Notes: a model not told the origin generated them from the sequence alone. 64,000 bases of DNA from Candidatus Daviesbacteria bacterium (GCA_028715175.1 JAQUSJ010000001.1:610386-674385), one strand, 5' to 3'; positions 1 through 64,000 are shown, numbered from the stretch's first letter. Made by a program: numbers and translations.

Positions 1-272
1 TAACGGGCCCAAATTAGCTCCCGAATTAAAGGTGCGGCAACAGATTGCCCGTTTCCGCCTAAAATTAGCCTTCTTTTTAAAATTCTTTCAATAGTCGAGC
101 GCAGGATTACTTCGTCTTCTCTGTAATCAATCGCTGTACGGAATTTTTCATACCAGGTAGCAAGCTCAGCCACCAGTTGATTTACGGAAATTGTCTTATC
201 ATAATGCGGAGTAGCGGTTCTGTCATATGCTGCAATCAGAGCCTGCGAAAATTTGTTTACTGTTTTTGACAT
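1..272 (-). CDS. Hypothetical protein, N-terminal fragment; the gene continues beyond the window start
   Basis: The reverse complement of 1..272 reads MSKTVNKFSQALIAAYDRTATPHYDK... from an ATG (complement of 270-272) with no stop before the window edge. It overlaps the over-extended start of the 253..1428 ORF. Confidence 0.35.
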   Translation of the reverse strand, partial: MSKTVNKFSQALIAAYDRTATPHYDKTISVNQLVAELATWYEKFRTAIDYREDEVILRSTIERILKRRLILGGNGQSVAAPLIRELIWAR

Positions 273-303
273 TTTGTGTGCTATAGTAATATTATCACAA
301 TTT

Positions 304-1428
304 ATGACCAGCGAGGAAAAATTTAATCTAATCACCAGAAGTTTAGAAGAAGTTTTGACTGAAGAGGAGTTGAAAAGTCTAATTGAATCTGGAGTCCCCT
401 TGAAACACTATATCGGTTTTGAAATTTCCGGAAAAGTTCACTTGGGAACTGGCTTTGCTACTATGCAAAAGATAAAAGATCTACAACAAGCCGGTGTCCA
501 AACCACTATTTTTCTGGCAGATTGGCATACTTGGTTAAATAAAAAACTTGATGGCACGCTGGAAACTGCCAAAAAAATGGCCAGAGTTTATTTTGAAGAA
601 GGTTTAAAAGCTGCAGCTTTATGTGTGGGAGCTGATCCTGACAAAATTGAATTTGTTTTGGGAAGCGAGTTGTATGAAAAAATGGGACAAAGTTACTGGG
701 CTGATGTTATAAGAGTATCCAAAGCCACCACCATTGCCCGGATGCTACGCTCCACTACCATCATGGGCAGGAAAGAAAATGAGATTTCAGACAGTGCCAT
801 GTTAATTTATCCTGCCATGCAATCAGCTGATATATTTGCATTAGGTGTAACCATCATCCATGCCGGAACAGACCAGAGAAATGTTCATGTTGTAGCCAGG
901 GAAGCAGCGGGGGAGATAGGCAAGCAAAAACCAATTGCCATTCATCACCACTTACTTCAGGGCCTTATGCAACCGGTTTTTAAAACAGATGAAAATGGAA
1001 AAAAAGTCATGGATCTGGAGGCGGCAAAAATGAGTAAGTCCAAGCCGGACAGCGCTATCTTTATTCATGATGAACCGGATGAAATCAAGAAAAAGATCAC
1101 AAATGCCTATTGCCCGGAAGGGGAAGTTGAATTTAATCCAATCCTGGACTGGACTAAACACCTAATTTTCTACCCGTCAGCTTCGCAAGGCGTCCCCTTG
1201 CAAGTTCAACGCGATCAAAAATGGGGAGGGGATATAACTTATGCTACTTATGAAGAATTAGAAAAAGATTATGCAGAGAAAAAACTTCACCCCATGGATT
1301 TAAAAAATGCCGTGGCAGCATGGCTGATTAAAAAGTTAGAACCTGCTAGAAAATATTTCGAAGACCCGCAGCGAAAAGCTGCCTTAGAAGAGATTGAAAA
1401 ATTAACCCAATTGAAAATTAATTTATGA
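304..1428 (+). CDS. tyrS: Tyrosyl-tRNA synthetase, archaeal/eukaryal-type class I
   Basis: A HIGH-like motif (GKVHLGT) and a KMSKS motif are present. There is strong colinear similarity to archaeal TyrRS (YIGFEPSGKIHLG, AYCPxGxVExNPI, LHPMDLKNAVA). The start is placed at the internal ATG at 304 because 253-272 overlaps the upstream minus-strand gene. Confidence 0.8.
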   Translation: MTSEEKFNLITRSLEEVLTEEELKSLIESGVPLKHYIGFEISGKVHLGTGFATMQKIKDLQQAGVQTTIFLADWHTWLNKKLDGTLETAKKMARVYFEEGLKAAALCVGADPDKIEFVLGSELYEKMGQSYWADVIRVSKATTIARMLRSTTIMGRKENEISDSAMLIYPAMQSADIFALGVTIIHAGTDQRNVHVVAREAAGEIGKQKPIAIHHHLLQGLMQPVFKTDENGKKVMDLEAAKMSKSKPDSAIFIHDEPDEIKKKITNAYCPEGEVEFNPILDWTKHLIFYPSASQGVPLQVQRDQKWGGDITYATYEELEKDYAEKKLHPMDLKNAVAAWLIKKLEPARKYFEDPQRKAALEEIEKLTQLKINL

Positions 1429-1544
1429 TGTATTCAAATAAATTTAAAACTTTCTGGATAATTTTGTCTGTTGTGGCCGGACTGGCAATTATCCTTTTCT
1501 CTCTATTGCCTCTTTTAACCTCGCTTTAGTGTTAAAATAGCCAC

Positions 1545-3671
1545 ATGAATTTTAATACGCCTTTATTGCAACTACCGGGTATTGGTTATACGTATGCCAA
1601 AAGACTGGAGAGACTTAATCTTTTCACTCTTGAAGATTTAATTTATCATTTTCCCTTTAGGTATGATGATTTTTCCAATACCACCTCAGCTCTGCAAGCC
1701 AAAATAGGGGAGTCTGTGACTTTGCAGGGAGAAATTTGGACAATCCAAAATATTTATACCAGATCCAGAAAAATTATTACCAAAGCCGTATTTAATGATG
1801 GCACCTCACCAATAGAGTTAACCTGGTTTAACTCCTCCTGGCTGACCAAACAGATTCAAACAGGGGACAGGTTACAGGTTTCAGGGAAGATCAGTAAATA
1901 CAAAAACAAACTTTCTATAATCGCTCCTCACTGGGAGAAGTTAGATGCTGAACAAAAACAGCTTCCCACTCGTCAAGTGGGAACGCAAATTCATACCGGA
2001 AGGTTGGTACCCATCTACCCTGAAACCTATGGGGTGAGCTCCAAATGGCTGCGCACTAAAATTGCCCAGCTGCTACCCCAAGTCTTAGATGAAATAAGGG
2101 ACCCGTTACCAAACCCAATTCGAGGCGAAATGTTGCCACTTGCACCCGCTCTCCAACAAATCCATTTCCCAAAAAATTGGGAGCAGACGGAAAAAGCCAG
2201 AAACAGACTCGGTTTTGATGAACTTTTTTTTGTATCTTTAGCAACTCAAAAAACCCGTCTGGAATGGAGCAAAATTCCGCTAGTTAAACCATTAAAAATC
2301 AACCCTGACAAATTAAACCAATTTATAAAAAAACTCCCATTTAAACTGACCCGGGCCCAACAAAAAGTCCTGCAGGAAATTACTGTTGATTTTAAAAAGG
2401 ATCAACCGATGAACAGATTAATCCAAGGAGAAGTGGGTTCCGGAAAAACAGTAGTAGCTGCCGCTGCCATCTATCTTGTCCACTTAAATAATCTAAAAAC
2501 GCTGTTTATGACACCCACGGAAATTTTGGCATTCCAGCATTTTGAAACCTTAAAAAATCTTCTGGAACCATACGGAATCACGGTAGGAATTTATACAGGC
2601 AGTAGAAAGCAGCTATCAAGAAGCGCGGGTGACGGCGAGAAAGGTGTCCCGACGCGTAGCCGCAGGAGCGAAGCGATCGAGGATGCACGGCGGGATATCG
2701 AGCCGGCAGGACCCGCGCAGGTGATTGTTGGAACTCATGCCCTTCTTTCCCAGAAACTACCCACTGACAATATCGGACTAGTTGTCATAGACGAACAACA
2801 ACGTTTCGGGGTAGAGCAGCGAACCCTGCTTCGAAAAAGAGCCAAAATCCCGCATTTCCTCACCATGACAGCCACTCCGATACCCCGAACCGTAGCACTA
2901 ACTTTATACGGGGATCTGGATATGTCAATTATTGATGAGTTACCCGTCGGAAGACAACAGGTCAAAACATATGTTGTACCTGAAAAGAAGAGGTTAGATT
3001 CCTACAAATTCATTGCCAAAAAAGTTGCCGAAGGTGACCAGGTGTATATTATTACACCTTTAATTGAACCTTCGGAAACTCTAACAACCGTAAAGGCCGC
3101 CAGGGTGGAGTTTGAGAAACTTCAAAAAGTTTTTCCCCGTCTTAAATTAGACCTGCTTCACGGCAGGATGAAAGGAGCTGACAAGGACACTATCACCAAA
3201 AATTTCCGATCCGGCAAAACCGATATTCTGGTTTCCACTTCTGTAGTTGAAGTCGGCATGGATAACCCAAATGCCACCATCATCGTCATTGAAGGTGCGG
3301 AAAGATTTGGCCTGGCTCAGCTGCATCAACTCCGGGGCAGAGTAGGCAGAGGAACAAAAGAGTCTTACTGCCTGCTTTACACATCAAATGCCTCAAGCGA
3401 CGATACAAGACGATTGAAATATCTGGAAACTACTTTTGATGGATTAAAACTGGCGAACTTGGATCTTAAAATCCGGGGAAGCGGGGAAATTTTCGGTACT
3501 GCGCAATCAGGCAGATTTGAGTTTAAAATAGCTACTTTTTCCAACATTACCTTGCTGGAAAAAACCAGACAGGAAGCACAAGATTTATTATCCAAAGACC
3601 CCACCCTTGACAAATACCCACTCCTCAAGGCAAAATTACAAGATATTGCATCAGGAGTGATGCCTGATTAA
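1545..3671 (+). CDS. recG: ATP-dependent DNA helicase RecG
   Basis: N-terminal wedge domain; Walker A GEVGSGKTVVA; DEQQRFGV (DEAH-like); TATPIPRT; C-terminal helicase motifs. It carries a GC-rich in-frame insertion at 2618..2722. Confidence 0.85.
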   Translation: MNFNTPLLQLPGIGYTYAKRLERLNLFTLEDLIYHFPFRYDDFSNTTSALQAKIGESVTLQGEIWTIQNIYTRSRKIITKAVFNDGTSPIELTWFNSSWLTKQIQTGDRLQVSGKISKYKNKLSIIAPHWEKLDAEQKQLPTRQVGTQIHTGRLVPIYPETYGVSSKWLRTKIAQLLPQVLDEIRDPLPNPIRGEMLPLAPALQQIHFPKNWEQTEKARNRLGFDELFFVSLATQKTRLEWSKIPLVKPLKINPDKLNQFIKKLPFKLTRAQQKVLQEITVDFKKDQPMNRLIQGEVGSGKTVVAAAAIYLVHLNNLKTLFMTPTEILAFQHFETLKNLLEPYGITVGIYTGSRKQLSRSAGDGEKGVPTRSRRSEAIEDARRDIEPAGPAQVIVGTHALLSQKLPTDNIGLVVIDEQQRFGVEQRTLLRKRAKIPHFLTMTATPIPRTVALTLYGDLDMSIIDELPVGRQQVKTYVVPEKKRLDSYKFIAKKVAEGDQVYIITPLIEPSETLTTVKAARVEFEKLQKVFPRLKLDLLHGRMKGADKDTITKNFRSGKTDILVSTSVVEVGMDNPNATIIVIEGAERFGLAQLHQLRGRVGRGTKESYCLLYTSNASSDDTRRLKYLETTFDGLKLANLDLKIRGSGEIFGTAQSGRFEFKIATFSNITLLEKTRQEAQDLLSKDPTLDKYPLLKAKLQDIASGVMPD

Positions 3672-3683
3672 TCCAAAATAACC

Positions 3684-3881
3684 ATGGCCTCTGAACCAAA
3701 ACGAAGACATTCTAAAGCACGCAAACGTACAAGAAGAGCCGCAATAAAACTGGCGATTAATCTTGTAACTTGCAAAAACTGCAGTAAATTAACTTTACCT
3801 CATGTAGTCTGTAAAGAATGTGGATTTTACGGAGGAAAAGCTGTAACTGCAAAGCAAAAAGTCAAAGTAACGAAGGCATGA
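3684..3881 (+). CDS. rpmF: 50S ribosomal protein L32
   Basis: 65 aa and basic. A CxxC...CxxC zinc ribbon (CKNCSKL...CKECG) is typical of L32. Confidence 0.75.
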   Translation: MASEPKRRHSKARKRTRRAAIKLAINLVTCKNCSKLTLPHVVCKECGFYGGKAVTAKQKVKVTKA

Positions 3882-4243
3882 AGAAAAAGTCTGACCCAAG
3901 GCACCTGAAAAGAACGAAACTCGTGCAAGAGTTATTCTCTTGGCAATTCAAGGATGATAAAAAACCCCCCTTACAAATCCGCGAAATAGTTTCTCATTTG
4001 TCTAAAATTGATAAATTGATTGCTAAATCTGCGCCGGACCGGCCTATTGTACAAATTAATAAAGTTGATTTAGCCATCTTGCGTCTTGCTGTTTTTGAGA
4101 TGATAATAGATAAAGAGACGCCTCCGAAGGTGGTTATTGATGAGGCAGTTGAATTAGGCAAGGAATACGGCTCTGATTCTTCTGCGAGTTTTATTAACGG
4201 CGCCTTGGGAAAATTAGTTGAAATTAAAAAAATAAGGACTTAA
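3878..4243 (+). CDS. nusB: Transcription antitermination factor NusB
   Basis: The C-terminal region has ILRLAVFEMI...PPKVVIDEAVELGKEYGSDSSASFINGALGKL, a NusB signature. The ATG at 3878 overlaps the rpmF stop (ATGA), and the longer ORF from 3818 overlaps rpmF. Confidence 0.7.
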   Translation: MKKKSDPRHLKRTKLVQELFSWQFKDDKKPPLQIREIVSHLSKIDKLIAKSAPDRPIVQINKVDLAILRLAVFEMIIDKETPPKVVIDEAVELGKEYGSDSSASFINGALGKLVEIKKIRT

Positions 4244-4253
4244 CCTTGCCTTT

Positions 4254-4529
4254 TTGACTAATCGTCAAAAACGTAAAGACCTGAAACATAAAATGAATAC
4301 CGAAATAGAAATCATTAAAGCGATTGCGGAACATCTAGGCCTCACCTCGGAGGATCTGGATCGTCATGCGCTGCTGCAGGAGGAATTAAATTTAGGTCCA
4401 ATAGAGTTAAACGATCTTCTTTCAGATTTATCTCAAAAATTTGATGTAAGTTTTGATGCCGTAGAGATAGAAGATTTAAAAACCATAGATGATCTAATCG
4501 TTTTAATTGAGGATAATTTATTAGAATAA
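4254..4529 (+). CDS. Acyl carrier protein-like small acidic protein; the conserved phosphopantetheine-attachment Ser appears to be replaced by Pro
   Basis: The ACP-like helix pattern LNLGPIELNDLLSDLSQKFDVSFDAVEIEDL aligns with the ACP segment [20 protein letters not shown]. It lies directly upstream of rnc, as acpP does in Bacillus-type synteny. The true start is probably the MNTEIEII ATG at about 4293. Confidence 0.5.
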   Translation: MTNRQKRKDLKHKMNTEIEIIKAIAEHLGLTSEDLDRHALLQEELNLGPIELNDLLSDLSQKFDVSFDAVEIEDLKTIDDLIVLIEDNLLE

Positions 4530-5218
4530 TGTCGAATAATGATTTTACCGATCTTCTTGAAATTCTTAACTTAAAATTCAAAAACCCAAAACTACTGAAA
4601 CAAGCTTTTCTACACCGGTCTTATTTAAACGAGGTCAAAGTTAGCCTTCAATCCAACGAGCGTCTGGAGTTTTTGGGTGATTCTGTTTTATCCCTTGTGA
4701 TTTCTTATTACCTATACAACCTAAGAGCTACAGATACAGAGGGTGATTTAACAAATCTTAGGGCGCATATTGTCAAAACCAAATCATTGTATAAAGCCGC
4801 AAAAAACTTAAATTTAGGTAAATATTTAAGTCTTTCCAAAGGAGAAGAACTTTCAGGAGGCAGGAATAACCCTCAACTGCTGGCAAACACATACGAAGCA
4901 TTGATTGGAAGTTTATTTTTAGACCAGGGTTTGGAAATTACCAGGAAAGTTATAGACAAAACATTGCTTCCTTTTTTCGAAAAAGAGCTAAAGTTAGGCC
5001 CGCCAAAAGATGCAAAATCCTCATTGCAGGAAATAGTCCAACAAAAATTCAAGGAATCCCCGCACTACAAAATTTTGCAAACCTATGGGCCGGATCATGC
5101 CAAAAAATTCACCGTAGCAGTATATATTTCCGGCAAGGAAACAGGACGAGGTTCCGGAAGTAGTAAGCAGGTGGCCGAAGAACAAGCAGCAAAACAAGCT
5201 TTGCAAGGATTGACTTAA
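4529..5218 (+). CDS. rnc: Ribonuclease III
   Basis: The RNase III signature ERLEFLGDSVL is present, with a C-terminal dsRBD (AKKFTVAVYISGKETGRGSGSSKQVAEEQAAKQAL). Confidence 0.85.
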   Translation: MSNNDFTDLLEILNLKFKNPKLLKQAFLHRSYLNEVKVSLQSNERLEFLGDSVLSLVISYYLYNLRATDTEGDLTNLRAHIVKTKSLYKAAKNLNLGKYLSLSKGEELSGGRNNPQLLANTYEALIGSLFLDQGLEITRKVIDKTLLPFFEKELKLGPPKDAKSSLQEIVQQKFKESPHYKILQTYGPDHAKKFTVAVYISGKETGRGSGSSKQVAEEQAAKQALQGLT

Positions 5219-5245
5219 AGCTCCGTCATCTATATACTTAACCCC

Positions 5246-5815
5246 ATGCTAAAAATTCGTTTAATGAGAATCGGTGCCAGGAAAAAGCCATTTTACCGGG
5301 TGGTAGTTGTTGATGAACGTGCCAAAAGGACAGGCGCCTGTATAGAATTGCTCGGGACATACAATCCTTTAACAGAACCAAAAGATATCAAGCTTAAACA
5401 AGATAGAATTGATCACTGGGTTAAACAAGGGGCACAGATGTCCACCGGTTTCCTTAGAATCACCGGTAAAGCCCCTCAAAGGCCACCCAGAAAACCAAAA
5501 AAAGAAAGTAAACAGGCAACAGGTGACAGTGAACAGGTAAAAACAGAAAAACAAGTAGAAGAAACTCCTAAAGAAGAGGTAACCAAAGAGACAACAAAAC
5601 CCGAGCCAGAGGTAGGCGAGAAGAGCGAAGATGTTAAAGCCAGCGCAGACCAGTCTTTGTCTGAGCCAGGTGAGGATGGCCAAAAGGCTCAAGCTATGAC
5701 GAGCGTGACGCCATCCGAGCCGGTCACGAGCGGAGCGAGTGAGGCGAGTTTGACTGGCGAGCAGGCTAACATCGAGCCCGTCCCAGAAAGCGAGAAAAAT
5801 GAAAGATCTGCTTAA
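5246..5815 (+). CDS. rpsP: 30S ribosomal protein S16 with a long low-complexity K/E/P-rich C-terminal extension
   Basis: The N-terminal 80 aa (MLKIRLMRIGARKKPFYRVVVVDERAKRTG...) match S16. The C-terminal roughly 110 aa are low-complexity and partly GC-rich. Confidence 0.75.
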   Translation: MLKIRLMRIGARKKPFYRVVVVDERAKRTGACIELLGTYNPLTEPKDIKLKQDRIDHWVKQGAQMSTGFLRITGKAPQRPPRKPKKESKQATGDSEQVKTEKQVEETPKEEVTKETTKPEPEVGEKSEDVKASADQSLSEPGEDGQKAQAMTSVTPSEPVTSGASEASLTGEQANIEPVPESEKNERSA

Positions 5816-6074
5816 TTTTATCGTAACCAATTTGGTTACCAAGCCGGAAGCTGTTTCGGTTGAGGAACAAAAAGACAACGAAAATATCAATCTAAACCTG
5901 ACAGTTGACCCAACAGATATGGGTTTGATCATTGGAAAGAACGGCCAAACAATCAGAGCCATCCGCAAACTTTTAACTGTTAGAGCTATGGCTGAGAATA
6001 TCAGAGTAAATTTGCAATTAACTGAACCGCAGGAGGATAAGAGGAATGAGGATACGAGTGAAGAGTCTTCCTAA
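5799..6074 (+). CDS. KH-domain RNA-binding protein (YlqC/UPF0109 family)
   Basis: It has a GxxG KH motif (IIGKNGQTIRAIRKL) and lies between rpsP and trmD in the conserved position. Confidence 0.6.
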   Translation: MKDLLNFIVTNLVTKPEAVSVEEQKDNENINLNLTVDPTDMGLIIGKNGQTIRAIRKLLTVRAMAENIRVNLQLTEPQEDKRNEDTSEESS

Positions 6075-6114
6075 TTTGACTCATCACTAGAAACTCTTAT
6101 ACTCTTATCCTAAA

Positions 6115-6819
6115 ATGAAATTTTCTATCATAACCCTTTTCCCTGAAGTCTTTGAACCCATCCTAAATTCATCAATCCTTAAACGGGCACAAAAAAAAGG
6201 TTTGGTTGAATTTGAGCTAATTAACCTACGTGATTTTGGAGAAGGTAAACACAAAGTAGTTGATGACCGTCCATATGGTGGGGGAGCAGGGATGATTTTA
6301 CGGGCTGACATTCTGACCAAATCATTAAAATCTATACTTTCCAAACTACCAACTACCAACTATCAACTATCAACTATCCTCACCTCAGCATCAGGATACC
6401 CTTATAAACAGAAGAAAGCTCTGGAATTTTCCAAAATAAATCATCTGATCGTCATATGCGGACATTACGAAGGGGTGGATCAGCGGTTTATTGACAAATA
6501 TGTAGACGTCGAAATTTCTATAGGGGATTATGTTTTGACAGGAGGAGAGATCCCGGCCATGGTCATTATTGATTCCATCACCAGGCTGATTCCCGGCGTC
6601 CTGGAAAAACCCGAAGCTACTGTAAATGAATCTTTTTCAAAGGGACTACTTGAACATCCCCAATATACCAGACCGGAAGAATTTGAAGAATCAAAAGTAC
6701 CAAAAGTATTATTATCCGGAAATCATGCCGAGATAGCCAAATGGAGAGAACAAAAATCTTTGGAAAAAACCCAAAAAATCCGCCCGAACCTGCTCAAAAA
6801 TAATGCAAGAAACATGTAG
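6115..6819 (+). CDS. trmD: tRNA (guanine37-N1)-methyltransferase TrmD
   Basis: SPOUT TrmD motifs are present: ITLFPE, DDRPYGGGAGMIL and GHYEGVDQR. It contains an in-frame 7-nt tandem repeat at 6349-6380. Confidence 0.85.
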   Translation: MKFSIITLFPEVFEPILNSSILKRAQKKGLVEFELINLRDFGEGKHKVVDDRPYGGGAGMILRADILTKSLKSILSKLPTTNYQLSTILTSASGYPYKQKKALEFSKINHLIVICGHYEGVDQRFIDKYVDVEISIGDYVLTGGEIPAMVIIDSITRLIPGVLEKPEATVNESFSKGLLEHPQYTRPEEFEESKVPKVLLSGNHAEIAKWREQKSLEKTQKIRPNLLKNNARNM

Positions 6820-7408
6820 AAACGACTACTTTCCCTTTTATCGAGTGCCTGATGGCAAAATTGCAAAAGGATTACATAGTGATGTTTTTAGCCTGGATGA
6901 TCAATGGGTTGTAAAAAGAATTAAATCCGTTTGGCAAAGAAAGGGTTGGGAAGAAAGGCTTATCGGAGATCTTAAGTTGCTTGATCATTATTTGGGTCCA
7001 TTTATTCCATCGACCACTCTTGTTATATGCAGTGAGGATGATAAAACTAAGACTTTGCTTACAGTACAAAGAAGAATTTACGGAAAACCATTAAGAGACT
7101 TATCTTGGGAAGAATTGCTTAATAATAACCAAGCGGTTGAAAATCTACTTGAACTTGAACAACGTATAAAACAAATGTATAAAGAAACCGGTAAAACCCC
7201 GGATCTACATGGTGGAACTAGGAATTTTTTACGGCAATACGATTTTAAATATTCAAACAATCTCTTGATTACTACAGAAGGTCAGGTTTGGTGGACAGAT
7301 GTAGATAGACTCGGCCCTTTGTGGTCACCAAATTGGATAGGCGGCAAAATCCATATGGCCTTGATGATGAGATCTTTCTCAACTTTTATCCACAAACTCC
7401 AGAAATGA
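6803..7408 (+). CDS. Hypothetical protein; possible atypical kinase-like fold (very tentative)
   Basis: A 201-aa ORF overlaps the trmD end. A VVKRIK ... DLHGGTRNFL ... WWTDVD pattern is loosely reminiscent of APH/Kdo-kinase-like folds. No firm family assignment is possible. Confidence 0.35.
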   Translation: MQETCRNDYFPFYRVPDGKIAKGLHSDVFSLDDQWVVKRIKSVWQRKGWEERLIGDLKLLDHYLGPFIPSTTLVICSEDDKTKTLLTVQRRIYGKPLRDLSWEELLNNNQAVENLLELEQRIKQMYKETGKTPDLHGGTRNFLRQYDFKYSNNLLITTEGQVWWTDVDRLGPLWSPNWIGGKIHMALMMRSFSTFIHKLQK

Positions 7409-7431
7409 ATCTCCACGGCTTAAAAGCCGCA

Positions 7432-7472
7432 AATGAAACCGTGTCAACCTAACCCACCCCAGGGGTGGGATG
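7432..7472. repeat. REP-like hairpin (gtgtcaa-cctaa-CCCACCCCAGGGGTGGG-atgaa-ttgacac) upstream of the RAYT-like gene
   Basis: There is a perfect palindromic core, CCACCCCAGGGGTGG, with outer complementary arms gtgtcaa/ttgacac. Confidence 0.7.
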
Positions 7473-7509
7473 AATTGACACCGTACCATTTTTAGGATAA
7501 TCTCAAAAT

Positions 7510-8232
7510 ATGCCCTTTCGCAAAATTCCTGTTGTTGCTGGTGAAATTTATCACGTATTTAATAGAAGCGTAGCCAGACAACCAATCTTTCTTGCTACCA
7601 AAGACTTCAGCAGAGCTATTGAATGTATCAAATTTTATCTACATGGTGATCTGCCTCTGCGTTTTTCTCACTACAATCGTCTTCCTGTAGAACAAAAAGA
7701 CCAAATAACTAAGCAAATACAGAAATGTCCCCAAATAGTAGAAATCCTAAGCTTTTGTTTAATGCCCAACCACGTTCATTTCCTGCTTAAAGGTTTAACA
7801 GAAAAAGGGATAATTCAATTTATGAGTAATTTTCAAAATAGTTACGCAAAATACTTTAACTTAAGAACAGACCGAAGCGGTACTTTATTTCAGGCAATGT
7901 TTAAAGCAGTCAGGATAGAAACAGACGAGCAGCTTGTTCATGTTAACCGGTATATCCACTTAAATCCGGTCACTGCTTATATAGTCAATAATATTGGGGA
8001 CTTAGAGAATTATCCTTGGTCTTCATACCCTGCTTATTGCAAAGCAAAAAGCTTGTCTTATTTAGATTCTTCGTCAAGTTTCATAACTAAAGAACCTGTT
8101 CTAAACCTTTTTAAAGATATACCTGCCTTTAAAAAGTTCACCGCAGACCAAGTCGACTACCAGCGTAAATTAGATGAACCTAACCCACCCCTGGGGTGGG
8201 AAATGCATACACCATCTATTCAAACGGATTAG
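7510..8232 (+). CDS. IS200/IS605-family HUH (Y1) transposase-like protein, REP-associated tyrosine transposase (RAYT)-like
   Basis: An HxH motif (MPNHVHFLL) and a downstream catalytic-Tyr region (NRYIHLNPV) are present. The gene is flanked by inverted REP-like hairpins at 7432-7472 and 8176-8210. Confidence 0.55.
   Translation: MPFRKIPVVAGEIYHVFNRSVARQPIFLATKDFSRAIECIKFYLHGDLPLRFSHYNRLPVEQKDQITKQIQKCPQIVEILSFCLMPNHVHFLLKGLTEKGIIQFMSNFQNSYAKYFNLRTDRSGTLFQAMFKAVRIETDEQLVHVNRYIHLNPVTAYIVNNIGDLENYPWSSYPAYCKAKSLSYLDSSSSFITKEPVLNLFKDIPAFKKFTADQVDYQRKLDEPNPPLGWEMHTPSIQTD
8176..8210. repeat. REP-like hairpin (gaacctaaCCCACCCCTGGGGTGGGa), second copy at the 3' end of the RAYT-like gene
   Basis: It has the same core and flank (aacctaa) as 7432-7472. 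Confidence 0.7.
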
Positions 8233-8914
8233 TTTTTCCTCTTTGAGAAGTCGAAACAGCAGAAGAACTTGCAGTAAAACTGATCTTTGAGAGAGCAATC
8301 AGTAAATCTTCCTCTGTTTGGCTAAACGAAGGCAGAGGGGAATCTACTGCACCAAAAGTTTGGGGCATAGAAGAATACAAAGCTTCTATGACAACGCTTG
8401 TACTAATAGTTTCTGAGGCTTGATTGGATGAAATATCAATACTGCTTACTCTTATTATCCGGGGTAAGTTTTCCAAATTAGTTATGAAATTTTGAAATAG
8501 AGTCTTGGGCCCTTTAATCTCCAGCTTTATTTCGTAACTGTTCGCATTTCCGACTTTACCAGAGGTATTACTTAATGTAACGGAAGAAATTATGAATCCC
8601 GACTGCGCAGCCAATCCTTGCAGCAAACCTAAAACCTTACCATAATCTTTTTCCGTAGGAAAAACATTGAGGGTAATTCCTATTTTTTGAGCTAAATCTT
8701 CACCGTTTACGCTTTCCAGAGCAGCAACGTTTGTTGCTAAAAATTTAGATTTATTCATCAGATCTCCCGCAACTTTCTGATTTTCGATTAATTTAGCTGT
8801 TTGAGGATAAATTGCAAATATGATCAAAAAAAGGCTTGATAGCGCGACTACCGCAGGAAAAATATACAATTTGTAACGGGAATAAAACTGTAAAGCTATC
8901 TCTTTTTTCATCAT
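8216..8914 (-). CDS. pilO: Type IV pilus assembly protein PilO-like
   Basis: It has an N-terminal TM segment followed by a periplasmic domain, and sits last in the pilM-pilN-pilO series. The start is placed at the internal MMKKE ATG (8914), just downstream of the pilN stop; the longer ORF runs to 9007. Confidence 0.55.
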   Translation of the reverse strand: MMKKEIALQFYSRYKLYIFPAVVALSSLFLIIFAIYPQTAKLIENQKVAGDLMNKSKFLATNVAALESVNGEDLAQKIGITLNVFPTEKDYGKVLGLLQGLAAQSGFIISSVTLSNTSGKVGNANSYEIKLEIKGPKTLFQNFITNLENLPRIIRVSSIDISSNQASETISTSVVIEALYSSMPQTFGAVDSPLPSFSQTEEDLLIALSKISFTASSSAVSTSQRGKTNPFE

Positions 8915-8918
8915 GTTA

Positions 8919-9461
8919 TTATGGCTTAATTTTGAAACCAATTCTGTAAAAACCATCCCGACCCCGGTTGAGGGTTTCAACAGAAACTTGGCTAATTTTA
9001 CTTTCATTTGCTTCTTTGTTCGTCAAATTATTGACTAAGTTATCTAAACTTGCAGAATCGGGTACTGTTGCCAGAATTACCGCCCCGCCAGTCTTATCAA
9101 TGGTAATTGCGTTGATTAAGACGGAAACCGGAATTAATTTATCAATTAATTTATACATCGATGATTGCTGCGAAGATTTTCCAAAATATTGATTAATTCC
9201 ATTAAGCCGGTTTTTCAAAAGGAATAAAGATGCCTGAGTACCTTTCAGATCAGAAACTTTTTGTTCCTCCTGTGCCAACGTTGCTTGAATAACCGCAATA
9301 CTTTGACTCTGCAAAATCCGCAGAGCCAGCGTCAAAGAAGCCAGAAAAACCATTATCAGTACAATAATAATTCCGGCAAATTGAATCTTGTAAAATTTCG
9401 CTTTTTTTAACTCCTGCGCCATAATTTCGGGCGGGAGTAAATTGATTAAAATTCTAGCCAT
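8919..9461 (-). CDS. pilN: Type IV pilus assembly protein PilN-like
   Basis: It has the PilN/fimbrial-assembly N-terminus (LINLLP...) followed by a single TM segment and a periplasmic domain, and follows pilM. Confidence 0.6.
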   Translation of the reverse strand: MARILINLLPPEIMAQELKKAKFYKIQFAGIIIVLIMVFLASLTLALRILQSQSIAVIQATLAQEEQKVSDLKGTQASLFLLKNRLNGINQYFGKSSQQSSMYKLIDKLIPVSVLINAITIDKTGGAVILATVPDSASLDNLVNNLTNKEANESKISQVSVETLNRGRDGFYRIGFKIKP

Positions 9462-9483
9462 ATTTTTAACTAGCCGTCAGCCA

Positions 9484-10524
9484 TCAGTCTTCAGTTCTTA
9501 ATGCCAACCCGACTGCAGCCGAGTACGAAGAGTTGTCTTGTGACAGTTTCAAAACCACATCTTTTTCCTTCACAATTGAATACCATGGATCGGCTTCTTG
9601 TACTTCCAACCCAAAAACGTTCGCAAGGTAAATAACAAGCCCGGGCATTTTAGCACCGCCTCCTGAAACAATTACTCTTTTTATCGGGTTTGAGGGATAT
9701 TTTGTTTCAAAAGCTTGAATAACACGCCGTCCTTCTCCGGCTATAATATCTATTACCGGTTTCAGCGCTTCAAAGACCTTCCCCTCCAGTTGATCTTCCA
9801 TTATTCCATAGATTTTCTTATATTGCTCCGCTTGATTCATTTCAAAATTGAAATGCTGAACCAGCGACCTGGTCAATGCAATGCCTCCGGTTGAAATTGA
9901 ACGGGTAAGCCATATTAAACCCTTAGAAACAGCAGCAAAATCAGTAGTTGTCGCGCCAAGCTGCATAATCAAAGTACTGGGCGAAAAAGGATCATTCCCG
10001 ACCAGTGACCTGGTAACTGCTATTATCTCTGTCTCCAAAACTTTGGCGCGAAGCCCTGCTTTATCCAAAACTTTAATATATTTTAGTACTGCATTTTTAG
10101 GAGAGGCTATTACCAGCACTACCGTCTTAGCATTTCTCCCCTTTGCTTCGGAACGAACCAAAACCTGCCAATTTAAATTGACATCGGATAGAGGCATCGG
10201 AATAAATTCTTCGGCAGCATAATGTATGGCGCTGCTAAGCTCCGCATCTGTGAGATAAGGCAAATCATCGATAACTCTTGTAAAAACTTTTGATTCGGGT
10301 AGTGCCGCAATAACTTCTCTTTGATCAATATTTGCAGCTGTAAAAAGTTTTTTAATAGAATCTGCAAGAACCTCCAGGTCTTCATCAACATCAGAAATAA
10401 TACCGGGTTGGGGAGATGGGGTAGAACCCAAAGAAACAAGTTTGTACCGATCTTGATCTTTTGCCAGCGAAACTACTTTAATAGAAGAAAAGCCTATATC
10501 TAAACCAACATTAATTTTTGCCAT
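9484..10524 (-). CDS. pilM: Type IV pilus assembly ATPase-like protein PilM (actin/FtsA fold)
   Basis: The N-terminus (MAKINVGLDIGFSSIKVV) is a PilM/FtsA-like phosphate-1 motif. The size is 346 aa and it lies upstream of pilN/pilO. Confidence 0.75.
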   Translation of the reverse strand: MAKINVGLDIGFSSIKVVSLAKDQDRYKLVSLGSTPSPQPGIISDVDEDLEVLADSIKKLFTAANIDQREVIAALPESKVFTRVIDDLPYLTDAELSSAIHYAAEEFIPMPLSDVNLNWQVLVRSEAKGRNAKTVVLVIASPKNAVLKYIKVLDKAGLRAKVLETEIIAVTRSLVGNDPFSPSTLIMQLGATTTDFAAVSKGLIWLTRSISTGGIALTRSLVQHFNFEMNQAEQYKKIYGIMEDQLEGKVFEALKPVIDIIAGEGRRVIQAFETKYPSNPIKRVIVSGGGAKMPGLVIYLANVFGLEVQEADPWYSIVKEKDVVLKLSQDNSSYSAAVGLALRTED

Positions 10525-10527
10525 TGT

Positions 10528-10566
10528 TTTAATTGTAAATTGTAAATTGTAAATTGTAAATTGTCA
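10528..10566. repeat. Intergenic tandem heptamer repeat (ttgtaaa) x5
   Basis: The sequence reads aattgtaaattgtaaattgtaaattgtaaattgtca, between the pilM start and the stop of the upstream gene. Confidence 0.85.
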
Positions 10567-12495
10567 TTTTACCTGATACGTTCCTTTAACCAGGGAATAG
10601 GTGCCGGAAGGTCCTGATTGGAAAAGAGTACTGGATAAACCTGTCTCATAATTAAGGATACCATTATTTATAAGTTTTATTCCCCAGGCAGTTAATTCTT
10701 TAAAAGTATTTCTATTCCCCGGTTCAATGATACCTTTTGAGGCGTAGAAAACTCCTGAGTTGCCGGTATTGTTAATAACAATGGCAGACACCCCGTCCGA
10801 TCTGGAATCATAGTTAGATAAAATCATTAGCAAGCTACTACCGATCCCGGTTCCCCGTAACTGGTTATTACTACCCAAATTGACAATACCGCCACTAACC
10901 CCGTCTCCCACTACTATCACTCCGGATGTCAAACCATATTCCGAAGATAAGGTAAGAGTATTGTTGGTATTGAAAGTTAAGTTTCCGGTAATCCAGATGG
11001 GTGATTTTATGGTTACGGCGCAGTGACTGTCGAAAGTAACATTACCAACAATTTTACCGGGCCCTAAGACATTGACACAAGTTGTGATATCGCCTGTAGT
11101 TACACCGGCATCCCGTGCCTGACTTTCCCAATCTAAAACATTGGCATCAGAAATGGGGAAAACTTTAGGCGGGGAATCAGGGGAATTTGGGTGTAAGCTT
11201 GCAGCTGTAGAATTTTCAATAGTCTGATAATAAGCGTCTCCTTGCATATCAACATTTTTAATAGTATTGGCATGGACACTTCCTCCATTGCCTTGAGCGT
11301 CTTTTTTAACTAAAATACCTTTACCTACTCCGCCATCTACAATAGTTGGAGCACCTCCCATAAAGGTTTTAAAAGAAAGATCGTCGCCAGGACTGACGGC
11401 TGCCCAGCTGGGGTTGCCTGAAGACCAATCAGATGACCACATTCCAAAACAGAGATCCGGATTACCACAGGTATAGCTCTTGGCAAGATCGTTTTGCCAA
11501 GCCCAATAATTTGAAGAATTTGATGATGTATCAATCATGATCCAATAGGTAACACCGGTTGTCAAATTAGACAAAGTGTCGAAGGTAACATCTATCCAGT
11601 TATCAATTGGATAATTGGTGCTGACCAGATTGCTATATAATGTGCCGGTTGCTAAAATATGATTCTTATCAGGCTGACCAGATTTGTCTGCCATGATACG
11701 TACAGTCACATCCGAAGGATTACCGATTTTTTTCACTTTTAAAGACACTTTATTCAAAACATTTGATACTGACGGCTGAAAGCTTTGAGCCACATCCAGA
11801 CGGCTTGAACCCGAAACAGAAGTACCGAATATAAAATCTGTACAATTGGTGCCGGTACAATCAGTCTGCCGATCAGCTATTGCTTGTGGTCCTCCCGCCA
11901 CCCAAACATCTCCTGTAATTTCATTTCCGTTTCCACCCCCAACCGTACTTACCGAACCATTTGAATAAATTGTCCCGGTAATAATATTGCTATTGCCCAG
12001 CGTCAAACCTCCTTCTCCCACTTGTACCCCATAAACAAAAGCTGTACCCACGCCTCTTGATGCAGTTATTTTAATGCTTCTTTTCACTTTTGCCTTGGAT
12101 TTATCCGGTATATAACCTGTTGACTGAATAATTTTGGTGGTAGCGTCTTTGGAAGTTATTGTAACGGAATAGGATCCATCACCTAGAGCAGTTTCCGCTT
12201 CTCCCAAATAACTACCTCCTGTTTTATTTAAAGAAGTAATAGCTTTATCAACTCCTGCTTCGGCTATTACTGTTGCTTTCTCAACATCCAAAGAATAAGA
12301 TGAATTCTGATAATAAAGTTGAGCTCCCGCAATAATAGACAAAACCGTAAAAAGAACCACACCTAAAGCCACAAGGACTAAAAGGAAAATTTGTCCTGAT
12401 TGATTCAATGATGCTTTCCGACTTTCGACTTCCGACTTCCGCAATCGCGGTAGACGGTAGACGGTAGACGGTAGACATTTTTGCAACTTAATCAT
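10564..12495 (-). CDS. Large pilus-operon protein of unknown function (N-terminal TM anchor, Gly/Thr/Ser-rich extracellular region). Possibly a pilus-associated adhesin or PilY1-like component.
   Basis: It is 643 aa, with a TM helix (IFLLVLVALGVVLFTVLSIIA) after a short N-terminus. It lies between the minor pilins and pilM. Its ATG overlaps the upstream stop (ATGA). The first 25 codons consist of 7-nt tandem repeats. Confidence 0.5.
   Translation of the reverse strand: MIKLQKCLPSTVYRLPRLRKSEVESRKASLNQSGQIFLLVLVALGVVLFTVLSIIAGAQLYYQNSSYSLDVEKATVIAEAGVDKAITSLNKTGGSYLGEAETALGDGSYSVTITSKDATTKIIQSTGYIPDKSKAKVKRSIKITASRGVGTAFVYGVQVGEGGLTLGNSNIITGTIYSNGSVSTVGGGNGNEITGDVWVAGGPQAIADRQTDCTGTNCTDFIFGTSVSGSSRLDVAQSFQPSVSNVLNKVSLKVKKIGNPSDVTVRIMADKSGQPDKNHILATGTLYSNLVSTNYPIDNWIDVTFDTLSNLTTGVTYWIMIDTSSNSSNYWAWQNDLAKSYTCGNPDLCFGMWSSDWSSGNPSWAAVSPGDDLSFKTFMGGAPTIVDGGVGKGILVKKDAQGNGGSVHANTIKNVDMQGDAYYQTIENSTAASLHPNSPDSPPKVFPISDANVLDWESQARDAGVTTGDITTCVNVLGPGKIVGNVTFDSHCAVTIKSPIWITGNLTFNTNNTLTLSSEYGLTSGVIVVGDGVSGGIVNLGSNNQLRGTGIGSSLLMILSNYDSRSDGVSAIVINNTGNSGVFYASKGIIEPGNRNTFKELTAWGIKLINNGILNYETGLSSTLFQSGPSGTYSLVKGTYQVK
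12425..12478. repeat. Tandem heptamer repeats (ctaccgt x4, then gaagtcg-like x3 on the coding strand) inside the 5' coding region of the 643-aa gene
   Basis: The sequence is gactttcgacttccgacttccgcaatcgcggtagacggtagacggtagacggtagac. An alternative-frame ORF at 12281..12478 overlaps it. Confidence 0.85.
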
Positions 12496-13060
12496 TTCTC
12501 AAATTTGCTTCCGTTGTAGCCGTACTTGTTGTAAAGCCGGTACCAATTTTTGTGTTTAAGGTCAAAGTGACGCGAACCTTGGCAGCGCTTGCAGAAATTA
12601 CTTCAACCGGAGGATTTGCAGAATCCAAATATTGAAATTTTAAGTTATCAACATTTGTCGCAAAGACACGATCTAGCGCTTTTCTGGAACTTACAGCATC
12701 CGGAAAAATTTTAAGATGAACAGCCTTCTGATCCAAATACAAAATAAAATAGTCAAAAATATTATCGATAATATTGCCGGCATCATCAATAGAAGATACT
12801 TTCAAGACAAGCTGACTGGCATTTGACGAGTATGTAGTTAAACCGTCCGTATAAGACGGCGCCACTGCGCTCGCTTGCTTTATATCTCTCCGCAGAGCAG
12901 AAAGAGTATCATTGCTATTTAAACCCTCCTGAACCTTTGAAGATTGCTCTGTAAACAGTCCGGCGCTATTTACAATAATAACCAGGAGCAACGCTCCCGC
13001 TGTGGCAGCAATCCCCATAGCCACTAAAACCTCAATTAAAGTTAGTCCTTTTTCTTTCAT
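12488..13060 (-). CDS. Type IV minor pilin / pseudopilin (prepilin-type N-terminal cleavage/methylation domain)
   Basis: MKEKG|LTLIEVLVAMGIAATAGALLL is a class III signal with an invariant Glu at +5. Confidence 0.6.
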   Translation of the reverse strand: MKEKGLTLIEVLVAMGIAATAGALLLVIIVNSAGLFTEQSSKVQEGLNSNDTLSALRRDIKQASAVAPSYTDGLTTYSSNASQLVLKVSSIDDAGNIIDNIFDYFILYLDQKAVHLKIFPDAVSSRKALDRVFATNVDNLKFQYLDSANPPVEVISASAAKVRVTLTLNTKIGTGFTTSTATTEANLRND

Positions 13061-13518
13061 TGGTTAATTCCTCCTTCTCCAATCATTGCTTTGAGTGTTA
13101 GAGTTTGTGTCTTGTTATTATCCAGCCAATTCAGCGAAACTGTGATCTCTTTAATCTGTTCTCCGTTTGTGCAAATAGTCGGATCACAATCTCCGACAGT
13201 AACTGTCCCACTGCCTTGAGGCAATGCAGCCAAGCGCGAATCGCTAATCGGGGAATTATCCGTAACTAAATTCGCATAGTTTATTGTCCTTTTATCTTCA
13301 ATCTGCTTAACAGCTATTTCCCGGGCCAAGCTTACGTGCTTGCTCTTAGTAATAAGTATTAAGGAGTTCGGGATACTTGCAAGCAAAAATACCAGCAATC
13401 CAACCACCACCACAACCAACAGGGATTCAATAAGAGAAAAACCGCTTTCACTTTTCATTTTCGTAAGAAAATAGTCCACATCTCTAATCTGATTAGGATT
13501 ATAGTCCATGTCTATCAC
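13057..13518 (-). CDS. Type IV minor pilin (prepilin-type N-terminus)
   Basis: The motif is ...MKSESG|FSLIESLLVVVVVGLLV. The real start may be the internal ATG at about 13458, which gives a 6-aa leader. The 13518 ATG overlaps the upstream stop. Confidence 0.55.
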   Translation of the reverse strand: MIDMDYNPNQIRDVDYFLTKMKSESGFSLIESLLVVVVVGLLVFLLASIPNSLILITKSKHVSLAREIAVKQIEDKRTINYANLVTDNSPISDSRLAALPQGSGTVTVGDCDPTICTNGEQIKEITVSLNWLDNNKTQTLTLKAMIGEGGINQ

Positions 13519-14402
13519 TTATTTATTGCGCCTGTAGAGAAGATGGCGTAATCGAGATATGACGGGACCACCTTATTTATTTGGAACAATTTAACTTTTC
13601 TCTGTGTTGTACCAGCCGTACCGGTAGAAATTATACTTCTCGCTTGCGGAGGAAGGGAACAATTTGCACCACAAGTGCCGACTGCCTGTACTGCAAAGGG
13701 CTGAGAGGCGGTATTATATAAAAGTCTCGCACGAAGCAACATTAAACCCGAGGGTAACGGACCATTATTTATTCCGCTGCTATTACCCAGCTGTTTATAG
13801 CATTGATAATTATTTGAGCCTAGTTGAGACCCGTTGCAATTTGCGCTTTTGTCAAAGTTATTCGCCGGATCCCTTGTGACCGAAGAATTATCAAGATACC
13901 ATTTCCGGCTGGTGTATTTGCTGCCATCATAATAAATGAGTGTCAATTCCAAAGCAGCCTTATCTGTAGATGAATTACCCCAATAAACATCCAACGAGGA
14001 CTGAGTATAGGCTGCTGCAGGAGGGTTTGAGCTCGAGGTATAATCCGCCAGCCAAATCTGGGCAACTTCTTCTTTGGCTAAAGGCGGGTATTCCAGAGGA
14101 CCCTGACGGGTACCTGCAACAGGAACTACCGGCGTCAAATCACCGCCTGAAACCTGGGCTGTTGCACTATTTTCTGCAAAATTCACACTGCCCGAGCCTC
14201 CAATTAGTTTATTTTCTATCCCGGCTTCTGCTGCGGAAAATGCCCTTGAGGATTGTTCTACTTTGGAAGCAGTTGAAATATCCAATATCGACCGCTGAAT
14301 TACGGAAATTCCAATAGCTAAGGCAACAGTCATCACTAAAATCAGCACCAAAATTACTTGTCCTGTTTCGTTTCTCATTAACCAATTCCTTTTATTACTC
14401 AT
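13515..14402 (-). CDS. PilX-like minor pilin (PilX N-terminal domain)
   Basis: RNETGQVILVLILVMTVALAIGISVIQRS...RAFSAAEAGIE matches the PilX_N pattern. Confidence 0.55.
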   Translation of the reverse strand: MSNKRNWLMRNETGQVILVLILVMTVALAIGISVIQRSILDISTASKVEQSSRAFSAAEAGIENKLIGGSGSVNFAENSATAQVSGGDLTPVVPVAGTRQGPLEYPPLAKEEVAQIWLADYTSSSNPPAAAYTQSSLDVYWGNSSTDKAALELTLIYYDGSKYTSRKWYLDNSSVTRDPANNFDKSANCNGSQLGSNNYQCYKQLGNSSGINNGPLPSGLMLLRARLLYNTASQPFAVQAVGTCGANCSLPPQARSIISTGTAGTTQRKVKLFQINKVVPSYLDYAIFSTGAINK

Positions 14403-14434
14403 TGTCAGTTTTTTCTCCTAAATTGTCAATCAAC

Positions 14435-15058
14435 TTACCGCAACTCAATAGTCGTCCGATTGATTACAGAACCTATCTGGTTTCTAACTATTTGAGGCAC
14501 GTCAACTCCGGGCCCCAGGGTAAAGTTCACCGTAACAACAGCTTTGAAACCGGACGGTTTGCTTACAGTAAATAATCCGCTGTCAATTGAAACTCCGGTC
14601 AAAGAATTAGTATCAGTCAGAATCTGTGCCGAAGACATTGGATCGATCGAACCGCATATCCTATTGAAGAATAATTGAGGGGTGATTTCCGATGGCGAGG
14701 GCGTAGGGTTATCCAGAATAATACAACCATTTTTCCCTGTGCCAATACAAACAGCAGGGGCTGAACCAGGAGTACTGTTTGCAGAAACAACCCTATACCT
14801 GCTATATGTACCATTTTTTACAATCACAATAGTATCGCTGGATCCTGAAACAGGACAGGCTACACCATCCGAGTTCCTAATAACTCTATCTATGCTATCC
14901 AGCACTGCTTGACCATTTTGCTTCATAATCGAAAGAATCTGGGATTTATTACTGCCTCGCAAAGTATTTGTAAAAATCACCACCATTATCAGTCCGACAA
15001 TTGCTACAATTGCCATAACCACCAGAATCTCAGCTAAGGTGAAACCCTTGTTTGTCAT
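14435..15058 (-). CDS. Type IV minor pilin
   Basis: MTNKG|FTLAEILVVMAIVAIVGLIMVVI is a prepilin signal. Confidence 0.6.
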   Translation of the reverse strand: MTNKGFTLAEILVVMAIVAIVGLIMVVIFTNTLRGSNKSQILSIMKQNGQAVLDSIDRVIRNSDGVACPVSGSSDTIVIVKNGTYSRYRVVSANSTPGSAPAVCIGTGKNGCIILDNPTPSPSEITPQLFFNRICGSIDPMSSAQILTDTNSLTGVSIDSGLFTVSKPSGFKAVVTVNFTLGPGVDVPQIVRNQIGSVINRTTIELR

Positions 15059-15567
15059 AGTTTCCCTAATATCGTAGTTAATTTTGAGTCATGAGAGCCT
15101 GTGGAGTCATTCCATTGGACAATAACTGTGGCTGTTTTTTGAATAGTGTAGCTTGTAGCATCATCAGATAAAATAACTACCCGTTTAAATTGATCTATTG
15201 TCTCCGCTGCTGAAGGAATAGAGGAAGCTCCGATAAGATATTGCAGCTCTCCAGAAGAATTTATATTAAAATAACAATTAGGAGTACAGTTTGGGCTGAT
15301 TTGATTTGACCAAAGATCAGGATCCCACGAAGTGATATTAAAACCATTGATTTGAAAATTGCCGGCTATCGGCACATTTCTATCTCTACCTGTTCTCACA
15401 CTCTCAATCCCTTCCTGAGCCAGCTTTGTGGCTTGGGCAGAATTTTTGGCAAAATTGGCATTCCTAAGAGAAAAAATGGTGGCAAATGTCAAGGCAGAAA
15501 CTACTAAAATTCCGACAGTTGCAGCCACTATTACTTCTATCAAACTTTGACCTTTTTCACTGCCCAT
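15055..15567 (-). CDS. Type IV minor pilin
   Basis: MGSEKGQ|SLIEVIVAATVGILVV is a prepilin-like signal. The start is placed at the internal ATG (15567); the longer ORF extends to 15690 and overlaps the upstream gene. Confidence 0.5.
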   Translation of the reverse strand: MGSEKGQSLIEVIVAATVGILVVSALTFATIFSLRNANFAKNSAQATKLAQEGIESVRTGRDRNVPIAGNFQINGFNITSWDPDLWSNQISPNCTPNCYFNINSSGELQYLIGASSIPSAAETIDQFKRVVILSDDATSYTIQKTATVIVQWNDSTGSHDSKLTTILGKL

Positions 15568-16075
15568 AAATCCTGCCTCCTTGTTCAGTAGTAAAAGATT
15601 TTGTGCTTCCGGTTTTATTGTTTTGCAGAGTAATTGTAAGTGACGTACATCTTGAATCTCCAAAACCAACCTTGCCTGTAAGTGGATCAAAATTTATTGT
15701 AAACGGAGGTAGCGTTGGACAATTAAACCCTGTTCCGGTTATTGGTGGTTTTAGTGTATTATTTGCGTCCAGTTGCAATGTCTTTTTAAGAACCGAAGAA
15801 GATACAGGCTCCATACACTTTAGATTAATAGTTACTAAATTAGCAAATTCAACTTGCCATATGGCACCATACCCGATATTGCATTTTGCATTAGCAGTGG
15901 CGTTTGTTTGCGCCTGCCGAAGCAGGCTTTGAATATCTAAACTTGCATTTTTAAGATTCTGGTCTTCTCCAAAAGATCTGGAATTTATAAGTGTATAAAT
16001 TCCTATTACTGCTGTAATTGCAATAACAACCAAAAGCTCAATTAGAGTAAAGGCATTTGGGACAGTCCTGGGCAT
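15557..16075 (-). CDS. Type IV pilin-like protein
   Basis: MPRTVPNA|FTLIELLVVIAITAVIGI is a prepilin N-terminus. Confidence 0.6.
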   Translation of the reverse strand: MPRTVPNAFTLIELLVVIAITAVIGIYTLINSRSFGEDQNLKNASLDIQSLLRQAQTNATANAKCNIGYGAIWQVEFANLVTINLKCMEPVSSSVLKKTLQLDANNTLKPPITGTGFNCPTLPPFTINFDPLTGKVGFGDSRCTSLTITLQNNKTGSTKSFTTEQGGRIYGQ

Positions 16076-16165
16076 GTTTTAATTGTACCACAGCTAAAAC
16101 ACCTCCGAGGTGGGCTTTGTTCCATCGGACGTCTTCTCCTCGGAGGTGAAGTAATTACATTCCTT

Positions 16166-16654
16166 TTACGGAGGAGAGACAAAGAAATTGTAACCGCTAG
16201 AATACGAACAACCCGTAGGTAAAGATGGAACGGGGGAAAGAGGAATGTCTAATTTAGAAGTAAGACAATAACTATTACATTGAGTCGCAGTAGTAACATT
16301 TGTACAACCGATACTTCCATTCCTTATAGCTTCATACCTATACGGAGTACTCACATTTGAATCGTTCGGGACATTATTTATATATGTTTTGGTGCTTGAA
16401 CAAGGCGAAGTTGGATTCCCTGTACAATTATTAAGAGAGCTCCCGAAAGGTAAATTACCGGCTGGATAAAAACCCTGGTCGCTATAATACTGCTCCAGAG
16501 CCGATTGGATTGATCGCAAATCCGACTGTCTTTTTGAATCCTGACCTTGTTTTATGACATTTGAATAAACAACCAAGCCAATTGCAGAAAGTATGGCAAT
16601 AATACTAACTGTTACAAGAAGTTCGATTAAAGTGAAACCGCGACCTTTAAACAT
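16166..16654 (-). CDS. Type IV pilin (PilA-like)
   Basis: MFKGRG|FTLIELLVTVSIIAILSAIGLVVY is a prepilin N-terminus. The C-terminus is Cys-containing. Confidence 0.7.
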   Translation of the reverse strand: MFKGRGFTLIELLVTVSIIAILSAIGLVVYSNVIKQGQDSKRQSDLRSIQSALEQYYSDQGFYPAGNLPFGSSLNNCTGNPTSPCSSTKTYINNVPNDSNVSTPYRYEAIRNGSIGCTNVTTATQCNSYCLTSKLDIPLSPVPSLPTGCSYSSGYNFFVSPP

Positions 16655-16659
16655 TAAGG

Positions 16660-17073
16660 TTATTGCTGGTTAGACTGGCAGTAACATGTGGCGCCAGTAG
16701 CAGAACACGTCCCTGCAGCATCTCCTAATGTTGCGCAAACTTTGTATGTATCAGCCCCGGCTGATTCATTTGCTCCTGAAGCATAATTATAACTACTGCC
16801 AGTACTGGGATCCTTCGGTATATTGCCGCTTGCAAACCATGTTCCTTGCAGGAGCGGATAATAAGGCGAAGTTTTAGAAATATTAGCTTCCCAGGCTTTA
16901 CTGATACTATCTATATCCGCTTTTCTTCTTGCATCTCTCGCATTCTTTTGCACACCTGAAAATATAGTAATTCCAATAATGGATAAAACGGCAATAATAG
17001 ATACAACAACAAGCAGTTCAACCAAGGTAAAACCAGAAGGATTGTTGGTAAACTTGGGCAGAAATTTCTTCAT
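16660..17073 (-). CDS. Type IV pilin (PilA-like)
   Basis: MKKFLPKFTNNPSG|FTLVELLVVVSIIAVLSIIG is a prepilin N-terminus. C-terminal Cys residues are present. Confidence 0.7.
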   Translation of the reverse strand: MKKFLPKFTNNPSGFTLVELLVVVSIIAVLSIIGITIFSGVQKNARDARRKADIDSISKAWEANISKTSPYYPLLQGTWFASGNIPKDPSTGSSYNYASGANESAGADTYKVCATLGDAAGTCSATGATCYCQSNQQ

Positions 17074-17152
17074 AAAGAATAATTATTTCGTTAATTTATT
17101 ATTCATACAAACTAAACTGTTTGTCAAGACACAACTATGTAAACTAGTTTTA

Positions 17153-18073
17153 TCAAGGGATAAATGTACCTAATTTTAAATACCAATCGATAATCTGATT
17201 TCCCCAAAAAAGAGTTATCAAGCTTCCCAAAACCAAAAATGGGCCAAAGGGAATTGTTTGACCAAAATGTTTTTTACCGGCAATAATAAGCGCTACTCCG
17301 AATATCGCGCCTGTAAAAAATGCCAAAACCAAAGCTATTAGCGCTTGCGGAAACCCCAGCATTATTCCGATAAATGCTCCTAATTTTACATCCCCTCCGC
17401 CCATTCCTTTCCCGCGGGTAATAATTATTAACCCCCAGAAAAATCCGCCAATCAAGAGTCCCATCAATAATGATAAGAGAAACGGCTGGACTACCATTAA
17501 CGCATGTCTTTGGAAGTATCCACTACTCGGAGGAAGAAGTTGTCTACCGATCGGCGTTTGAGCTAAGTAGTAGTACAAGTATCCTACCTTATATGCGGTA
17601 ATAACCAGCAGGGAAATTGTCCCGATCAGAATAGCCGGTTTAATAATTCTATCCGGAATCAGCATTCTTTTAATATCCGTAATAAAAAGAATTGCCAGAA
17701 TTACAATAAAAAAAGTCTTAAAAAGTAAATCAAAAATAAAAATTAAAAATTTGAAATTTGAAATTAGCTGAAGACTGAAGACTGAAGACTGAAGACTACT
17801 GAACTCTTGCCAAAACAAAAACCCAATCAAAACTCCCACAACAGCCTCAACAATCAAATATTCTATACTGATCCGATTCTTACAATATCTGCATTTTCCT
17901 CTAAGCAAAACGTAGGAAAGAATAGGAAAAAGGTCGTACACAGCCAGCGTATGCCGACACCTCAAGCAGTACGACCTTCCCCAAAAAGATTTATTGCTTA
18001 AACTACGATCAGCCAATGCTTTTACCAAGCTTCCCAAGACTATACCAATCAAAAATCCGGCTGATCCCCACAT
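17153..18073 (-). CDS. pilD: Prepilin peptidase (A24 family) PilD
   Basis: It has an N-terminal CxxC...CxxC zinc-binding domain (CLRCRHTL...CRYCKNRIS), a multi-TM body, and GGGDVKLGAFIG (the catalytic Asp region). It contains an in-frame (tcttcag)x4 repeat at 17766-17800. Confidence 0.8.
   Translation of the reverse strand: MWGSAGFLIGIVLGSLVKALADRSLSNKSFWGRSYCLRCRHTLAVYDLFPILSYVLLRGKCRYCKNRISIEYLIVEAVVGVLIGFLFWQEFSSLQSSVFSLQLISNFKFLIFIFDLLFKTFFIVILAILFITDIKRMLIPDRIIKPAILIGTISLLVITAYKVGYLYYYLAQTPIGRQLLPPSSGYFQRHALMVVQPFLLSLLMGLLIGGFFWGLIIITRGKGMGGGDVKLGAFIGIMLGFPQALIALVLAFFTGAIFGVALIIAGKKHFGQTIPFGPFLVLGSLITLFWGNQIIDWYLKLGTFIP
17766..17800. repeat. Tandem heptamer repeat (ctgaaga x4, + strand) in frame within pilD
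   Basis: gctgaagactgaagactgaagactgaagactactga encodes SSLQSSVFSLQL in PilD. Confidence 0.85.
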
Positions 18074-18077
18074 AGCG

Positions 18078-18608
18078 TTAATAAGTACAAGTTCCTCCCG
18101 AAGGAGAAGTAAGCTTCAAATTAGAACCGACCTCATACAATACTGGATCATCTCCACCATCAGGTAACATCTTGCCTGATTGCTGTGTTGATTCCAGTTT
18201 TGCATCAATCTCCCAGGCGTTGCCATCTGAACAATATATGTAATGATTTGTCGCATCATTAATCGGATCGATTGGTAAGGTGGGCACCGACACACTCTTC
18301 TGAGAAGACATATCAACCTTCACCCAGCCTGTTCCATCAGAACCCCTGCCAGCTATATTGCTTAACCCATTACATGGCGCACTACCGCCGCTGCAAAGAA
18401 TAGTAGCCGCAGATCCGGTTGCTTCCTGAACTGCCACGTTAATTGCTTGCTGTAAATTTGACAAATCAGTAAGTCTGGCCGCATCACGACCTCTACGGGT
18501 AAGCTCTAACGGGTTAATAATTAAAACAACGACTGCTGCCAATATGGCAATAATTGCAATAACAACCAAAAGTTCCACTAATGTGAAACCATGAGCAGAT
18601 TTTTTCAA
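18078..18608 (-). CDS. pilA: Type IV pilin (PilA-like, candidate major pilin)
   Basis: MKKSAHG|FTLVELLVVIAIIAILAAVVV is a prepilin N-terminus. A C-terminal Cys pair is present. Confidence 0.7.
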   Translation of the reverse strand: MKKSAHGFTLVELLVVIAIIAILAAVVVLIINPLELTRRGRDAARLTDLSNLQQAINVAVQEATGSAATILCSGGSAPCNGLSNIAGRGSDGTGWVKVDMSSQKSVSVPTLPIDPINDATNHYIYCSDGNAWEIDAKLESTQQSGKMLPDGGDDPVLYEVGSNLKLTSPSGGTCTY

Positions 18609-18673
18609 AATTTCTCACCCCCTCGCATACATTGTATTCACAACTTCTAATACTTAGTCAAGTAGCATCTTGA

Positions 18674-19873
18674 TTAAAATGACGTGGTTAATTTGTAAAT
18701 AGGCAATATTATTGAGATAACTAAAAAAGCTACGCCAATCCCTAGGATGATTAGAACAATTGGCTCGATCGCTACAGTCAAATTCTTAACCATATGGTCT
18801 GATTCAGATTCAAAATAGTCAGCCAGCTTAAAAAATATTTCATCTACTTTTCCTGTTTCTTCACCCACTCTAACCATCTGGCTGATAATTTTTGGGAAAA
18901 TATTGGCTGTAAGAAGAGAAGAAAACGGCAATCCTTTTTCTACTCCGGAGTAACTTTCTTTGAGTGCATTTTTAAACACCGGATTATCCATTAAATCCGA
19001 TACTATACCAATAGAATCAAGTAACGGTATGCCTGCAGAAATCAGCAGCCCAAACGTACGGTTGAAATTTGTCAGTGCAACATTTGCCACAACCTTTCCC
19101 GCAATTGGGATTCTTAGAATCAATTTGCCTAAGAAAAGATTCCCCTCGGGGGTCCGTTTCCATCTGTCTATCCCAATGTATCCTCCAATTAAAATAATAA
19201 GTCCCAACCACCAATAGTTCACAAAAAGATTTGACGTAGTAATCAATATTTTGGTAGGCAATGGCAATTCCATTGTTGATTGAGAATACAAAGTTAAAAG
19301 CTTCGGGATAACAAAAATCATCATTATAACAAGCACTACCAGCATCATAGATAAAACTAACACCGGATAGATCATTGCTCCTTTAATTTTTGCTTGAAAT
19401 TCTCTTTCTTTCTCCAACCCGTCAGCCATCTGTAAAAGAATAGAATCAAGCTTACCGGAGGCCTCACCGGCCTTAATTAAATTAACATAAAGATGGGGAA
19501 AAATATCAGGATATTTACTAAAGGCTTGTGCCAACGTTAAACCTCCTTTGATGTCCTGGGAAATGTCATTCAAAGCTTTCTTCAGATTTTTATTGGTTTG
19601 CTGGTCTTCCAGAATATCTATCGCTTCTGATAAAACTAGTCCGCTGCTCACCATTGTTGCCAACTGTCTAGTGAAAATAACTACTTCAGAAAAACCTACC
19701 CTATTTATAAAACGGTCCAGCAACCTGTTTACAGGAGGCGTTTTAGGAGACAGTGAAATAACAATCAGACCCTCCTTTCGTATAGTCACAGCAGCAGAAT
19801 GAGCATCGGGAGATTTAACGCTGCCGACGTGTTCCTGACCCTGTATATCTTTTGCTTTGTAGATAAATTCCAT
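18674..19873 (-). CDS. pilC: Type IV pilus inner-membrane platform protein PilC (GspF family)
   Basis: It shows the duplicated GspF domain architecture, with TM segments and a conserved LPLP-type region. It lies between pilA/pilD and pilT. Confidence 0.85.
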   Translation of the reverse strand: MEFIYKAKDIQGQEHVGSVKSPDAHSAAVTIRKEGLIVISLSPKTPPVNRLLDRFINRVGFSEVVIFTRQLATMVSSGLVLSEAIDILEDQQTNKNLKKALNDISQDIKGGLTLAQAFSKYPDIFPHLYVNLIKAGEASGKLDSILLQMADGLEKEREFQAKIKGAMIYPVLVLSMMLVVLVIMMIFVIPKLLTLYSQSTMELPLPTKILITTSNLFVNYWWLGLIILIGGYIGIDRWKRTPEGNLFLGKLILRIPIAGKVVANVALTNFNRTFGLLISAGIPLLDSIGIVSDLMDNPVFKNALKESYSGVEKGLPFSSLLTANIFPKIISQMVRVGEETGKVDEIFFKLADYFESESDHMVKNLTVAIEPIVLIILGIGVAFLVISIILPIYKLTTSF

Positions 19874-19880
19874 AATAATA

Positions 19881-19960
19881 GTCGTCAGTCATCAGTCTTC
19901 AGCTATCAGACTTTCTTGTTTTTGTCTGACGACTGAAAGCTGATCGCTGATAGCTATTTC
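19881..19960. repeat. Palindromic element built of 7-nt NNNTCAG units (gtcgtcag tcatcag tcttcag ctatcag ac-loop-gtctgacgactgaaagctgat...), in the pilC-pilT intergenic region
   Basis: There is an imperfect inverted repeat around a ctttcttgtttttg loop. Related copies occur at 47004-47090, 61679-61755 and 63049-63128 and inside gyrB, murD and gyrA. Confidence 0.8.
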
Positions 19961-21006
19961 AAAAGCTTGCTTAATAATTCCGGACGCAGAGCAAATCGGA
20001 GTGCCACTTCCTGAGAAATTTTCCCTCCTTTTACCAAAACAGCAAGAGAGCGCTCAAGAGTTTGCATCCCAAGTTCTGCTGATGTTTCAATAATATTGTC
20101 TATCAAATATGTCTTTGCCTCGCGAATAATATTCCTTACGGCAGGAGTAGTAAATAATATTTCAGATGCCAAAATCCTTCCCGGTTCAATGGTCGGAACC
20201 AGACGAAGCGACAGAATTGCCTCCAGGGTCGATGCCAGCTGAAGTCTGATTTGTGGTTGTTGTATTTCGGGAAAAACATCAATAATCCGGTCAATAGATT
20301 GCGTAGATGAATTTGTATGAAGAGTTGCAAAAACCAAATGACCGGTTTCTGCAATGGTCATAGCTGAAGATATAGTTTCTAAATCCCTCATTTCACCGAT
20401 TAAAACTACATCCGGATCTTCCCGTAAAGCTGAACGCAGGGCATTTCCCCAGGATCTTGTGTCAGAATACATTTCCCTTTGTTCAATCAAAGATTTTCCC
20501 GGAGGGTACATATATTCAATTGGGTCTTCAACGGTAAGGACATGGACTGCCCGGGTCTTGTTAATCTTATTTATAAATGAAGCTAACGTTGTGGATTTAC
20601 CATGACCGGTCGGTCCGGTCACTAAAATAAAACCTTGCTTTAAATCTATCAGACGGTTGACAACGGAAGGAAAACCCAATTCTTCAACTTCCGGTATGCG
20701 ATAGGGGATAAGCCGCAAAGCCGCCGACGGGTAACCTTTTTGTCTATACAGGTTAACCCGAAATCTAGCTTTAGATTCAAATTCAAACGAAAAATCAAGT
20801 TCAAAAACTTGTTTATAGATATTTTTTTGAATATCCGAGAGAAGAGGTTGAATCAAGCTATCAATTTGTTCCGGAGTAGTTGGTACTTCACCGGGTACGG
20901 GAAAAAGATCACCATGAATTCGGAGGATAGGCGGAGATCCGACAGATAAATGTAAATCAGAAGCATTTCTTTGAATAGTTAAATCTAATAATTGTTGTAT
21001 GTTCAT
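19954..21006 (-). CDS. pilT: Twitching-motility retraction ATPase PilT
   Basis: It is colinear with PilT: SDLHLSVGSPPILRIHGDL, the Walker A motif GPTGHGKSTT, and the TVEDPIEY, REDPDVVLIGEMRD and GHLVFATLHT motifs. The size is 350 aa. Confidence 0.85.
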   Translation of the reverse strand: MNIQQLLDLTIQRNASDLHLSVGSPPILRIHGDLFPVPGEVPTTPEQIDSLIQPLLSDIQKNIYKQVFELDFSFEFESKARFRVNLYRQKGYPSAALRLIPYRIPEVEELGFPSVVNRLIDLKQGFILVTGPTGHGKSTTLASFINKINKTRAVHVLTVEDPIEYMYPPGKSLIEQREMYSDTRSWGNALRSALREDPDVVLIGEMRDLETISSAMTIAETGHLVFATLHTNSSTQSIDRIIDVFPEIQQPQIRLQLASTLEAILSLRLVPTIEPGRILASEILFTTPAVRNIIREAKTYLIDNIIETSAELGMQTLERSLAVLVKGGKISQEVALRFALRPELLSKLLK

Positions 21007-21013
21007 TTAATTT

Positions 21014-22732
21014 CTAATCCTGGGCCACTCTCAGGACTTCTTCCATGGTAGTTATACCCTCCAATACTTTCATATAACCATCCTGTTTCATCGTGATCAT
21101 ACCTTCTCCCACAGCAGCTTCTTCAATTACGCCGGATGATGTATGCTCTAAGACTAGCTTGGATATTTTGTCTGTTAAACTTAAAACTTCAAATATTCCA
21201 ATCCTGCCTAAATATCCGGTATTACCGCAAAAACTACACCCCTTACCCTTGTATAATTTCATATTTGCCGATTGGGATTGCGGGATAAATTTTCCTAAAA
21301 CTTGTTTAATATTGCCGATTACTTCCGGGGGAGCATTAAATTCCACCTTACAATGCGGATCAATTTTCCTGACAACTCTTTGTCCAACAATAGCATTTAG
21401 AGCAGACGTCAACAAAAAAGGTTCAACTCCCATATCTAAAAGCCTGGGAGGCGCACCGGCTGCGGAATTCGTATGAACAGTAGAAAACACTTGATGACCT
21501 GTTAGCGCCGCCTGTATTGCCAACTCCGCAGTTTCGGTATCTCTTATCTCACCAACCATTATGATATTCGGATCTTGCCTTAAAAAGCTTCGTAAGGTCG
21601 ATGCAAAAGTTAAGCCGACGCCGGTATTGACTTGAACTTGATTAACTCCGGGAATCTGGTATTCAACCGGATCTTCAATCGTTACCACATTCACCCTGGT
21701 GGTTGATATTTTGGTTAAAATTGAATAAAGTGTTGTGGTTTTACCGGAACCGGTTGGTCCGCAAACCAGGATAATGCCATGCGCGCGAAGCAATTGGCTT
21801 TCCAAAGCTTTAAGAGAAGCTCCTCTCAGACCCAGTTCCAAAAGCGATGGCGCGCCTGTTGATTTGGGAAGCAACCTCAAAACTACTTTCTCTCCGAATA
21901 CAGTCGGCACTGTGGAAATCCTAAGATCTACAATATTTTGTCCATAGGTAAAAGTAAACCTGCCATCCTGGGGCAGACGTTTTTCATCAATTTTCAAAAC
22001 GGCAAGGATTTTAATTCTTGAAACAAGCGCATCATGCACGCCTTTTGGAAGAAGAATTTTCTCTTGTAATATCCCGTCTATCCTATATCTAACCCTAGTT
22101 CTGTTTTCTTGAGGCTCGATATGGACATCAGAGGCCCTATTTTTTATGGCATATTCTAAAAGCTGGTCAATAATGTTGGAAACAGGTGCCTCGCGTAAAA
22201 TCTCGGGCCCCACTTGAACCTCTTTCATTGGCCTAACAGCTGCAACTTCCTTGAGCGCAGAAGTTACTTCTGAAGTTAAGTTTTGAGCATATTGATCTGA
22301 GATGTCCTGCAGAATGTCTTCTGCAAGCGCCAAATACGGCTTCACTCTAAGTCCGGTCCTTTTTTCGACAAATTGAGTAATCTGGATATCTAAAGGATCT
22401 GCCATTGCCACCCATAATTCTTCTCCTTTTTTTTCAAATGGAATTATTTGATAACGGCGGGCTGCAACTTCCGGCACTAAATTTAAGACATCCGCCGCAA
22501 TGGCCCGACCGGCCAGGGAAATATAAGGAACATTTAAAATCTGCGCTTTGGCTTGAGCTATTTTGTTATTCGGCACCAAATTCCGCTGAATTAAGATTTT
22601 TTCCACCGGTGTACCGGAATTAATACTTTCCAGCTTTATTGCAGAAACCTGATCTGAGCTTATCACTCCTTCTTTAAAAAGGATTTCCTCCAGTGTAGAA
22701 CCGGACGGATTTTGGGCAAGATTACTGGGCAT
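21014..22732 (-). CDS. pilB: Type IV pilus assembly (extension) ATPase PilB (GspE family)
   Basis: It has the GspE N-terminal domain, the Walker A motif GPTGSGKTTTLYS, the TIEDPVEY motif, and a tetracysteine-like region CSFCGNTG. The size is 572 aa. Confidence 0.85.
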   Translation of the reverse strand: MPSNLAQNPSGSTLEEILFKEGVISSDQVSAIKLESINSGTPVEKILIQRNLVPNNKIAQAKAQILNVPYISLAGRAIAADVLNLVPEVAARRYQIIPFEKKGEELWVAMADPLDIQITQFVEKRTGLRVKPYLALAEDILQDISDQYAQNLTSEVTSALKEVAAVRPMKEVQVGPEILREAPVSNIIDQLLEYAIKNRASDVHIEPQENRTRVRYRIDGILQEKILLPKGVHDALVSRIKILAVLKIDEKRLPQDGRFTFTYGQNIVDLRISTVPTVFGEKVVLRLLPKSTGAPSLLELGLRGASLKALESQLLRAHGIILVCGPTGSGKTTTLYSILTKISTTRVNVVTIEDPVEYQIPGVNQVQVNTGVGLTFASTLRSFLRQDPNIIMVGEIRDTETAELAIQAALTGHQVFSTVHTNSAAGAPPRLLDMGVEPFLLTSALNAIVGQRVVRKIDPHCKVEFNAPPEVIGNIKQVLGKFIPQSQSANMKLYKGKGCSFCGNTGYLGRIGIFEVLSLTDKISKLVLEHTSSGVIEEAAVGEGMITMKQDGYMKVLEGITTMEEVLRVAQD

Positions 22733-22757
22733 ACCTCCATTATGTTAGAATCTCCGT

Positions 22758-23438
22758 ATGATTGCAAGGCTTTTAATTTCACCTAATATTGAAAGAGGGG
22801 TAGAGGAGATAAAAAAGATACTGGCTTCCCACATTCCAGGTGGAAATACAAACCACCCTGATTTATTATACATTAAGGCTGGAGAAAAACTTGGCATTGC
22901 TGAGGCTAAAAGGATAAAAGGATTTTTCTCCTTGAAACCATATTCTGCTTCCGGAAGAGCAGTTGTCCTGGAAGACACATCAACTTTAACTGCCGAAGCC
23001 CAAAATGCCCTGTTAAAAACCCTTGAGGAGCTGCCTAGGGAAGCAATCTTGATTCTGGGTGCTGCCTCCGACGACAATCTCTTACCAACTATCCTGTCAA
23101 GATGCGAGATCATCAGACTTAAACCTAAAAGTGATGATACACTAGAGTATCATAGTAAATACACTGAAGATCTGGATAAACTATTAAATACCTCTTTGGA
23201 AGAACGGTTTGAATATATAGAAAAATTAAAAGACCGGGAAGAATTTTTGCATTACATGGTATACTTCTTCCGCCAAAAAATGGTTGAACCTATTACGCAC
23301 GCAAGGCCTAGCCTTGCAAGGCTAGAAGTAACAGGCTTTTTAAAAGAGCTCTTGCAAGCAGAAAAATGGGCCAAACAAAATGTCAACATCAGGGCCATTT
23401 TGGAATATCTAATGCTAAAAATGCCCAAGAAGGATTAA
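22758..23438 (+). CDS. holB: DNA polymerase III delta-prime-like clamp-loader subunit (short form)
   Basis: NALLKTLEELP (the clamp-loader NALLKTLEEPP signature) and ILSRCE (sensor motif) are present. The N-terminal P-loop region appears to be absent. Confidence 0.5.
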   Translation: MIARLLISPNIERGVEEIKKILASHIPGGNTNHPDLLYIKAGEKLGIAEAKRIKGFFSLKPYSASGRAVVLEDTSTLTAEAQNALLKTLEELPREAILILGAASDDNLLPTILSRCEIIRLKPKSDDTLEYHSKYTEDLDKLLNTSLEERFEYIEKLKDREEFLHYMVYFFRQKMVEPITHARPSLARLEVTGFLKELLQAEKWAKQNVNIRAILEYLMLKMPKKD

Positions 23439-23439
23439 T

Positions 23440-24057
23440 ATGCGCTTGAATCCAGAAAGCAATACACAGGTCCCAAAAAAGCTAGTAGTTATAACAGGTT
23501 CTTCAGGTACAGGTAAATCAACTCTGGCAGTATGCCTAGGAAAAGAATTTGGCTATCCAATCGTCTGTAAGGACATCTATGCTTCAATATTCCCTGCTTC
23601 ATATGGAGACGAGTACCAACAGTTATACCGTTCCGATACACATCAAAAAATGCGAGAAGCAATAAAAATACTTTTATCCCTGGGGTGCAGCGTTATTGTT
23701 GATGTTGTCCACAGCAAGGAGGTTAAAAAACCGGACTGGGATGGTTGGATACCTTGGTATACTCAAGTAGGTAAACTTTATCAAGCTGAAGTTGATTTCA
23801 TCAGAGTTATTGTAACAGAAAAAGATCAAAGAGAAAGACTAGAAAGACGCAACTCGCCCTTTGATGCAGATAAACTTAGCTCGCCTGAAGCATGGCAACG
23901 TTTTCAAAAAGAACAACCTATTAATATTGATACGCATCCTGAAAATGGTTTAATCGTCTGGAATAGCAGACCTTTTGCAGAAACTTTTGCAGAAACTAAG
24001 GCATTTCTATTACGTCCGCGTCCGGCCCTATCCCTAGTAAGAAGTAGTTTATTATAA
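23440..24057 (+). CDS. P-loop NTPase, predicted kinase-like (AAA_33-like), hypothetical
   Basis: It has the Walker A motif GSSGTGKST and a Walker B-like IVDVV. The specific family is not recognised. Confidence 0.4.
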   Translation: MRLNPESNTQVPKKLVVITGSSGTGKSTLAVCLGKEFGYPIVCKDIYASIFPASYGDEYQQLYRSDTHQKMREAIKILLSLGCSVIVDVVHSKEVKKPDWDGWIPWYTQVGKLYQAEVDFIRVIVTEKDQRERLERRNSPFDADKLSSPEAWQRFQKEQPINIDTHPENGLIVWNSRPFAETFAETKAFLLRPRPALSLVRSSLL

Positions 24058-24080
24058 GAGAGGATTATGTTAAACTATAG

Positions 24081-26191
<2,111 letters not shown>

Positions 26192-26194
26192 GAT

Positions 26195-26851
26195 ATGGAT
26201 GATTTAACAGAAAGACAAGAGTTTGCACAACGAATTACCGAGGAACTCAAGAGACAGTGGCAATTTTGGCATAATCTGGTTGAAATCAAGGGCGAAGAAG
26301 ACGATATGCCTGACACGAAAGAATATCAATTTGTAATAGATAGAAGAACTGAGGACGAATCGCTTTTTACCGCAGATAGCGTAACAATTCTTAGTCTAGG
26401 GAATATACCCTTAGAAGATTGGACGAGAACTATACCAGAACTGACGACAAGAGCGAATGAGGAATGGATCCAAATTACTGTAGATCCTAAAAACCCATAC
26501 AATACTAAGTTAGGCATTTACTCTGGAGAAGATGTTTTTCTTTCTGGGAAGAAAAATGATTTTTACTATACGGAAGTATTAGATGTCTTTTTGTCAAATC
26601 AAGGTAGAGCATTCGAACATACCACGTGGGATTGGGTTGCAATACCATCTTCCTATCCATCTCAATATGAACATCGCTCTTACTTAAAAAGGTGTCCTAC
26701 GCCGGAAGAAATTCAAGTTACATTTACAACAGAACCAGAAGAGGAATATACTGAACCCTTTCAGCCTTTAAAGGGATTTAGTCTAGAAAGATTAGGTTTT
26801 TTAGTGATGAAAGTCAAAATGGGTGAAATCATAGAACCGCCGTCTCAATAA
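26195..26851 (+). CDS. Hypothetical acidic protein
   Basis: A 218-aa ORF with good coding density and no recognisable motifs. Confidence 0.4.
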   Translation: MDDLTERQEFAQRITEELKRQWQFWHNLVEIKGEEDDMPDTKEYQFVIDRRTEDESLFTADSVTILSLGNIPLEDWTRTIPELTTRANEEWIQITVDPKNPYNTKLGIYSGEDVFLSGKKNDFYYTEVLDVFLSNQGRAFEHTTWDWVAIPSSYPSQYEHRSYLKRCPTPEEIQVTFTTEPEEEYTEPFQPLKGFSLERLGFLVMKVKMGEIIEPPSQ

Positions 26852-26947
26852 CTCCAATAAAGTTAAGTCCACCTGCCAAGCGAATTGTATTGGCGCCTAC
26901 ACCTTTCTCGCATAAAAATACAAAAAATCATATAATGTAGCCTGATT

Positions 26948-28282
26948 ATGGCTAAAAGAATACATTTTTTGGGAATAGGGGGGAGTGGGGCATCGGCTGC
27001 TGCTGCTATTGCAGAGGGTCAGGGTTTTGAAGTAACCGGATGCGATCTACAACCCCACAACGAATTTACTACCCAATTCAAAAACTCCCAACTTCTAGTA
27101 GGCCACAACCCCAAACATTTACATTTGAGCGTCCACCCCGGGGGTGTCCATACAAATATCTTGGTTACAAATATCTTGGTTGTTACGCCGGCTATTTTTT
27201 CTTTGGATCCGGAAAATCCGGAACTTTTGGCAGCCAAGAAAAAAGGTATTCCAATCATGACCTGGCAGAAGTTTACAGGAGAGTATCTGACTAAAGGTAA
27301 ATTTGTGATTGCTGTTTGCGGTACCCACGGCAAAACCACCACCACAGCCATGATTGCAAAAATACTGGAGGATAATGGACTTGACCCAACAGTACTCCTG
27401 GGAGCAATAGTGCCTAAGTGGGGGACAAACTATCGCATACCACGACAAAAAGTTCACGATCGTGAATATTTTATCATCGAAGCTGATGAGTTTAATGATA
27501 ATTTTTTACACCTCAAACCTGACATCAATGTTGTTACTAATATCGAGATGGATCACCCGGAATATTTTAAGGATTTTGAAGCAGTTAAGAAAAGCTTTAA
27601 AAAATTCCTGCTCCAAACAAAAACAACTGTTGTAGCAAACTTAACTGATTCCGGTGTTGCGGAAGTAGTAAAAGTTACCATGAAGCAATCCGGTATACAG
27701 TATTTGGATTATTCTAAAAACGAATTAGGCATTACTCTTAAAATTCCCGGAGAATTTAACAAATCAAATGCCCGGGCAGCATTTCAAGTTGGACTCTTGT
27801 TGGGAATTGATCCCCGGATCATCCAGAAAAGTTTATCCGGTTACCCGGGAGTAAGCAGAAGGTTTGAATATATTGGAGAATACCGGGGTAGTAAAGTTTA
27901 CTCTGACTTCGGTCATCACCCCACAGAGATTGCTAAAACCATGGAAGCAGCCCGTCAGAAATTCCCAAAAGAAAGAATTTGGCTGATTTATGAACCGCAT
28001 ATGTTCACCAGAACCAAGGCTTTATTTGATGATTTCGTAAAAGTGTTTAGGCAAATTCCGACAGATAAAATCATCATCACTGATATTTATCCCAGTAGGG
28101 AAGTTGACGAAGGAATTGTTTCCTCAAAACAACTGGCCGAAGCTGTAGGCTATGATAGACTAGTCTATCATAGTAAAAATGAACCACTATCAATTCTCAA
28201 AAGTCAAATCCAAAAAGGAGATATTGTCTTTTTTATGGGAGCAGGGAATATAGATAAACTGGCTAAAGAGTTGGCAGGGTAA
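26948..28282 (+). CDS. murC: UDP-N-acetylmuramate--L-alanine ligase MurC
   Basis: The N-terminus HFLGIGGSGASAAAA, the Mur ligase P-loop GTHGKTTTTAMIA, and the central and C-terminal Mur ligase domains are present. It contains a REP-like in-frame insertion and a 12-mer duplication at 27131-27190. Confidence 0.85.
   Translation: MAKRIHFLGIGGSGASAAAAIAEGQGFEVTGCDLQPHNEFTTQFKNSQLLVGHNPKHLHLSVHPGGVHTNILVTNILVVTPAIFSLDPENPELLAAKKKGIPIMTWQKFTGEYLTKGKFVIAVCGTHGKTTTTAMIAKILEDNGLDPTVLLGAIVPKWGTNYRIPRQKVHDREYFIIEADEFNDNFLHLKPDINVVTNIEMDHPEYFKDFEAVKKSFKKFLLQTKTTVVANLTDSGVAEVVKVTMKQSGIQYLDYSKNELGITLKIPGEFNKSNARAAFQVGLLLGIDPRIIQKSLSGYPGVSRRFEYIGEYRGSKVYSDFGHHPTEIAKTMEAARQKFPKERIWLIYEPHMFTRTKALFDDFVKVFRQIPTDKIIITDIYPSREVDEGIVSSKQLAEAVGYDRLVYHSKNEPLSILKSQIQKGDIVFFMGAGNIDKLAKELAG
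27131..27190. repeat. REP-like palindrome (tCCACCCCGGGGGTGtcca) plus a tandem 12-mer (aatatcttggtt x2) in frame in murC
   Basis: It encodes LSVHPGGVHTNILVTNILVV. The palindrome core is related to the REP at 7432 and 8176. Confidence 0.65.
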
Positions 28283-29099
28283 TTTGTTGTAACTTACCAT
28301 TTAAAATCTTTCCAAAAAATCGGCTGGCCACCTGTAAAACTCTCTCAGGCGCATCTGTGACATAAAATTCATATCTTGGTTTCTTATTTGAAAGCAATCT
28401 TTTCTCTTCTAAAATCTTTCTTAAACTTTGAGCCGTTGGTTTTGCAGAATCCACTAAGCTAACTTTTCTTCCCATCACCGCCTGAATAATTTTACTAAGT
28501 AGAGGATAATGGGTACATCCTAAAATCAATGTATCAATTTGTCTTTTCTTCAATCCTTTAAGATAACCTTCGGCTAGCAATTTTGTCGCCTGATGAGTTT
28601 CCAAGCCTTCTTCAGCAATTGGCACAAAAAGCGGGCAAGGAATGCTATCGACCTCTATCTTTGGATTTATTTCATGGATTTTTTTATCATAAGTTTTGCT
28701 ATTTATCGTTCCTACTGTACCGATAACACCAATTTTTCGATTTTTGGTTGTTTTGATAGCCAACTGTATCGTGGACTCAACAACGCCCAGCACTGGAACA
28801 GGGGAAATTTTTTTTATCTCTTCCAGGGCAACGGAAGAAACAGTATTGCATGCCACCACCAAACACTTAACATTCCTCTTTAAAAGAAAATTAGTTAACT
28901 CTTTGGCAAACCTGGTGATAATTTCTTTTGATCTTGTTCCGTATGGAACTCTGGCAGTATCTCCTATATAAATGATGCTCTCATCTGGCAACTGTTTAAC
29001 AATTTCTTTTGTAACAGTCAGTCCGCCAATGCCGGAATCAAAAATTCCAATTGGATTGTTGTTCACAAGATAAGTATAATACCATCTTATGGCAAACAA
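28263..29099 (-). CDS. murI: Glutamate racemase MurI
   Basis: IGIFDSGIGGLTV, the CNT(V/A)S catalytic Cys motif (VACNTVSS) and GCTHYPLL are present. Confidence 0.8.
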   Translation of the reverse strand: MFAIRWYYTYLVNNNPIGIFDSGIGGLTVTKEIVKQLPDESIIYIGDTARVPYGTRSKEIITRFAKELTNFLLKRNVKCLVVACNTVSSVALEEIKKISPVPVLGVVESTIQLAIKTTKNRKIGVIGTVGTINSKTYDKKIHEINPKIEVDSIPCPLFVPIAEEGLETHQATKLLAEGYLKGLKKRQIDTLILGCTHYPLLSKIIQAVMGRKVSLVDSAKPTAQSLRKILEEKRLLSNKKPRYEFYVTDAPERVLQVASRFFGKILNGKLQQITLPTL

Positions 29100-29712
29100 T
29101 GGGCAAAATTATTGCACTCTTTATATAGTTCGTCATGGCCAGACCGACTGGAATCTTAAGGAAATAACTCAGGGAGAAACAAATATTCCTTTAAACAACA
29201 AAGGCATTAAACAAGCAAAAGCTCTAGGGAAAAATTTAAAGAATATTCACTTTGATGTGGTATTTTCTTCGGATCTAATTCGTGCCAAACAAACTGCAGA
29301 AGTGATCAATCTGGAAAGAAAACTTGCTATTAAAACTGCCAAAGCTTTACGGGAAAGGCGCTATGGTAAACACGAGGGCACTCCTCAATCAGAAATGAAA
29401 GAAATTTATGATACTTGGGAAAAGTTAAGCAAAAAAGAAAGATTAAGTTACAAACCCTATGAAAGCTATGAAACTGATGAAGAAATAATCGGGAGATATA
29501 TTACATTTTTGCGGGAAGTCGCTGTTTTATACTTAGGCAAAACAGTTTTGATTGTCTCTCACGGGGGAGTAATGAGAGTTTTATTAAATCATTTATCAGA
29601 AAAAATATATTTTACAAATTCTATTTCTAATGCAGCCTTTATTAAATTAGAGTCTGATGGAGTGGACTTTTTTATTAAAGAACTGAAAGGTATTAAAAAT
29701 CCCGATGAATAG
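29089..29712 (+). CDS. Histidine phosphatase family protein (phosphoglycerate mutase-like)
   Basis: It has the RHGQTDWN catalytic motif, with a C-terminal SHGGVMR. Confidence 0.65.
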   Translation: MANNGQNYCTLYIVRHGQTDWNLKEITQGETNIPLNNKGIKQAKALGKNLKNIHFDVVFSSDLIRAKQTAEVINLERKLAIKTAKALRERRYGKHEGTPQSEMKEIYDTWEKLSKKERLSYKPYESYETDEEIIGRYITFLREVAVLYLGKTVLIVSHGGVMRVLLNHLSEKIYFTNSISNAAFIKLESDGVDFFIKELKGIKNPDE

Positions 29713-31105
29713 TTTTAAAAAAGTTTTGGTCTTTGGATTAGGGCTTAATGAGGGTGGGGTGGGATCTGCCAGATTTTTTGCAAGACAAGGAGCCAAAGTC
29801 AGGGTAACTGATTTAAAAACTAAAGAAGTTTTAAAACCTTCTTTGCATGAGTTAAGAAATTTTCCGCAAATAGAATATACCTTAGGTAAACACAAAAATA
29901 AGGATATAGATTGGGCGGATTTAATTATCAAAAACCCGGCAATTAAACCAGGAAATCCTTACCTGGAATATGCCACAAAATTGGGTAAACAGATTGACAC
30001 AGACATGGGAATTTTTCTGCAATATGTACGACCTGACCAGATCATTGGAGTAACCGGAACCAAAGGCAAATCCACTACTGCCTCGCTAATTTATGAGGTA
30101 CTCAGCAAATCCTTAGGTGTCAACCTATCCCACCCCAGGGGTGGACAACGCACACACCCCTGGAAAAATGTTATTCTGGCCGGCAATATCGGCAAAAGCG
30201 TTCTGGAAACAATTTCGTTTGTTAAAAACAATACCTTAGTGGTCCTGGAGTTATCTTCATTCCAGCTGGAAGCATATGATACGCACAAAGTTTCTCCAAA
30301 ATGGGCAGTAATCACAAACATCACTCCTGACCATCTTAATTATTACCAAACAATGGCAGAATATATTAAATCTAAAAAAATAATAGGCAAATATCAAAGC
30401 AAAACCGATTATCTTTTTTTGCGGAAAAATGATCCGATTACTACCATACCTGACTTCTTAAAGGAACTAAAGGGAAAAATTATTTATTATTCTAAAAATG
30501 ATTTACCAGAAAACTTTCGTCCTCAACTTTTAGGCAGTCATAATCTGGAAAATATTGCTGCCGCACTGTCTTTAACAAAAACCTTTGGAATTGATAAAAA
30601 ATCTGCTCTCAAAATTCTATCAAAGTTCAAAGGTGTCCCATTTCGGATGGAGTTAATCAAGAAGTGGAATGGAGTGAAAATATACAATGACACTGCTGCC
30701 ACCAGCCCGGAAGCAGGAATCCAGGCTGTAGAAACCTTAGGTGGCAACCTAACTTCACCCCTAGGGTGTCTAATCTTAATTTGCGGGGGAATGAACAAAA
30801 AAATGGATTATACAAAATATACGAGGGTCGTAGCTAAATTTGCCAAAAAGGTTTTCTTTTTGGAAGGGGACTCAACTGATGAAATAAATAAACAGCTGTC
30901 AGCTTTCAGTCGTCAGACGTCAGACAAAATTGCAGGGACCTATGATAATTTAGAAAAACTTCTCGCGGACGTCAAGAAAATTATAAAACCAAAAGATATT
31001 GTTCTGTTTTCGCCTGCCGCCACTTCTTTTAATTTATTTCAAAATGAATTTGACAGGGGTAGAAAATTTAATCAAGCTGTCAAAAAAGTTTTTAAAGATG
31101 CTTAA
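29705..31105 (+). CDS. murD: UDP-N-acetylmuramoylalanine--D-glutamate ligase MurD
   Basis: The N-terminal Rossmann region (VLVFGLGLNEGGVGSARF) and the P-loop GVTGTKGKSTTASLI are present. It contains in-frame REP-like copies (30112-30155, 30748-30782) and a TCAG-heptamer element (30893-30928). Confidence 0.8.
   Translation: MNSFKKVLVFGLGLNEGGVGSARFFARQGAKVRVTDLKTKEVLKPSLHELRNFPQIEYTLGKHKNKDIDWADLIIKNPAIKPGNPYLEYATKLGKQIDTDMGIFLQYVRPDQIIGVTGTKGKSTTASLIYEVLSKSLGVNLSHPRGGQRTHPWKNVILAGNIGKSVLETISFVKNNTLVVLELSSFQLEAYDTHKVSPKWAVITNITPDHLNYYQTMAEYIKSKKIIGKYQSKTDYLFLRKNDPITTIPDFLKELKGKIIYYSKNDLPENFRPQLLGSHNLENIAAALSLTKTFGIDKKSALKILSKFKGVPFRMELIKKWNGVKIYNDTAATSPEAGIQAVETLGGNLTSPLGCLILICGGMNKKMDYTKYTRVVAKFAKKVFFLEGDSTDEINKQLSAFSRQTSDKIAGTYDNLEKLLADVKKIIKPKDIVLFSPAATSFNLFQNEFDRGRKFNQAVKKVFKDA
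30112..30155. repeat. REP-like copy (caacctatCCCACCCCAGGGGTGGacaacgcacacacccctgg) in frame in murD
   Basis: It encodes LSHPRGGQRTHPW. A second degenerate copy, aacctaacttcacccctagggtgtc, lies at 30748-30782 and encodes NLTSPLGCL. Confidence 0.65.
30893..30928. repeat. NNNTCAG-heptamer element (agctgtcag ctttcag tcgtcag acgtcag acaaaa) in frame in murD
   Basis: It encodes QLSAFSRQTSDK near the murD C-terminus. Confidence 0.75.
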
Positions 31106-32231
31106 ATTTCTAAATTCCTTTAAAAAAGGGTATGAAACTTTAAATAAAATTGAAGTTTCGCGGGATAATTTGCTGTACAACTATCATTATTTATCCTTAC
31201 TTAATAAAAAAGTGAGAATTGCTCCTGTTGTAAAAAGCAATGGTTATGGTCATGGCATTGTAAACGTAGCAAAAATTTTAGACCCGCTACAAACTCCATT
31301 TTTCTGTGTTGACAGTTTATTTGAAGCTTATGAATTACAAAAAGCCAAAATTAAAACTCCGATTTTAGTAATGGGTTATACCAATCCGGAAAATCTAAAG
31401 ATTAAAAAATTGCCATTCTCATTTACCGTTTATGATATTGATACGGCTAACATATTAAATCAATTCCAACCTGGTTGCAAAATCCATATTTTTGTCGATA
31501 CCGGAATGTACCGGGAAGGAATTCCTATAAAGGATTTACCGAATTTCTTAACAGCAATGAAACAATTTAACAATTTAACAATTGAAGGACTCATGTCACA
31601 CCTTGCCTCATCCGAAAGTAAAACCGATCCACTGTTTGTAAATCAAATAAAACAATTCAAAAAAGCAAAAGACAAATGTAAAAAATATGGCATTAATCCC
31701 AAATGGATCCATATTTCAGCAACAGGAGCTCTGATTAATCCTGAAACAAGAAAAATAATAGAAAAAATTTCCAATTTAACCCGGGCAGGACTTTCTTTAT
31801 ACGGTTTCTCCTCATCAACTTATGACGAAAATCTAAAACCAGCTTTAACATTAACAACTAAAATTATCCAAATAAAGAAAGTTTCAAAAGGTGAAAAATT
31901 AGGCTATGATGGAACATTCACTGCTAAAAAAGATACACTGATTGGGGTTGTACCGATAGGCTATTATGATGGTGTTGACAGAAGATTGTCTAACAAAGGA
32001 ACATTTTTAACGGATAATATAGAATGCCCTATACTTGGAAAGGTCTGTATGAATATAAATATAATTGATTTAAGCAGGTTGCCAAACCCAAAAGCAGGAC
32101 AAGAGGTTATTGTGTATTCTCGCAACCCCAAAGATAAAAATTCTATTGCAAACTCTGCCAGACTTTGCAAAACTATTCCCTATGATCTTTTGGTAAATTT
32201 GGCAGAAACAACCAGAAGGGTAATTATATGA
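31098..32231 (+). CDS. alr: Alanine racemase
   Basis: The PLP-lysine motif VVKSNGYGHG is present, followed by the C-terminal beta domain. The start is placed at the ATG at 31098, which overlaps the murD stop; the longer ORF from 30999 overlaps murD. Confidence 0.75.
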   Translation: MLKFLNSFKKGYETLNKIEVSRDNLLYNYHYLSLLNKKVRIAPVVKSNGYGHGIVNVAKILDPLQTPFFCVDSLFEAYELQKAKIKTPILVMGYTNPENLKIKKLPFSFTVYDIDTANILNQFQPGCKIHIFVDTGMYREGIPIKDLPNFLTAMKQFNNLTIEGLMSHLASSESKTDPLFVNQIKQFKKAKDKCKKYGINPKWIHISATGALINPETRKIIEKISNLTRAGLSLYGFSSSTYDENLKPALTLTTKIIQIKKVSKGEKLGYDGTFTAKKDTLIGVVPIGYYDGVDRRLSNKGTFLTDNIECPILGKVCMNINIIDLSRLPNPKAGQEVIVYSRNPKDKNSIANSARLCKTIPYDLLVNLAETTRRVII

Positions 32232-33133
32232 AAATATTACTGATAACCGGTGGTGCAACATCTGAGAGACGAATTTCTTTAATGTCAGCAAAATGTGTTA
32301 AAGCAGGGCTTGAGGAAAACAGTTACGAAGTTAAATTATTTGACTTAAAAAAAGAGGGGATTTCCAAAAATTTGGTAAAAGATTTTGATATAGTTTTTCC
32401 AGTCTTACACGGCGAAGAAGGCGAAGGAGGAAGTTTGCAAAAGCAATTATCCACTTTAGGTATACCGTTTGTAGGAGGCAACCCAAAAGGATTTCAACAG
32501 GGTTGGTATAAGATTTCTTTTAAGGAATTTTGTGACAGAGAGCATATTTTAACCTCGCCTTGGAAAAAAATAAAAAACCAAAGCGATATTGTCAAATTTG
32601 GTTTTCCTTGTGTTTTAAAAAGTTCCAGCGGGGGATCGTCAAGAGAAGTGGTGATTTTAAAATCAGTAAAAGATCTAAAAAACAGTCTTTGCCGGAAATT
32701 GCTTAAATCCGGCTTGCCGCTTTTTGTGGAAAGATACTTACCGGGGATTGAGGTAACTGTCGGTATATTGAAAGACAAAGCTTTGCCGGTTGTAGAAATT
32801 ATTCCGCCGGCAGGAGGCTGGTTTGATTACAAAAATAAATACTGGGGAAATACCAATGAAATTCCTAATGCTCCATCTTTAACTCCTCAGCTTAAAAAAA
32901 TGGTTCAAAAAATAGCTCTTAGGATTCACAATACTTTGAACCTTGGCCATTATTCAAGAATAGACTTTATAATTTCAGATGGTAAGCCACATGTCTTAGA
33001 AGTAAACACAATTCCGGGACTGACAGCTTCTTCGCTTTTCCCTAAAGCAGCTGCGGCAGTTGGATTAACTTTCCCAAAATTATTAGATAAAATGGTTAAA
33101 TTAGCATCAAACAGCGCGGAAAAACTGGCCTAA
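32228..33133 (+). CDS. ddl: D-alanine--D-alanine ligase
   Basis: The N-terminus KILLITGGATSERRISL...FPVLHGEEGEGGSLQ and the ATP-grasp C-terminus (EVNTIPGLT) are present. Confidence 0.8.
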   Translation: MKILLITGGATSERRISLMSAKCVKAGLEENSYEVKLFDLKKEGISKNLVKDFDIVFPVLHGEEGEGGSLQKQLSTLGIPFVGGNPKGFQQGWYKISFKEFCDREHILTSPWKKIKNQSDIVKFGFPCVLKSSSGGSSREVVILKSVKDLKNSLCRKLLKSGLPLFVERYLPGIEVTVGILKDKALPVVEIIPPAGGWFDYKNKYWGNTNEIPNAPSLTPQLKKMVQKIALRIHNTLNLGHYSRIDFIISDGKPHVLEVNTIPGLTASSLFPKAAAAVGLTFPKLLDKMVKLASNSAEKLA

Positions 33134-33218
33134 AAAACACCCTTTACCCCTTGCTTAAAGAGAGTCAAAAAAGGTATAATTAACTCGGGTCTAAACCCTT
33201 TTTTTGTACCCCAAACCA

Positions 33219-35783
33219 ATGAGTAACATCGGCAAAATACAACCAGCTCCTATTATTGAAGAAATGCAAAAGTCCTATTTGGACTATGCCATGTCTGTTA
33301 TTGTTTCCCGGGCGCTACCGGACGTCCGTGACGGCCTAAAACCGGTCCAAAGAAGAATTATTTACGCAATGCACCAGCAAGGTTTACACCACACATCCCG
33401 CTTCCAAAAATCAGCTGCAGTTGTCGGTGAAGTTATGAAAAACCTCCATCCTCATGGTGATGCTCCTATATATGAAGCTATGGTCCGGATGGCGCAAAAT
33501 TTTTCCATGAGATATATGCTGGTTGACGGCCAGGGGAATTTTGGATCAATTGATGGAGACTCGCCCGCGGCAATGCGGTATACGGAGGCCAGACTTTCTG
33601 CAATTTCCGAGGAGCTACTTCGTGACATTAATAAAAACACTGTCAATTTTGTGGATAACTATTCCGGTACTACACAAGAACCAGTATTACTTCCTTCTGT
33701 TATACCCAACCTATTGTTAAACGGCGCCTCCGGCATTGCTGTTGGTATGGCCACCCAAATCCCGCCACATAATCTGGGAGAAGTCGTCGATGCGCTGGTT
33801 TACATGATAGAACATCCCGAAAATAAGTCGGAAAACTCAGAAAAACTCAGAAAATCAGAAGATCAGAATTCCGGTGAATCTGATTTCCCTGACAAATCTG
33901 GTACACCGAGTCCTTCCGAATCTTTCCGATCCACTGCCACTGTGGAAAATCTCCTGCAATTTATCAAAGGTCCTGATTTTCCAACCGGCGCTTCCATCTA
34001 TGACCAAACCGAAATCCTTGCGGCTTATGCCACCGGTAAGGGCCGGATTGTAATGAGAGCCAAAGCTGAAATAGATGAATCCGGCGCAGCCGGAGGAAAA
34101 ATGCAAATTATCGTTTCGGAGCTGCCATACCAGGTGAATAAAGCTACCTTGATTGCCAGGATTGCCGAGCTGGTAAAAGATAAAAAATTAGAGGGCATTG
34201 CGGATTTACGGGATGAGTCAGACCGTAAACAAATGGTCAGAATTGTATTTGACTTAAAAAGAGACGCCAAACCCCAGGCAATCTTAAATAGTCTTTATAA
34301 ATATACTGCCATGCAATCGGTTTTTAATATCAACCTGGTCGCTCTTTCAGACGGAGTCCCGCATCTGCTGACATTAAAACGGGTATTAGAAGAATTTATT
34401 CACCACAGGCAAGTAGTCATTAGAAAACGCTCCGAATTTGAACTTGCCGAAGCCAAAGCAAGAGAACATATCCTAGAAGGCTTAAAAATTGCTGTTGATA
34501 ATATTGATGCGGTTGTGGAAACCATTAAAAAAAGTGCTGACGCAGATTCTGCAAAACAGAATTTAATGACCCGATTTAAATTAACAGAAATCCAAGCTTT
34601 GGCTATTTTGGATATGCAACTTCGAAGGTTAGCTGCGCTGGAGCGCCAAAAAATTGAAGATGAACTAAAAATGATCCGGGAAACAATTGCCTATTTGGAA
34701 GATTTGCTGGCTCATCCGGAAAAAATCTTAAAAGTTATCAAGGATGAACTCGTAAAAATTAAACTAAGATACGGAGATGACAGACGAACCCGTGTTTATA
34801 AACAAAAAGTCGGGGAATTTTCCGAAGAAGATTTAGTACCAAACGAAACAACTATTGCTACCATCACCGAAGGCGGTTATATCAAACGCCAAGCTCCGAT
34901 GTCTTTTAGGGTACAACAGCGGGGCGGCAAAGGGGTGATGGGAATTGCCACCAAAGAAACAGATGCAGTTTCTCACATTTTCTATACCCAAACACATGAC
35001 AGTATTTTATTCTTTACCGACAAAGGCAGGGTTTTCCAAATCAAGGTTTGGGAAATTCCGGAAACACAACGCGCAGCCAAAGGTCAGGCTATTGTCAACT
35101 TGATCAATGTTGAACAGGAGGAAAAAGTTACGGCAGTTTTAACCACCAGGCAAAAAGGCGAAAGCGCCAAATACTTCTTTATGTGTACTAAAGGCGGCAC
35201 TGTCAAAAAAACTTCCCTTACAGAATATGCCAATATCCGCAAAAATGGTCTGGTAGCAATCAAGTTGGATCCGAGCGACGAACTGGGATGGGTGACCCCA
35301 ACCTCAGGCAAGGATGATGTTGTTATTGTTTCAAAAAATGGCAAATCGATCCGTTTTTCCGAAACCCAAGTCAAACCAACGCACCGGGATACTTCCGGAG
35401 TAAGAGGAATTAAGCTAACCAGTAACGATGAGGTAGTCTCCTTAAATTTGGTCCAAGGTAATGATGATGAGCTTTTGGTAATTATGCAAAACGGTTTAGG
35501 TAAAAAAACCAGATTTTCCGCCTGGAGCAGACAGGGCAGGGGAGGACAAGGAGTTAAAGCTGCGCAGGTGACTGCCAAAACCGGACCAATTGTTACAGCA
35601 GAGGCCATTGATAAAAAAATGGACACGTTGGTATTAACTTCCACCAAAGGACAACTTATAAAGATGAATTTAGCAGAAGTACCGACCCTGCAGCGTCAAA
35701 CTCAAGGTGTAATCTTAATGAGAGTCAGACCCGGGGAAAAAGTAGCAGCAGCTACGGTTGTTTGTTCTAAAGAAAAAACATAG
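33219..35783 (+). CDS. gyrA: DNA gyrase subunit A
   Basis: [25 protein letters not shown], the active-site region (AAMRYTE) and the C-terminal beta-pinwheel repeats are present. There is an in-frame insertion at 33825-33900. Confidence 0.9.
33825..33900. repeat. TCAG-rich repeat / hairpin inserted in frame in gyrA (…actcag aaaaactcag aaaatcag aagatcag aattccggtgaatctga…)
   Basis: It encodes [27 protein letters not shown] between the conserved VYMIEHPE and GPDFPTGA regions. Confidence 0.7.
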
Positions 35784-35993
35784 ATGTCTAAAGAAAAACT
35801 TGTTTCTACCATAGCTATAATTTACTTCATGTTTGGGTTTGTATTTGCTGTGGCTTTTGCAATATATTACCGCTGGCCTTATCTTTCTTTTCTATCACCG
35901 GGGTTTTATAGCGTTATTTTAACCTGGCCGCTGCAGGCAATCGGCTTTACAAAAGACTTTATTATGTATGGCCTCGCCGGCAAACCAATCTAA
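35784..35993 (+). CDS. Small membrane protein (2 predicted TM), hypothetical
   Basis: A 69-aa ORF starts 1 nt after the gyrA stop. It is hydrophobic. Confidence 0.3.
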   Translation: MSKEKLVSTIAIIYFMFGFVFAVAFAIYYRWPYLSFLSPGFYSVILTWPLQAIGFTKDFIMYGLAGKPI

Positions 35994-36027
35994 TTTCTAT
36001 TTATCGCTCCGAACTCAACAATCTAAA

Positions 36028-38385
36028 TCAGATCTTAAATAATGACCTTAAAGGAGGAAAAACCATTATTAAAACTTGTATGAAAAGAACCATAACGACT
36101 GAGGCAAGCAGCTTTTTATTGGACAAAATCCCGTGATGTCTTCTCATAATAAAAGGCAGCATCATTTGCAGAATAATCATAACGGTAAAGGTGATGGCTC
36201 TGGAAGTTTGAAGTCCCAAACTTTCAAAGGTAAAATAAAAAGCAAAAAAACAAAAAGCAGAAATTGCCACCCCGCCGAAAATAATAAAATGTAGAGAATC
36301 TTTACTAAGTAAACCTAATTTCTTGCGGGGCGGTATTTGCATCAGATGCCTTGAAGCGGTATCAAAACCCAAAGCCAGAGCAGGAGGTCCGTCTGTGACA
36401 AAATTGATCCAGAGAATCTGAATTGGCAGAAGCGGCGACGGCAGACTGAAAATTGCTGCTACTCCTATCAAAAGCATTTCCGACAAATTCCCGGCAAGTA
36501 AAAACTTAATGACTTTTAAGATATTGTTGTAAATTAGTCTTCCTTGCTCAATGGCCACAGTCAGGGTCGCAAAGTTATCATCAAGCAAAATAATATCTGA
36601 GGCTTCTTTTGACACATCAGTGCCGATTTTACCCATGGAAACCCCGACTTCTGCTTGTTTTAAGGCCAACACGTCATTTACCCCGTCACCTGTCACAGCT
36701 ACTACCTCTCCTAAGCTTTGATAAGCTTTAACAATTCTAAGTTTCTCCTGCGGAGTAATCCTGGCAAAAATTTTGACTTTACCGATTCTTTGTAAAAGAT
36801 CTTCTTCGCTTAAGTCATTGAGCTGACTGCCAATCATAATTTCATCACCAAAGGATAATAGTCCAACCTCTTCACCAATGCTTCTAGCTGTCAGCTCATT
36901 ATCGCCGGTCACCATCACTACCTTAATCCCGGCCTGCTTTGTCAGCGCAATAGCTTCTTTTACCTCAGGACGGACTTCATCAGCAATCCCAGCTAACCCT
37001 AAAAACTCTTTATCCTTTGAAAACGCCAACACCCGCAATCCCTTTTTAGCCATTTGCTGATACCTAAATTCCCACTTCTTTTGATCCGCTTCGGACAACT
37101 TAGATTCAAAAAGTAAAACTTCCGGAGCGCCTTTGGTATACTGCGTCTTTTCCTTACCCTCCTCCCATAAAACAGTCATTTTCCGGGTTTCCAAATTAAA
37201 AGGAATTTCTTCGATTAGTTTGCCTTGCAATCTCATCAGATCAATATCCTTACCCTGATCTTTTGCCCAAAGCAGGAGAGCGCCTTCAGTTGTATCGCCA
37301 AAAATATCAAAACTGCCTTCATCTTCTTTTAATATCAAACTGGCGCTATTACAAAATACCGCGCATTTTAGAAAATCTGCTTCTTTAGTATCTTTAATAC
37401 TGACCTCTTTAACCCGCATTTCATTTTTAGTCAAAGTTCCGGTCTTATCCGTACAAATCACTGTGGCAGTACCCAAAGATTCAATCGCAATCATCTTTCT
37501 AACCAAAGCCTTTTTCCGATACATCTTCCGCATACCTAAGGCCAAAATTATAGTTACCACGGCAGGTAAACCTTCCGGCACTACAGCTACCATTAAAACA
37601 ATGCTGAAAAGAAGAGTGGAAGACACATCATAACCCTGCAATATCCTTAAAATAAAAATCAGGGCTGAAACCGCTAAGGCCCCCAACCCCAGAACTTTAC
37701 TAAAGGAGGCCAGAGCTTTTTCAAAAGGAGTTTGTTCGTCTTCAATGCTGCTTAAAGTTTCTGCTAAGGCGCCAAATTTAGTTCTTGCTCCTGTCTGCAA
37801 AATAAGAACCTTGCCTCGGCCAAAGACAACGGTGGTGGCAAAAAAGACTAGGTTTTCCTCCTTTTTCGCAGATTTAGCAACAGGTAAAGATTCACCGGTT
37901 AAGACAGATTCATTGACCTGCAAAGCATAACTCTCTAAAATTTGCCCGTCTGCTGGAATCCTGTCGCCGGATTCTAAAATTACAATATCACCGGGGACAA
38001 TCTCTGATGAGGGGATTTCCGTCTGCTTACCGCCTCTTTCCACCCTGGCATATTCCACCTCCAGTTTCCGCAACTCTTCCAGCTCTTTGGAAGCTTTATA
38101 TTCCTGCCAAAAACCCAAAATTGAATTTAAAACTAAAATCCCGCCGATTAAAAAGCTGTCCAATTTATCCCCGATGACGGCCGAAAGAATTGTGGCTCCC
38201 AAAAGCAGGTAGGCAAAGGGGGTTTTCATCTGCCGCAGGAAAACCTCCGCAGCAGAAGTTGTTTTTCTCTGCGGCAGCTCATTTAAACCATATCTTTTTA
38301 GCTGTTCCCCGGCCTGATGAGAAGTCAATCCAATTTTTTCGGCAGGATACTTCATAATCTTAAGTTTAACAGAAAACATTGACAT
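36028..38385 (-). CDS. Cation-transporting P-type ATPase (Ca2+/Mg2+-type, P2 subfamily)
   Basis: The DKTGTLT phosphorylation motif (ICTDKTGTLTKNEM), TGDGVNDVLALKQAEVGVSMG, the actuator region TGES and about 10 TM segments are present. Confidence 0.85.
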   Translation of the reverse strand: MSMFSVKLKIMKYPAEKIGLTSHQAGEQLKRYGLNELPQRKTTSAAEVFLRQMKTPFAYLLLGATILSAVIGDKLDSFLIGGILVLNSILGFWQEYKASKELEELRKLEVEYARVERGGKQTEIPSSEIVPGDIVILESGDRIPADGQILESYALQVNESVLTGESLPVAKSAKKEENLVFFATTVVFGRGKVLILQTGARTKFGALAETLSSIEDEQTPFEKALASFSKVLGLGALAVSALIFILRILQGYDVSSTLLFSIVLMVAVVPEGLPAVVTIILALGMRKMYRKKALVRKMIAIESLGTATVICTDKTGTLTKNEMRVKEVSIKDTKEADFLKCAVFCNSASLILKEDEGSFDIFGDTTEGALLLWAKDQGKDIDLMRLQGKLIEEIPFNLETRKMTVLWEEGKEKTQYTKGAPEVLLFESKLSEADQKKWEFRYQQMAKKGLRVLAFSKDKEFLGLAGIADEVRPEVKEAIALTKQAGIKVVMVTGDNELTARSIGEEVGLLSFGDEIMIGSQLNDLSEEDLLQRIGKVKIFARITPQEKLRIVKAYQSLGEVVAVTGDGVNDVLALKQAEVGVSMGKIGTDVSKEASDIILLDDNFATLTVAIEQGRLIYNNILKVIKFLLAGNLSEMLLIGVAAIFSLPSPLLPIQILWINFVTDGPPALALGFDTASRHLMQIPPRKKLGLLSKDSLHFIIFGGVAISAFCFFAFYFTFESLGLQTSRAITFTVMIILQMMLPFIMRRHHGILSNKKLLASVVMVLFIQVLIMVFPPLRSLFKI

Positions 38386-38421
38386 TTTAAAAAATTTGAT
38401 TCACTATTAAGTAAAGAGGGG

Positions 38422-38787
38422 GTGAGAAATTTGCAAATTCTTATAGCCTTGGTCTTAAATGCGGCAGCATTGCTTTTAACGGCTAATATTGTACCTGGAT
38501 TCCGGGTTGAAAACTTTACTACAGCCATTTTTGCGGCCATAGTTTTGGGGGTGGTTAATACTTTTATTAAGCCAATCCTAAGCTTTCTAAGCGCACCCTT
38601 AACAATTGTTACTTTAGGGTTGTTTGCTTTTGTGGTCAATGCAGTGGTCTTATTCATAGTGGCAGCAGTGGTGCCGGGAGTAAAGATTGAAGGATGGCTT
38701 CCAGCCATATTGGCAGCAATTGTTTTATCAATTGTCGCAACAATCTTAAATGCGGTATTGAAAGATTTAGGGAAACTAACAAAGTGA
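38422..38787 (+). CDS. 4-TM membrane protein, phage-holin-family-like (DUF360/YvlD-type)
   Basis: It has a GTG start with an upstream RBS (AAGAGGGGG). Four hydrophobic helices show the internal repeat VPGFRVENF / VPGVKIEGW, which is characteristic of this family. Confidence 0.5.
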   Translation: MRNLQILIALVLNAAALLLTANIVPGFRVENFTTAIFAAIVLGVVNTFIKPILSFLSAPLTIVTLGLFAFVVNAVVLFIVAAVVPGVKIEGWLPAILAAIVLSIVATILNAVLKDLGKLTK

Positions 38788-39669
38788 TTACAATTTACCG
38801 GAGCAGAGGCGGTAAATTTGAGTAGTTGAGATATTGGAATGTCCAAGCGTTTTCTGGACTGACCGGATGTCTACTCCGTTAATTAATAAATCTGTGGCAA
38901 AGGAATGACGCAGTATTTGTGGTGTGGCTTTGATGGCAATTCTCAGCTTTTTTGCATATTTTTCTACAATCCGTTCAATGGAACGGGAAGTTAACCTCAT
39001 GGCTTCTCCTTCGTTAGTGGGATCAATTTTACCCTGAAAACGGATAAAAAGAGGTTTAAATTTGTCTTGACGGATTGCTAAGTATTTTCCTAAAAACTCA
39101 CAAGCACCGTCAGATAAAAATACCCCCCGCTCTTTTCCTCCTTTACCAACTATACTAAACTCACGTCCGTCCAGGTTGATGGTATCACGGTTTAATCCGA
39201 CCAGCTCAGATACCAGCAGACCTGTAGAAAACAATGTCTCCAGGATTGCCCGATCCCGTAGTCCGTCTTTTTTACTTGTATCCGGAGCTTTAAGGAGCAA
39301 TCTAAGTTGAGTCTCATCCAACACTTTAAGAGGAAGCCTGGAATTATTCTTTCTCAATTCAACTTTTTCGGCCGAAAGCGTTTGCACACCAGTTCCTGCC
39401 AGATACCGAAGAAATGTTCTAAGAGCTATCATAAAATAATTTTGAGTCACCCTTTTTAAAGATTCTTTGGTTTTCGGATCCGTCCATCTGGAAAGGTATA
39501 GTCTGTATTTTCCGACTAAGCTTAAGGTTATATCCTGCGGGTTTATATCACCACTAAATTCCAAAAATCTCTTTAAGCAGTGATCGTAATTTCTGATTGT
39601 TAACCGGGAGGCATTTCGCTCAAGTTCCAGATATTCCAGAAAATCTGTGATAAGAGAGGATAAGGACAT
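38788..39669 (-). CDS. Tyrosine site-specific recombinase (XerC/XerD-like)
   Basis: It has an N-terminal SAM-like core-binding domain and the C-terminal catalytic motifs R...HxxR...Y (LRHSFATDLL...GHSNISTTQIY). Confidence 0.75.
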   Translation of the reverse strand: MSLSSLITDFLEYLELERNASRLTIRNYDHCLKRFLEFSGDINPQDITLSLVGKYRLYLSRWTDPKTKESLKRVTQNYFMIALRTFLRYLAGTGVQTLSAEKVELRKNNSRLPLKVLDETQLRLLLKAPDTSKKDGLRDRAILETLFSTGLLVSELVGLNRDTINLDGREFSIVGKGGKERGVFLSDGACEFLGKYLAIRQDKFKPLFIRFQGKIDPTNEGEAMRLTSRSIERIVEKYAKKLRIAIKATPQILRHSFATDLLINGVDIRSVQKTLGHSNISTTQIYRLCSGKL

Positions 39670-39683
39670 ATTTGAATTTTGAA

Positions 39684-40430
39684 CTAAAGAAGCGCTAATC
39701 CCAAAATTCCCAGCACAGTTAAAACCCCTCCAAAAATTGCTACGGTAAAAGTAAATTGCTCTGAACCGGCCGGCGGCAAAACTGTCTTCTTAACCGGCAG
39801 GGGCGCAATGGTTGCCGACGGAGTAGACGTTGTTGAACTTCCTATTGGTTTATAAACAACTGCAATCGGGGATGCCAATGGGGTAGTAGTAGTGCCGCAA
39901 GTTCCGGTTCCAACCGTATAATTTCCGTTTACGACCGAGTTTAATATATCTACTATTGTTGCCCGTTGTACAACATTGGAATCCGTAGTTTTAGCTTTAT
40001 TATTAGGATCAAAGTCAAAAGTAATTTGAGTTGCTCCGGTAGGCGCCGAATCTTTCACTGTAAAATTCAAGGTAGCCAGAGTACCTTTGCCGGTAAAAGG
40101 CGTCGCCACAGAAGCAAGTCCTGAAATGGTGATTTTGCCTGCGGCCTCATCTACATTATTACCGGGAAAGTCAGGATACACGGCTGTATTTGAAGTAATC
40201 GAACTGGTAGTAATGCTGAGCCTGGAGGAATCATAAAATAAAATTGCATCAGTACCATCTGTTTGGGCTCCGCCTGTATCAAGATTAATATTTAGAGAGA
40301 AAGGGCAGTTTCTGTTAAATGTGCCTGTGGCCGGATCCAAGGATAAAGTGGCCACCTGGGCAAAAACTCCGGTCGGAGAAACTAAAAACCATAAAACAAA
40401 CGTAAAAAAAGAAATCGCATATTTTATCAT
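39684..40430 (-). CDS. Secreted surface protein with a cohesin-like domain and a C-terminal LPPAG plus hydrophobic anchor
   Basis: It has a signal peptide and ATLSLDP...FSLNINLDTGG...AILFYDSSRLSIT (a cohesin-like beta-sandwich pattern). The C-terminus is VLPPAGSEQFTFTVAIFGGVLTVLGILGLALL. Confidence 0.45.
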   Translation of the reverse strand: MIKYAISFFTFVLWFLVSPTGVFAQVATLSLDPATGTFNRNCPFSLNINLDTGGAQTDGTDAILFYDSSRLSITTSSITSNTAVYPDFPGNNVDEAAGKITISGLASVATPFTGKGTLATLNFTVKDSAPTGATQITFDFDPNNKAKTTDSNVVQRATIVDILNSVVNGNYTVGTGTCGTTTTPLASPIAVVYKPIGSSTTSTPSATIAPLPVKKTVLPPAGSEQFTFTVAIFGGVLTVLGILGLALL

Positions 40431-41059
40431 TGCACAACAAGCTCCAAATTTACAACCTGTTCGACTATATCTTTAGCTGTACTAGCCTCTACCAGGTTGG
40501 AATCTATAGTAGACCCTTTGTCCTTAAAATCAACAGTCAATGATGTCTTCCCTGAGGCAATTTTAGTTTTAAAATTTATAGTTGCAAATTGTCCTGTACC
40601 TTTAAACACGTTCTGCAAACTGTTAATACCTGAAATAGCAATCAAACCTTTACTCGCATCCACAATCATAGTCGGATATTCCTCAAAAAGACGGCCTTTG
40701 ATTAGTCCTCCGGAAGTAGCCTCAAGAACTTTAGGATCATAATGGATTACGACATCAACTCCGTTTATTGCTTGTGAACCAGTCTCGATATTCACGGCAA
40801 CAGGCACAATTTCATTTATCCGGTATGTGTTTTTGGGAACATTTAATGAAATTGTCCCTACTTTTGATTGTAGTGGAACCTTACCTGCAATCGGGGGAGC
40901 AGGCAATGTTAATACCCGAATTGCATATATTAATTCCGCCAAAAGTATCAATCCTAAAACCAAAAAAATAAATTTGGGAAGAGAAACAAATTTTTTTATT
41001 TGCATTACAGGCTTATTCTCCTGATTATTTTGTTGTACATTTAAATCATCCATATACAT
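40427..41059 (-). CDS. Membrane-anchored protein with a cohesin-like domain
   Basis: It has an N-terminal TM anchor and VDVVIHYDPKVLEA, which resembles the cohesin YDPxVL strand. Confidence 0.45.
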   Translation of the reverse strand: MYMDDLNVQQNNQENKPVMQIKKFVSLPKFIFLVLGLILLAELIYAIRVLTLPAPPIAGKVPLQSKVGTISLNVPKNTYRINEIVPVAVNIETGSQAINGVDVVIHYDPKVLEATSGGLIKGRLFEEYPTMIVDASKGLIAISGINSLQNVFKGTGQFATINFKTKIASGKTSLTVDFKDKGSTIDSNLVEASTAKDIVEQVVNLELVVQ

Positions 41060-41093
41060 ATATTTTGTACTACAATTACCGAACTTTTACCAG

Positions 41094-43415
41094 TCACAGC
41101 GGTGAAAGGCTTGAGCTAGAAGTTGCAGTTGGGTTTGGACTTGGACTTGTGACAAAAGACGAAATTGTTGGTTCCGGATCATCCACTTGACCGAAATCAT
41201 ATCTCATGCAAGCCCAATCAATAGAATTAACCCTACAATCTCTATTGAAATCTCCGGGTCTATCACAGCTGTCTTCAGCAATGATAAACTCGCGGATTAA
41301 CTGCGCATGATCAAAAGGATTTATTGCACCGTCACGGACGTCTAATGGGAAAATGTCGCCAATAGGCAAAATGAAATTGGGGATGCTGACTATGCCGTCG
41401 CCGGCTGTAAATCGGGCAATCCTCCGCAACGATTTCGGCGCCTTAAGTGACACAATATATCTCTTACCGACTTCCAGTTTTTGAGTCAATCCCTGAACAA
41501 CTCCATCTTTATCGATCTTTACTGTTTGCCGTGTCTTTTTTCCTGTTTCATCCACCAGAACCATATCTACATTCTCTGTATCATGAGAAGCCGGCGCCCT
41601 GCAAAAAACCTTGGCTCCTAAGGCAAGCTGTGAAATAGCACCGCACTGTCCGGTTCCTGTTTGTTCGTCTGTATTTGTGAAAGTTATTGGCAAAACTTGT
41701 CCTGTTTGCGCATTCTGCAAAACCGCCTGAATGCTATTATCGCTCCATGACTTTATTTCCAAATTAGTATCACCGCTTTTTACTGTACCCTTTTCTGATC
41801 CAAAATTTTGCCCCGTTAAATTCAGGATGGTCTTGCTGTCTTCAAAACTCAAAGAACAACTGGTCATGGTCGGACCAGACCCAAGCAGTTCAATTTGGGC
41901 TTGACACTTCGGACAATCGGCTGCAGTGGTTACCTTATTGGTAGAATCCATAAATTGCACAAAGATAAACTTCTGCCCTGGTGTTACATCCTTGAAAGTA
42001 TAATCAAGCGGGTTTGATGCAACAGCAATTGTATAATCCCGCCATGGAGCGCTAGCTAAATCAGTCGGATTTTCCGCAATCCTAAATTGCTTAGTATAAG
42101 CAGGAGCAGGAGCTGAACTGGAAGCAGGAGAAGAGGCGGGAGAGGAAGAAGGCGAAGTAGCAGACGTTCCTCCACAGCTTGAAGCGCACTGACCCGTTTT
42201 CACACCTTGACAGCCGCTTGGATCAATCTGGCACCAATTTTTAACAACATTTGCCTGGTTACCACAGCTTGTATCCCATCCATTGCTTTCATAAAAAGGT
42301 AAAATATCTGTTCTTTTTAGCAAAACACATTCACTGCATGCATCCAGCCCTTGGCATCCGGCAGGCCCGCCACTACCTTCTCCCGAAGCACAACTTGCTT
42401 CTGATCCCGTTCCAATGTATCTAAGTTGCATACATTTATTGTTGTTGGTAGAAATACCGTCTGTATCTTTGAATTCATAACACCAAGCACTGGTGTCAGG
42501 ATTGATAAAATTTGGCTGGTCTGTATTCGGCGGGCAATCTTTGTTGGGATCAGCAAAGTTTTTTGTAGGACATGAAGAATTACAATCTGCAACATATTGA
42601 TGTAGTCTGTCGCATACACCTGGACTATTAATCCCCAGTTCGCTTGGTTTAAAAGTTGCTTTGCACACTATAGTACCCTTACTTGTGCCACCGCTTGTAC
42701 CACTACCACTACAAGGCTCCGCACAACCCTTGTCGTTATCACAGTAGTTTTGACCACCGAAGTTGCAGGCATAGTGTTCATATGCAGTACATGTTTTCCC
42801 ATCTTTAGTGCAGGTTCCTGCTGCACTGCCAGGATTACATGCATGGTAACCCGCAGCTATACAGTAGTTATCTGTTCCACCACCTCCACCGCTACTGCCA
42901 GTACATGGTGAATCACAGTTTGAATGATCGCAATAATTCTGCCCCCCAAAGTTACATTGGTAGGCTTCATATGCTGTACATGATTGTCCGTCTTTTGAAC
43001 AGCTGCCCGCAACACTACCTACATTACATGCATGGAAACCAGCAGCAATACAGTAATTATCTTCAGCATAAGCGGTTTTCACCAAGCCTTTGGGCAAAAA
43101 ACTTAACGGTGAATCTTTTGACTTCACAGTTTGAATAGAAGATTGTGCCGGGCCCAGCGGGGAAGTAAGCTGAACTTGAATCTGGGGCTTGGTGGCAACC
43201 CAGGTACCATCACTCTTTTTACTAACATTTGAACCTGTAAATACAATTGGATCTACAGCAGCGCGGGATTTAATAATTTGCTGCGTCCTGACAAGATTAA
43301 CACCCAATGGAATACCCAGAATAAGTATACCTAAAACAAGTAGACTAACAAGATTTTTTTTATTACGAAACAAGTTTCCTGTTTCGTTTTTGAAGTAATC
43401 TAAAATTGCTCCCAT
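41094..43415 (-). CDS. Large cysteine-rich surface protein with tandem Cys-rich modules, a shared ~60-aa Cys domain and a dockerin-like C-terminal segment
   Basis: It has an N-terminal TM/signal anchor. A duplicated ~55-aa module reads NYCIAAG(F/Y)HACN...C(S/T)KDG(Q/K)(S/T)CTAYE.Y.CNFGGQNYCD. The domain ...CSECVLL...FYESNGWDTSCGNQANVVKNWCQ...C...KTGQCASSCGG is also found twice in the 58465..61677 protein. The C-terminus DVRDGAINPFDHAQLIREF...DFNRDCRVNSIDWACMRYDF resembles dockerin Ca-binding repeats. Confidence 0.5.
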   Translation of the reverse strand: MGAILDYFKNETGNLFRNKKNLVSLLVLGILILGIPLGVNLVRTQQIIKSRAAVDPIVFTGSNVSKKSDGTWVATKPQIQVQLTSPLGPAQSSIQTVKSKDSPLSFLPKGLVKTAYAEDNYCIAAGFHACNVGSVAGSCSKDGQSCTAYEAYQCNFGGQNYCDHSNCDSPCTGSSGGGGGTDNYCIAAGYHACNPGSAAGTCTKDGKTCTAYEHYACNFGGQNYCDNDKGCAEPCSGSGTSGGTSKGTIVCKATFKPSELGINSPGVCDRLHQYVADCNSSCPTKNFADPNKDCPPNTDQPNFINPDTSAWCYEFKDTDGISTNNNKCMQLRYIGTGSEASCASGEGSGGPAGCQGLDACSECVLLKRTDILPFYESNGWDTSCGNQANVVKNWCQIDPSGCQGVKTGQCASSCGGTSATSPSSSPASSPASSSAPAPAYTKQFRIAENPTDLASAPWRDYTIAVASNPLDYTFKDVTPGQKFIFVQFMDSTNKVTTAADCPKCQAQIELLGSGPTMTSCSLSFEDSKTILNLTGQNFGSEKGTVKSGDTNLEIKSWSDNSIQAVLQNAQTGQVLPITFTNTDEQTGTGQCGAISQLALGAKVFCRAPASHDTENVDMVLVDETGKKTRQTVKIDKDGVVQGLTQKLEVGKRYIVSLKAPKSLRRIARFTAGDGIVSIPNFILPIGDIFPLDVRDGAINPFDHAQLIREFIIAEDSCDRPGDFNRDCRVNSIDWACMRYDFGQVDDPEPTISSFVTSPSPNPTATSSSSLSPL

Positions 43416-43576
43416 TTGTAGAATGTAAACCTTACTTTAATAGTGAACCAAATCATATAACTTTGTCAACTACGTCATGTTAACTGAACGTAGTCAACCC
43501 CTTGCAAACTGTTAAGGTGAATCTAAAAAGATACATATAAACGAAATCTCAAATGATACAAATTAATGTGTTATCA

Positions 43577-43644
43577 TGTCATTCTGGCTTGTCCAGAATC
43601 GCTTTTAATAGATTCTGGAGTCGTTTCACTCCCCAGAATGACAG
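43577..43644. repeat. Palindromic element bounded by TGTCATTCTGG ... CCAGAATGACA
   Basis: The sequence is tgtcattctggcttgtccagaatcgc...ttctggagtcgtttcactccccagaatgaca. It lies between the Cys-rich protein gene and the tyrosine recombinase gene. Confidence 0.7.
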
Positions 43645-43693
43645 TCTTCCTAAAACTATATCAATTGAGATTTCCGATTACAAAGCAGGCTTT

Positions 43694-44704
43694 CTATTTT
43701 TCAGGTCTTTCAGCCAGGGGATGATACCGTCTATGTGAATCTTCGGCAAACCGGTCAGAAGCATTAACATATCTGGTAGTAGTATTTAATGACTCGTGTC
43801 CCAAAAGCATCTGGATGGCCACGGGAGAAGCGCCTTCTTCCGCCAAATATGTAGCAAAACCATGACGCAAAGAATGGGCGCTTGTTGGAACAATAATACC
43901 AAGTTTTTCGCGATAACTTTTGATTTTAGCTTGTAAATAATTCGGAGATATTCGACAATCTCTTTGGCCCATTCTTTTGCCTTTCTGGGGAACAAAAAGC
44001 GCCGGAAGAGCATCTTTCCTAAGTTTTAAATAGTTATCTATATAAAATTTGGCCCGTTCGGTCAAATACACAAACCGCTCTTTTTTACCTTTACCGATAA
44101 TAAAAATTCTACCGGATGAATCAATATCGCGACGGTTCAAAGACAAAAGCTCCGATATTCTCATCCCTGTTGCAAACAGTACTTCTAACATGGCTCGGTT
44201 TCGTGTAGCTACTACAGAATTTTTTTCGAAAGTTGAAGGTGACTCAATTAATGATATTAATTCGTTGAGCTCCGCTACTTTATAATGCTTTTTCTCTTTA
44301 CGAACCATCCTTACGCTTTCTGGAACAACAGGTATTTTATAGTCCTGAAAAATTAGAAATTTTAAATAACTCCTAAAAGATGACAGTATCCTATTGATCG
44401 AGCCGCTCTGCAATTTTAAAGAAGTTTCCTGTTCCGAAATAGCGGTTTTACGGTCTGTCGATAAAAGGTATGCTTTATAGCGTTCCACATCTGCTTTAGT
44501 TATTTGTTCAAATTCTTTTTGTATTTCATGTTCCAAAAAATAGGTGAGTGTAAGCAAATCACGTTCATAGTTATACATTGTCTCTTGAGAGTAGTTATCG
44601 GTTTGCAGATGTAATAAAAACTCATCAAATAGCGGCAAGGAAATTTTCTTTTTTGTTTCAATAGACGAGCTTAACATAATGAGTGTTTGAATGATTATAC
44701 TCAT
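43694..44704 (-). CDS. Tyrosine recombinase / phage-integrase family protein
   Basis: The C-terminal catalytic region AHSLRHGFATYL...LLGHESLNTTTRY (HxxR...Y) and a long N-terminal SAM-like domain are present. It is flanked by TGTCAT-bounded palindromic elements. Confidence 0.75.
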   Translation of the reverse strand: MSIIIQTLIMLSSSIETKKKISLPLFDEFLLHLQTDNYSQETMYNYERDLLTLTYFLEHEIQKEFEQITKADVERYKAYLLSTDRKTAISEQETSLKLQSGSINRILSSFRSYLKFLIFQDYKIPVVPESVRMVRKEKKHYKVAELNELISLIESPSTFEKNSVVATRNRAMLEVLFATGMRISELLSLNRRDIDSSGRIFIIGKGKKERFVYLTERAKFYIDNYLKLRKDALPALFVPQKGKRMGQRDCRISPNYLQAKIKSYREKLGIIVPTSAHSLRHGFATYLAEEGASPVAIQMLLGHESLNTTTRYVNASDRFAEDSHRRYHPLAERPEK

Positions 44705-44771
44705 AATACCAAGGCTAAATAGGTCTTGTCAAGCATTAAAGTAGCATTAATTCAGTTTTCTCCAGCGAATT

Positions 44772-44879
44772 TGTCATTCTGATCCGGCTTTGCCGGAGAA
44801 GAATATAACTGAAAGTATAGATCCTTGCGTCACCGCTAAAGCTATGGCGGCACGCGGTCGCTAGTCGCTCAGGATGACA
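44772..44879. repeat. GC-rich element bounded by TGTCATTCTGA ... TCAGGATGACA, with internal hairpins
   Basis: The sequence is tgtcattctgatccggctttgccggag...cgctcaggatgaca. Its local GC content is much higher than that of the surrounding sequence. Confidence 0.6.
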
Positions 44880-45599
44880 GTATGTGCTGGATTCACGCAA
44901 ATGAGGCTAGCCAGGCACGAGGCCCGTAAATGGCCCAAAAACGGCTTTTCAGGGGATAAGACGTAGGATAGATCATCAAGGGTTTAGGTTGTTAGAAAAA
45001 CCTAAACAAATTATTGGTAATCTTTATTTATAGACGAAAAATTAACAAGAAATTTGGACGGGAATTACCATAATTTAAGTACATGAAATTTTTCCTTATT
45101 TTTGTACTCTTGCCGATTAAATGCCGTACCTGTGGGTAATTAAACCACTTCTCCGTTTTTTACTGTTTCACATATTGTACGACATCAAAATATAGGGAAG
45201 TTTGTATAACCTTTCTCGCAAGGAGGAGTATACAGAAACAGTATCTAAATAAACACACCTGTTTCTGCTAGAAACATCTAATTAAGGTTGCATAAAGACA
45301 GAGAGAAGCACCTCTCTTCTCCAGGGAGCTTCGTTAGGTTTCGGGAAACCTACGTCCGGTATTATTTAGCACTTATCCACAAAGTATGCCATTGTTAGGC
45401 TCAATAGATCCTATAGCAAAACGTCTTCGTGCTTAGTCGCTATATCAAACCATATCAACTATTCTTTTCACGAAATTTACTCTAATTTTTCACACTTCGA
45501 CTCTCCGGCTACGCCGGATCGCTCAGTGTAAACTCTCTCACTTCCCTACTTTAGCTTATTCTGTCAATATAATTTTGAACTTTTAACTTTGAATTATAT

Positions 45600-46382
45600 T
45601 TATCCGCTCCATGATGTTGTAAAAAAACTAACCAAAAGTACAATTGCCCCTATAATCAAGTACTCCCGCATCATTCTCCTAGTCATCTTACCCCTTAAGT
45701 ACTGAGTAGTTAAACCTAAAAGAATATACATGGCGGAAGATAAAGACAGCGACCAAATTGTTGTCGGAGACGGCCAAAATGAGAAACTTAAGGCCAACTC
45801 TCCCAGGATTAAACTTAAGACAAAACTCTGTATAATAATTGCTACCGAAACCGTATCCTCCATTTTAAAAGTCCAAAGCACTTGTAGAATTAATAAAAAA
45901 CTTACTGCCATGACCGCTACCCCATTCCACAGAAAAAATAAATTAAAAGCGGAAATTACATGGTATATAAAAAAAGCTGAAAGAAGCGTAAAAAGGAAAC
46001 TCGCCGTTGATGCTGCCCTGTATAAAGGAATCGTCCGCAAAGATGCCACATTAAATACATTCTGCGCCAAAAGCAACAGATAGAAAGTCAGGCCAAATAT
46101 AAAAGCTACCGGCAGCCTCGTTAGCCAGCGCACAGGTAAAAGAAAATAAAAGCTTGCGACAGCCACTGTAAAAAAGGTCGGTAAAATCAAAAGCATAAAT
46201 GCTTTGGTTACATTTAAACCCTCCCAAAGAGACCAGAAGGAAAGAATATATGCGAAAACCGCAAGCCCTCCCAAAAATCTAAACCTCAGATTAAAATCAA
46301 CCAATTGCGTTGAAAGTAATCCTATAGTTAATAAAAATGAGCTGATAACTATTTTTTGCCGTTTGTTTAGGTTTAGTTTCAT
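45600..46382 (-). CDS. Polytopic membrane protein, hypothetical
   Basis: The 260-aa protein has about 7 hydrophobic helices. No family was recognised. Confidence 0.5.
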   Translation of the reverse strand: MKLNLNKRQKIVISSFLLTIGLLSTQLVDFNLRFRFLGGLAVFAYILSFWSLWEGLNVTKAFMLLILPTFFTVAVASFYFLLPVRWLTRLPVAFIFGLTFYLLLLAQNVFNVASLRTIPLYRAASTASFLFTLLSAFFIYHVISAFNLFFLWNGVAVMAVSFLLILQVLWTFKMEDTVSVAIIIQSFVLSLILGELALSFSFWPSPTTIWSLSLSSAMYILLGLTTQYLRGKMTRRMMREYLIIGAIVLLVSFFTTSWSG

Positions 46383-46468
46383 ATTCCCCTCTCTATTGGC
46401 TATCCGGATTCTCCTATCGAGATCCTTCGTCGCTGTTTCGCCCCTCAGGATGGTTGCTCGTTACCTCG

Positions 46469-47002
46469 TTACTTCGCAACCAATTTCAAAACATGACAGA
46501 TAGCAATTGCCAGCGCATCTGTGGCATCATCCAGGTGTCCACCTTTCCAATTTACTTTAAGCTTATTCCGTTTTCTGCCGGAGGTTCCCAGGAACTTCCT
46601 TACCCCATCATGGACTTGATTTTTATCAGCTCTGCCTGACCCGGCAACCAAAAGTTTCACCTGCAAACCCGTATAATCTTGAAACGGAATGTTATGCTGA
46701 GAAGCTGTTAACATAATCACTCCCCTCGCCTGTCCTACCATAATGGCAGTTCTGGTATTGGCCCCGAAAAATAACATCTCGCAAATCATCTGGTCCGGCT
46801 GATATTTTTTTATAACCGAGGTTAGTTCGCTGTGTATCATATGCAAGCGATCCTGCATTAGTTTATCTTTGGGCGTGCTGATATTTCCATAAGCTATCAA
46901 TTCTATATTGTAGTTAAATTCCCGACTTAATATGTCATCCGGTATTTTTATGACTCCATAACCAGTGGTAGCTGTTCCAGGATCAATTCCTAAAATAATC
47001 AT
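46469..47002 (-). CDS. ruvC: Crossover junction endodeoxyribonuclease RuvC
   Basis: The N-terminus MIILGIDPGTATTGYGVI, the size and the acidic catalytic residues fit RuvC. Confidence 0.85.
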   Translation of the reverse strand: MIILGIDPGTATTGYGVIKIPDDILSREFNYNIELIAYGNISTPKDKLMQDRLHMIHSELTSVIKKYQPDQMICEMLFFGANTRTAIMVGQARGVIMLTASQHNIPFQDYTGLQVKLLVAGSGRADKNQVHDGVRKFLGTSGRKRNKLKVNWKGGHLDDATDALAIAICHVLKLVAK

Positions 47003-47003
47003 A

Positions 47004-47090
47004 GTCGTCAGTATCGCTTCGCTCTCAGTCTTCAGCTTTCAGACTTGTTTTGTCTGACGACTGATGACTGATAGCTGATAGCTATTCTTG
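47004..47090. repeat. NNNTCAG-heptamer palindromic element filling the yebC-ruvC intergenic region
   Basis: The sequence is gtcgtcagtatcgcttcgctctcagtcttcagctttcagac-ttgtttt-gtctgacgactgatgactgatagctgatagct, an inverted repeat around a ttgtttt loop. Confidence 0.85.
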
Positions 47091-47840
47091 TTCTATCTCA
47101 AAATTAGCATACACCTTTTGTACATCATCTAAGTCCTCCAGCTTCCCTATAAAATCCAAAACTTTTTTGGCTGTTTCCGGATCATTTATTGAAACTAAAG
47201 TATTTGGTTTAAAGACTAGCTCCTGTGACTCTACTGTGTATCCTGCCTGAGTAATTTTATTACCCATAGTATTTAATTCTGGGCTCTCTGTATATACTAA
47301 ATACATTTGTCCGCCAGCTGGCGGATTATCTTCAATATAGTCTTCAACGTCTTTCGCGCCAAGATCTATCAGTTCCAGCATTTCTTCCTCTGCGTTACCA
47401 CCTTTACTCCTTACTCTAATTTCTCCCACCCTGCCAAACATATATGCTACACTTCCCTGTCCGGCCAAACTTCCCCCACTTCTTTCAAAAATATTTTTAA
47501 TTTCCTGTAAAGTTCGCAGTTTATTATCAGTTACCCCTTCTATCAAAAATGCCACTTTACCAGGCCCAAAACCTTCATAAACCACTTCTTCCAGAGTTTG
47601 ACCGGGTAATTTGCCTAATCCCCTGTCAATGGCCCGCTGCACATTTTCCTTGGGCATATTTACGCTTTTTGCCTCCTCCATTACCACTCTCAATCTTGGA
47701 TTGGATTCCGGATCACCGGATCCTCCCATTTTCACAGCAATGGTAATGGCATTTGCAAGCTTGGTAAAGGTTTGTCCTCGTTTGATATCTGCTACCCCTT
47801 TTTGCCGCTTGATTGTACTCCACTTGCTATGTCCTGACAT
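47082..47840 (-). CDS. yebC: YebC/PmpR-family transcriptional regulator
   Basis: The N-terminus MSGHSKWSTIKRQKG is a highly conserved YebC signature. Confidence 0.85.
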   Translation of the reverse strand: MSGHSKWSTIKRQKGVADIKRGQTFTKLANAITIAVKMGGSGDPESNPRLRVVMEEAKSVNMPKENVQRAIDRGLGKLPGQTLEEVVYEGFGPGKVAFLIEGVTDNKLRTLQEIKNIFERSGGSLAGQGSVAYMFGRVGEIRVRSKGGNAEEEMLELIDLGAKDVEDYIEDNPPAGGQMYLVYTESPELNTMGNKITQAGYTVESQELVFKPNTLVSINDPETAKKVLDFIGKLEDLDDVQKVYANFEIEQE

Positions 47841-47885
47841 AACTAATAGATATTAACGTTTGGGGTTCAATTTTGCAATACAAAT

Positions 47886-48350
47886 GTGGTATACTTTGCC
47901 TCCATGACTGAACCTGATAGAACGATCATAGATCCTGTTGTAAGGCTTATGGCATATGGTGCACCAGAGGGACGTATCAGAGCCTGTATAGAATACTTGC
48001 CACAAGTAACCACCCCAGACGAACTTGATGAACTGTTGGGAAAATTAGGTACAACCATTGACTGGGCGCAACTTTTAATGTTCGTCTTTATACCTATCTA
48101 TCAACACGAGCCACCCATTCAAAAACAGGCACAAGAAGCATTACATGGAATGGGTATTCCTAATGCCATAGTTGATGAATATTTGGGCGGGTTCGGCACT
48201 CATCCTTATCTAATGCTCAGGCTCAAGTATGGGGATTCATACCCCGAAGAGGTGTGTGAACCTTTCATTAATGCTGCTGCACAAGTAGTTCTCAATACTG
48301 TAAAATCCTATCTTGGTTTGATGCCAAAAGAACCGCAACCTGGTCCCTAA
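47886..48350 (+). CDS. Hypothetical protein
   Basis: A 154-aa ORF with slightly GC-richer codon use than its neighbours and no recognisable motifs. Its start may be the internal MTEPDR ATG. Confidence 0.35.
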   Translation: MVYFASMTEPDRTIIDPVVRLMAYGAPEGRIRACIEYLPQVTTPDELDELLGKLGTTIDWAQLLMFVFIPIYQHEPPIQKQAQEALHGMGIPNAIVDEYLGGFGTHPYLMLRLKYGDSYPEEVCEPFINAAAQVVLNTVKSYLGLMPKEPQPGP

Positions 48351-48354
48351 ATTG

Positions 48355-48727
48355 CTGTCATTCCTGCGAATGCAGGAATCTAATTAACAGAATAATTTAA
48401 TGTCATAATAGGACCATGTATTATGTTTATATTTTAACTACTGGCAGAAATGGTACTTTGTATGTTGGAGTCACTGATAATTTAGTCACAAGAGTTTATC
48501 AACATAAAAATAATCTAATAAAAGGGTTTACTCAAAAATATAATATTCATAATCTCGTCTACTTTGAACAACACCAGGATATTAATGAGGCTATATTAAG
48601 AGAAAAACAAATCAAGAAATGGAAAAGGTTTTGGAAGATAAAGTTGATTAATAAGATGAACCCGAAGTGGAAGGATTTATTTAACTCTATTGCCTAATTG
48701 GATCCCCGCCTGCGCGGGGATGACAGA
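48355..48727 (+). mobile_element. Mini-element bounded by imperfect inverted repeats (ctgtcattcctgcgaatgcaggaatc ... ggatccccgcctgcgcggggatgacag) and carrying a GIY-YIG nuclease gene
   Basis: There are terminal hairpins on both sides. The ends, TGTCAT(T/C)CC, are shared with the elements at 43577 and 44772. Confidence 0.5.
48416..48697 (+). CDS. GIY-YIG nuclease family protein (YhbQ/UPF0213-like)
   Basis: It has the N-terminal YYVYIL...GxLYVGVTDNLVTRVYQH (the GIY...YIG motif) and a size of 93 aa. Confidence 0.7.
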   Translation: MYYVYILTTGRNGTLYVGVTDNLVTRVYQHKNNLIKGFTQKYNIHNLVYFEQHQDINEAILREKQIKKWKRFWKIKLINKMNPKWKDLFNSIA

Positions 48728-48830
48728 AGAAACAAAAACAATAAAAAAAGAAACAAAGATAATAACAGGATCAAACAAAACACGAAACGTTGACAACCTG
48801 TCTGCTTTCTATCTATACTTCATCACTTAG

Positions 48831-49589
48831 ATGGACAACTCCTTTGAACCTGCAAGCCTTCACGAGCAAGCAATTAATGCAGCGCTGGATTCCAATTGGG
48901 AACTGGCAATTAAACTTAATAAACAAGTCATAAAAATTGACCCGCAAAACGTAGATGCCCTCAACCGCCAGGCTAAAGCTTACATGGAGCTTGGCAGAGC
49001 GAATTTGGCAAAAAAATACTACTCGGAAGCCTTAAGCGTTGATCCTTATAACCCGATTGCCCAAAAAAACTTAAAGATTATAAAATCTTTTAAATCCAAC
49101 CGGTGCAAACTAACGACTCAGGGCCCTAATAACAAACAATCCTCCGCCGGCTGCGTCCATACCAAACTTTCCCCATCCCTTTTTTTACAAGAACCGGGTA
49201 AAACAAAAATTGTGAGTCTTTTGAAAGTAGCCGAACCTCAAAAACTTGTCTCCGCCTTTTGCGGAATGAAGGTAGAAATGGCAATAAAAAACAGAAAAAT
49301 TACCATCACTGATTTAAACGGGGATTATCTTGGGGTGCTGCCCGACGACATTAACCATCATTTGCTGAGACTGTCCAAAGGAGGCAACAAATATGAATTA
49401 TTTGTCAAGTCTGTCAGAATAAACAGCCTGTCTGTCATTATTAAAGAAACTTTCCGAAGTAAAAAATTTAAAAACCAGCCGTCTTTTTTGGAATATTCTA
49501 ACTCCAGTGTCACAACAGACATCTTGACCTCGTTTGATGGAGCCAATAGCGAAGAAGATGAAGATGTTGAAGAGGAACAAGAAACCTAA
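48831..49589 (+). CDS. TPR-repeat protein with an acidic C-terminal tail
   Basis: TPR-like helices (AYMELGRANLAKKYYSEALSVDPYNPIAQKNL) are present. The C-terminus is EEDEDVEEEQET. Confidence 0.5.
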   Translation: MDNSFEPASLHEQAINAALDSNWELAIKLNKQVIKIDPQNVDALNRQAKAYMELGRANLAKKYYSEALSVDPYNPIAQKNLKIIKSFKSNRCKLTTQGPNNKQSSAGCVHTKLSPSLFLQEPGKTKIVSLLKVAEPQKLVSAFCGMKVEMAIKNRKITITDLNGDYLGVLPDDINHHLLRLSKGGNKYELFVKSVRINSLSVIIKETFRSKKFKNQPSFLEYSNSSVTTDILTSFDGANSEEDEDVEEEQET

Positions 49590-50269
49590 ACCTTTAAAAG
49601 ACGCATTATCCCTTCGGAATCTAAAATTGGTCCGGAATTGTTTTTGCTGAAACTTCTTGTTTTGTAGAATTCAATCATTTGTTTATTTGAAAACGGTCTT
49701 GGGATTTTAACAAGTCCTCCGGCATTCAAATTTTGCGCTGATGCAAGTATTTTCTTTCGTATGGGGTCCCTGGAAGAAACTGCAGCCCGGATTTGAGCTT
49801 GATCTTTACTAAGTATCACTTGCCAAAAAAAATGCTCATCCGGTTCAAGTTTAGGAAGATTGCTAAAAATATCACTGAAATGATCGGGGTTTAACTTGGC
49901 GGCCTCTTTTACTCCTACTTCCCAAACGAAAACTCTGCTGTCTGTAAATTCCGCCGCATAATCTTCCAATTCTAATAGATTTAGCTCGTTTTGAAACCTA
50001 TATAGAATATTTTTCGGACCAAAGACAGTAAGCGCTGTCTCGGACCCTTTTAAAAGCCTTTCAAAACTAACTATTCCCCCTTTGACAAGTACCTCTTGAC
50101 GGATGGTATCCAGAATTTTGACATCAAAAGTTTTAACCTGGCGTATGAGAAATAAACTATAATCCACATTGACTTTTTGAGGTATCTCCTGGTAATCCCT
50201 CATTGACCGGAATGCTAAAATAAACGATATCCCGATAACCAGTAAAAAAAGTAGTAGCCACAAAATCAT
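49586..50269 (-). CDS. Membrane-anchored hypothetical protein
   Basis: It has an N-terminal TM helix. No family was recognised. Confidence 0.4.
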   Translation of the reverse strand: MILWLLLFLLVIGISFILAFRSMRDYQEIPQKVNVDYSLFLIRQVKTFDVKILDTIRQEVLVKGGIVSFERLLKGSETALTVFGPKNILYRFQNELNLLELEDYAAEFTDSRVFVWEVGVKEAAKLNPDHFSDIFSNLPKLEPDEHFFWQVILSKDQAQIRAAVSSRDPIRKKILASAQNLNAGGLVKIPRPFSNKQMIEFYKTRSFSKNNSGPILDSEGIMRLLKV

Positions 50270-50281
50270 GGTGATAATAAA

Positions 50282-51283
50282 TTATTTGTTTAAGTAATCT
50301 TCTCCGATAAATAAATTTATCTGGGCGCGAGAAGAAGTTACATCTTCTGAAGAACCAATTGTATCACAAAAAACCTGCCGTATTCTTTTTAAAGTAAGCG
50401 ACTCCTCTCCCTGCGCTGTTGTCTTTTTTAATCTTTCCCTGGCATTATTCATAATAATCACGTTACCGCCCAGATTCGTAATTAGCCTAGCCCATTTCCC
50501 CGCCAGCTGAACCTTATCTGTTGCATTGAAAACCGCAATAGTTTTATGTTCCGAAACAATCGCAGGATCTACAAAATCAGATAAAACGCTGTCCAGCTTA
50601 ATTGGATCTGTTATCAGCACCCCTGTACCATCAGGAAGATTCTCCCGCTCCAGCACGCCAAGATCAACAAGATCCAATTCTTTAACCTTGTCAAACCTCA
50701 CCCTGCTTAGGCTAACTTTAAGCCTTAAAAGCTCCCATATTGTTAAGTCAGTCTTTAAAGAAGATAATAAATTTAAGCCTGAAAAAGGATTTTTCTTAAG
50801 TATTTCCACTATTTCGGAAGCGGATTTTGACGGTTGAAGCGAGCTAAAATCCAAAAATCCGTCAATGGGCACGGCAAAAAAACTCGTTAACGTATCCTTT
50901 AATAAACGGTCTCCACCCATCCCCTTTTGAGTTTGTCCAAGTTCGTATACGGCACGGAGCTGCCATAACCCAAATCCAAAAGGCACGTCTAAAAAAAGCT
51001 CGTCCGGCGCTTTTATGATAGTTATTTTTTCTTCTTTCGGGTTATAAGAGAACAAAGCGATATGCGAAGTTCTAACTAACAGATTGATATTAAATTCCCC
51101 ATTCCAGACATAGTTTCGCTGCTGATTGACTGCTCCTAAAGGGCTAAATAGGCGCTGCGTAAATTGAATTACCCAGGACAGAATCAACATTCCCGCTACC
51201 AATGCTAAAACGAAAATCGCAAGTTTTGTTCTTCTGTTCTGCTTTATTCTGGATTGAACATCCTTCCAGCCTTTTTTCCGCAT
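50282..51283 (-). CDS. LytR-CpsA-Psr (LCP) family cell-envelope phosphotransferase-like protein
   Basis: It has an N-terminal TM segment, an LCP-like core (RTSHIALFSYNPKEEKITIIKAPDE) and a C-terminal LytR_C-like domain (IAVFNATDKVQLAGKWARLITNLGGNVI). Confidence 0.55.
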   Translation of the reverse strand: MRKKGWKDVQSRIKQNRRTKLAIFVLALVAGMLILSWVIQFTQRLFSPLGAVNQQRNYVWNGEFNINLLVRTSHIALFSYNPKEEKITIIKAPDELFLDVPFGFGLWQLRAVYELGQTQKGMGGDRLLKDTLTSFFAVPIDGFLDFSSLQPSKSASEIVEILKKNPFSGLNLLSSLKTDLTIWELLRLKVSLSRVRFDKVKELDLVDLGVLERENLPDGTGVLITDPIKLDSVLSDFVDPAIVSEHKTIAVFNATDKVQLAGKWARLITNLGGNVIIMNNARERLKKTTAQGEESLTLKRIRQVFCDTIGSSEDVTSSRAQINLFIGEDYLNK

Positions 51284-51365
51284 ACTCTCATGTTACCTAA
51301 TCGGGTATTGACCTGGCAACTAGTTATTAGTTAAAGTGAATAATGAAGGGGGGTGAATTAAAATA

Positions 51366-51578
51366 ATGGATGATCAAAATAATCCCGGAGGCGCTATTCC
51401 AACTGACCCAAACCAGGGCCAGCCGGCAGAACCAACTGTTCCGCCGCCAGCAGAACCTGAAGTGCCAGGTGTGCCGCAAACTCCTGAGCCACAAGCTCCT
51501 GAGCAACCTACACCCTCTTTACCTACTGAACCTGAAAATGGAAGCGGTGAACAAGGTGGAAACGCACCAGCGGTTTAA
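51366..51578 (+). CDS. Small Pro/Glu-rich secreted or disordered protein, hypothetical
   Basis: A strong SD (GAAGGGGGGTGA) sits upstream of the ATG. The 70-aa low-complexity product is GC-rich. The overlapping ORF at 51370..51630 is judged spurious. Confidence 0.35.
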   Translation: MDDQNNPGGAIPTDPNQGQPAEPTVPPPAEPEVPGVPQTPEPQAPEQPTPSLPTEPENGSGEQGGNAPAV

Positions 51579-51580
51579 AA

Positions 51581-51913
51581 CTATATATGGGTATATGAGG
51601 TATGCAAAGTTAAAATTGTGTACCTCATAACCCATAGAGGCCTCCTTTGTATTACCTGACCGTATAAGTTACTGTGTGAATCTATTGCAACAAACATGAT
51701 CTCAGTAGTTTTCTTTCTATAAATGGCTCGCAGGTCACCCGTTATATTAATGCTTCTATATCCTGAATACTTACCTTTTAATGAATGATTATTTAAGACA
51801 GGATTGAATTCATCATCCTCGAAAAGGAATATTCTCTTTTCAAATTTTTCTTTTATTTTTTTAGATAATCTCTGATAAGCTTTTTTAAAACCTTTATTGT
51901 AGAGAATAATCAT
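51581..51913 (-). CDS. Type II toxin, RelE/YafQ-family mRNA interferase
   Basis: KGKYSGYRSINITGDLRAIYR...SHSNLYG is colinear with YafQ (WKGYRDAHVEPDWILIYK...). It overlaps the upstream antitoxin gene by 4 nt. Confidence 0.6.
   Translation of the reverse strand: MIILYNKGFKKAYQRLSKKIKEKFEKRIFLFEDDEFNPVLNNHSLKGKYSGYRSINITGDLRAIYRKKTTEIMFVAIDSHSNLYGQVIQRRPLWVMRYTILTLHTSYTHI
51590..51643. terminator. Long imperfect hairpin between convergent genes (atatgggtatatgaggta...tacctcataacccatag)
   Basis: It has a roughly 15-bp stem and sits between the 51366..51578 (+) gene and the yafQ-like (-) gene. Confidence 0.5.
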
Positions 51914-52185
51914 GGGGAATTAAGAGATTCAAGAAAATCTTTTGCTGTTTTAAAACGGGGAGACAGATTACGATCATGCTTTATATCGTCTTCTACTCTA
52001 TCCAGCAATTTTTCCAGTTCAGGAGTCATTTGAGGAATATCGGAAAAGACAACTTCCCTGGTTCTGATAAAATTCCGGAGAGCTGCGTTGATTACATCAG
52101 ACAAGGATAATCCCAAATCTTTGGCTGCTTTTTGAGCATTCTTTTTAACTTCATAATCAGCTTTAATATGGATTACTGTAGTCAT
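51910..52185 (-). CDS. Type II antitoxin, RelB/DinJ family
   Basis: IKADYEVKKNAQKAAKDLGLSLSDVINAALRNF resembles the DinJ ribbon-helix-helix N-terminus. It lies immediately upstream of the toxin. Confidence 0.6.
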   Translation of the reverse strand: MTTVIHIKADYEVKKNAQKAAKDLGLSLSDVINAALRNFIRTREVVFSDIPQMTPELEKLLDRVEDDIKHDRNLSPRFKTAKDFLESLNSP

Positions 52186-52218
52186 ATAACTAAAGTATAC
52201 ACAATGGTTACATAGTTG

Positions 52219-53925
52219 TCAACCCCAGGACAGTGTTTTACGGGAGAGTTTTTCCAGTTCAATTCTGGGCCGGTCTTTAAAATAACTTTTCTCGCTTAAA
52301 TGATCTCTTAACATATCCAATAACAAATCTCCTGCCATTACTTCCGGCAGTATAACTAAATCCGCTCCCAGTTTATACAACCCTTGGGCTTCTCTGATGG
52401 TTTCTGCCCTGACTATTATCGGTATGTTAATATTCCTAAGCTTTAAATCTTCCAGTAAAGTTTTACTATCCCCGAGGTCGGGTGCGGTTGAAATAATCAT
52501 TTTTGCCGTATCTAAATTTAGTATGTCTAAAACTTCCGGGTCGGACATATCCCCGTAAATAACGGGTATTTCCTCTTTCAATAACGTTTCAACCTGATGG
52601 GGATTAAAATCCAGAACTACCATCGGATGTTTTTCCTTTTTTAAAAACCTGACTATCTCCCCGCCCACCCGATGAGCCCCTACCACCACTACATGATCTG
52701 ATAATTCCGCATCCGCTTCTTTTTCAAATACCAGATGCTTCCTTCTTTCAAAAAATGAAACTGCGGAAGAAACCAATTTGTAGATCGTATGAGATTTCGA
52801 GATTATCAAAGATGATGCAATAAATGAAATAACAGAAGACAGGGCAATTACCGTCAAAGCATTCTGGCTAACCAGATTTGCCTTAAATCCGATTAGCAGG
52901 ATAATCATGGAAAATTCGGAAACCTGTGATAAGTTAATCGCGGTTTTAAACATGGTATGCTTTCTAAAACCGAATAGACCAAACAGAAGCAAGAAAATCA
53001 CCGGTTTAATCAAAATTACATAAGTTGTAAAAATTAAAATCAGCGGCAACAGAGAGATATTGTTTAGCGAAAAATTAACCCGTGTACCTAAATAGACAAA
53101 GAAAAGGGCGGTAAAAAAATCCCGCATGGGTTTAATCTTACCTTGAATATGGAAATGATAAGGGCTGGATGCCAAAGCCACCCCGGCCAAAAAAGCCCCG
53201 ATGAGTATGGAAAAACCCATTAACATAGACAAGGTGATAAATCCGAAACACCAAGCTAGCGCAGTTAATAAAAGCAGCTCGCCTGAATCGGAGATAGCCT
53301 TAAAAACAACGGATAAAATATAACGGCTTATCAGGATCGCCATAGAAAAAAGAATCACCACTTTAAGAACCAGGACAGAAAGCGACATGATATTAGATTC
53401 TCCTATGTTCAAGATTGACATCGAAGAACCTATGATCAAAAGAATAACAACAGCCAGTAAATCTTCCAAAAGCAGCACCCCGACTGACAGTTTCCCGTAT
53501 AGAGAAGTTAAGTCCTTTTTGTCAATCAGCAATTTTACTACCAGCATAGTTGATGAAAAAGATAAACCCAACCCCAAATATATTGCTTCCCGGGTATTAA
53601 AACCAAAACTCTGGGCAATGTATGTGCCGAGTGTAGCGGTAATAACCACTTGCAAAATACCGGCAGTCAGGATTTGTCTGCCAAAATTCTTAAGTTCCCG
53701 GAGATCCAACTCCATCCCCACTAAAAATAAAACAAAAGCAATGCCGATATCAGGTAAAAAAGATAAAGCCAAAGACTTGCTAACATCAAAAGTAGCGGCA
53801 ATAGAAAGCAGTAAACCGGTGACAAGATAAGCGATTAAAAGGGGTAATTTAAACTTATAAACAATCATCCCCAGGATGGATGAAAAGCTTAAAATAATGG
53901 CAAGTTGTATAAAAATATTGTTCAT
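52219..53925 (-). CDS. Cation:proton antiporter (CPA2, Kef-type) with a C-terminal RCK/TrkA-N domain
   Basis: It has about 12 TM segments plus the Rossmann motif VVVVGAHRVGGEIVRFL...VVLDFNP. Confidence 0.8.
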   Translation of the reverse strand: MNNIFIQLAIILSFSSILGMIVYKFKLPLLIAYLVTGLLLSIAATFDVSKSLALSFLPDIGIAFVLFLVGMELDLRELKNFGRQILTAGILQVVITATLGTYIAQSFGFNTREAIYLGLGLSFSSTMLVVKLLIDKKDLTSLYGKLSVGVLLLEDLLAVVILLIIGSSMSILNIGESNIMSLSVLVLKVVILFSMAILISRYILSVVFKAISDSGELLLLTALAWCFGFITLSMLMGFSILIGAFLAGVALASSPYHFHIQGKIKPMRDFFTALFFVYLGTRVNFSLNNISLLPLILIFTTYVILIKPVIFLLLFGLFGFRKHTMFKTAINLSQVSEFSMIILLIGFKANLVSQNALTVIALSSVISFIASSLIISKSHTIYKLVSSAVSFFERRKHLVFEKEADAELSDHVVVVGAHRVGGEIVRFLKKEKHPMVVLDFNPHQVETLLKEEIPVIYGDMSDPEVLDILNLDTAKMIISTAPDLGDSKTLLEDLKLRNINIPIIVRAETIREAQGLYKLGADLVILPEVMAGDLLLDMLRDHLSEKSYFKDRPRIELEKLSRKTLSWG

Positions 53926-54698
53926 ATACAGGATGACAATTGCTGAAGCGCTTTCTCAAGATCCTCAGGCAAGAGACTCGTTAGCTCCATCCACTCCCCG
54001 CTTACCGGATGCCTAAACCCGATTTTAGCCGCATGTAAAAACATTCTCGGACACCATCTTTTATCTAATCTGACCATCTTACGGCCGGCGTACTTTTCGT
54101 CTGAAACGATTGGATGATTGATATATTTTAAATGTACCCTAATTTGATGTGTCCGTCCAGTTTTTGGTTTACACTTTAAAAGAGTAAAAAGTTGGTAGTT
54201 CATAGTTCGTAGTTTACGAAGTTGAATCTTATTGAATCCTTCAAAAATCTTTTCTATCAACTCCGAACTCATAACTAATAACTTGACGGGTTCATATTCC
54301 GTCACTGCCTCCCTCGCCTCCAGGGGGACGCCTTGCGAGGCTACAGTAAACTTTTCTCTATTTAATGGATTTCTGATGATAGATGCATCCACTATCCCAA
54401 TGTCTTTAATATGCCCATGAACCAATGCTAAATATTCTTTTTTGACTATTCTTTCTTTAAATTGGCTTTGTAAATTTTCCAAAACTGCTTGAGTTTTAGC
54501 TATCAAAATTAATCCCGAAGTATCTTTATCCAACCTGTGCGCTATCCCGCCACGGAAAAGCTTAATGTTAAAGTCTTTTTGCAAAATATCAGCTAAAGTT
54601 TCTCCCTTAACGCTTTCAGCAGGATCAACTACTAACCCCGGAGGTTTATCCAATACCAATAACTGGTTATCCGAATAAATAATTTTTGGGATAATCAT
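53922..54698 (-). CDS. RluA-family 23S rRNA/tRNA pseudouridine synthase
   Basis: It has the catalytic Asp motif GIAHRLDKDTSGLILIAKT and a downstream HQIRVHL. Confidence 0.8.
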   Translation of the reverse strand: MIIPKIIYSDNQLLVLDKPPGLVVDPAESVKGETLADILQKDFNIKLFRGGIAHRLDKDTSGLILIAKTQAVLENLQSQFKERIVKKEYLALVHGHIKDIGIVDASIIRNPLNREKFTVASQGVPLEAREAVTEYEPVKLLVMSSELIEKIFEGFNKIQLRKLRTMNYQLFTLLKCKPKTGRTHQIRVHLKYINHPIVSDEKYAGRKMVRLDKRWCPRMFLHAAKIGFRHPVSGEWMELTSLLPEDLEKALQQLSSCI

Positions 54699-55084
54699 TA
54701 ACTCTTTTGCAGGTAACTTTTGACCTCTGTTAAAACTTGATCCGGGTTTAAGGCGGATTTAATTAAATACCCTGCTGCCCCTAAATCAAAACACTCTTTG
54801 ACAACCGAATCCTGCCCTAAATTTGTTAAGATGACAACAGTCACATTTGACGACTTGGCAGGCTTTAGTTTAAGATCTCTTAAAATCTGCACGCCATCTT
54901 TTTTAGGAAGCATAATATCCAAGAGAACCAGGTTGTATTCATTACTTTGTATTTTAGATAAACCGACCTCTCCGTCCGCCGCAACATCTATAAAATAACC
55001 CTCCGCCTGTAAAAGCTCTTGATAAAACTCCCTTAAAAACTGGTCGTCTTCTACAAGAAGAATTTTCTTTTGTTGATTATCCAT
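54698..55084 (-). CDS. Response regulator receiver-domain protein (stand-alone, CheY-like)
   Basis: ILLVEDD...LVLLDIMLPKKDG with the conserved Asp and Lys positions. It is 128 aa with no output domain. Confidence 0.75.
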   Translation of the reverse strand: MDNQQKKILLVEDDQFLREFYQELLQAEGYFIDVAADGEVGLSKIQSNEYNLVLLDIMLPKKDGVQILRDLKLKPAKSSNVTVVILTNLGQDSVVKECFDLGAAGYLIKSALNPDQVLTEVKSYLQKS

Positions 55085-55096
55085 AGTTTATCTATA

Positions 55097-56071
55097 TCAT
55101 AAAATGGCTGTAGGTTCCAATCCCTTGGCTTCACCTTTTGGTTTTACCTGATATTTATTTATATCTTTCAAAACAGCAGGTGTCGCAACTGGCAAAGACA
55201 CAATAAAAGTCGTTCCTTTGTTTGCTCCTTCGGACTTTGCCCAAATCCTCCCATGCATAAGTTCAACTAAATTTTTGGATATATAAAGTCCCAAACCGGT
55301 TCCTCCGGAAGTTGCAGCTGCCGTATAAGAAGTATCTAATCTGCCGAATTTATGGAACAATTTGCTTAGATCCTCTCTTGATATTCCTATTCCTGTATCT
55401 GATACTGAAATTTCAACTGTTTTGCCGTCACTAAAAAAATCGAAACTGATTTTTCCTCCGTTTGGGGTAAACTTCAGGGAATTTCCCACTAAATTAAGAA
55501 ATACCTGTCTAAGTTTTTCCGGGTCGGCAAATGCTTTGGGGACTTTAGCCTCTGACACAATAAATTGTATATTCTTCTCTTCCGATTTCGAATAATAAAC
55601 TTCATCAACAATATCCCGGATTAAAGAAAGAACGTCAATCGGTTCAGGGCTAATCTCAATTCTGCCTGATTCTATTCTGGAAATATTCAGCATATCGTTA
55701 ACCAGGTTGATTAAACGCTCGGTTGATATTAAAACTCTAACCAAATACTTCTCTAAAGTCTTGGATAAGGGAATATCGCTGCGGTGCAGCGCCATCCAGG
55801 CATAAGAACGGATTGCGGCCATTGGTGTACGCAGTTCATGCGAAGTAACTGATACGAAATCGTCTTTGGTCTTATCAAGCGCTTTTAATTTCTGATTGGC
55901 TTCTTCCAAAAGATTCAATGCCCGATGTAGCTCCTGATTAATTTTGATGTTATCCAAAGTGAGCGCTGTCAGTTTTTTGTTGATTGCTTCTAAATCCTTA
56001 ATTTTTCTATTGTAGAAAAAATTAATTATTAAAATGACTATCAAAAGTCCAACACTAACAGGAATTATCAT
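55097..56071 (-). CDS. Sensor histidine kinase
   Basis: It has an N-terminal TM segment, the H-box SHELRTPMAAI, N/G boxes (NLVGNSLKFT, DTGIGI, GGTGLGL), and sits adjacent to the response regulator. Confidence 0.8.
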   Translation of the reverse strand: MIIPVSVGLLIVILIINFFYNRKIKDLEAINKKLTALTLDNIKINQELHRALNLLEEANQKLKALDKTKDDFVSVTSHELRTPMAAIRSYAWMALHRSDIPLSKTLEKYLVRVLISTERLINLVNDMLNISRIESGRIEISPEPIDVLSLIRDIVDEVYYSKSEEKNIQFIVSEAKVPKAFADPEKLRQVFLNLVGNSLKFTPNGGKISFDFFSDGKTVEISVSDTGIGISREDLSKLFHKFGRLDTSYTAAATSGGTGLGLYISKNLVELMHGRIWAKSEGANKGTTFIVSLPVATPAVLKDINKYQVKPKGEAKGLEPTAIL

Positions 56072-56141
56072 TAAATTAAATTATATCGCATCTCTCGTTT
56101 TTTTACTAAATATTGCTTTTTTGCCTGGATGGCATTAGAAT

Positions 56142-56435
56142 GTGTTTAACATGCAAATACTGTTGCCGCTTACTATAAAAATAGTCATTGATAAACGTTC
56201 TAAAGATGCACCATTTGTAGCTTATACCCCGGAACTTGATGTTGCTTCCTGCGGTTTTACCGAAGAAAAGGCCCGAAAAAATCTGCAAGAAGCGGTAACT
56301 ATTGTTTTAGAAGAGGTAAAGAAAAAGGGCAAACTCAATGAATTACTTGAGGAATTGGGATTTCAGAAAGAAAAACAACAATGGATACCTCCCAGAATAA
56401 GCTTTGAACCCTTTTCCATTCCCCTTTCCAATTAA
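56142..56435 (+). CDS. Type II antitoxin HicB-like (UPF0150)
   Basis: FVAYTPELDVASCGFTEEKARKNLQEAVTIVLEE matches the HicB N-terminal domain pattern. Confidence 0.5.
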   Translation: MFNMQILLPLTIKIVIDKRSKDAPFVAYTPELDVASCGFTEEKARKNLQEAVTIVLEEVKKKGKLNELLEELGFQKEKQQWIPPRISFEPFSIPLSN

Positions 56436-56438
56436 CTT

Positions 56439-56669
56439 ATGCCTAAATTAAGCCCAATCCACTATAGGAAACTGGCAAAGGTATTTGAAAAGAAAGGATT
56501 TGTGTATGTACGCACCCAGGGAGACCATCTTGTTTATCAAAAAGTTGGAATCCTCCGGCCAATTGTAATTCCAAAATATAAAGAAATTCCAGAGTTTATC
56601 ATCTTAAAAAATCTCAAAACTGCAGGCATAACTAGAAAAGAATATTTGAACTTGCTCCAAAAAGTATAG
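56439..56669 (+). CDS. Type II toxin HicA-like (YcfA) mRNA interferase
   Basis: The 76-aa protein reads LAKVFEKKGFVYVRTQGDHLVYQK...RPIVIPKYKEIP, which is colinear with HicA. Confidence 0.55.
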   Translation: MPKLSPIHYRKLAKVFEKKGFVYVRTQGDHLVYQKVGILRPIVIPKYKEIPEFIILKNLKTAGITRKEYLNLLQKV

Positions 56670-56749
56670 CTACTTCTCTCACCTACAACAGCGGTTTAAC
56701 AACATCCTGCCTATCCTCTACCATAAAAACACCGCATCTTTATCAAGAT

Positions 56750-56758
56750 GTGGTATAA
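56750..56758 (+). promoter_or_regulatory. Extended -10 promoter element TGgTATAAT upstream of the duplicated gene pair
   Basis: A perfect TGnTATAAT at 56750-56758 is followed by a hairpin (ccgttaccaattaacgg) and an SD (GGGGGT) before the ATG at 56909. Confidence 0.4.
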
Positions 56759-56908
56759 TATACTAATAATATAGGTTAAAACCTATGACTAAGAATATAG
56801 GTTTGGAACTCGAGCTGCCAGACCCAAAAGAAAAACAGTACTTCTTCCAGGAAATACCGTTACCAATTAACGGTACATTAAAATTGGGTTTCAGTCAAGG
56901 GGGTAATT

Positions 56909-57772
56909 ATGGCTGGTGAAACTGTTACCCCATTTCCCGGTCCTTTTGAACATCATCCCAATCCTTTTGAACGTTTAGGCCACAAAGTCGAAACTGTTCT
57001 TCCGTGGCTTGGTAGACATTGGAAATCACTTTCTTTAGCTGCAGCCGCTGCAATAATTCCTGCGGCTGGTGCTGTTTATCTGTTTATTACCCATGACAGA
57101 GGTCCACAAACTTCCCCACAACCCAATAATCCTACCTCAGATACAATCAAAGATCCTAGTACGGAAATAGGCGCAACTATACCGACTCTTGTACCTAGAG
57201 AAGTTCCACCAACAGCTACTGCAACAGCAACTGCTACTTCTACCACTACCCCAGAAGTAAGGAAAGATATTCCTTGTGTCATTCTTCCAATTGAATATTG
57301 TTCTAAAGCAGAACTTGTAGAACGTATCAGTGCAAAAGGAGAATCTAGTAAGGGAGTTGGGGTTAAAGTAGATCCAGGCACTAAAATATTTTCACCTATA
57401 GCTGGTTCAGCCTCAAAAAGAGAATCTGATACTGGTTTTGTGGCTACTATTAATAATCCTAATGATCCTACTGGTCTAGTGCATGGTATACAAGGTGATA
57501 TAGTATTTTACAACCCAAATACAGAAGACAAAGTTGAAAAGGGACAAGAAATAGGATATGTTGGCACAAAACACTATCCCTCCCCTTTAGGTGATTATAA
57601 CCTCCGTATTAGTTCAAATATCATTGAAAATGGTAAGCTAGTTGATAATCCTGGTGCACTACAAAAGCTTTTTCCAGAGGCATTTGAAAATGGCGTTGTA
57701 AGGGTAATTGATCTGCGTAATTCTGATTCTACCTCTGCCAAAACAACATATTTAACTCCTTCGTACCGATAA
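56909..57772 (+). CDS. Membrane-anchored Pro/Thr-rich protein with a C-terminal degenerate LytM/M23-like domain (paralog 1)
   Basis: It has a TM anchor, then a PT-rich linker, then the domain VGVKVDPGTKIFSPIAGSA...GIQGDIVFYNPNTEDKVEKGQEIGYVG (M23-like topology without the HxH motif). Confidence 0.45.
   Translation: MAGETVTPFPGPFEHHPNPFERLGHKVETVLPWLGRHWKSLSLAAAAAIIPAAGAVYLFITHDRGPQTSPQPNNPTSDTIKDPSTEIGATIPTLVPREVPPTATATATATSTTTPEVRKDIPCVILPIEYCSKAELVERISAKGESSKGVGVKVDPGTKIFSPIAGSASKRESDTGFVATINNPNDPTGLVHGIQGDIVFYNPNTEDKVEKGQEIGYVGTKHYPSPLGDYNLRISSNIIENGKLVDNPGALQKLFPEAFENGVVRVIDLRNSDSTSAKTTYLTPSYR
57294..57732. repeat. 439-bp segment apparently 100% identical to 57990..58428 (3' halves of the paralog genes)
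   Basis: Direct comparison of the two stretches shows identity throughout; the divergence points are at 57293/57989 and 57733/58429. Confidence 0.85.
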
Positions 57773-57808
57773 TTGACATTTATACTCCTCGTCTTCTATT
57801 GTTAAGGT

Positions 57809-58468
57809 ATGGGATCTTTCTGGGAAAAGCCCATTTTCTGGATCATATTTGTACTGCTAGTACTGATTTCTATACCTGTGTTAACTTATTTTTTCAAGCC
57901 ACAAATTTTATCCGGCATAGGTTATATACCCAGTAAGATAAAAAACCTGCAAGCTCCTAAACCGGGAAAGTGTCTAATTCTTGAAGGAAAATATTGTTCT
58001 AAAGCAGAACTTGTAGAACGTATCAGTGCAAAAGGAGAATCTAGTAAGGGAGTTGGGGTTAAAGTAGATCCAGGCACTAAAATATTTTCACCTATAGCTG
58101 GTTCAGCCTCAAAAAGAGAATCTGATACTGGTTTTGTGGCTACTATTAATAATCCTAATGATCCTACTGGTCTAGTGCATGGTATACAAGGTGATATAGT
58201 ATTTTACAACCCAAATACAGAAGACAAAGTTGAAAAGGGACAAGAAATAGGATATGTTGGCACAAAACACTATCCCTCCCCTTTAGGTGATTATAACCTC
58301 CGTATTAGTTCAAATATCATTGAAAATGGTAAGCTAGTTGATAATCCTGGTGCACTACAAAAGCTTTTTCCAGAGGCATTTGAAAATGGCGTTGTAAGGG
58401 TAATTGATCTGCGTAATTCTGATTCTACTGGAAGTGGAATTTTGAATCCTTCCTATAACAAACAATGA
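57809..58468 (+). CDS. Membrane-anchored protein with the same degenerate LytM/M23-like C-terminal domain (paralog 2)
   Basis: It has a different N-terminal TM anchor. The C-terminal ~146 aa are identical to paralog 1. Confidence 0.45.
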   Translation: MGSFWEKPIFWIIFVLLVLISIPVLTYFFKPQILSGIGYIPSKIKNLQAPKPGKCLILEGKYCSKAELVERISAKGESSKGVGVKVDPGTKIFSPIAGSASKRESDTGFVATINNPNDPTGLVHGIQGDIVFYNPNTEDKVEKGQEIGYVGTKHYPSPLGDYNLRISSNIIENGKLVDNPGALQKLFPEAFENGVVRVIDLRNSDSTGSGILNPSYNKQ

Positions 58469-61400
58469 AAAACAAAAGAATTATTTTTCTTAAACTTACA
58501 ATACAGCTTGTTCTACTGTTTATTTTTCTCATTCTGCTTACCCTTGATGTCCCTTTAGTTCAAGCTGATACTAGTTATGTCACACCATTGTATTTACCTG
58601 CCGCAGGTGGTCTCGGATACATACCATGTAATGATGCTAGCGAATGTAATCTGGGCGCTTGTTTTAATAGCCAGGCTGTGGGAGTAACTGATTGTGGACA
58701 ACCTTGTCAAGGTGGAATTACCTGGACAAAATATGACTACTATGGCTGTCAACAAAACTGGATCAATTTTGACACGGGAGAAGAAGAATGTCGACCAATT
58801 TACATTCAAGGCGGTTCTGTCTGTTCTACCGGGGATAAATGCGTCTCAGGAGAAACAGGATTAAGATCTGGAAGCTGTAGTTGTGGCGGTTATAGTTCAA
58901 GCATATACAAGTACTGTTGTACCTCTGCAGGAGCAGCTGAAGCATGCACTACTGCTGGCGCCACTCAAGACAATAATCCTCCACCGGAAGGACGGTGTCC
59001 GGGAGGGTATATTACAGATGAAAATAGAGTAAGAAGTTCTGCTTGTACTGCTTCCCCTACTCCAACCCCTTCCCCTGCACCCATCTGTCAGAATAACTCT
59101 GACTGTGGGACTTGTAGAAGATGCTGTATAAATCCGCCAAGTAACTATTGCTCTACTTTAAACTATGAATGCTCCGGGACTTTAATCCCTGGCTGTGTCA
59201 GCTGTCAGTGCCAGTATAGCCAAACTTGTAACAGCGGGGCAGGAGTCCAGACTTGCAATGGCAGATATAATAGCTCTGGTATTTGTGTCTACTCCTCTCT
59301 CTGTGATCCAAATTGCAGCGAATGCACTTCCTCTTCCAATCCTCCTCCTGCCACCCCTCCTCCTGCTCCTCCCCCTCCTCCTCCCGGATGTTCTTTTTCC
59401 AACTGTGGTGCTTCAGGCTGCCAGCCTGACCAAAGATATGTTTCCGGAACTTGTTCATATGCCTGGTACTTTGGTCCTGCCTGTTACTATGATGCAAGCT
59501 GTGGTGGTGGGGGTGGCGGGGATAATTATGTTGCACCCACCACCGGCCCAAATTGCACTTCCGATGACATCATGTATTTTGATCCTCCAGCCCCTAAACA
59601 AGATCAACCTTTTACGATTAATGTTTTGTCCAAAGGACCCTCGGGAAGGTATCTTTCCATAGCTTTGGATATTACCACCCCTTTAGACCCGGCTGGTGTT
59701 CAGGTAGTCACCTCCCCGTCATACCCGGACATCCCTTCCTTTTATCAGGTCCAGGGTTATCAATACAGCTGGCAATGGCTGATTGGTAAAGCTGAAAGTG
59801 GACCCACTCCCTATCTTTTTGAGTTCAGCATCAATGGCCGCAGCCAATACTGTGTTTCCAATATACTTTATGTTGATCCTCCCAGCATCTCTGCCTGGAT
59901 AAAAGCTTCCGGAGACGTTCACAGCAATGACTGGATAAGAGCTTCCGGTGGACCGGATGCCATTACCTACCAGGGTATAATTTGTCCTGCCCAAAGCCAA
60001 AACCCCAGGGTAACAGGAGGATTAATCACTACTTACGGCTTATCTGATAATTTTGGCAATTCCGAAGCTATCTGTGTGGTGGGCAGTTCTGCTCCTTTTG
60101 CTCCTTTTAAGCTTCTTACTTATGATGATCTAAAATCACTCTACTTTACCCAATCCAAACTTGGTCCGGATCAAAAAATTACTTTGACCGGTAACCAAAC
60201 CCAATCCTCCCTCACAAATCCCATTAACTTATCCTCCCAGGCATTACTACCTCAACCCACTAACTTCCTAGCCAGCTTTAAAAACCTCATCCAAAAACTG
60301 GTTAACCCCATCTCAGAAGTCTTTGCCCAATCAGCGCCTGCCTGTTCCGGGGATATATGTACTGATTGTCTGATCAATAACCAGGGAGATCCAACTGCTT
60401 TTCTTAAGTTTTATGAAGATAATGGCTGGGACATAAGTTGCGGCAGTCAAACAGGCATAATCCAGAATTGGTGTAACGCTACCAGCGAGCAGGCCACAGC
60501 TCAATGCAATTCCATGAAGAGTGGTGTTTGTGCCATAGCATGTGGTAATACCCCCAGTCCAGGCACAAATCAGTTGACCGGTAATCTCTGGGACGGCACT
60601 AATTTTAATACGCCTGATGGCGGCGCCCCATCCGGACCTTCCTTATCAGCTCCGGTTCCTGACACAGCCACAGCCTTAGATCAAAACTGGGGTACCGGTG
60701 CGCCAAACTCCACTGTGGGATCTGATACTTTCTCAGGCAGATGGCAGGGTAACTTTACCTTTAAGGCAGGAACTTACACCTTTTATGCCGGAGCGGATGA
60801 CGGGGTCAGACTGAAAATTGACGGAGTAACCAGGATCAACAGCTGGGTTGATACAGGCTATACTGAGAGAAGCTATACTCAAATATTTTCTTCCCAGGCC
60901 AAACACCTAATCGAGCTTGAATACTATGAAAATGGCGGAGATGCCAGAGTTTCTTTGCGCTGGAGTCATGCAGCGTTTGCCTGTTCCGGGGATACATGCA
61001 CGGATTGTCTGATCAGCAAGCAGGGAGATCCTCCTAATTTCCTCCGGTTTTATCAAAATAATGGCTGGGACATAAGTTGCAGTAACCAGACTGCCATAGT
61101 TGCCAACTGGTGCAACACCACTGATCCTTCAGGCTGTACTGCTTTAAAGTCCGGCAGCTGTGCCACAGCATGTGGTTATGTAGCCCCTACTCCCACACCA
61201 ACCCCTACTCCAACACCTCCTGTACTGGATAAGCTCTATCATATTACCGGAGACTTAACTGTAGAAAGCAACATGACTGTTGGTAAAACAGGAATTATTT
61301 TCATAGATGGCAATTTATCGATTAACACTAATCTGACTCATACAAGTAGTAATGCCGGATTGGTATTGGCGGTAAAAGGAGATGTCACTGTCAATCCTTC

Positions 61401-61677
61401 AGTTACCCGGATTGATGCAGTTATTATCTCTTCCGGGAAAATCTACACTGCAGGTTCCGGCTGCAACCACGGCTCACCTGTGACTGCCAACCAGCTGGTC
61501 ATTAACGGCAGTTTAATATCTTTAGACAGCAACAAAAACATTGAATTTTGCCGGACTCTTGGAAGCAACAACAATACCACCAAGCCGGCCGAACTGATCA
61601 ACAACCAGCCCAAATATCTGGTCATTTTGCGCAATCTCTTTTCCCAAACCTACCAGAAATGGGAAGAAATACCATAA
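58465..61677 (+). CDS. Giant secreted Cys-rich/Pro-rich protein with a PA14 domain, two copies of a ~70-aa Cys-rich module and a C-terminal beta-helix-like region
   Basis: It has a signal/TM N-terminus. PA14 is identified by FSGRWQGNFTFKAGTYTFYAGADDGVRLKIDG...ELEYYENGGDARVSLRW. ACSGD(I/T)CTDCLI..QGDP..FL.FY.(D/N)NGWDISC..Q..I..NWCN occurs twice. There are PPPAPPPPPPG and PTPTPTPTPTP linkers. Confidence 0.6.
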   Translation: MKNKRIIFLKLTIQLVLLFIFLILLTLDVPLVQADTSYVTPLYLPAAGGLGYIPCNDASECNLGACFNSQAVGVTDCGQPCQGGITWTKYDYYGCQQNWINFDTGEEECRPIYIQGGSVCSTGDKCVSGETGLRSGSCSCGGYSSSIYKYCCTSAGAAEACTTAGATQDNNPPPEGRCPGGYITDENRVRSSACTASPTPTPSPAPICQNNSDCGTCRRCCINPPSNYCSTLNYECSGTLIPGCVSCQCQYSQTCNSGAGVQTCNGRYNSSGICVYSSLCDPNCSECTSSSNPPPATPPPAPPPPPPGCSFSNCGASGCQPDQRYVSGTCSYAWYFGPACYYDASCGGGGGGDNYVAPTTGPNCTSDDIMYFDPPAPKQDQPFTINVLSKGPSGRYLSIALDITTPLDPAGVQVVTSPSYPDIPSFYQVQGYQYSWQWLIGKAESGPTPYLFEFSINGRSQYCVSNILYVDPPSISAWIKASGDVHSNDWIRASGGPDAITYQGIICPAQSQNPRVTGGLITTYGLSDNFGNSEAICVVGSSAPFAPFKLLTYDDLKSLYFTQSKLGPDQKITLTGNQTQSSLTNPINLSSQALLPQPTNFLASFKNLIQKLVNPISEVFAQSAPACSGDICTDCLINNQGDPTAFLKFYEDNGWDISCGSQTGIIQNWCNATSEQATAQCNSMKSGVCAIACGNTPSPGTNQLTGNLWDGTNFNTPDGGAPSGPSLSAPVPDTATALDQNWGTGAPNSTVGSDTFSGRWQGNFTFKAGTYTFYAGADDGVRLKIDGVTRINSWVDTGYTERSYTQIFSSQAKHLIELEYYENGGDARVSLRWSHAAFACSGDTCTDCLISKQGDPPNFLRFYQNNGWDISCSNQTAIVANWCNTTDPSGCTALKSGSCATACGYVAPTPTPTPTPTPPVLDKLYHITGDLTVESNMTVGKTGIIFIDGNLSINTNLTHTSSNAGLVLAVKGDVTVNPSVTRIDAVIISSGKIYTAGSGCNHGSPVTANQLVINGSLISLDSNKNIEFCRTLGSNNNTTKPAELINNQPKYLVILRNLFSQTYQKWEEIP

Positions 61678-61678
61678 T

Positions 61679-61755
61679 AGCTGTCAGTCTTCAGCTATCA
61701 GCTTTCAAACCAGTAACAAAAAGTCTGACGACTGACGACTGAAAGCTGATAACTA
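61679..61755. repeat. NNNTCAG-heptamer palindromic element between convergent genes (PA14 protein / dksA-like)
   Basis: The sequence is gctgtcagtcttcagctatcagctttcaaaccagtaacaaaaagtctgacgactgacgactgaaagctgataact. Confidence 0.8.
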
Positions 61756-62115
61756 TTTCCCGAAATTTTTCTTTGAACAGGCTACACAGTACTGAGCTGT
61801 AGGCATGGCTAAAAGCCTGCCAATCTCAATCTGTTTACCGCAATTCTCACATTTTCCATAAGTGCCGTTCTTAATCTTTTGCAGAGCTACCTTTATACTG
61901 GTTTTAGCATCTGTCAACTTTTTTCCCAACACTATACTTTTACCGTGAGTTTCAGCAATATAAGAATCCGTACCTGGTTCCGAGGATTCTACCAGAGCAG
62001 GTGATTTTGCCGGATCGTCTTCGGTAACAAGCTTTAAATTTTTCTCTACCTCTTTTTGCTGCCTTAAGAGGTGTTTTTGGATAAACTCAAGGGTTTTTTT
62101 AGGAAAATTTGACAT
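61753..62115 (-). CDS. DksA/TraR-family C4-type zinc-finger protein
   Basis: A C-terminal CxxC...CxxC (CENCGKQIEIGRLLAMPTAQYCVAC) follows a coiled-coil N-terminus. Confidence 0.6.
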   Translation of the reverse strand: MSNFPKKTLEFIQKHLLRQQKEVEKNLKLVTEDDPAKSPALVESSEPGTDSYIAETHGKSIVLGKKLTDAKTSIKVALQKIKNGTYGKCENCGKQIEIGRLLAMPTAQYCVACSKKNFGK

Positions 62116-62986
62116 TTGATCTCCGCAATATCTTCTTCAGATTCCGTAATCTCCAACCAATTGCCGTTTTTTGATTATACCAAGTTTTGCTTAAAGTTTG
62201 TACAACATCTTTTCTGGTATCGGGATCAGTAAAAAACTTTATTAAAAATTGTCCTAAAATTTTCAAATGCTCTATTGGGGTTTGTTTATTAAGACGGTAA
62301 AAAATAGTAGCTCCCAGAAGTATAAAAACTACCGAAAATATTACTCCCGAGTGATCCTGCCTGAAAGGCTCAAGAACCAGTTTAGAGATTCCAATATAGA
62401 CAAGTGCCAAACTCACTATCTTGCCCCTTTGATGAAAATGGGTCGCCTGGGACCAAACGTTTACCAAACTTACGGTTAAAAATAACGCCTCCATGATTTG
62501 AATAGGCCACCTTTTACCTATGCTTCCTATCATAGTTACTGCAAAAAATGCTTTGGAAGAAGAACCAACATCGCATCCTCCTAAAAAACAGCCGATATCG
62601 GACATGATTAACCCCCCCAATAGCCCAACTACGGCAATATCAGCCAATTGCCAAAAATTCAGGCGTTTCCGCCTGGCAAGGAAATATAGGGTAAGCCAGC
62701 CACCCAAAATCCCGCCCCAAAAAGACAGTCCCGGAGCTTTATTAATCAAAATCAGGTCCAAAGGCGAGCTAAAATCTTGCAGGTGCTCTATTGCAAAATA
62801 AATCCTTGCGCCTAAAAGTCCCCCCAAGAACGTGAGAAGCGTTATATCCAAAGTTTTTTCTTCATCCAACTCCCAGGCGCGGCCTAATCTCCAAACCAAA
62901 AAAATACCTAACAAAAACCCCATTGCCAAAAATACCCCAAATGAAGATAAGGGGTAGCGGCCAATAGAAAATAGTACCGGAAACAT
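62099..62986 (-). CDS. lgt: Prolipoprotein diacylglyceryl transferase
   Basis: It has the Lgt N-terminal helix (SFGVFLAMGFLLGIFL) and the size and multi-TM architecture of Lgt. Confidence 0.75.
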   Translation of the reverse strand: MFPVLFSIGRYPLSSFGVFLAMGFLLGIFLVWRLGRAWELDEEKTLDITLLTFLGGLLGARIYFAIEHLQDFSSPLDLILINKAPGLSFWGGILGGWLTLYFLARRKRLNFWQLADIAVVGLLGGLIMSDIGCFLGGCDVGSSSKAFFAVTMIGSIGKRWPIQIMEALFLTVSLVNVWSQATHFHQRGKIVSLALVYIGISKLVLEPFRQDHSGVIFSVVFILLGATIFYRLNKQTPIEHLKILGQFLIKFFTDPDTRKDVVQTLSKTWYNQKTAIGWRLRNLKKILRRSNVKFS

Positions 62987-63048
62987 ATGCTTGAGGTTAC
63001 CATACTTTAAGGGTTTGAATCAAATTGACAAAACGTGATACACTGAGT

Positions 63049-63128
63049 GATAGCTTTCAGCCATCAGTCTTCAGCTTTCAGATTTTTTTGAGTTATCTAA
63101 CGACTGATAGCTGACATCTGACGACTAT
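63049..63128. repeat. NNNTCAG-heptamer palindromic element in the divergent lgt / 63134 intergenic region
   Basis: The sequence is gatagctttcagccatcagtcttcagctttcagatttttttgagttatctaacgactgatagctgacatctgacgact. Confidence 0.75.
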
Positions 63129-63133
63129 TACAA

Positions 63134-63577
63134 ATGACCGCTACCACACATGCACTTATTGGAGGGGTAATTACCCAATATGTTCCGGATCCGACCATAG
63201 GAATATCCCTTTCTGCCATTTCTCACCCGATTGTAGACATAATTCCCCATTGGGATTTTGGTTTAGGCTGGAAAAGTAAAAAAAAAGCATTGCTTTTTTG
63301 TCAAACCAGCGCTGATTTTATTTTTGGAGTTATCTTAACTTTCTTAATTTTTGGCAATACCACAAATCATTTATACCTCCTCATCTGCATACTTATCTCC
63401 GAATCCTGGGATATTTTACAAATGCCGTATTTACTGCTAAATTGGAAATTCTTACCTTTTTCGGCGTTTTACCACGTTGGAAGTGCTACAAATAATAAAG
63501 CTGGCATGTTCTGGGGTGTTATTTCGCAAATTGCAACTGTCGGAGTATTAGTTTTAATTCTTAGAACTATTCACTAA
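63134..63577 (+). CDS. Hypothetical membrane protein (possibly DUF457-like membrane-bound hydrolase)
   Basis: It is 147 aa with 3-4 hydrophobic helices. Family assignment is weak. Confidence 0.35.
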   Translation: MTATTHALIGGVITQYVPDPTIGISLSAISHPIVDIIPHWDFGLGWKSKKKALLFCQTSADFIFGVILTFLIFGNTTNHLYLLICILISESWDILQMPYLLLNWKFLPFSAFYHVGSATNNKAGMFWGVISQIATVGVLVLILRTIH

Positions 63578-64000
63578 TTCTTGAAGAAACGCGCTAAATT
63601 CTTCACCTATCTCAGGATGAGATCTGGCCAGCTCTACTACTGTTTTCATATACTCCAGCTTGTTTCCGGTATCATAATACTTGCCGTTTTCAATCTCTAC
63701 GGCATAAATCGGAACTCCTTCGTCACGTAACATATTGATGGCATCAACCAGCCAAATTTCCCCGTTTTGACCAGGATTGAGCCGCTTAAGCGCGCCAAAT
63801 ATCTCCGGAGGCAGAATATAAGCCCCATGAGTGGCAATGTTGGAAGGTGCCTGCTCCGGATTGGGTTTTTCCACAATGGCCTTAATTTTATAAACATTTC
63901 CTTCCACCGGTTCCAAATCAGCGATACCATAACGGCTTAAATCTTCTTTTTTTTGAATCTTAACACCCGAAATAACAATACCCCCATATTTCTCGTGAAC
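63554..64000 (-). CDS. galU: UTP--glucose-1-phosphate uridylyltransferase (GalU-like), C-terminal part; the gene continues past the window end
   Basis: GAYILPPEIF...GEIWLVDAINML...YAVEIENGKYYDTGNKLEYMK is colinear with the GalU C-terminal half. The reading frame stays open to position 64000. Confidence 0.65.
   Translation of the reverse strand, partial: VHEKYGGIVISGVKIQKKEDLSRYGIADLEPVEGNVYKIKAIVEKPNPEQAPSNIATHGAYILPPEIFGALKRLNPGQNGEIWLVDAINMLRDEGVPIYAVEIENGKYYDTGNKLEYMKTVVELARSHPEIGEEFSAFLQELVNSSKN

Follow-up and report, generated by a model that had tools for sequence, protein, structure and literature searches.

A probable non-cellulosomal cohesin-dockerin surface-display cassette in Candidatus Daviesbacteria

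The question raised by this locus is whether adjacent genes in a Candidatus Daviesbacteria genome (CPR/Patescibacteria) encode a genuine cohesin-dockerin pair outside a cellulolytic setting, as proposed in an earlier note, and what such a pair might hold at the cell surface. The window analysed is a 64-kb stretch of that genome, and the cassette features described below all lie on its minus strand. ORF calling gives three co-directional genes, which encode proteins of 773 aa (41094-43415), 210 aa (CohA, 40427-41059) and 248 aa (CohB, 39684-40430). A 34-nt gap separates the 773-aa gene from CohA, and CohA and CohB overlap by 4 nt. The sequence features singled out in the earlier note were all found at the places it gave. 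Mur ligases, Ddl and MurI, which belong to peptidoglycan synthesis, are also encoded within the window.

The domain signals at the locus exceed chance, as seen from Pfam scores and from dockerin profile matches to solved structures. The large protein is an exported, Cys-rich cargo whose C-terminal part contains an X-module-like domain and a dockerin, and CohA and CohB are cohesin proteins. We consider the trio to be probably a three-gene non-cellulosomal cohesin-dockerin cassette for surface display that occurs lineage-wide in Candidatus Daviesbacteria. Its function is probably non-enzymatic.

The dockerin and the adjoining β-sandwich

At its C-terminus the 773-aa protein carries a genuine dockerin of two repeats (residues 683-741, 41193-41369), delimited by profiles, a structural model and conservation across 51 species, with a helix after each loop. 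The two segments originally noticed are LDVRDGAINPFDHAQLIREF (residues 691-710, 41286-41345) and DFNRDCRVNSIDWACMRYDF (residues 722-741, 41193-41252). The repeat 2 loop, DFNRDCRVNSID (41217-41252), is canonical at positions 1, 3, 5, 9 and 12, and its Ca ligands are almost invariant among the 51 species (D1 100%, N3 96%, D5 100%, N9 100%, D/E12 100%). The repeat 1 loop, GDIFPLDVRDGAINPFD (41310-41360), retains positions 1, 5, 9 and 12 (D/N1 98%, D5 94%, N/D9 96% and D12 100% in the same species set), while position 3 is variable among species. In this copy repeat 1 is degenerate, with V-R instead of G-G, a 4-residue insertion and no ligand at position 3.

Pfam Dockerin_1 (PF00404, gathering score 22.9 bits) covers repeat 2 only when the full 773-aa protein is searched, and its score of 16.8 bits lies under the cut-off; the isolated 69-aa module exceeds it at 23.9 bits. 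All 15 homologous modules match PF00404 (best E 1.3e-10), and full-length orthologues align with profile positions 5-52 of 57 at 27.8-35.1 bits. A profile built from the module family aligns both repeats with type I dockerins of known structure (2mte, 4fl4_A and 1daq; E ~4e-6). These family-level matches bear out the suggestion of a dockerin-like C-terminus. Disorder, the outcome that would have spoken against it, is not what the AF2 model predicts: the C-terminus is modelled with good confidence (pLDDT about 80-92) as a folded dockerin whose two helices span model residues 267-278 and 298-306. The degenerate repeat 1 and the sub-threshold full-length score nevertheless count against the proposed display cassette.

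Directly N-terminal to the dockerin, the AF2 model (pLDDT 86, pTM 0.70) predicts an X-module-like β-sandwich with an invariant Cys605 (residues ~596-682, 41370-41630). The predicted sandwich is Ig-like and packed with the dockerin, and together they resemble the X-module-dockerin dyad of type II anchoring dockerins. Across 161-167 aligned columns, the modelled pair matches the XDoc chains 2b59_B, 5k39_B, 5m0y_B and 5g5d_B (target-normalised TM 0.59-0.64); it also matches CipA Coh9-X-DocII (4fl4/3kcp, E 4e-8). At sequence level, the β-sandwich gave no match to an X-module family.

Two cohesin anchors and the tail of CohB

Both downstream proteins had been described as cohesin-like, and both exceed the gathering score of Pfam Cohesin (PF00963, 24.1 bits), CohA with 37.3 bits (E 3.8e-9) and CohB with 30.7 bits (E 4.1e-7). 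Nearly all homologues carry a precomputed PF00963 match, the CohA profile also matches cohesin structures, and cohesins are already annotated at NCBI, where CohA is named 'cohesin domain-containing protein'. The fold agrees: among the best 50 Foldseek matches of the CohB AF2 model (pLDDT 83) to the PDB, all are cohesins rather than members of another β-sandwich family, with E down to 1e-11. The modelled CohB domain superimposes on type I cohesins with TM 0.81-0.84 and rmsd 2.1-2.6 Å. The two proteins are paralogues (hhalign 99.8%, E 1.5e-27), and the nine-stranded jelly-roll β-sandwich is seen for CohB in its model and extended to CohA through hhalign.

The anchoring topology is as originally proposed, with an N-terminal TM helix in CohA and, in CohB, a signal peptide together with a hydrophobic helix at the C-terminus. 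The TM anchor of CohA (residues 30-50, 40910-40972) contains an invariant Glu42 and is joined by a Pro-rich spacer to the cohesin domain (residues 71-194, 40478-40849), within which lies VVIHYDPKVLEA (40718-40753). The start codon of CohA is ambiguous, NCBI giving a protein of 208 aa and another caller one of 192 aa. In CohB the signal peptide (residues 1-24, 40359-40430) is followed by the cohesin domain (residues 25-178, 39897-40358), which has invariant Cys42 and Cys178 and includes ILFYDSSRLSIT (40209-40244). An S/T/P-rich linker (39786-39896), LPPAG (39765-39779) and a hydrophobic helix that forms the 23-residue hydrophobic C-terminus (39687-39755) complete the protein.

The LPPAG and hydrophobic tail had been read as a possible sortase or exosortase-type signal, by which CohB would be joined covalently to peptidoglycan. 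The sequence elements are present, with LPPAGS preceding the helix in this CohB and a canonical LPNTG in one homologue; peptidoglycan synthesis is encoded within the window, and the anchoring cohesin protein ScaE of R. flavefaciens is sortase-anchored (PMC12484212). Family-wide, the signal does not hold up. LPxxG occurs in the C-terminal tails of 25 of 59 species' CohB proteins, with TGKGPGTP, VGGxTGT, LPQSA or CPGGTCPG elsewhere, and K or R is found among the last six residues in just 4 of the 59; this CohB ends in LGILGLALL. Neither a conserved LPXTG pentapeptide nor a positively charged tail is therefore a property of the family, and NCBIfam sorting-signal models gave no match. What is conserved in the tails, and highly so, is the sequence of the helix itself (...LTVLGILGLALL). 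No sortase was found among the 33 window ORFs scanned with Pfam, nor any TLxTC sortase motif in the window ORFs, the window covering 64 kb of a contig whose length is at least 744 kb. The case for a sortase signal is weak, and covalent attachment of CohB by this route seems unlikely.

The predicted pairing is unorthodox. The β-sandwich-dockerin dyad is like that of type II/III XDoc proteins, for which a type II or III cohesin would be the expected partner, yet the CohB model is nearest to type I cohesins and reaches TM 0.52-0.63 with types II/III. As far as the models can be relied upon, this mismatch counts against the proposed cassette.

Cargo variation, gene order and the proposed display mechanism

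The 773-aa protein is 100% identical to P0001 of Candidatus Daviesbacteria, which NCBI labels 'IPT/TIG domain-containing protein', and contains 40 Cys residues. Sequence prediction places export signals on all three cassette proteins. That of the cargo protein (43260-43352) consists of a hydrophobic stretch at residues 22-42 and a conserved QQIIKSRA (residues 45-52), whose S-x-A is a likely signal-peptidase site; a similar TM segment and QQQxxxS[RK]A motif occur in about two thirds of cargo orthologues, and the remainder have classical signal peptides. The N-terminal two thirds of the protein are hypervariable and include two tandem 44-aa six-Cys repeats (NYCIAAG[FY]HACN...CNFGGQNYCD; 42738-43058), visible as a 136-nt direct repeat that is 74% identical. 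This region is unalignable among homologues, which cover just 40-68% of the 773-aa query; orthologues range from 521 to 1253 aa, and only the C-terminal ~330 aa are conserved. An IPT/TIG Ig-like domain (residues 515-589, 41649-41873) scores 27.9 bits against Pfam TIG (gathering score 20.9) and also matches CGTase domains by sequence and fold. By Pfam, nine orthologous cargo proteins contain TIG, fn3, Big_3_5 or cohesin modules only, some having a cohesin of their own.

In 51 of the 52 species-representative genomes with enough upstream flank, the gene for the dockerin protein is followed by CohA and then by CohB, all on the same strand. Two dockerin proteins lie upstream at some loci. The flanking housekeeping genes (RuvC, DUF5656, a Xer-like recombinase, a P-type ATPase and gyrA) are syntenic too, and the conserved adjacency of the trio therefore partly reflects vertical inheritance of the whole block, which weakens the argument for a cassette.

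In the display cassette that we propose, the large protein would be exported by its N-terminal hydrophobic signal, probably with cleavage at S-x-A, and would display a hypervariable, disulfide-rich, non-catalytic N-terminal region made of Cys-rich repeats and Ig-like modules. The C-terminal X-module-like β-sandwich and Ca-binding dockerin would keep the cargo on the cell, the dockerin docking non-covalently into CohA, CohB or both. CohA would be tethered by its N-terminal TM helix, and CohB by its C-terminal hydrophobic helix beyond a flexible S/T/P linker. We infer this binding, and the choice of partners, from domain identity and lineage-conserved adjacency. The variable cargo would most likely serve in adhesion to host cells, partners or substrates. 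The attachment of CPR/Patescibacteria to hosts or partners is largely obscure, and few of their surface proteins can be assigned a mechanism; the cassette would provide a concrete, testable model of modular plug-and-socket display with a fast-evolving exposed part, and would widen the non-cellulosomal use of cohesin-dockerin pairs.

The domains could be genuine without the neighbours being partners. The cohesins would then capture dockerin proteins encoded elsewhere in the genome or made by other cells, this dockerin would have some other cohesin as its partner, and adjacency would be inherited synteny. The synteny of the entire neighbourhood across Daviesbacteria fits such a picture, as do the 743 CohB-like proteins against 18 cargo homologues in a database search limited by word matching; and since some loci have two upstream dockerin proteins and some cargo carries its own cohesin, the interactions may go beyond one-to-one pairing. 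Set against this, the dockerin is the only one within the 64-kb window, and order, strand and abutting or overlapping genes are kept in 51 of 52 species despite complete replacement of the cargo N-terminus. Partners are likewise co-encoded in the sca cluster of R. flavefaciens. We regard neighbours that do not interact as improbable.

Just as improbable, in our assessment, is that the cohesin-like and dockerin-like modules are structural or Ca-binding domains of the envelope, for instance of a surface layer, that do not bind one another. Many non-cellulosomal cohesin- and dockerin-like modules reportedly have no demonstrated partner, and the non-canonical repeat 1 would suit a purely structural role. 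Strong purifying selection on the Ca ligands and both helices across 51 species argues for more than this, as does the constant retention of two paralogous cohesins beside the dockerin; the modelled cohesin fold is also very near that of dockerin-binding type I cohesins.

A minimal cellulosome tethering a polysaccharide-degrading enzyme is highly improbable: cohesin-dockerin pairs are classically cellulosomal and a weak GH5/GH42-like gene lies ~4 kb upstream at one related locus, but domain scans of this cargo and of nine orthologues gave neither a catalytic nor a CBM domain, the 33 window ORFs scanned contain no glycoside hydrolase, each anchor has one cohesin with no scaffoldin, and neither an enzyme-borne dockerin nor a multi-cohesin CBM scaffoldin was found. 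The claim of a non-cellulolytic context therefore stands, the orthologous cargo being of TIG, fn3 and Ig-like type only.

The display cassette could have a still larger role, as the principal attachment apparatus of Daviesbacteria. Here a hypervariable, disulfide-rich adhesin would set host or partner range, a Ca-dependent X-dockerin would hold it, and this asymmetric dockerin would sit on two paralogous anchors of opposite topology, perhaps engaging the two simultaneously by means of its dissimilar repeats; the unusually conserved helix at the C-terminus of the anchors would act as a signal for sorting or assembly specific to the lineage. We offer this extension as speculative and rather doubtful. 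If true, it would make the cohesin-dockerin pair a core device of CPR cell-cell interaction and not one of enzyme assembly.

Relation to known cohesin-dockerin systems

None of the papers searched ties such a cassette to Daviesbacteria or Microgenomates. In kind it is no surprise, because NCBI annotates the cohesin domains and because both anchoring cohesin/X-dockerin systems and non-cellulosomal pairs are known. In R. flavefaciens some cargo is non-catalytic and adhesive, such as CttA, whose X-dockerin dyad is bound by ScaE, and the partners are co-encoded in a single cluster. The type III cohesin of ScaE also binds the X-dockerin dyads carried by ScaB and by a cysteine peptidase (PMC12484212). 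The Daviesbacteria locus shares with the ScaE system a single-cohesin surface anchor, a C-terminal sorting or anchor signal and cargo caught through an X-module-dockerin dyad, which here is predicted. It differs in having two paralogous anchors of opposite topology, no canonical LPXTG or basic tail, no cellulosome and a CPR host, and in a cohesin that is modelled as nearer type I than ScaE (2zf9, TM 0.59-0.62).

With the type II system of C. thermocellum (the CipA X-module-dockerin II and the SdbA, OlpB and Orf2p cohesins), the shared feature is a C-terminal β-sandwich-dockerin dyad on a large secreted protein, for surface attachment there and putatively here, and the best structural matches of the cargo C-terminal model come from this system (4fl4, 3kcp, 2b59_B and 5k39_B). 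Unlike that system, the anchors here are TM helices and not SLH domains, the X-module has no sequence-family match, and the cohesins have no type II signature by fold ranking. Nor is the cargo a scaffoldin like CipA, although some orthologues carry one cohesin.

Type I systems provide the closest individual modules. The best fold matches of CohB are 6kgf and 6kgc, of C. acetobutylicum CohA2 (E 1e-11), and the best profile matches of the dockerin are 2mte and 1daq, of the C. thermocellum CelS dockerin (E 4e-6), with which it shares two-repeat EF-hand-like Ca loops. In contrast to type I dockerins, the repeats are asymmetric (helix 1 ...DKSELNRQW versus helix 3 ...DWACMRYDF), repeat 1 contains the 4-residue insertion, helix 3 has an invariant Cys, and the module is not attached to an enzyme. 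A compact natural pair of an X-dockerin and a type I-like cohesin, should they bind as suggested, could interest protein engineers.

Non-cellulosomal cohesin and dockerin modules occur in all three domains of life, in organisms that have no cellulosome, for example in Archaeoglobus fulgidus and Clostridium perfringens, often in proteins of adhesive or unassigned function. Unlike those examples, the Daviesbacteria genes form a fixed three-gene cassette across a whole CPR lineage, with hypervariable cargo.

The three-gene cassette and its cohesins

The cassette consists of three co-directional genes on the minus strand, encoding an exported Cys-rich cargo protein of 773 aa (41094-43415), CohA, a 210-aa protein with an N-terminal transmembrane anchor (40427-41059), and CohB, a 248-aa protein with a C-terminal hydrophobic helix (39684-40430). 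Cargo and CohA genes are spaced by 34 nt, and the CohA and CohB genes overlap by 4 nt. All sequence strings quoted in the earlier note are present where it placed them. An NCBI protein with 100% identity to the 773-aa ORF, from a Candidatus Daviesbacteria MAG, is named "IPT/TIG domain-containing protein", and CohA and CohB alike are labelled "cohesin domain-containing protein".

The cohesin-like domains that had been proposed in both downstream proteins are borne out by matches to Pfam Cohesin (37.3 bits for CohA and 30.7 bits for CohB, gathering score 24.1) and by a Foldseek search with a model of CohB. Single-sequence queries against PDB sequences gave marginal matches only, and profiles were required. 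The cohesin sequence profiles were themselves weak against PDB sequences (no better than E 0.002-0.07), so it was the fold search that decided cohesin identity. The AF2 model of CohB, built from 90 sequences, has a mean pLDDT of 83, and its best 50 Foldseek matches in the PDB are cohesins throughout. Compact type I cohesins head the list (C. acetobutylicum CohA2, E 1e-11); the best of these superpose with TM 0.81-0.84 and rmsd 2.1-2.6 Å, and type II/III cohesins rank below them (TM 0.52-0.63). CohA and CohB are paralogues (hhalign probability 99.8%, E 1.5e-27) that share a K-x-T-T-D-S-N-[LV]-V-E motif.

The dockerin and the X-module-like domain

A dockerin-like C-terminus had also been proposed for the cargo protein, and this assignment is confirmed by the match of the isolated module to PF00404 and by profile matches to solved dockerins. 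The full-length cargo scores 16.8 bits against Pfam Dockerin_1 (gathering score 22.9), with a match to repeat 2 only of the two Ca-loop plus helix halves. The module alone reaches 23.9 bits, and PF00404 is matched by 15/15 isolated dockerin modules. In other species the full-length orthologues reach 27.8-35.1 bits over positions 5-52 of the 57-position dockerin profile, and precomputed PF00404 matches exist for 10 of 18 cargo homologues, one of which is named as a dockerin protein. A 15-sequence dockerin profile aligns both repeats with solved type I dockerins (CelS 2mte/1daq and 4fl4_A, E ~4e-6) and also matches chains of type II X-module-dockerin dyads (XDoc), weakly.

The family consensus is LPxGDIFPxDGGDGxINAxDKxELNRQW-(~10)-GDFNxDGRVNSIDWACMRYDF. 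One distant family member has a wholly canonical first loop (GDLNGDGIINTVD), and the "IFPxD" of the window's subfamily is thus a derived 4-residue insertion. The Ca-ligand positions hardly vary among 51 species, except for position 3 of repeat 1, which is variable. The remaining ligands of repeat 1 are D/N (98%) at position 1, D (94%) at position 5, N/D (96%) at position 9 and D (100%) at position 12; those of repeat 2 are D (100%), N (96%), D (100%), N (100%) and D/E (100%) at positions 1, 3, 5, 9 and 12, respectively. A Cys in dockerin helix 3 is 94% conserved in the same species. The window's dockerin, the only one in the 64 kb, deviates in loop 1, where G-G is replaced by V-R, and in loop 2, where the Gly at position 6 is replaced by Cys.

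An AF2 model of cargo residues 434-773 (16 sequences, pLDDT 86, pTM 0.70) contains three β-sandwich domains, then two helices and an unstructured S/P tail. The two helices fall exactly at the positions expected from the dockerin repeats. The best Foldseek match is the Coh9-X-module-type II dockerin of CipA (4fl4 and 3kcp, E 4e-8 to 2e-7), and the type II XDoc chains 2b59_B, 5k39_B, 5m0y_B and 5g5d_B are also matched over 161-167 columns (TM 0.59-0.64, target-normalised). Fold matches to CGTase are due to the TIG domain. The conserved half of the cargo has four invariant cysteines (C520, C591, C605 and C736); we infer two predicted disulfides, one of which possibly links dockerin helix 3 with the X-like domain.

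Anchoring and proposed surface display

The cargo N-terminus has a hydrophobic (TM) segment followed by a QQQxxxS[RK]A motif in about two-thirds of orthologues, and classical signal peptides in the rest. The window's copy reads QQIIKSRA (43260-43283; orthologues in loci L008-L065), and the motif may serve as a signal peptide or in processing, in a form particular to this lineage. CohA lacks Cys and has a predicted N-terminal TM helix (40910-40972) with an invariant Glu. Across 30 homologues E42 and Y45 of this helix are both invariant, a hint of an interaction within the membrane.

CohB starts with a signal peptide (…VFA|Q) and further contains two invariant Cys, an S/T/P-rich linker modelled with low confidence, and the C-terminal helix. 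The earlier note had pointed to LPPAG plus a hydrophobic tail as a possible sorting signal. The motif is present in CohB of the window and of close relatives, with LPNTG in one homologue, but a sortase signal was rejected as a feature of the family: only 25 of 59 species have LPxxG in the CohB tail, the others carrying TGKGPGTP, VGGxTGT, LPQSA or CPGGTCPG, and a basic residue close to the C-terminus occurs in only 4 of 59. What is conserved in the tails of the 59 species is the helix sequence …LTVLGILGLALL. Neither a sortase motif nor a sortase Pfam match was found among the window ORFs scanned, and the NCBIfam sorting-signal models gave no match. Taken together, the patchy LPxxG, the rare basic end, the conserved helix and the lack of sortase or sorting-signal matches favour a C-terminal TM anchor or a lineage-specific signal over classical sortase anchoring.

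The best-supported interpretation of the cassette is a non-cellulosomal surface-display module. A hypervariable, non-catalytic cargo would be exported and then tethered through its X-dockerin, which would be held by one or both of the membrane-anchored single-cohesin proteins, CohA and CohB. Dockerin-cohesin binding, the choice of partner and an adhesin function are inferences. The "non-cellulolytic context" noted previously stands within the window, since none of the ORFs scanned matched a glycoside hydrolase.

Among known systems, the nearest in logic is R. flavefaciens ScaE, an anchor that captures X-dockerin proteins; CttA, an X-dockerin cargo of ScaE, is a non-catalytic adhesin. ScaE is sortase-anchored (PMC12484212). 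The cargo dyad is closest in fold to the C. thermocellum type II XDoc, and the window's cohesin to type I. The Daviesbacteria cassette differs in combining a cohesin of type I-like fold and a dockerin that is XDoc-like. It differs further in its two paralogous anchors of opposite topologies, its asymmetric dockerin repeats and its CPR host. The cohesin annotation was already available from NCBI, and non-cellulosomal cohesin-dockerin modules were reportedly known from Peer et al. in 2009. The literature searched contains no description of the cassette in Daviesbacteria or CPR, and no paper tying cohesin or dockerin to surface display in Daviesbacteria, Microgenomates or CPR.

Conservation and genomic neighbourhood

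The order dockerin protein, ~200-aa cohesin, ~240-aa cohesin, Xer-like recombinase, P-type ATPase and gyrA is repeated in six further loci. A CohB profile scan of species-representative genomes gave 59 loci, and the meaningfully labelled genomes among them are all Daviesbacteria, Microgenomates or Patescibacteria. Local HMM searches of the six-frame ORFs of these loci placed dockerin protein, CohA and CohB one after another on a single strand in 51 of the 52 that extend far enough upstream; the sole exception, L047, retains CohB alone. Since the flanking housekeeping genes are likewise syntenic, this shared gene order counts as supporting evidence and is not decisive. A second dockerin protein is encoded at several loci, and two dockerin-CohA pairs at L053. 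Variants of the cassette in other species include L005:4504-6348, L033:264-3191 (also L004, L022 and L029), L053 and L047; in some of them the cargo protein has a cohesin of its own that exceeds the Pfam cut-off, and thrombospondin type 1 repeat genes lie directly upstream at L004 and L005. About 25 GTDB species-representative records with a Daviesbacteria-type cassette and synteny (L012, L013, L017, L021 and many others) are titled 'uncultured Gammaproteobacteria bacterium isolate binchicken_…/SRP…', and these titles appear to be either generic or taxonomically wrong.

Cargo lengths range from 521 to 1253 aa, and alignment is possible only over the C-terminal ~330 aa. Pfam searches of nine cargo orthologues found TIG, fn3, Big_3_5 and dockerin domains and no enzyme domains. 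Two also had a cohesin above cut-off and in this resemble an adaptor scaffoldin.

The cassette lies between two genes for Xer-like tyrosine recombinases (38788-39669 and 43694-44704, both on the minus strand), which may simply be XerC and XerD. The downstream gene abuts or overlaps CohB at every related locus examined; the upstream gene is present at most, not all. Between the upstream recombinase and cargo genes, a 16-nt inverted repeat (arms 43543-43558 and 43659-43674, 15/16 complementary, 100 nt apart) overlaps a promoter-like site. The arrangement resembles an invertible switch, but an invertible promoter was rejected, as a second assembly of the strain shows the segment in unchanged orientation, the right arm is absent from the closest relative, and at 42 loci the inverted repeats ahead of the cargo gene show no enrichment (mean 11.3 nt versus 10.7 nt in shuffles).

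An ORF-free gap of 895 bp (44705-45599, minus-strand orientation) separates the Xer-like recombinase and DUF5656 genes. Its gene-oriented blocks ~104-176, ~400-458 and ~590-698 have 66-96% nucleotide identity in many Daviesbacteria species, in which the proteins on either side share only about 50-60% identity. Searches with Rfam (gathering and permissive thresholds) and ARAGORN (tRNA/tmRNA) matched no known RNA gene in the gap, and RNAalifold detected almost no covariation in the best block. The gap could encode an ncRNA of unknown type or have a regulatory role.

The window also encodes housekeeping genes, peptidoglycan synthesis genes, gyrB and gyrA, Lgt, a giant PA14 protein and a type IV pilus cluster. 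The cluster (8216-22732, minus strand) comprises PilO-like, PilM, prepilin peptidase A24, PilC (T2SSF), PilT-like and PilB (T2SSE) genes, and several unassigned ORFs between them (10564-16654) may be pilins. It adjoins an IS200-like Y1 transposase domain (PF01797, 36.9 bits; 7510-8232, plus strand). The PA14 protein (1070 aa; 58465-61677, plus strand; PA14 domain 53 bits) has no dockerin and is a candidate surface or adhesion protein. In a related Daviesbacteria genome, gyrA (L007:13206-16436) carries an intein (PF14890) between its DNA_topoisoIV halves, which the window's gyrA (33204-35783) lacks.
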